From NCBI RefSeq assembly GCF_006345805.1, contig NW_021832711.1, forward strand, positions 1-29,824: DNA of 29,824 nucleotides, given 5' to 3'. Positions 1 to 29,824 of the stretch are shown here, one piece after another; positions within the stretch are counted from its first letter, which is position 1; each line of letters starts with the position of its first letter. The translations under genes were made by a program, and so were the position numbers. Source of the stretch: Octopus sinensis (taxonomy: Eukaryota). Under the pieces are notes generated by a model. That model searched no databases and was not told the DNA's origin. It saw only the letters and a list, made by a program, of their open reading frames with translations.

Positions 1-1261
1 TATTTAAATCTGATCGAACAGATTAAGTTTTTATCTTTTCAAAAATAATTAGTAGTTATCGATCAGCAATCACTCTTATTTATCGTTTTCACTGCACTCA
101 CCGTTCTTTTACAAAAAATGACGTGATGCAATGCTGCTTTATAAGGATAATATGAACACGCTACTCCACACACACACAGACTATTACATACACACACACA
201 CATAAATATATGTTCACGCATACTGAGAAACGTATGCGCGCGTTCACACATACATACATACATGCACACACATGATTATATACCCATACGCAAGCATATG
301 GATGTACGCTTGCGCACCTTCACCTTAAACATTCTACAGTACATCCAAGTGCACCCCAATTATTAGGAGACCCCCATTTAATAGGGAAGCCTCACATACT
401 GACATACCACATCTGGTATTTGTTCATGGAAGAATTCAATCTTGTCCGTGTCTGTTTAACTACAACGTTTCCTGCTCCGCTGAACTAAATATAGAGGCCA
501 GCGGAAAACCCCAAAACTTCCTGAGCTTCTAAGGAATCCTTATAAGGAGCGCAAATCCACACAGGCATACACTTTATAATTGTAAGTAAGTATGCATGAG
601 AGTGCAAGCAGCTTACAATAATGAACTTTTACTTATTATCTTTTTGTTGTTTTTGCTTTTTGAAAATTTCATTTATTTCTTTCAATTTTTGTTTAATTTT
701 TTGATTTTTATTGAATCTTGGTTGTATTGTTTTTTTTTGTTTTTTTTTTTTGTTGGTTAGTTATTTTTAGCGTTTTGACAGAAAAATGTCATTCTAAAAT
801 TGTTTTTTAACGTAAGCGTGCCCAAGCAAGTCGAATGCTTACACAGAGCGGGTTTTACAGCCACATCATCCAATCTGCTAGTTTTAACATAAAGTACATA
901 CAAATTTAATCAATCTGAGAAAGTTAATAGAAATTATTCATGGTTTTTTTTCTACTGCGCGGCGAAGTCAGGTAATTATTGTCGAGGCTCGTTTGTGACC
1001 GACTCAACATTTATTTGGGTCAAGGACGTTTACTGCTTGAAAATTAAATTAAATTAATAATTGTTTTCTCAAATTCTAAAGACATCATATTTGCCAATAA
1101 GCAATACCTTATTAAATGGCAGGATATCAAACGAATCTTTCTCGAACGCGTTGCTTATATTGAATATTCTAGCGTCAGGTTCCAAATAAACTGTCTTATA
1201 CCCGTCTAATGCCCGTCGGTCCGGCTAGTCTTATAAAATTATGATTCAATGTGAAAATATT

Positions 1262-1712
1262 TCATTATTGTTGTTGTCGCTGTTGTTGTTGCCTTTGCAC
1301 AGCTTCTAACGCTAGAGGTATACTACGGTGTTAGCTGTTCACTACCAGTGAACTAAGATAACACCTCTTATTTTTCGAGCACCTTCCGGAGTATTCGAGC
1401 GGTTCCAAGCAGTGCTGTTTTCTGCAAGTGCTCCACCCTTATTGCAGCCCCTGTATGCATAAATATAGCACACATGTGAACGTGTAAGCGTGTTGTCTAT
1501 CAGATGTGACACATTGCCGGTTACAATACACATAGGCATTCTTTTAGCCTACACATGATGTCACGCCCGATGGCTAAGTGAGCCCCTGACAGAAAGTGGG
1601 GGCTGGTAGAATGTAGGACTGAAAAACACAGCGTGCTGCCCAATCTGGGAATCAGAACGTAGATCTAGCGATAGTGAGTGCAAAACTTAAGCATTTGGCC
1701 ACGCTCCTTTAC
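1262..1712 (-). mobile_element. Degenerate tRNA-head SINE carrying an R4/Dong-like LINE 3' end
   Basis: Minus-strand head with A-box-like TGGCCAAATGCT and B-box-like GTTCTGATTCC; 1368-1455 translates to ...EHLQKTALLGTARILRKVLEK*, a typical RLE-LINE C-terminus; (AAC)n/(AAT)n tail. Confidence 0.55.
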
Positions 1713-1722
1713 AAAAGAATAG

Positions 1723-1723
<1 letters not shown>

Positions 1724-1765
<42 letters not shown>

Positions 1766-1888
1766 TGTGTGTGTCTGTGTGTGATTATGTTTGAGTATGT
1801 ATACATACATACATACATGAATACATTCATATATATATGCACATACATACGTATATATATAAATACATATGTGTGTGTGAGCATATGA

Positions 1889-1938
<50 letters not shown>
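1724..1938. repeat. Compound (GT)n, (TACA)n and (TA)n microsatellites (duplicate at ~19897-20111)
   Basis: Direct reading. Confidence 0.97.
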
Positions 1939-1941
<3 letters not shown>

Positions 1942-2329
1942 TATAAAAAGTAAAAGTAAAAGTAAAAGAATCAAAAAGAAGAGTAAGTCCAGTTAGGCAG
2001 CTTTTTAATCCCTACTAATATATCGATACATACAGATGTTCGTATATGCAGTATTTAAAGTTACATTTAAATAACTTTTTGTAACGATTTACCTGTATAA
2101 GAAGATCTATATGTATCTCCTCAGGCGATACTCAGTTGGTGTCCCCATTAAGTAATTCTAGATTTCCATGCTACAGCATCCATTATGACTAGAATTGCTA
2201 GCATATCATACGAATACTACCGGCTATTTTGGGAATTCTAAGGGTGAACGAGCTCTATTTGTACTCGTATACGTTCTTAATAGAACACACCTCAACTGAC
2301 TATATATGAATATATATACTTATATATAT

Positions 2330-3213
2330 TGATAAAACGGTAAGATAACAAAAGAAAGAAAGAGACCTCAATATTATGTAAATAGAGGAAATTTATCTAT
2401 ACAATAATATGTTACTTTACTCGGTAGTCAAGATAAAACTCTGAGTTTCAGATGCCGAAGTGGAAATCCACAACACCATCTCTTCGGTTATCTGGCTATT
2501 TGAAAACGCTATGAAAAAATACCGTTAAATAAAGGGAAATTACTGTCTTATAACTCTGCTTGCCTGCGTACTTATACATCGCTCGTATTTTTCGTCATAA
2601 AAATTATATAAAAATACATAAAAAATATATAAAAATATATAAATATATATAAATTCTTCTTGGGACATAACATAGAAAGCATGTTCTATCTGTTTTCTTT
2701 AGGGGACCAAGAACGTAACAGAAATTTAGTCACATGTGGGCATGATCCGAAAAGCTCTGTCCTTGTATTTAGACATGTAGTAGGGTCTAAGCTGCTTTTC
2801 CAGATAAGCCATCTCTCCATGTCGCATAGACCGCACCTTCCGCTGCCGTTGGTATAGGGCTTACATCTGGCCAAAATCTTCCATTGTATGTTATAATCGA
2901 CACCTTTATCTCTTAAAGACCAAATATGATTAGATAATTGTGTCGCTTTTCTTTTGTTCCAGTGCCTAAAGCTCAAAGTGTGGTTATTGAACCTGGCCTT
3001 GAAATTACCCTCTGTAAGGCCCACGTATTTCTTCGTCGAAACGGTGTCTTTAGTGGTTATAGAGTTTGGCCAGATGTAAGCCCTATACCAACGGCAGCGG
3101 AAGGTGCGGTCTATGCGACATGGAGAGATGGCTTATCTGGAAAAGCAGCTTAGACCCTACTACATGTCTAAGACAGTAATTTCCCTTTATTTAACGGTAT
3201 TTTTTCATAGCGT
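2330..3213 (-). mobile_element. Penelope-like retroelement 3' fragment (GIY-YIG endonuclease C-terminal part, 3' UTR and inverted partial copy)
   Basis: 2686-3035 translates to KYVGLTEGNFKARFNNHTLSF...LSNHIW...IQWKILARCKPY...RCGLC..E...LNTRTEL...CPHVTKFLL, the PLE GIY-YIG signature; inverted repeats 2769-2875/3065-3171 and ~2505-2550/3169-3213. Confidence 0.88.
2431..2493 (-). ncRNA. Degenerate minimal type I hammerhead ribozyme in the Penelope 3' UTR
   Basis: Minus strand: AGATAA (stem I) CCGAAGA (core variant) GATG...GTGGATTTCCAC...CATC (stem II) T GAAA C-TCAGA-GT T TTATCT (stem I'). Palindromic ACTC-A-GAGT helix III, as in PLE minimal hammerheads. Confidence 0.62.
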
Positions 3214-3236
3214 TTACTTATATATATATATATATA

Positions 3237-4219
3237 TAAACGAGAAAAGAAGCAACAAGAATGGATTAGTTTTTAGTACAATTGTTTCATACAGACAGGC
3301 TTATTAAAAGTTGCAAATATTGCAGCAGATATGTATTTCCCTTAATGATAGCCTTTGACCCCTCAATCCCTTACCCTGTTCTCTCTTTAGATTCTCATAT
3401 CTGCTTTAGCTACTTCAGGTTGGCAATTAATAGCTGTTTACTGGTCAAAAATAATATTCTCCTTATAGTTCTTAGATTCCTGCAAATTCTAAGCCAGCCT
3501 GACCGTCTCCATATTTAAGAGACTTTTTTTCTGTGTAGGGCGTTACCTGCGACCCCTTCCCTCTCAGTTGTCACAGTATACTCTATGTGGGCGTTTTTTT
3601 CTTTTTTCTTTTTTCTTTTTTCTTTTTTCTTTCTTCTTTTTTCTTTTTTCTTCTTCTCTTTTTCTTTTTTTCTTTTTCTTTCTTTTCTTTTTTCTTTTCT
3701 TCTCTTTCCTTTTCTTTTCTTTGCTCCACAAAATTCCTTCAGCCTTTAGAAGTCATACCATAGCAGTTTTGTGAAGAGAATAGTAATGTGGCAAATACCT
3801 TATCATATAGCATGAAATTATACCCACCTCATTGTGGATTAACCATGGATAAATTCATCGTCTGTGAGTATGAAATACCTCCTCATATCTCTGGAAATTT
3901 ACACCTACACTATGGATGGATTAAACTTCTCTGTGAAGCTAATAAGCTTTTTTAAAACCTGTGATAAGACTGTGCATCATCATTAAAGAACTTTGGAAGT
4001 CTGTTTACAACCTGAATCTGCTTTTAATGAAATTATCTCCAATACTTCATGAGTGTAGCCTCACCCACTAAGATGTTTGGAGAACTCATATGTGTTTTAG
4101 CTGATGAGTACGGGACACTTTTATCTGCTGCAATATTTGCAACTTTTAATAAAGCCTGTCTTTGTATGAAACAATTGTACTAAAAACTAATCCATTCTTG
4201 TTGCTTCTTTTCTCGTTTA
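3237..4219. mobile_element. Non-autonomous TIR DNA transposon with ~95-bp TIRs and TA flanks (probably Tc1/mariner superfamily)
   Basis: taaacgagaaaagaagcaacaagaatgg...gcagcagata (3237-3331) is the reverse complement of ~4122-4219 apart from small indels; TA on both sides; no intact ORF. Confidence 0.8.
3594..3723. repeat. ~130-bp polypyrimidine (T/C) tract inside the TIR element (duplicate at ~21767-21896)
   Basis: Only T and C, (TTTTC)-like units. Confidence 0.95.
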
Positions 4220-4327
4220 TAATCACCCCACATTACTGTATTGGTTAACACCATATAGTCTTCTGGTGCATCTAAGTTAAGTACCGCATTCAAGTGAATT
4301 CATTAGAATTGACTTGAATCTTAATTG

Positions 4328-4332
<5 letters not shown>

Positions 4333-4371
<39 letters not shown>

Positions 4372-4424
4372 CACGCACACACACACACAGACACACACAC
4401 ACACACACATATATATATGTACAC
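4333..4424. repeat. (TA)n/(CA)n microsatellite (duplicate at ~22506-22597)
   Basis: Direct reading. Confidence 0.95.
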
Positions 4425-4532
4425 ACGATGGAGTGGACAGACGAACGAAGGGCACTCAACCAATATATTGGGAGTTACATGAATGGATCTTGATATTCAA
4501 GCGTGATCCTAGTCGTCAACCATTTTGAATTT

Positions 4533-6859
4533 GAATGACAGAAGTTGATTGTTATTAACGATTAAGAGTATGACGACAGGGTAATCCCCCGGTCCATCAG
4601 GAATTACTGCAGAGATGCTCAAAATATCTGGCAGTGTCGGCTATAGCCTAGTCACACGTAAAGTTAACCAGTTGATACACGAAGGAGTCATACCCAATGA
4701 CTGGTGTAGCAGTATAATAGTCAACTGCTACAAAGGTAAAGGTGATGCTTTAGATACAAATAATTACAGTGGTATCAAGCTGTTGGATCAGGTAATGAAG
4801 GTTACGGAGACGGCCATAGCCCAACTAATTAGGGAGAGAGTCAGATTGGATGAGATGCAGTTTGGTTTTGTGTCAGGGAAAAACACCACTGATGCTATAT
4901 TCCTGGTAAGACAGCTGCAGGAAAAATACCTAGCCAAAGATAAGCCCCTGTACCAGGCTTTCGTTGACATGGAGGAAGCCTTTGACAGGGTCCCCCGATC
5001 CCTTATCTGGTGATCATTGAGAAAACTAGGGATAGCGAATGGTTAGTGAGAGGCGTGCAAGCCATGTACAGGGACGCTGTCACTAAGGTGAGGGCTGGCA
5101 ACGAGTACACTGAAGAATTCAGGGTAGAGGTAGGGTTCAACCAGGGTTCAGTCCTCAGCCACCTCCTATTTATCAGAGTCCTCCAGCAATAACGGAGGAA
5201 TTCAAGACAGGATGCCCCTGGGACCTCCTTTATGCTGATGACCCTGTTCTAATTGCTGAGTCACTATCAGAACTAGAGGAAAAGTTTCAGGTGTGGAAAC
5301 AAGGATTAGAATCGAAGGGCCTTAGAGTCAACCTAGCTAAAACCAAAGTCCTAATAAGTAGGAAGGCAGGCAAACCACAAATCTCTTCAGGTAGATGGCC
5401 CTGCTCGATCTGTAGTAGAGGCGTAGGTAGAAACTCTATAAGATGTACCCAGTGTAAGCTATGGACACATAAGTGGTGCAGTAATATCAAAGGAAGGCTA
5501 ACGGGGAAGATAGTTTTGTATGTGGCAGATGCTCGGGAGCAATAAGCACTGAAAATGTGCAGAGAACAACTGCCACATTCCAGGGAGGTAAACTAGAAGT
5601 AGTTGATAGCTTCCGTTACCTAGGTGACCAGGTCAGTAGCGGGGGAGGGTGTGCTGAAAGTGTAGCTGCTAGAATAAAAATAGCTTGGGCAAAGTTCAGT
5701 GAGCTCTTACCCCTGCTGGTGACAAAGGGCCTCTCGCTCAGAGTAAAAGGTAGACTGTATGACGCTTGTGTACGAACAGCCATGCTACATGGCAGTGAAA
5801 CATGGGCTGTGACTGCTGAGGACATGCATAAGCTCGCAAGGAATGAAGCCAGTATGATCCGATGGATGTGTAATGTCAGTGTGCATACTCGACAGAGTGT
5901 GAGTACCATGAGAGAAATGTTGGACCTAAGAAGCATCAGATGTGGTGTGCAAGAGAGACGACTACGCTGGTATGGTCATGTGGCGAGAATGGATGAGGAT
6001 AGATGTGTGAAAAAGTGCCACACCCTAGCGGTTGAGTGAACCTGTGGAAGAAGTAGACCCTGGAAGACCTGGGATGAAGTGGTGAAGCACGACCTTCGAA
6101 ATTTAGACCTCACTAAAGAAATGACTAGTGACCGAGACTTTTGGAAATATGCTGTTCGTGAGAAGACCCGGCAAGCCAAATGAGACCATAATCTCGTGGC
6201 CTATGCCAGGAGCGTAACCAGCCCACTTATTCGTAACTTTTCCTTCTTTGGACACCAAAACTCTGCTTGCGAATACCTGTTGAGGCAAGTGAAATTAAAA
6301 TCAAAATCAAATTCGATGACTGGCGTCCGTGCTAGCGGGGTGCAAAGAGCACCATACGAGTGTGATCATTGACAGAGCGGCTAACCGGCTTCCGTGCAAG
6401 TGGCACTTAAAAGGCACCATTCGAATGTGATCGTTACCAGCGTCGCCTTACTGGTACTCGAGTCCCGTGCTAGTAGAGTATTAAGAGCACCATCCGAGCG
6501 TGATCGTTGCCAGAGTGGCTATCTGGCCTCCATGCCGGTGGCACGTAAAAGACACCATTTGAGTATGATCGTTACCAGCATCGCCTTACTGGCCCCTGTG
6601 CCGGTGGCATGTGTAAAAGATTCGAGCGAGGTCGTTGCCAGTACCGCCTGACTGGTCCCGTGCCGGTGGCACATAAAAGCACCCACTACACGCATCGGAG
6701 TGGTTGGTGTTAGGAAAGGCATCCAGCTGTAGAAACTCTGCCACATCAAGATTGAAGCCTGGTGCAGCCATCTGGTTCGCCAGCCCTTAGTCAAATCTTC
6801 CAACCCATGCTAGCATGGAAAGCGGGCGTTAAACGATAATGATTATGATGATGATGATG
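4533..6859 (+). mobile_element. 5'-truncated, frameshifted RTE-clade LINE (RT pseudogene plus 3' UTR with internal repeats and (GAT)n tail)
   Basis: Motifs SPGPSGITAEML, YKGKGD...NYSGIKLL, QFGF..GKNTTDAIF, AFVDMEEAFDRVPR, QGSVLS.LLF, LYADD, FRYLG, RRLRWYGHVARM; stops and frameshifts between fragments. Confidence 0.92.
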
Positions 6860-7149
6860 TACGTTGGGCTGAGATTCGTAGAGGAAGGTCACACGATATC
6901 GTGGTTTGATATTGGTGTATGGGTAAAAGTTAGTTGGAAAATGTCACATGAAGAACAGGAAATTGACCACGTGGAGTGCAGGAAATAGACGATGTGATGA
7001 TTAGAAATCGGTTTGGATATTGGGGTGTAAGTAGAAGGGGGTGGGCGTGAATATGCAAGTATATAGTTCTATATGTGGATGTGTAGACAGTCTCATATAA
7101 CTTTGCGTGTATCTGTATAGCGATGCGAATGAGCGTATCTATACATGGG

Positions 7150-7460
7150 AGCTCACGCACAAGTTTGCACACGCACACAAACACACACGCTTGGACGAAC
7201 ATGCAGGCGCACGTAAACACACATACACACATATAGGTAAGCATGCACACAAGCATGCGAATGCATATGTACATATGAATGAATACTCATGTGTGTATAT
7301 GGGCGTATGCGCGTGTATGTGTGTTTGTGTGTGTGCTCGCGTTTCTCCAAGCAAGTGTGTGTATATTTGTGTGTGTGTGTGTGTGTGTGTATGTGTGTGT
7401 GTGTGTGTGTATGTGTGTGTGTGTGTGTGTGTGTGAGTGTCTGTGTGTATTTGTGTGTAA
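7150..7460. repeat. CA/GT microsatellite mosaic (duplicate at ~25315-25620)
   Basis: Direct reading; source of several spurious ORFs. Confidence 0.9.
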
Positions 7461-7517
7461 GTCTGTGGGCGCCCATGTACATGAGCGCACATAAAGTTTG
7501 CTAAAAGTGACACCTAC

Positions 7518-7568
7518 CTTTATTTTGCATCATATTGTATATACTCAGTTTTGGTGTTTCCCCAGTCT
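7518..7568 (-). CDS. Cytoplasmic micro-exon class T, copy 1 (51 nt, phase 1-1): (E)TGETPKLSIYNMMQNK
   Basis: Identical to 25677-25727 including splice sites; carried by the 18-kb duplication. Confidence 0.7.
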
Positions 7569-7753
7569 CTGAGAAAAAAATAAGACAGTGAAAGGCATTT
7601 AAGTAAATTATAAATTAATAACATTTAATGAAAATATACAATAAATGTTCTAATACAATGAATATTTTATCATAAACATTCAGAAATTTAATGAAAATTT
7701 ATAAAATTGGAAAAATTCGATTTTTCTAATGCGCGTCGAGGTTTATTACTCAA

Positions 7754-8452
7754 GGGTCACCATAACCTTCTTTTTAAAGAACTTAGGTTTAGGGAAGTTT
7801 TTCGATGCTTCATTTTGGTGCAACCACTGCGAAGTTCGTTCTTTTTATTATTAGTGTACACAATCCACTTTTCATCGCAGGATACAATACGGTCGAGAAA
7901 TGCATCGGTCTAGTTACGGAGAAGAAGCGATGAACAAATTTTCTGATTTCAATTGAAATCGTAGGGTACCCATTTGTCGAAATGTTTTGAATTTCCGATC
8001 GCTGGCAGTTTTCTAGCAAACTTGAAATTTATTTACCAGTTCTCGAGTGATTTTATGTGGATCTTCCTCAATGACGGGTTTTAATTAAACGTCATCGATG
8101 ATACATGGGCGTTTACTACACTCATGTTCTACAGGTCTCAGGGCTCCACTGCGAAATCGTTGAAACCATTTTCGAGATGACCACTCACTGATCATTTCTT
8201 CACCAACATTTCGTTGATATCGCGAGCAGTTTCAGCTGATATACATCCATTTTTGAATTTGAATAGTAAAATTGTTTGAATATCGCGCTTTGACATTTCC
8301 ATTTCAGATGATTGCAACAGCGGTGAAAAAATATCGATATTAATCTATCGATGCATCTGGGAAGCCTAAGTCTGTATCATCAGACAATTGCCAAAACTTG
8401 TTTTAATAATCAAAAAATCTACAAAATAATGCTTACTTTTGACTCAATCTCA

Positions 8453-8455
<3 letters not shown>
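7754..8455 (-). mobile_element. Mariner transposon relic (left TIR plus N-terminal half of transposase, truncated after KKVMVT)
   Basis: ATG at 8302. With frameshifts: MEMSKRDIQTILLFKFKNG...AETARDINE...WFQRFRSG...KWVP...FLDRIVSCDEKWIVY...SQWL...PKPK..KKKVMVT. TIR-like atgagattgagtcaaaagtaagcatt at ~8429-8455 abuts (TA)n. Confidence 0.88.
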
Positions 8456-8597
<142 letters not shown>

Positions 8598-8865
8598 CGC
8601 CTGGCCCTCGTGCCGGTGGCACATAAAAAGCACCATCCGTTCGTGGCCGTTTGCCACCTCTGTCTGGCACCAGTGCGGGTGGCACGTAAAAAGCACCCAC
8701 TACAGTCACGGAGTGGTTGGCGTTAGGAAGGGCATCCAGCCGTAGAAACACTGCCAGATTTGACTGGGCCTGATGACGCCTTCTGGCTTCACAGACCCCA
8801 GTAGAACCGTCCAACCCATGCTAGCATGGAAAACGGACGCTAAATGATGATGATGATGATGATGA
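8598..8865 (+). mobile_element. SINE or 5'-truncated RTE 3'-UTR copy
   Basis: gtgccggtggcac..aaaagcacc, ggagtggttggcgttaggaagggcatccagc, aacccatgctagcatggaa and (GAT)n tail, all shared with the LINE end at 6644-6859. Confidence 0.85.
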
Positions 8866-8876
8866 TATATATATAA

Positions 8877-9130
8877 TTTATAGAAGGAGCTTCTACAGGA
8901 CTAGAACTGTTTCATTCAAAAGAAATCATCAGGAAGCTTGGTGATAGAATAGTTTTGGCATTTATACATTTAGGCAGATTTAAGTGGTGGTGGTGGGGGG
9001 GACTTTTTGGGGTAGGCATGGCGCAAACTGTCTTTCTTAGGGGAGTGGTCAAAAGAATCAGTGATAAAGTAGATAAAAGAATAAATAGAATAATAGAATA
9101 GAGTTTTAGGTAAATAAGAAGACTATCGCT

Positions 9131-9166
<36 letters not shown>

Positions 9167-9267
9167 TACACATATATATATATATATATATATATATGCA
9201 CCCATATACATACATATACGTACACACCCATACACATACTCATACATACACACATACATATATCCAT

Positions 9268-9306
<39 letters not shown>

Positions 9307-9433
9307 CAAATACACACATACATACATGCCAACATGCAAGCACATGCACACATATATCTACACACATATATATAAAAAGGAATATACACCCCCATACACA
9401 CACGCTCACATATATATATATACACATATATAT

Positions 9434-9463
<30 letters not shown>
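8877..9463. mobile_element. Truncated, inverted remnant of the long-TIR element
   Basis: Matches the reverse complement of ~27300-27870, including the right-arm-specific subterminal gataaaagaataaatagaat and the microsatellite mosaic. Confidence 0.85.
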
Positions 9464-9465
<2 letters not shown>

Positions 9466-9493
9466 CTGGTATTTGTTCATATATATATATATA

Positions 9494-9766
9494 TCATCAT
9501 CATCATCATCATCGTTTAACGTCCGTTCTCCATGCTAGCATGGGTTGGACGGTTCGACCGGGGATCTGGGAAGCCAGAAGGCTGCACCAGGCTCCAGTCT
9601 TATCTGGCAGGGTTTCTACATATGGATGCCCTTCCTAACGCCAACCACTCCGTGAGTGTAGTGGGTGCTTTTTACGTGCCACCTGCACAGGTGCCAGGCG
9701 AGGCTGGCAACGGCCACGGTTGGATTGGTGTATTTTATGTGCCACCGGCACGGAAGCCAGACGAGG
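9494..9766 (-). mobile_element. SINE or RTE 3'-UTR copy, minus strand
   Basis: (CAT)n followed by the reverse complement of the same tail. Confidence 0.85.
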
Positions 9767-10099
9767 CATGAATGTTTTAACATGAATGTTTTAACATGCA
9801 ATTTTAACCAACATTCAGAAAGTTAATGAAAAATTTTAAAAACTGAAGAAAATCTACATTTTAAAATGGCTGGCGAGTATAAAAATTATAGTTAGGCTTG
9901 ATTCAGCTCGACTCAACTTTTGTTTGGTCAAGCACTATAAGGTTTTCACCAGTAGCTTTTATCGTTTAATTCATTCATTATTTTCTTAACCCATGAAGAA
10001 ATCATATTGCCAAATGTGTTATGAGGAGGTCAATAAGGAATGCATGATTAAATGTCAAGATATCAAATGAATCTTTTTCAAAAGTATTGATTCTATTTA

Positions 10100-11495
10100 A
10101 CACTTTAACCTTCTTCATATTCCATAGCCTTGTTATTTCGTACTTAAGAGGGTAGTATCTCTCACTGTTTTCGCCTTCCTTTTTGACAATTCCCGAGTCG
10201 AAGGAGCATGCAGTATCAACTATATAGCACATAAGGTTAACCTTGTCCACTAACACCAGGTCCGGTCTGTCAAGCTCTAGCACCTGAACTATTTGGATTG
10301 GGGCATCCCAGAGGATTTTACTAGTCTCAGACACCTCCATGTTCCCCGTTATGTGCTCATTCCACATCTTGCCTCTCTCTAGTCCCCACTTTTCGCACAG
10401 TTTCCAATGTAACATGTTCAGTACCTGATTGTGTGGCCACAACTGGTAATGTTTTGGGGCAGGTCTAGGGCATTCTTTCGTGATATGAGCAATGGTTTCA
10501 TCGACTCTTTTACAGATTTCTCATTCCTAACGTTGACCCTGTGTTTCCTGGCCAAATCTTGGTCTTGGGCTGCCAGTATAGTGCTCTCTGTCTCTTTTAT
10601 TAGTGTTCCTTTCATCAGTCAATCCCACCTATTTATTCCAGCAAATTCTGTTATGGTTAGATGGAATTCATTGTGTAGGCCCTTGTTGCTTAATTCTTCA
10701 TGTCCTTTTTGTAGTTCCTCCTTTATTTCCCCTTTTGCTCCACTCTCAATACTCCTTCATCCTTAATTGTCATTAGCAAGGTTTCCTTTCTTTCGGTGAG
10801 GTATCTCATTAAGCTCTCGACTTCGATAAGCACTCAGTCTTCCACACTTATCAATCCGCTTCCTCCATTTGCTCTCTTCATGTATTGGCGATCAGTGTCC
10901 ACACATGGAGGATGGGCTCCATGCAACGTTAGGAGCTTTCTAGACTTCATGTCAATCACCTTAAACTTCTCCTCTGTCACAGGGTACGATCATGTCAATC
11001 AATTTACGGACTATATTGTTTTGGTCTTTCACAACAATATCTGATTTATTTGCTTTGAGGGTCTGATCTGTACAACTGCAAAGTCCAAAAGAATAGTTAT
11101 ATTTTCTGGCTCATTTACAGCCACAGGGTGGTGCTTATACCATTTGTCAAGTTTTTATTTTATAGTGCCAACACATTATCCAATGTAGATATTGACCAAC
11201 CCTGTCATTTCCTGATTTGTACACTACAGGTGCTAAAACTTTACACCCAGACATTAGCTGGTCCACTGTATCAATCTCACCTTTAGCCCTGATCTCTGTA
11301 GACACGAATAGTTGTGATTCTGGTTTACATCAGCTTTTTTGCTATGGGCCACATATTTGCCATGCTGAAGTTTTTCTTCCCACCCATCAGCCAATTGTTC
11401 AAACGCATTTGACTTTGCTATTGATTTCACCTTCTTTGCAACTACAGCTTCCGCACTTCCATCATGCTGTTCAACCTGATTATTATGCATAGACT
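10100..11495 (-). mobile_element. Decayed R4/Dong-like (RLE) LINE composite of two fused fragments, copy 1
   Basis: Motifs WEEKLQHGKY, TVDQLMSGCKVLA...YLHW, KWYKHHP, YMKRANGG.GLISVED, KETESTILAAQDQ, LHWKLC, RPDLVLVDK...IVDTAC (PD-(D/E)xK nuclease), YYPLKYEITRLW; stops and frameshifts. Confidence 0.82.
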
Positions 11496-12236
11496 CACTA
11501 ATATTATTATCATCATTATCCTTATTATGCACACAACAGATTAGACGCTTGCAAAAGTAGGATTTCCTATATCGGGCAAATATGACAAATATGACAAATA
11601 TGACAAATATTCACCTGTCCCGTTTCTTTCCATAAATCAGACAGTCCTCCAGTTTTCAGTGACTAGCAGATAAGCGATTAGCTTTTAACCCAGACAGAAC
11701 GGAGGCTATGCTTTCAGATATTTTCTTATCATGTTTTAAGAATAACTCAATACGTTTACCATTAATTCCGAGAAATTCTCACGTACAAGTAAGCATTGCT
11801 AGCAATAAGTTTCAACGCAACGCATAGTAACGACGCAGTACTTTTCCTAATAATGACATGGGAACGAATCTCCTCACAGCATCCGGGCCACAGACAGATA
11901 TCCAGTGATTGTGCATTTATTTAATGCTTGTCTGTGGCTCGTACGCGGCTGCCTAGTGTTAACCTGGCTTGCTTTATCAGTATAAAGAAGAACCAAAGAA
12001 ATCACTCATTGATTTCATAAATGATACAATGTGAAATTATAAATAATAAAGGTGGCTTATTCGCAAATTTGCAAAAAAAAGCAGAACAATAGACCCGACT
12101 AAAGTGACTAAGGGCACCACATGTAGGATTTGTCATCCTCCACAATCATTGTATTAAAGCCACTTAAGAAACTCATACAACACATGGAATGCGCTTAATG
12201 TTTCCTCACAAGAAATTATCTTAAAGTGATTCCTAC

Positions 12237-12287
12237 CTTCATAGGGTACCAGAACATATTCACTCCTGTCGAGTAATTGACCATTCT
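12237..12287 (-). CDS. Cytoplasmic micro-exon class N, copy 1 (51 nt, phase 1-1): (E)NGQLLDRSEYVLVPYE
   Basis: ctgtcttatttgtttccag|AGAATGGTC...CCCTATGAAG|gtaggaatca. Open frame; SEYVLV fits the ITIM consensus (S/I/V/L)xYxx(I/V/L). Confidence 0.75.
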
Positions 12288-13329
12288 CTGGAAACAAATA
12301 AGACAGGGACAGACATTAAAGAAAATTATGAATAATTCAAATTTATTCAATATGTGTGTGTGTGTGTGTGTGTGTGTATAACATGCTATAATACAATGTA
12401 TATCTATACATATAAATTGGACATGGGCGATTCTTTCCTGTATACTCCACACACACACAGACCATTACATTCACACACACACACATACACAATAAATATA
12501 CACTCACTCATACTGAGAAACGTATGCGCGCGTTCACACATACATACATGCACACACATGATTATATACCCATACGCAAACATATGGATGTACGCTTGCG
12601 CACCTTCACTTTAAACGTTCTACAGTGCATCCAAATGCACCCCAATTATTAGGAGACCCCCATTTAATAGGAAAGCCTCACATACTGACATACCACATCT
12701 GGTATTTGTTCATGGAAGAATTCAATCTTCTCCGTGTCTGTTTAACTACAACGTTTCCTGCTCCGCTGAACTAAATATAGAGGCCAGCGGAAAACACCAA
12801 AACTTCCTGAGCTTCTAAGGACTCCTTATAAGGAGCGCAAATCCACACAAGCATACACTTTATACTTGTAAGTATGCATGAGAGTGCAAGCAGCTTACAA
12901 TAATGAACTTTTACTTATTATCTTTTTGTTGTTTTTGCTTTTTGAAAATTTCATTTATTTCTTTCAATTTTTGTTTAATTTTTTGATTTTTATTGAATCT
13001 TGGTTGTATTGTTTTTTTTGTTTTTTGTTTTTTTGTTGGTTAGTTATTTTTAGCGTTTTGACAGAAAAATGTCATTCTAAAATTGTTTTTTAACGTAAGC
13101 GTGCCCAAGCAAGTCGAATGCTTACACAGAGCGGGTTTTACAGCCACATCATCCAATCTGCTAGTTTTAACATAAAGTACATACAAATTTAATCAATCTG
13201 AGAAAGTTAATAGAAATTATGCATCGTTTTTTTTTCTACTGTGCGGCGAAGTCAGGTAATTATTGTCGAGGCTCGTTTGTGACCGACTCAACATTTATTT
13301 AGGTCAAGGACGTTTACTGCTTGAAAATT

Positions 13330-13425
13330 GGAGTCTTGGCAGCACTTCAGCTGGTCACCTCTGTCAAACCGTCTAACGCATGCCAGCATGGAAAGCTGAT
13401 GTTAAATTATGAAGATGATGATGAG
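13330..13425 (+). mobile_element. Short diverged SINE/RTE tail fragment at the end of duplication unit B1
   Basis: aaaccgtctaacgcatgccagcatggaaagctgatgttaaattatgaagatgatgatg. Confidence 0.65.
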
Positions 13426-13466
13426 GTAGAGTATACTGGACGATATTAGCTAAAGTGATAAAGAAT

Positions 13467-14945
13467 TTCATTTCATTTCATTTGAGTTTGAGTCCATGCT
13501 CAGGCCAAGTCGAAGACTCCACCCTCAGAGTCTGGTGTGGTTACCAGGTTGTATTCTCTGTTTAATTTTGACATGTGTAGGAGCGAGTTTGAGTCAGTTT
13601 GTGCTCGTTGTGTATATCCTGGGAGATGGGGTTCATCTCTAATGGTGCTTAAGTATCTATCCAGCTGCAATTTGAATGATTCCACACTGCATCCTGATAG
13701 ATTTCTGACATGTACCGGAATGGAGTTGAATAGGTTGTGCTCCTCGAACCAACAGACTTGATTCTCGCAGGGTTTTTGCTGCCTGGCCAGCCTTTTTGTT
13801 GATTGGTGGCAGCTGGCAGCGTCTTCCGTGGCGCAGTGAGTGGTAGGTTTGATACCAAAGTTTGGCACCTTCTGCTCTATCATTTTCCAAATGTATATAA
13901 TTCGGTATCGCTCAAATCTTCTTTCTATTGAGTACATCCTCGGTTTTGAGTCTTTGCCAATAGTCCAGGTCCCTCGTTTCTGAGAAGTATGAGGTAAAAT
14001 TTCTTTGGAGCGATTCCATCTAGATAGTTGGCCCTTTGTTGTTGGTGACCACAACTGAGAACAGTAGTCAATCCTCGGAAGTATCATACTGTTCCAGAGG
14101 GTTTTCATTGTTGTGGTATCTCTTGATTTGAAGGTGCGAAGATCCACCCGCTGTACTTTCTTGCAGTAAGACAGACTGAGTCAAGGTGTTCTCTGAATTT
14201 TAGGTTGGTTCCCATGTGGATGCCTAAATCTTTCACATACTGTTTTTCCATTATTTGTTGTCCTGATGGTTTCTGTAGTTTGTTGTATTTTTCAGATCTT
14301 GATCTGTTCCGTACGAATTAGTTCAAACTTCTTATCATTGAACAACATGTTTGTTTGTTTTTTCCTGCCATTTATATGGTGGTCAGGTCCTTTTGTAAGG
14401 CCTCTGTATCCACCTCGTCTTTGATTTGTCTCATGACCCTGGTGTCATCAGCAAAGGATGAGACGTTGCGGGTTGTATCTTCATCTATGTCGAGATGAGG
14501 ATGAGAAACAGATTGGCCGAGTACTGTACCCTGAGAACACTGCTGGTCACAGGTGATGGTGTTGAATGGGTTCCATTCACAGTGACTGTTTTGAGTTCTA
14601 TTTGTAAGGAACTCATGTATCCATGTACCAACTTTTCCTCCTACTCCTAGCTTTCGAAGTTTGGACCCATGATGCCATGATCTACCTTGTCAAATGCCTT
14701 GGCAAAGTCGAGGTAAATAACATCTGTGTTGTATCCATCCTCTAGATTTTCTAGGATTTGGTCATGGTGTTCCAGTAGTTGGGAAAGACATGATCTACCT
14801 AACCTGAATCCCGCTGGTGCAATTCATCATGTTGGATTCCAGGAACTCAACCATTTTCCACGAACTATTCTTTCGAAGACCTTGATAATGTGTGATGTCA
14901 GTGAGATTGGTCGGTAGTTCTTTGGTTTTGATTTGCTGTCCCTGA
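13467..14945 (-). mobile_element. 5'-truncated CR1-group LINE (RT pseudogene)
   Basis: NYRPISLTSHIIKVFE, DVIYLDFAKAFDKVDHG, QGTVLG, FADDTR, LPRIDYCSQLWSP, LFNSIP; (AAATG)n-type 3' tail near 13467-13485. Confidence 0.88.
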
Positions 14946-15096
14946 AATGGATTATTTTTTAAATGAGGAACATGTATTACAGGTAGGATGTGTCAGCGTC
15001 AACAATCATTGCCATAAAACGACAGAAAAACCTGATGCAAAAGTTGGAATTCTCTTGATATTGCCTCGCATGAATTTAATTTTAAATGACACCTAC

Positions 15097-15147
15097 CTTC
15101 ATTTGATACTGGTCTGGAATCAGCCTCCTCTAATATTATGCTAGGCC
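15097..15147 (-). CDS. Cytoplasmic micro-exon class P (51 nt, phase 1-1): (G)PSIILEEADSRPVSNE
   Basis: ctgtcttatttatcgttag|GGCCTAGCA...TCAAATGAAG|gtaggtgtca. Same length, phase and flanking intron motifs as classes N and T. Confidence 0.72.
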
Positions 15148-15549
15148 CTAACGATAAATAAGACAGGGACAGACATTTAACAAATATTAAACAATGAACA
15201 TTTAGCAATATTTATAATAAAGTTTATAATAACATGAATGTTTTAACATGCAATTTTAACCAACATTCAGAAAGTTAATGAAAATTTTTTAAAAACTGAA
15301 GAAAATCTACATTTTGAAATGGCTGGCGAGTATAAAAAATATAGTTAAGGCTTGATTCAGCTCGACTCAACTTTTGTTTGGTCAAGCACTAAAGGTTTTC
15401 ACCAGTAGCTTTTATCGTTTAATTCATTCATTATTTTCTTAACCCATGAAGAAATCATATTGCCAAATGTGTTATGAGGAGGTCAATAAGGAATGCATGA
15501 TTAAATGTCAAGATATCAAATGAATCTTTTTCAAAAGTATTGATTCTAT

Positions 15550-16945
15550 TTAACACTTTAACCTTCTTCATATTCCATAGCCTTGTTATTTCGTACTTAA
15601 GAGGGTAGTATCTCTCACTGTTTTCGCCTTCCTTTTGACAATTCCCGAGTCGAAGGAGCATGCAGTATCAACTATATAGCACATAAGGTTCACCTTGTCC
15701 ACTAACACCAGGTCCGGTCTTCAAGCTCTAGCACCTGAACTATTTGGATTGGGGCATCCCAGAGGATTTACTAGTCTCAGACCCCTCCACGTTCCCCGTT
15801 ATGTGCTCATTCCACATCTTGCCTCTCTCTAGTCCCCACTTTTCGCACAGTTTCCAATGTAACATGTTCAGTACCTGATTGTGTGGCCACAACTGGTAAT
15901 GTTTTGGGGCAGGTCTAGGGCATTCTTTCGTGATATGAGCAATGGTTTCATCGACTCTTTTACAGATTTCTCATTCCTAACGTTGACCCTGCGTTTCCTG
16001 GCCAAATCTTGGTCTTGCGCTGCCAGTATAGTGCTCTCTGTCTCTTTTATTAGTGTTCCTTTCATCAGTCAATCCCACCTATTTATTCCAGCAAATTCTG
16101 TTATGGTTAGATGGAATTCATTGTGTAGGCCCTTGTTGCTTAATTCTTCATATCCTTTTTGTAGTTCCTCCTTTATTTCCCTTTTTGCTCTGCTCTCAAT
16201 ACTCCCTCATCCTTAATTCTCATTAGCAAGATTTCCTTTCTTTCGGTGAGGTATCTCATTAAGCTCTCGACTTCGATAAGCACTCAGTCTTCCACACTTA
16301 TCAATCCGCTTCCTCCATTTGCTCTCTTCATGTATTGGCGATCAGTGTCCACACATGGAGGATGGGCTCCATGCAACGTTAGGGGCTTTCTAGACTTCAT
16401 GTTAATCACCTTTAGCTTCTCCTCTGTCACAGGGTACGATCATGTCAATCTATTTACAGACTATATTGTTTTGGTCTTTCACAACAATATCTGGTTTATT
16501 TGCTTTGAGGGTCTGATCTGTACTACTGCAAAGACCAAAAGAATAGTTATATTTTCTGGCTCATTTACAGCCACAGGGTTGTGCTTATACCATTTGTCAA
16601 GTTTTAAGTTTATAGTGCCAACACATTATCCAATGTAGATATTGACCAACCCTGTCATTTCCTGATTTGTACACTACAGGTGCAAAAACTTTACATCCAG
16701 ATATTAGCTGGTCCACTGTATCAATCTCACCTTTAGCCCTGATCTCTGTAGACACGAATAGTTGTGATTCTGGTTTACATCAGCTTGTTTGCTACGGGCC
16801 ACATATTTGCCATGCTGAAGTTTTTCTTCCCACCCATCAGCCAATTGTTCAAACGCATTTGACTTTGCTATTGATTTCACCTTCTTTGCAACTACAGCTT
16901 CCGCGCTTCCATCATGCTGTTCAACCTGATTATTATGCATAGACT
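15550..16945 (-). mobile_element. Decayed R4/Dong-like LINE composite, copy 2
   Basis: Paralog of 10100-11495 within unit B2. Confidence 0.82.
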
Positions 16946-17635
16946 CACTAATATTATTATCATCATTATTTTTATTATACACACAACAGATTAGGCTCTT
17001 GCAAAAGTAGGATTTCCGATATCGGGCTACAACATGACAAATATTCACCTGTCACGTTTCTTTCCATAAATCAGACAGTCCTCCAGACAGAACGGAGGCT
17101 GAGCTTTCAGATATTTTCTTATCATGTTTTAAGAATAACCCAATACGATTACCATTAATTCCGAGAAATTCTCACGTACAAGCAAGCATTGCTAGCAATA
17201 AGATTCAACGCAATGCATAGTAACGACGCAGTACTTTTCCTAATAATGACATGGGAACGAATCTCCTCACAGCATCCGGACCACAGACAGATATCCAGTG
17301 ATTGTGCATTTATTTAATGCTTGTCTGTGGCTCGTACGCGGCTGCCTAGTGTTAACCTGGCTTGCTTTATCAGTATAAAAGAAGAACCAAAGAAATCACT
17401 CATTGATTTCATAAATGATATACAATGTGAAAATTATAAATAATAAAGGTGGCTTATTCGCAAATTTGCAAAAAAAAAGCAGAACAGTAGACCCGATAAA
17501 GTGACTAAGGGTCCAACATGTAGGATTTGTCATCCTCCACAATCATTGTATTAAAGCCACTTAAGAAACTCATCCAACATTTATGCAATGCGCTTAATGT
17601 TTCCTCACAAGAAATTATCTTAAAGTGATTCCTAC

Positions 17636-17683
17636 CTTCATAGTTTACCGGAACATATCCATGCTTGAGTAATTGACCATTCT
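17636..17683 (-). CDS. Cytoplasmic micro-exon class N, copy 2 (48 nt, phase 1-1): (E)NGQLLKHGYVPVNYE
   Basis: ctgtcttatttgtttctag|AGAATGGTC...AACTATGAAG|gtaggaatca. Frame preserved despite a 3-nt length difference from the paralog at 12237. Confidence 0.75.
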
Positions 17684-17761
17684 CTAGAAACAAATAAGAC
17701 AGGGACAGACATTAAAGAAAATTATGAATAATTCAAATTTAATCAATATATATAGATATAT

Positions 17762-17844
<83 letters not shown>

Positions 17845-17970
17845 ATATATATAACGTGCTATAATACAATGTATATCTATACATATAAATTGGACATGGG
17901 CGATTCTTTCCTGTATATTTTCTTGTCTTGGGATTCACGGTCAAACAGCTGGATGGAATTGCGCGAAAAA

Positions 17971-18113
17971 TTAATGTGTAGAATGAGCCGGTGGTGTTGC
18001 TTGGCTTTGTGTTTCTTCCGTAGCTCCCATGGTTACCGAGATAATTGTATCTATATGCTTGGCTTTTCTTATCATTTTATCCCGCAATGGTAAATATTTT
18101 ATCGGAGACAACT
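17971..18113 (-). CDS. Candidate phase-1 exon (possibly terminal): (E)LSPIKYLPLRDKMIRKAKHIDTIISVTMGATEETQSQATPPAHSTH*
   Basis: ttttcag|AGTTG acceptor with a poor pyrimidine tract. Only the phase-1 frame stays open (47 codons). An internal donor TCG|gtaacc at 18037 would give a 77-nt phase 1-0 exon. Confidence 0.25.
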
Positions 18114-19434
18114 CTGAAAATATTTTATCTTATTATTTCCCTTAATTTTGGTATTCGCTCTTCTCCATTGTATTTATTTAAATCTGATCGAACAGATTAA
18201 GTTTTTATCTTTTCAAAAATAATTAGTAGTTATCGATCAGCAATCACTCTTATTTATCGTTTTCACTGCACTCACCGTTCTTTTACAAAAAATGACGTGA
18301 TGCAATGCTGCTTTATAAGGATAATATGAACACGCTACTCCACACACACACAGACTATTACATACACACACACACATAAATATATGTTCACGCATACTGA
18401 GAAACGTATGCGCGCGTTCACACATACATACATACATGCACACTCATGATTATATACCCATACGCAAGCATATGGATGTACGCTTGCGCACCTTCACCTT
18501 AAACATTCTACAGTACATCCAAGTGCACCCCAATTATTAGGAGACCCCCATTTAATAGGGAAGCCTCACATACTGACATACCACATCTGGTATTTGTTCA
18601 TGGAAGAATTCAATCTTGTCCGTGTCTGTTTAACTACAACGTTTCCTGCTCCGCTGAACTAAATATAGAGGCCAGCGGAAAACCCCAAAACTTCCTGAGC
18701 TTCTAAGGAATCCTTATAAGGAGCGCAAATCCACACAGGCATACACTTTATAATTGTAAGTAAGTATGCATGAGAGTGCAAGCAGCTTACAATAATGAAC
18801 TTTTACTTATTATCTTTTTGTTGTTTTTGCTTTTTGAAAATTTCATTTATTTCTTTCAATTTTTGTTTAATTTTTTGATTTTTATTAAATCTTGGTTGTA
18901 TTGTTTTTTTTGTTTTTTTTTTTTGTTGGTTAGTTATTTTTAGCGTTTTGACAGAAAAATGTCATTCTAAAATTGTTTTTTAACGTAAGCGTGCCCAAGC
19001 AAGTCGAATGCTTACACAGAGCGGGTTTTACAGCCACATCATCCAATCTGCTAGTTTTAACATAAAGTACATACAAATTTAATCAATCTGAGAAAGTTAA
19101 TAGAAATTATTCATGGTTTTTTTTCTACTGCGCGGCGAAGTCAGGTAATTATTGTCGAGGCTCGTTTGTGACCGACTCAACATTTATTTGGGTCAAGGAC
19201 GTTTACTGCTTGAAAATTAAATTAAATTAATAATTGTTTTCTCAAATTCTAAAGACATCATATTTGCCAATAAGCAATACCTTATTAAATGGCAGGATAT
19301 CAAACGAATCTTTCTCGAACGCGTTGCTTATATTGAATATTCTAGCGTCAGGTTCCAAATAAACTGTCTTATACCCGTCTAATGCCCGTCGGTCCGGCTA
19401 GTCTTATAAAATTATGATTCAATGTGAAAATATT

Positions 19435-19885
19435 TCATTATTGTTGTTGTCGCTGTTGTTGTTGCCTTTGCACAGCTTCTAACGCTAGAGGTATACTACG
19501 GTGTTAGCTGTTCACTACCAGTGAACTAAGATAACACCTCTTATTTTTCGAGCACCTTCCGGAGTATTCGAGCGGTTCCAAGCAGTGCTGTTTTCTGCAA
19601 GTGCTCCACCCTTATTGCAGCCCCTGTATGCATAAATATAGCACACATGTGAACGTGTAAGCGTGTTGTCTATCAGATGTGACACATTGCCGGTTACAAT
19701 ACACATAGGCATTCTTTTAGCCTACACATGATGTCACGCCCGATGGCTAAGTGAGCCCCTGACAGAAAGTGGGGGCTGGTAGAATGTAGGACTGAAAAAC
19801 ACAGCGTGCTGCCCAATCTGGGAATCAGAACGTAGATCTAGCGATAGTGAGTGCAAAACTTAAGCATTTGGCCACGCTCCTTTAC
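19435..19885 (-). mobile_element. Duplicate of the SINE at 1262-1712
   Basis: Identical at offset 18173. Confidence 0.55.
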
Positions 19886-19895
19886 AAAAGAATAG

Positions 19896-19938
<43 letters not shown>

Positions 19939-20061
19939 TGTGTGTGTCTGTGTGTGATTATGTTTGAGTATGTATACATACATACATACATGAATACATT
20001 CATATATATATGCACATACATACGTATATATATAAATACATATGTGTGTGTGAGCATATGA

Positions 20062-20114
<53 letters not shown>

Positions 20115-20502
20115 TATAAAAAGTAAAAGTAAAAGTAAAAGAATCAAAAAGAAGAGTAAGTCCAGTTAGGCAGCTTTTTAATCCCTACTAATATATCGAT
20201 ACATACAGATGTTCGTATATGCAGTATTTAAAGTTACATTTAAATAACTTTTTGTAACGATTTACCTGTATAAGAAGATCTATATGTATCTCCTCAGGCG
20301 ATACTCAGTTGGTGTCCCCATTAAGTAATTCTAGATTTCCATGCTACAGCATCCATTATGACTAGAATTGCTAGCATATCATACGAATACTACCGGCTAT
20401 TTTGGGAATTCTAAGGGTGAACGAGCTCTATTTGTACTCGTATACGTTCTTAATAGAACACACCTCAACTGACTATATATGAATATATATACTTATATAT
20501 AT

Positions 20503-21386
20503 TGATAAAACGGTAAGATAACAAAAGAAAGAAAGAGACCTCAATATTATGTAAATAGAGGAAATTTATCTATACAATAATATGTTACTTTACTCGGTAG
20601 TCAAGATAAAACTCTGAGTTTCAGATGCCGAAGTGGAAATCCACAACACCATCTCTTCGGTTATCTGGCTATTTGAAAACGCTATGAAAAAATACCGTTA
20701 AATAAAGGGAAATTACTGTCTTATAACTCTGCTTGCCTGCGTACTTATACATCGCTCGTATTTTTCGTCATAAAAATTATATAAAAATACATAAAAAATA
20801 TATAAAAATATATAAATATATATAAATTCTTCTTGGGACATAACATAGAAAGCATGTTCTATCTGTTTTCTTTAGGGGACCAAGAACGTAACAGAAATTT
20901 AGTCACATGTGGGCATGATCCGAAAAGCTCTGTCCTTGTATTTAGACATGTAGTAGGGTCTAAGCTGCTTTTCCAGATAAGCCATCTCTCCATGTCGCAT
21001 AGACCGCACCTTCCGCTGCCGTTGGTATAGGGCTTACATCTGGCCAAAATCTTCCATTGTATGTTATAATCGACACCTTTATCTCTTAAAGACCAAATAT
21101 GATTAGATAATTGTGTCGCTTTTCTTTTGTTCCAGTGCCTAAAGCTCAAAGTGTGGTTATTGAACCTGGCCTTGAAATTACCCTCTGTAAGGCCCACGTA
21201 TTTCTTCGTCGAAACGGTGTCTTTAGTGGTTATAGAGTTTGGCCAGATGTAAGCCCTATACCAACGGCAGCGGAAGGTGCGGTCTATGCGACATGGAGAG
21301 ATGGCTTATCTGGAAAAGCAGCTTAGACCCTACTACATGTCTAAGACAGTAATTTCCCTTTATTTAACGGTATTTTTTCATAGCGT
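20503..21386 (-). mobile_element. Duplicate Penelope-like fragment
   Basis: Identical at offset 18173 (ORF 20859-21197). Confidence 0.88.
20604..20666 (-). ncRNA. Duplicate hammerhead motif
   Basis: Identical at offset 18173. Confidence 0.62.
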
Positions 21387-21409
21387 TTACTTATATATAT
21401 ATATATATA

Positions 21410-22392
21410 TAAACGAGAAAAGAAGCAACAAGAATGGATTAGTTTTTAGTACAATTGTTTCATACAGACAGGCTTATTAAAAGTTGCAAATATTGCAGCA
21501 GATATGTATTTCCCTTAATGATAGCCTTTGACCCCTCAATCCCTTACCCTGTTCTCTCTTTAGATTCTCATATCTGCTTTAGCTACTTCAGGTTGGCAAT
21601 TAATAGCTGTTTACTGGTCAAAAATAATATTCTCCTTATAGTTCTTAGATTCCTGCAAATTCTAAGCCAGCCTGACCGTCTCCATATTTAAGAGACTTTT
21701 TTTCTGTGTAGGGCGTTACCTGCGACCCCTTCCCTCTCAGTTGTCACAGTATACTCTATGTGGGCGTTTTTTTCTTTTTTCTTTTTTCTTTTTTCTTTTT
21801 TCTTTCTTCTTTTTTCTTTTTTCTTCTTCTCTTTTTCTTTTTTTCTTTTTCTTTCTTTTCTTTTTTCTTTTCTTCTCTTTCCTTTTCTTTTCTTTGCTCC
21901 ACAAAATTCCTTCAGCCTTTAGAAGTCATACCATAGCAGTTTTGTGAAGAGAATAGTAATGTGGCAAATACCTTATCATATAGCATGAAATTATACCCAC
22001 CTCATTGTGGATTAACCATGGATAAATTCATCGTCTGTGAGTATGAAATACCTCCTCATATCTCTGGAAATTTACACCTACACTATGGATGGATTAAACT
22101 TCTCTGTGAAGCTAATAAGCTTTTTTAAAACCTGTGATAAGACTGTGCATCATCATTAAAGAACTTTGGAAGTCTGTTTACAACCTGAATCTGCTTTTAA
22201 TGAAATTATCTCCAATACTTCATGAGTGTAGCCTCACCCACTAAGATGTTTGGAGAACTCATATGTGTTTTAGCTGATGAGTACGGGACACTTTTATCTG
22301 CTGCAATATTTGCAACTTTTAATAAAGCCTGTCTTTGTATGAAACAATTGTACTAAAAACTAATCCATTCTTGTTGCTTCTTTTCTCGTTTA
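21410..22392. mobile_element. Duplicate of the TIR element at 3237-4219
   Basis: Identical at offset 18173. Confidence 0.8.
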
Positions 22393-22500
22393 TAATCACC
22401 CCACATTACTGTATTGGTTAACACCATATAGTCTTCTGGTGCATCTAAGTTAAGTACCGCATTCAAGTGAATTCATTAGAATTGACTTGAATCTTAATTG

Positions 22501-22544
<44 letters not shown>

Positions 22545-22705
22545 CACGCACACACACACACAGACACACACACACACACACATATATATATGTACACACG
22601 ATGGAGTGGACAGACGAACGAAGGGCACTCAACCAATATATTGGGAGTTACATGAATGGATCTTGATATTCAAGCGTGATCCTAGTCGTCAACCATTTTG
22701 AATTT

Positions 22706-25031
22706 GAATGACAGAAGTTGATTGTTATTAACGATTAAGAGTATGACGACAGGGTAATCCCCCGGTCCATCAGGAATTACTGCAGAGATGCTCAAAATAT
22801 CTGGCAGTGTCGGCTATAGCCTAGTCACACGTAAAGTTAACCAGTTGATACACGAAGGAGTCATACCCAATGACTGGTGTAGCAGTATAATAGTCAACTG
22901 CTACAAAGGTAAAGGTGATGCTTTAGATACAAATAATTACAGTGGTATCAAGCTGTTGGATCAGGTAATGAAGGTTACGGAGACGGCCATAGCCCAACTA
23001 ATTAGGGAGAGAGTCAGATTGGATGAGATGCAGTTTGGTTTTGTGTCAGGGAAAAACACCACTGATGCTATATTCCTGGTAAGACAGCTGCAGGAAAAAT
23101 ACCTAGCCAAAGATAAGCCCCTGTACCAGGCTTTCGTTGACATGGAGGAAGCCTTTGACAGGGTCCCCCGATCCCTTATCTGGTGATCATTGAGAAAACT
23201 AGGGATAGCGAATGGTTAGTGAGAGGCGTGCAAGCCATGTACAGGGACGCTGTCACTAAGGTGAGGGCTGGCAACGAGTACACTGAAGAATTCAGGGTAG
23301 AGGTAGGGTTCAACCAGGGTTCAGTCCTCAGCCACCTCCTATTTATCAGAGTCCTCCAGCAATAACGGAGGAATTCAAGACAGGATGCCCCTGGGACCTC
23401 CTTTATGCTGATGACCCTGTTCTAATTGCTGAGTCACTATCAGAACTAGAGGAAAAGTTTCAGGTGTGGAAACAAGGATTAGAATCGAAGGGCCTTAGAG
23501 TCAACCTAGCTAAAACCAAAGTCCTAATAAGTAGGAAGGCAGGCAAACCACAAATCTCTTCAGGTAGATGGCCCTGCTCGATCTGTAGTAGAGGCGTAGG
23601 TAGAAACTCTATAAGATGTACCCAGTGTAAGCTATGGACACATAAGTGGTGCAGTAATATCAAAGGAAGGCTAACGGGGAAGATAGTTTTGTATGTGGCA
23701 GATGCTCGGGAGCAATAAGCACTGAAAATGTGCAGAGAACAACTGCCACATTCCAGGGAGGTAAACTAGAAGTAGTTGATAGCTTCCGTTACCTAGGTGA
23801 CCAGGTCAGTAGCGGGGGAGGGTGTGCTGAAAGTGTAGCTGCTAGAATAAAAATAGCTTGGGCAAAGTTCAGTGAGCTCTTACCCCTGCTGGTGACAAAG
23901 GGCCTCTCGCTCAGAGTAAAAGGTAGACTGTATGACGCTTGTGTACGAACAGCCATGCTACATGGCAGTGAAACATGGGCTGTGACTGCTGAGGACATGC
24001 ATAAGCTCGCAAGGAATGAAGCCAGTATGATCCGATGGATGTGTAATGTCAGTGTGCATACTCGACAGAGTGTGAGTACCATGAGAGAAATGTTGGACCT
24101 AAGAAGCATCAGATGTGGTGTGCAAGAGAGACGACTACGCTGGTATGGTCATGTGGCGAGAATGGATGAGGATAGATGTGTGAAAAAGTGCCACACCCTA
24201 GCGGTTGAGTGAACCTGTGGAAGAAGTAGACCCTGGAAGACCTGGGATGAAGTGGTGAAGCACGACCTTCGAAATTTAGACCTCACTAAAGAAATGACTA
24301 GTGACCGAGACTTTTGGAAATATGCTGTTCGTGAGAAGACCCGGCAAGCCAAATGAGACCATAATCTCGTGGCCTATGCCAGGAGCGTAACCAGCCCACT
24401 TATTCGTAACTTTTCCTTCTTTGGACACCAAAACTCTGCTTGCGAATACCTGTTGAGGCAAGTGAAATTAAAATCAAAATCAAATTCGATGACTGACGTC
24501 CGTGCTAGCGGGGTGCAAAGAGCACCATACGAGTGTGATCATTGACAGAGCGGCTAACCGGCTTCCGTGCAAGTGGCTCTTAAAAGGCACCATTCGAATG
24601 TGATCGTTACCAGCGTCGCCTTACTGGTACTCGAGTCCCGTGCTAGTAGAGTATTAAGAGCACCATCCGAGCGTGATCGTTGCCAGGGTGGCTATCTGGC
24701 CTCTGTGCCGGTGGCACGTAAAAGACACCATTTGAGTATAATCGTTACCAGCATCGCCTTACTGGCACCTGTGCCGGTGGCATGTGTAAAAGATTCGAGC
24801 GAGGTCGTTGCCAGTACCGCCTGACTGGTCCCGTGCCGGTGGCACATAAAAGCACCCACTACACGCTCGGAGTGGTTGGTGTTAGGAAGGGCATCCAGCT
24901 GTAGAAACTCTGCCACATCAAGATTGAAGCCTGGTGCAGCCATCTGGTTCGCCAGCCCTTAGTCAAATCTTCCAACCCATGCTAGCATGGAAAGCGGGCG
25001 TTAAACGATAATGATTATGGTGATGATGATG
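22706..25031 (+). mobile_element. Duplicate RTE-clade LINE
   Basis: ORF fragments 22788-24212 identical to 4615-6039; 3' UTR diverged from about 24496. Confidence 0.92.
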
Positions 25032-25530
25032 TACGTTGGGCTGAGATTGGTCGAGGAAGGTCACACGATATCGTGGTTTGATATTGGTGTATGGGTAAAA
25101 GTTAGTTGGAAAATGTCACATGAAGAACAGGAAATTGACCACGTGGAGTGCAGGAAATAGACGATGTGATGATTAGAAATCGGTTTGGATATTGGGGTGT
25201 AAGTAGAAGGGGGTGGGCGTGAATATGCAAGTTCTATATGTGGATGTGTAGACAGTCTCATATAACTTTGCGTGTATCTGTATAGCGATGCGAATGAGCG
25301 TATCTATACATGGGAGCTCACGCACAAGTTTGCACACGCACACAAACACACACGCTTGGACAAACATGCAGGCGCACGTAAACACACATACACACATATA
25401 GGTAAGCATGCACACAAGCATGCGAATGCATATGTACATATGAATGAATACTCATGTGTGTATATGGGCGTATGCGCGTGTATGTGTGTTTGTGTGTGTG
25501 CTCGCGTTTCTCCAAGCAAGTGTGTGTATA

Positions 25531-25562
<32 letters not shown>

Positions 25563-25676
25563 GTGTGTGTGTGTGTGTGTGTGTTGTGTGTGTGAGTGTC
25601 TGTGTGTATTTGTGTGTAAGTCTGTGGGCGCCCATGTACATGAGCGCACATAAAGTTTGCTAAAAGTGACACCTAC

Positions 25677-25727
25677 CTTTATTTTGCATCATATTGTATA
25701 TACTCAGTTTTGGTGTTTCCCCAGTCT
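25677..25727 (-). CDS. Cytoplasmic micro-exon class T, copy 2 (51 nt, phase 1-1): (E)TGETPKLSIYNMMQNK
   Basis: ctgtcttatttttttctcag|AGACTGGGG...CAAAATAAAG|gtaggtgtca. Open frame, splice context shared with the other micro-exons, in frame with the TM exon. Confidence 0.72.
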
Positions 25728-25912
25728 CTGAGAAAAAAATAAGACAGTGAAAGGCATTTAAGTAAATTATAAATTAATAACATTTAATGAAAATATACAA
25801 TAAATGTTCTAATACAATGAATATTTTATCATAAACATTCAGAAATTTAATGAAAATTTATAAAATTGGAAAAATTCGATTTTTCTAATGCGCGTCGAGG
25901 TTTATTAGTCAA

Positions 25913-26608
25913 GGGTCACCATAACCTTCTTTTTAAAGAACTTAGGTTTAGGGAAGTTTTTCGATGCTTCATTTTGGTGCAACCACTGCGAAGTTCGTTC
26001 TTTTTATTATTAGTGTACACAATCCACTTTTCATCGCAGGATACAATACGGTCGAGAAATGCATCGGTCTAGTTACGGAGAAGAAGCGATGAACAAATTT
26101 TCTGATTTCAATTGAAATCGTAGGGTACCCATTTGTCGAAATGTTTTGAATTTCCGATCGCTGGTAGTTTTCTAGCAAACTTGAAATTTATTTACCAGTT
26201 CTCGAGTGATTTTATGTGGATCTTCCTCAATGACGGGTTTTAATTAAACGTCATCGATGATACATGGGCGTTTACTACACTCATGTTTTACAGGTCTCAG
26301 GGCTCCACTGCGAAATCGTTGAAACCATTTTCGAGATGACCACTCACTGATCATTTCTTCACCAAACATTTCGTTGATATCGCGAGCAGTTTCAGCTGAT
26401 ATACATCCATTTTTGAATTGAATAGTAAAATTGTTTGAATATCGCGCTTTGACATTTCCATTTCAGATGATTGCAACAGCGGTGAAAAAATATCGATATT
26501 AATCTATCGATGCATCTGGGAAAGCCTAAGTCTGTATCATCAGACAATTGCCAAAACTTGTTTTAATAAATCAAAAAATCTACAAAATAATGCTTACTTT
26601 TGACTCAA

Positions 26609-26614
<6 letters not shown>
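25913..26614 (-). mobile_element. Duplicate mariner relic
   Basis: Colinear with 7754-8455 with a few substitutions and indels; ATG at 26461. Confidence 0.88.
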
Positions 26615-26644
<30 letters not shown>

Positions 26645-26647
<3 letters not shown>

Positions 26648-27211
26648 GGTCCCGGGTTGAGTCGGGGTTAACCACAGTAAATAAGGTACTCAATACATAG
26701 CAGAGTAAATTAATTTATTTTATAGAAGGAGCTTCTACAGGACTAGAACTGTTTCATTCAAAAGAAATCATCAGGAAGCTTGGTGATAAGAATAGTTTTG
26801 GCATTTATACATTTAGGCAGATTTAAAGTGGTGGTGGGGGGGGACTTTTTGGAGTAGGCATGGCGCAAACTGTCTTTCTTAGGGGAGTGGTCAAAAGAAT
26901 CAGTGATAAAGTATATGTATGTGTATACATAGAACACGTGCGTTTGTGTATGTGTATGAGTGTGCGTGTGAGTGTGTGTGCGTGTGTGAGTGTTTGTGTT
27001 CGTATCAGTGGGAAGAAAGATAGTAAGGAAGGGAGAGGGGCAATAAATGGTTTTTTAGGCCGGCTAGCTCCCTCGGGAGGGTCTTACTTCAGTGCCGGCC
27101 TGGTAGCTCGAGGTCAAAATAAAAATAAAAATAAAATAAAATAAGGGAAGAAATGTGTGTGTATATGTGTGCATGTATATACATATGTATATATATGTAT
27201 ATATGTATATA

Positions 27212-27254
<43 letters not shown>

Positions 27255-27260
27255 ATATAT

Positions 27261-27311
<51 letters not shown>

Positions 27312-27944
27312 TGTGTGTGTATATATGTGTATATATATATGTGAGCGTGTGTGTATGGGGGTGTATATTCTTTTATATATATATGTGTGTAGATATATGT
27401 ATGCGTGTGCTTGCATGTTGGCATGTATGTGTGTGTGTATTTGTATATATATATATATGTGTGGATATATGTATGTGTGTATGTATGAGTATGTGTATGG
27501 GTGTGTACGTCGATGTATGTATATGGGTGCATATATATATAGATATATATATATATATGTGTGTGTATGTGTGTATATGTGTATATATATATATATTTAT
27601 ATATAGAGATATATATATATATATAAGTGATAATCTTCTTATTTACCTAAAACCCTATTCTATTTATTCTTTTATCTACTTTATCACTGATTCTTTTGAC
27701 CACTCCCCTAAGAAAGACAGTTTGCGCCATGCCTACTCCAAAAAGTCCCCCCCACCACCACCACTTTAAATCTGCCTAAATGTATAAATGCCAAAACTAT
27801 TCTTGTCACCAAGCTTCATGATGATTTCTTTTGAATGAAACAGTTCTAGTCCTGTAGAAGCTCCTTCTATAAAATAAATTAATTTACTCTGCTATGTATT
27901 GAGTACCTTATTTACTGTGGTTAACCCCGACTCAACCCGGGACC

Positions 27945-27947
<3 letters not shown>
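26645..27947. mobile_element. Non-autonomous element with ~270-bp TIRs embedded in a (TA)n microsatellite
   Basis: 26645-26913 (gtaggtcccgggttgagtcggggttaacc...gataaagta) is a near-perfect reverse complement of 27677-27947; (TA)n on both sides; non-coding microsatellite interior. Confidence 0.9.
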
Positions 27948-27990
<43 letters not shown>

Positions 27991-27993
<3 letters not shown>

Positions 27994-28130
27994 TGGCCAG
28001 AATGAGTTTAAGACCGATGAAGACAGATCTATTCCTTAATTTATTTTCAACAAAGCTGTATAAAATTATTTTACTTTTTACAGCTTATGTAGGATTTCTT
28101 TCTCTTTCCAATGATACAGACGTTATATAT
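27991..28130. mobile_element. Tc1-like transposon terminal fragment
   Basis: TA|cagtggccagaatgagtttaagaccg resembles a Tc1 TIR (CAGTG start after TA); no partner end found. Confidence 0.5.
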
Positions 28131-28146
28131 CTTTCTACAATTCGAT

Positions 28147-28262
28147 ATATGCTCAGTGACATTTCATCCGTCTTTATGTTCTTTGTTTAAATTCTAGACT
28201 GATAAAATAAATAACACTTGTGTACTTGGGTCGACGTAAACGATTTGCCCCTGCCCCATTTC
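28147..28262 (+). mobile_element. Degenerate, internally deleted CORE-type SINE fragment
   Basis: catttcatccgtctttatgttc...gataaaataaataacac...gggtcgacgtaaacga resembles the copy at 28310. Confidence 0.5.
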
Positions 28263-28309
28263 TGCTGGCCTTCAAACATAATTTTAAAATCTATATTTAG
28301 CTTTAGTAA

Positions 28310-28520
28310 GGCGGTAAGTTGGTAGAATCGGAAGCACACCGGACAAAATAATTACTAGCATTTGGTCCATCATTAATTTCTGAGTTCCACTTCCACCGAG
28401 ATCAACTTCGCCTTTTAGAATTTCGGGGTCATTAATATAAGTACAAGCTAAGCAATGGGGTTGATGTAATCGACTCAGCTCCTCTCCGGAAATTGCTGAC
28501 CTTGTGTGTAAATATGAAAC
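28310..28520 (+). mobile_element. tRNA-derived CORE-type SINE
   Basis: A-box-like TGGTAGAATCGG, B-box-like GAGTTCCACTTCC, CORE-like tttcggggtc...ataagtac, tail ggggttgatgtaatcgact...ccttgtg. Confidence 0.7.
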
Positions 28521-28621
28521 TAATTAACACTTAAACCAACGGTAGATACCCAAAGCAAGTACTAATCGGGTACGAAGCACCTAAAACAAATATTTTAAAT
28601 AAATGTCTAAAATCAAAATAC

Positions 28622-28744
28622 CTCTTTTATATTTGCGAGTTTTCATTATAATCCAGGGCAGAAAACATCCAAGAATGAACAGAAGTGGAAATAAAACCAC
28701 GAAGACTATGATCACAGTATAACTTATTGGCGTAGGATTTTTAC
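28622..28744 (-). CDS. Transmembrane exon (123 nt, phase 1-1) of a probable single-pass type I membrane receptor
   Basis: Minus strand reads gatttttttttcag|GTAAAAATCC...TATAAAAGAG|gtattt. Open frame (G)KNPTPISYTVIIVFVVLFPLLFILGCFLPWIIMKTRKYKR: ~25 hydrophobic residues followed by the basic cluster KTRKYKR (positive-inside rule). Unique, non-repeat sequence. Confidence 0.8.
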
Positions 28745-28937
28745 CTGAAAAAAAATCACGAAAGAATATTTCAATATGCTAAGCCTTATAATACAATACC
28801 GTACAAAAATCTTCGGTCACTTAAAACTATTGTAAACTTGTAAACTTCTACTAATTGTCAAATTATAAGTGGACATTTTGCATTGCATTTTTTACAGAAT
28901 AAATGTTGGCCCTGTTGGAGTTAATTCCATATCTAAC

Positions 28938-28960
28938 CATTATATTTTGTAGTAGCGGTT
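28938..28960 (-). CDS. Candidate 23-nt stalk micro-exon upstream of the TM exon (TATTKYN-G)
   Basis: Strong polypyrimidine acceptor tttcgcatcttcccttctaattcag|AACCGC; non-consensus donor AATG|gttaga; joins the TM exon in frame. Speculative. Confidence 0.25.
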
Positions 28961-28997
28961 CTGAATTAGAAGGGAAGATGCGAAACGATCACCAAAA

Positions 28998-29260
28998 ATG
29001 GCCCTGCAAAAGTTTTCGGCCACCTCACATAGACCCAATAAGTGATTTAAAACAGAAACATGTCTATAATGAAAAATTGTTACATTTCAAGATGTTACAG
29101 TAAATTTTTAATATTCCGTGTGGCTTCCCTTAGCTTGAATAATTACTTCCATGTGCCTGGTTAGAAATGCATACAAAACCTTTACCATCGTCAATGGTCT
29201 GAGATGCCATTCTCTGCGGCTGAGCTCCCACAACTCTTCAGAACTGCACGGATTCTTCTA
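28998..29260 (-). mobile_element. Tc1 transposon right-end relic (transposase C-terminus plus TIR)
   Basis: Translates to SEELWELSRREW...RHMEVIIQAKGSHTEY* (Tc1 AKGGxTKY-type ending), followed by TIR-like ggtggccgaaaacttttgcagggc. Confidence 0.75.
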
Positions 29261-29399
29261 ATAAATTATTCGTCCTAATAATGCATAAATCGCTGCATAC
29301 AATTAATGCGATGGAAACAAGTGTTGGACTATTAATATATATAAAGCAACTGTAAATATATATAACATTTGGATATTCAAATTCTCTCCATTCTCCTTA

Positions 29400-29590
29400 A
29401 TATAAATTAAGTTAGCTAAGTGTGTTAATCTAGTTAAGTTCGTTGAGTTAATTACTTAAGTTAATTTAGTTAAGAAAGTTTGTTAAATTAGTTAAATCAG
29501 TTAAGTTAATTAGTTAAGTAAGTTAATTTGTTAAGTAAGTTAATTAGTTACGTAAGTTAATAAGTTAAATGAAGTTAGTTATTTAGTAAG
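29400..29590. repeat. Degenerate AGTTA/TTAAG low-complexity repeat
   Basis: Many irregular agttaag/ttagtta units. Confidence 0.8.
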
Positions 29591-29599
29591 GGATGTAGG

Positions 29600-29789
<190 letters not shown>

Positions 29790-29824
29790 AAAGAGAACCT
29801 TTCCTTCGCTGTAGAGTTGTTAAT

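Follow-up and report, generated by a model that had tools for sequence, protein, structure and literature searches.

Vertebrate neuronal micro-exons are no longer than 51 nt, reside in regions that are disordered or mediate interactions, and the intron sequence on either side is unusually conserved; these exons are deeply conserved single copies. Coding sequence several-fold more diverged than the adjacent introns, with mostly amino-acid-changing differences, is found between recent duplicates or species in crotaline snake venom PLA2, conotoxins and abalone lysin, which are secreted toxins or gamete-recognition proteins. MEG loci carry series of very short symmetric exons, each a multiple of three in length, and alternative inclusion of these exons generates protein variants (Philippsen et al. 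2015, PMC4350168). These loci are rich in transposable elements, accelerated evolution has been reported for them, and they encode secreted or gland proteins whose coding sequence consists mostly of micro-exons (PMC4350168). The fester co-receptors (FcoR) of Botryllus are type I membrane proteins of polymorphic, copy-variable multigene loci, in which allelic differences, as well as alternative splicing of exons for the tail, switch cytoplasmic tyrosine motifs (ITIM, hemITAM and others), and for which a role in allorecognition is documented (PMC11507803).

The locus analysed here occupies a complete unplaced contig of Octopus sinensis (VCDQ01000338.1, NW_021832711.1), the whole of which, 29,824 nt, we refer to as the window; coordinates are given on the plus strand and the exons are read on the minus strand. 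As in MEG loci, the octopus cassettes are short, symmetric, of the same phase, multiples of three in length and alternatively included in annotated isoforms, and transposable elements abound at the locus. Unlike MEG products, however, the octopus protein is transmembrane rather than secreted, only its cytoplasmic tail is derived from micro-exons, its cassettes can be recognised as tandem duplicates that share homologous intron ends, and its lineage is that of a cephalopod, with no host-parasite interface. As in FcoR, a copy-variable membrane protein bears tail tyrosine motifs on alternatively included exons, and yet the octopus protein has no sequence relationship to FcoR, and arrays of equal-length duplicated micro-exons are not described for FcoR tails. 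In contrast to the venom PLA2, conotoxins and lysin, the affected segments are the transmembrane anchor and an intracellular tail module, and in contrast to the vertebrate neuronal micro-exons, the exon bodies are variable and the units are tandem duplicates.

Based on our data we conclude, with a probability of about 0.9, that the contig represents the 3' portion of a gene that is either a paralog or an allele of LOC115232395 and in which a transmembrane (TM) exon followed by tandemly duplicated cassettes encodes the cytoplasmic tail, that micro-exons N1 and N2 are of one cassette type split by a segmental duplication, and that exons outpace introns. LOC115232395, the chromosomal relative of the window gene, encodes an uncharacterised single-pass membrane protein (XP_029658112.1), and the RefSeq gene model on the window, LOC118761365 (protein XP_036355101.1), is 3'-partial. 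The alignment of the window with the chromosomal locus is a mosaic of blocks of 95-99.7% identity, the whole contig diverging by 1.0% from its best chromosomal counterpart; the contig contains an 18.2-kb tandem repeat with copies 99.56% identical, and its cassette order is unlike that of the chromosome. The encoded protein has a TM helix at residues 219-253 and an ectodomain of ~210 aa derived from ordinary exons. Its tail (residues 255-383) is predicted to be unstructured, with pLDDT < 50 in a single-sequence AF2 model, which is weak evidence; the same model gives only low-confidence beta strands for the ectodomain and is too poor for a fold search. No Pfam domain, no PDB sequence match and no relatives outside O. 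sinensis were detected for the protein family. Exact look-ups of mechanically called window ORFs were without success and a protein search with the N1 and N2 peptides alone gave no match; a relative was recovered only by an exhaustive search of representatives. The proteins of LOC115232395 and LOC115210431 differ at 18 residues. All of these are encoded by ectodomain exons 3-4, and exons 1, 2 and 5 show no difference, with identical exons adjoining diverged ones.

Micro-exon N1 (12237..12287, minus strand) is a 51-nt, phase 1-1 exon that encodes (E)NGQLLDRSEYVLVPYE and is annotated as a coding exon of LOC118761365; it begins with AGAATGG after the acceptor-side sequence ...ttatttgtttccag and ends with ...CTATGAAG before gtaggaatc. 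Micro-exon N2 (17636..17683, minus strand; 48 nt, phase 1-1), which encodes (E)NGQLLKHGYVPVNYE between ...gtttctag and gtaggaatc, is skipped by the window gene model. A previous sequence-only reading had taken both for genuine exons in this frame, and the annotated proteins bear this out, N1 being part of XP_036355101.1 and the N2 type of XP_029658112.1; its claim that splice sites, frame and both tyrosines are kept also holds. N1 and N2 are duplicated exons of 16-17 codons in the intracellular tail. An N2-type exon (1 nt different) is present twice in LOC115232395. Compared with the chromosomal exons cNa and cNb, N2 shows one nonsynonymous change in 48 nt and its flanks 0-3 changes per ~450-500 nt, and the three group as a single tight clade.

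The sequence-only reading overlooked that N belongs to a larger cassette array. N is one of four phase-1 cassette types of ~51 nt (E7/E25, N, E15 and R), all located 3' of the TM exon, with homologous intron ends and unrelated interiors. E15 (15097..15147, minus strand; 51 nt, (G)PSIILEEADSRPVSNE) is annotated and has N-like acceptor and donor flanks; E7 (7518..7568, minus strand; 51 nt, (E)TGETPKLSIYNMMQNK) is the final exon of the 3'-partial model; E25 (25677..25727, minus strand) is identical to E7, lies within the 18.2-kb duplicate and is unused by the model. The acceptor-side conserved intron flank of N1 (12288..12352, minus strand), with its polypyrimidine tract AATGTCTGTCCCTGTCTTATTT..., has homologues at 17684-17748, 15148-15211, 7569-7635 and 25728-25794, and flanks homologous to the donor-side one (12119..12236, minus strand; gtaggaatcacttt...) follow N2, E15, E7 and E25. 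In the window the cassettes measure 51, 48, 51 and 51 nt, and at the chromosomal locus (L002; CM016860.1, 8.76-8.86 Mb) they measure 51, 48, 54 and 51 nt, all in phase 1-1; since every cassette is of phase 1 and a multiple of three, any combination stays in frame. For LOC115232395, RefSeq annotates isoforms X1, X2 and X3, which are distinguished by exactly one cassette, either an N or an R; X1 reads E7-N-E7-N-E15-R-R consecutively. The presence of several cassettes together in X1 rules out a mutually exclusive exon cluster of the Dscam/Mhc type, and the constant exon length and phase make an introner-like origin of the conserved intron ends unlikely. Between cassette types, the bodies are 44-52% identical, which is the level of shuffled sequence, compared to 72-83% for the flank at -45..-1 and 56-74% for that at +1..+45; exon-body divergence with kept flanks is also seen across the older types.

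N1 resides in duplication unit B1 (9778..13329). The part 11690-13329 of B1 shares ~95-96% identity with every other copy, and the part 9778-11652 shares 98% with the chromosomal Na unit. N2 resides in unit B2 (15230..19218), whose identity to the chromosomal units Na and Nb is 99.5-99.7%. B1 and B2 differ at 2.6-2.9% of aligned sites, and the duplication separating N1 and N2 has a non-coding divergence of ~3-4%. The near-identical splice flanks around a strongly diverged interior described in the sequence-only reading were confirmed: the 49 nt after the donor are the same (12188-12236 and 17587-17635), and the 58 nt before the acceptor (12288-12345) differ from their counterpart only at 12290 (acceptor position -3, cag vs tag). 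The near-identity of these 107 flank nt is not unusual by itself (P = 0.14). Within the exon, the earlier codon alignment has nine substitutions and one codon gap, a MAFFT nucleotide alignment shows 7 substitutions and a 3-nt gap, and other gap costs yield 5 substitutions and 2 indels; the interior has changed ~4-6-fold faster than the introns. The comparison of exon and intron windows across unit B identified the exon core as the densest 26-nt window of the 3.4-kb unit (7 events vs 5 in the next best), with a scan P of 0.009 at a uniform rate to 0.026 within the high-rate half. An a-priori Poisson test of the 51-nt exon gave P = 0.002, and Fisher tests of the exon against the ~1.7-kb N1 block gave P = 0.001 with 7 substitutions and 0.02 with 5. 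The claim that the N exons diverge faster than the surrounding intron is supported; for N1/N2 taken alone, the excess is moderate. The signal depends on ~4-8 mutational events, and its significance is lost when adjacent changes are counted as single complex events (P = 0.016, 0.05 and 0.37 upon merging changes within 2-5 nt). Smaller clusters of complex changes are found in the intron, 50-120 nt from the donor (12115-12118 and 12177-12187). The previous reading had cautioned that gene conversion homogenising the introns could mimic the pattern; this caveat is unnecessary: divergence from the other copies is even, at ~4%, throughout the ~1.6-kb N1 block.

Nei-Gojobori counts for N1 and N2 are Nd 8.5 and Sd 0.5, in a tiny pairwise sample of unpolarised changes in which 0.5 synonymous changes give no dN/dS estimate; as references to polarise these changes, the older cassette types are too saturated. 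All 5 changed codons alter the amino acid, as had been stated, but this is expected under neutrality (P = 0.11), and the nonsynonymous to synonymous ratios are compatible with neutrality (P 0.11-0.14). E7/E25, R and E15 exhibit no excess divergence, indicating that any acceleration would be episodic.

In the TM exon (28622..28744, minus strand; 123 nt, phase 1-1, (G)KNPTPISYTVIIVFVVLFPLLFILGCFLPWIIMKTRKYKR), the exon-faster-than-intron pattern of N1/N2 is seen again and is much more pronounced. Compared to its chromosomal copy, this exon carries 14 substitutions in 123 nt, 13 of them nonsynonymous, vs 17 in 1980 nt (0.9%) of its introns (Fisher P = 3e-10), with Nei-Gojobori counts of Nd 13 and Sd 1, a change ~13-fold faster than that of the introns. 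Outside microsatellites, the most diverged windows of the 29.8-kb contig against the chromosome are the TM exon and the N1 region.

What stands of the earlier claim of positive selection is the exon excess over intron; selection itself is unproven, the sample being tiny, the count sensitive to clustered mutations and the changes unpolarised. We give about even odds to selection for altered amino acids, which is the most likely cause of the excess. Our data suggest that the pattern is best read as adaptive diversification of a tail made of tyrosine-motif modules, and that the main rival of this reading is exon-limited conversion from unsampled paralogs. In the latter, which is possible and has perhaps one chance in a few, the N1 core and the window TM exon would have been copied from more diverged, unsampled family members by short-tract gene conversion or by recombination with reverse-transcribed spliced mRNA, leaving the introns at low background divergence. 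The multi-copy, mosaic family with its 95-99.7% blocks is consistent with such transfer, as are the identical and diverged exons standing side by side in LOC115232395 and LOC115210431, a genome rich in LINE elements bearing reverse transcriptase, and changes that in N1 and in the TM exon each form one contiguous patch within the exon. However, neither the window nor the 97.6-kb chromosomal locus contains a sequence from which the N1 core or the TM variants could have been copied, or a templated-mutation or ectopic donor for the N1/N2 core. As the differences are 13:1 and 8.5:0.5 nonsynonymous to synonymous, the donor itself would need amino-acid-biased divergence, and two independent patches, both ending inside exon borders, would be required.

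Against selection, conserved flanks of the old type could mirror splicing constraint around micro-exons together with neutral decay of a disordered tail. N1 and N2 might differ because a few complex mutations (a GG>TT tandem change, a delins) happened to cluster in an exon of the disordered tail that is under weak constraint, with the older flanks reflecting splicing constraint only. Closely spaced multi-base changes are indeed common in the unit (e.g. 12115-12118, 12177-12187 and 11520-11547), the event-collapsed tests give P = 0.05-0.37 and the nonsynonymous to synonymous ratio fits neutrality. We nevertheless consider this improbable: the exon core remains the densest window of the unit, the 14 scattered substitutions over 100 nt of the TM exon vs the 0.9% background (P = 3e-10) are beyond a few complex events, and the two highest divergence peaks of the contig outside microsatellites are both located on coding exons. 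It is conceivable that a chimeric or mis-polished haplotig produced both the divergence peaks and the odd cassette order, as the contig is unplaced, carries the 99.56% identical 18.2-kb tandem repeat and has a cassette order unlike the chromosome. Yet long-read errors are mainly indels rather than in-frame substitutions in clusters, the N1 block has an even divergence of ~4% across ~1.6 kb, and the N1 and TM exons keep open frames and intact splice sites, leaving such an artefact very improbable.

The tail is probably a disordered string of short candidate docking motifs, namely YNMM in E7, YVPV and YE in N2, and an ITIM-like SEYVLV with YEE in N1. The putative ITIM of N1 matches the pattern S/I/V/LxYxxI/V/L and lies downstream of the predicted TM segment and KTRKYKR; HGYVPV in N2 breaks the pattern at position -2. 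The changes in N1 would convert KHGYVPV to DRSEYVLV, creating an ITIM-type motif with both tyrosines kept, and selection would adjust both the docking motifs and the membrane anchor in a receptor family that is young and variable in copy number.

To our knowledge, no hypervariable receptor families beyond protocadherins are described in cephalopods, whose innate recognition molecules are poorly known. A bolder and rather doubtful thought is that of an octopus-restricted receptor family in which the exons for the membrane anchor and for single tail cassettes diversified at a rate far exceeding neutrality and the introns stayed almost identical. It would be the cephalopod counterpart of hypervariable self/non-self or immune-type receptors, its variation residing in the signalling tail. 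Such a family could use an exon-targeted route, e.g., cDNA-templated patch conversion or local hypermutation, or, alternatively, strong balancing or diversifying selection on alleles along with combinatorial cassette splicing. The link to immune or allorecognition receptors drawn in the sequence-only reading would be putative for this family, which lacks Pfam domains and detected relatives outside O. sinensis. The locus presents a lineage-restricted, copy-number-variable membrane protein whose tail is built from interchangeable micro-exon modules with candidate SH2-type tyrosine motifs, and in which the divergence of single exons exceeds that of their introns. It would offer a tractable example of how new signalling motifs originate when exons are duplicated, cassettes are spliced in frame and amino acids change rapidly.

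Other readings of the N exons were dropped. A snoRNA or miRNA host gene, with conserved introns and free exons, is unsupported by an Rfam search, in which no family reached the gathering score in the window and only microsatellite-driven sub-threshold matches appeared near N1. The N exon as part of a transposon was rejected, the 5'-truncated LINE of unit B beginning ~700 nt downstream of N1. When a home-made PSSM for the SH3 C-terminus was applied to 37,118 nine-residue peptides from the six-frame translation, GYVPVNYE of N2 scored highest, and in a chimera the N2 peptide raises Pfam SH3 scores by 5-11 bits; N2 as an SH3 C-terminal exon was rejected, as the real proteins, with no SH3 half and no Pfam SH3 match, place the peptide in the tail after other cassettes and the TM helix.

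The annotation of LOC118761365 calls for caution, as the model omits N2 and E25 and as its first coding exon (29186..29210, minus strand; MASQTIDD + G) may be a contig-edge artefact, the contig end falling within the intron that precedes the TM exon. A 16-nt gap in the chromosomal copy deletes the donor of this exon.

The two copies of micro-exon N, N1 (12237-12287, minus strand, 51 nt) and N2 (17636-17683, minus strand, 48 nt), lie in duplicated units B1 (9778-13329) and B2 (15230-19218), respectively. Both acceptors show a long polypyrimidine tract followed by cag or tag and both donors read AAG/gtagga; the 49 nt on the donor side are identical, and the 58 nt on the acceptor side differ once, at 12290. 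A codon alignment of the interiors shows 9 substitutions and a one-codon gap; nucleotide alignments give 7 substitutions with a 3-nt gap or 5 substitutions with two indels. On realignment, the flanks and exon differences described by the sequence-only reading are correct. As RefSeq model LOC118761365 includes N1, it is an annotated coding exon in the frame read there.

The proposal that the N exons diverge faster than their introns fared less simply. Aligned non-coding sequence of B1 and B2 differs at 2.6-2.9% of sites, and of all 26-nt windows in the unit the exon core has the most events, 7 against 5 in the runner-up (scan P = 0.009-0.026); a-priori tests on the N exon give P = 0.002 (Poisson) and P = 0.001-0.02 (Fisher, against the 1.7-kb block). 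When changes within 2-5 nt are merged into single events, however, P ranges from 0.016 to 0.37 and the exon is no longer exceptional. Close-spaced multi-base changes are common across the unit. Two small clusters lie in the intron directly downstream of N1, 50-120 nt from the donor: 3 substitutions in 4 nt at 12115-12118 and, at 12177-12187, 3 substitutions with a 2-nt indel within 11 nt. Multi-base events are thus found in non-coding sequence of the unit too. Every changed codon does change the amino acid, yet the lack of synonymous changes is unremarkable (P = 0.11), as is the near-identity of the immediate flanks (P = 0.14).

Both the acceptor-side and the donor-side flank of N are present in five copies in the window, all of them minus-strand. 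Further minus-strand cassettes with the splice context of N are E15 (15097-15147), E7 (7518-7568) and its duplicate E25 (25677-25727), which have the 51-nt length and open frame in common with N and unrelated interiors. Concatenated cassette peptides used as a query matched XP_036355101.1, 'uncharacterized protein LOC118761365, partial [Octopus sinensis]', whose gene sits on this contig, VCDQ01000338.1, reversed. The model (MASQTIDD / GKNPTPISYTVIIVFVVLFPLLFILGCFLPWIIMKTRKYKR / GPSIILEEADSRPVSNE / ENGQLLDRSEYVLVPYE / ETGETPKLSIYNMMQNK) joins a short N-terminus, the transmembrane-segment (TM) exon (28622-28744), E15, N1 and E7, and skips N2 and E25, both intact, open in frame and with good splice sites. 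The annotated start exon (29186-29210) is 600 nt from the contig end, within intron 5 of the chromosomal gene; in the chromosomal copy its donor is lost to a 16-nt gap (29173-29188). Given that position and gap, this start probably arose from truncation of the contig, and ectodomain exons are likely to lie upstream in the true gene.

An exhaustive profile-free search with the LOC118761365 protein found a single related cluster, LOC115232395 isoforms X1-X3 and LOC115210431. X1 has a cysteine- and sequon-rich ectodomain of ~210 aa with two internal repeats, followed by a TM helix and a tail (ETGETPKLSIYNMMQNK / ENGQVLKHGYVPVNYE / ETGET... / ENGQV... / GPSIILDEEADSRPVSNE / GRERESQPNENIPASIE x2 / GPFHGTCSMIIAIH). 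Compared with X1, X2 lacks one N cassette and X3 one cassette of a further type, R; the cassettes are therefore optional and consecutive, which rules out mutual exclusivity. In LOC115232395 and LOC115210431 the ectodomain is an internal two-fold repeat of ~80 aa without a Pfam match, and searches for a Pfam domain, a PDB relative or a homolog beyond O. sinensis were negative for the family. An AF2 single-sequence model is confident for the TM helix only and leaves the tail unstructured. Between LOC115232395 (10001-36206 of its 97.6-kb chromosomal locus) and LOC115210431, ectodomain exons 1, 2 and 5 are identical and all 18 differing residues fall in exons 3-4.

That chromosomal locus holds seven cassettes with the same flanks as those of the window. 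Its two N exons equal N2 apart from one nucleotide (L to V), and a search of the locus found no N1-type exon. Its E15 (63806-63859) differs from the window's by one in-frame codon only, an extra Asp (54 versus 51 nt). The window aligns to 37.4-65.6 kb of the locus in a patchwork of blocks at 95-99.7% identity, and the order of the cassettes differs (TM-E7-N2-E15-N1-E7 against TM-E7-N-E7-N-E15-R-R on the chromosome); the window is either a haplotig or a recent paralog of the locus. As N2 and the two chromosomal N exons are 99.5-99.7% identical across ~2.2 kb, whereas the N1 block (1.6 kb) has 95.8% identity with each of them, N1 is an older paralogous lineage, its changes relative to N2 being unpolarised. 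A tandem repeat of 18,174 bp (1-8484 versus 18175-26644, 99.56% identical) has microsatellite sequence at its end. It implies additional cassettes past the start of the contig, and may be either a genuine duplication or, as the contig is unplaced, a product of assembly.

A second exon of the same gene shows a similar peak. The contig differs from its best chromosomal counterpart by 301 substitutions in 29,627 nt (1.0%), and when 123-nt windows are ranked by divergence, microsatellites come top, the TM exon next and the N1 region after; the remaining windows have at most 8 substitutions, those inspected being microsatellite or low-complexity. In the TM exon (minus strand), 14 of 123 nt are substituted (13 nonsynonymous changes and 1 synonymous) and 10 of 40 residues are altered, among them Pro/Gly positions of the helix and a juxtamembrane R>C; the flanking introns have 17 substitutions in ~1980 nt, which makes a ~13-fold excess in the exon (Fisher P = 3e-10). 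N2 differs from its chromosomal counterpart by one nonsynonymous change in 48 nt, its flanks by 0-3 changes per 450-500 nt. The same comparison gave no excess in E7/E25, R and E15, and therefore any acceleration is episodic and exon-specific.

Exons evolving faster than introns are known in venom and gamete-recognition genes. Relaxed constraint is unable to raise an exon's rate above that of introns, leaving selection, exon-limited transfer or, for N alone, chance. A chance cluster of complex mutations in N would accord with the frequent multi-base changes of the unit and with the upper end of the collapsed P values. Transfer confined to the exon, from diverged unsampled copies, would need a donor for the N1 core and the TM exon, and a search of the window and the chromosomal locus found none. 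We favour selection for amino-acid change as the driver of TM and N1 divergence because the only non-repeat peaks in 30 kb fall on two exons of a single gene, the great majority of the changes alter an amino acid and no donor is present locally. Positive selection, first suggested for the residues around the tyrosine motifs of N, is what we infer; the synonymous changes are too few to reject omega = 1. Among older cassette types, exon bodies are 44-52% identical (the shuffled level), the upstream 45 nt 72-83% and the downstream 45-90 nt 56-74%, a pattern that could reflect splicing constraint on micro-exon flanks together with neutral decay of a disordered tail.

Read against established consensus patterns, each cassette looks like a module with one short linear motif: E7 carries YNMM (a YxN/YxxM pattern), N2 carries YVPV and YE, N1 carries SEYVLV, matching the ITIM pattern, and YEE, and E15 and R are without tyrosine. 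The changes in N1 would thus give rise to a motif of ITIM type, with both tyrosines retained. An immune or allorecognition role of the gene is speculation. A literature search found no cephalopod TM protein with a tail of duplicated, alternatively included micro-exons and hyper-diverged single exons, and this combination is not known to have been described in cephalopods. The architecture of the cassette array is similar to that of schistosome micro-exon genes (PMC4350168), and in an allorecognition system the Botryllus FcoR receptors switch motifs by alleles and tail splicing (PMC11507803).

A probably SINE-like repeat of ~200-280 nt is present in both orientations (8609-8885, 9476-9752, 6660-6855 and 24819-25027); one copy breaks up B1 at its left end, at which a cassette flank starts (9773-9836) with no exon after it. 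Degenerate retrotransposon fragments (reverse-transcriptase C-terminal regions) and a mariner-like transposase fragment, at 4615-6039 (plus), 9900-11560 (minus), 13400-15100 (minus) and ~8100-8400 (minus), are closest to hypothetical proteins of Octopus bimaculoides and O. vulgaris, and the GC-rich block at 5000-7000 is one of these elements.
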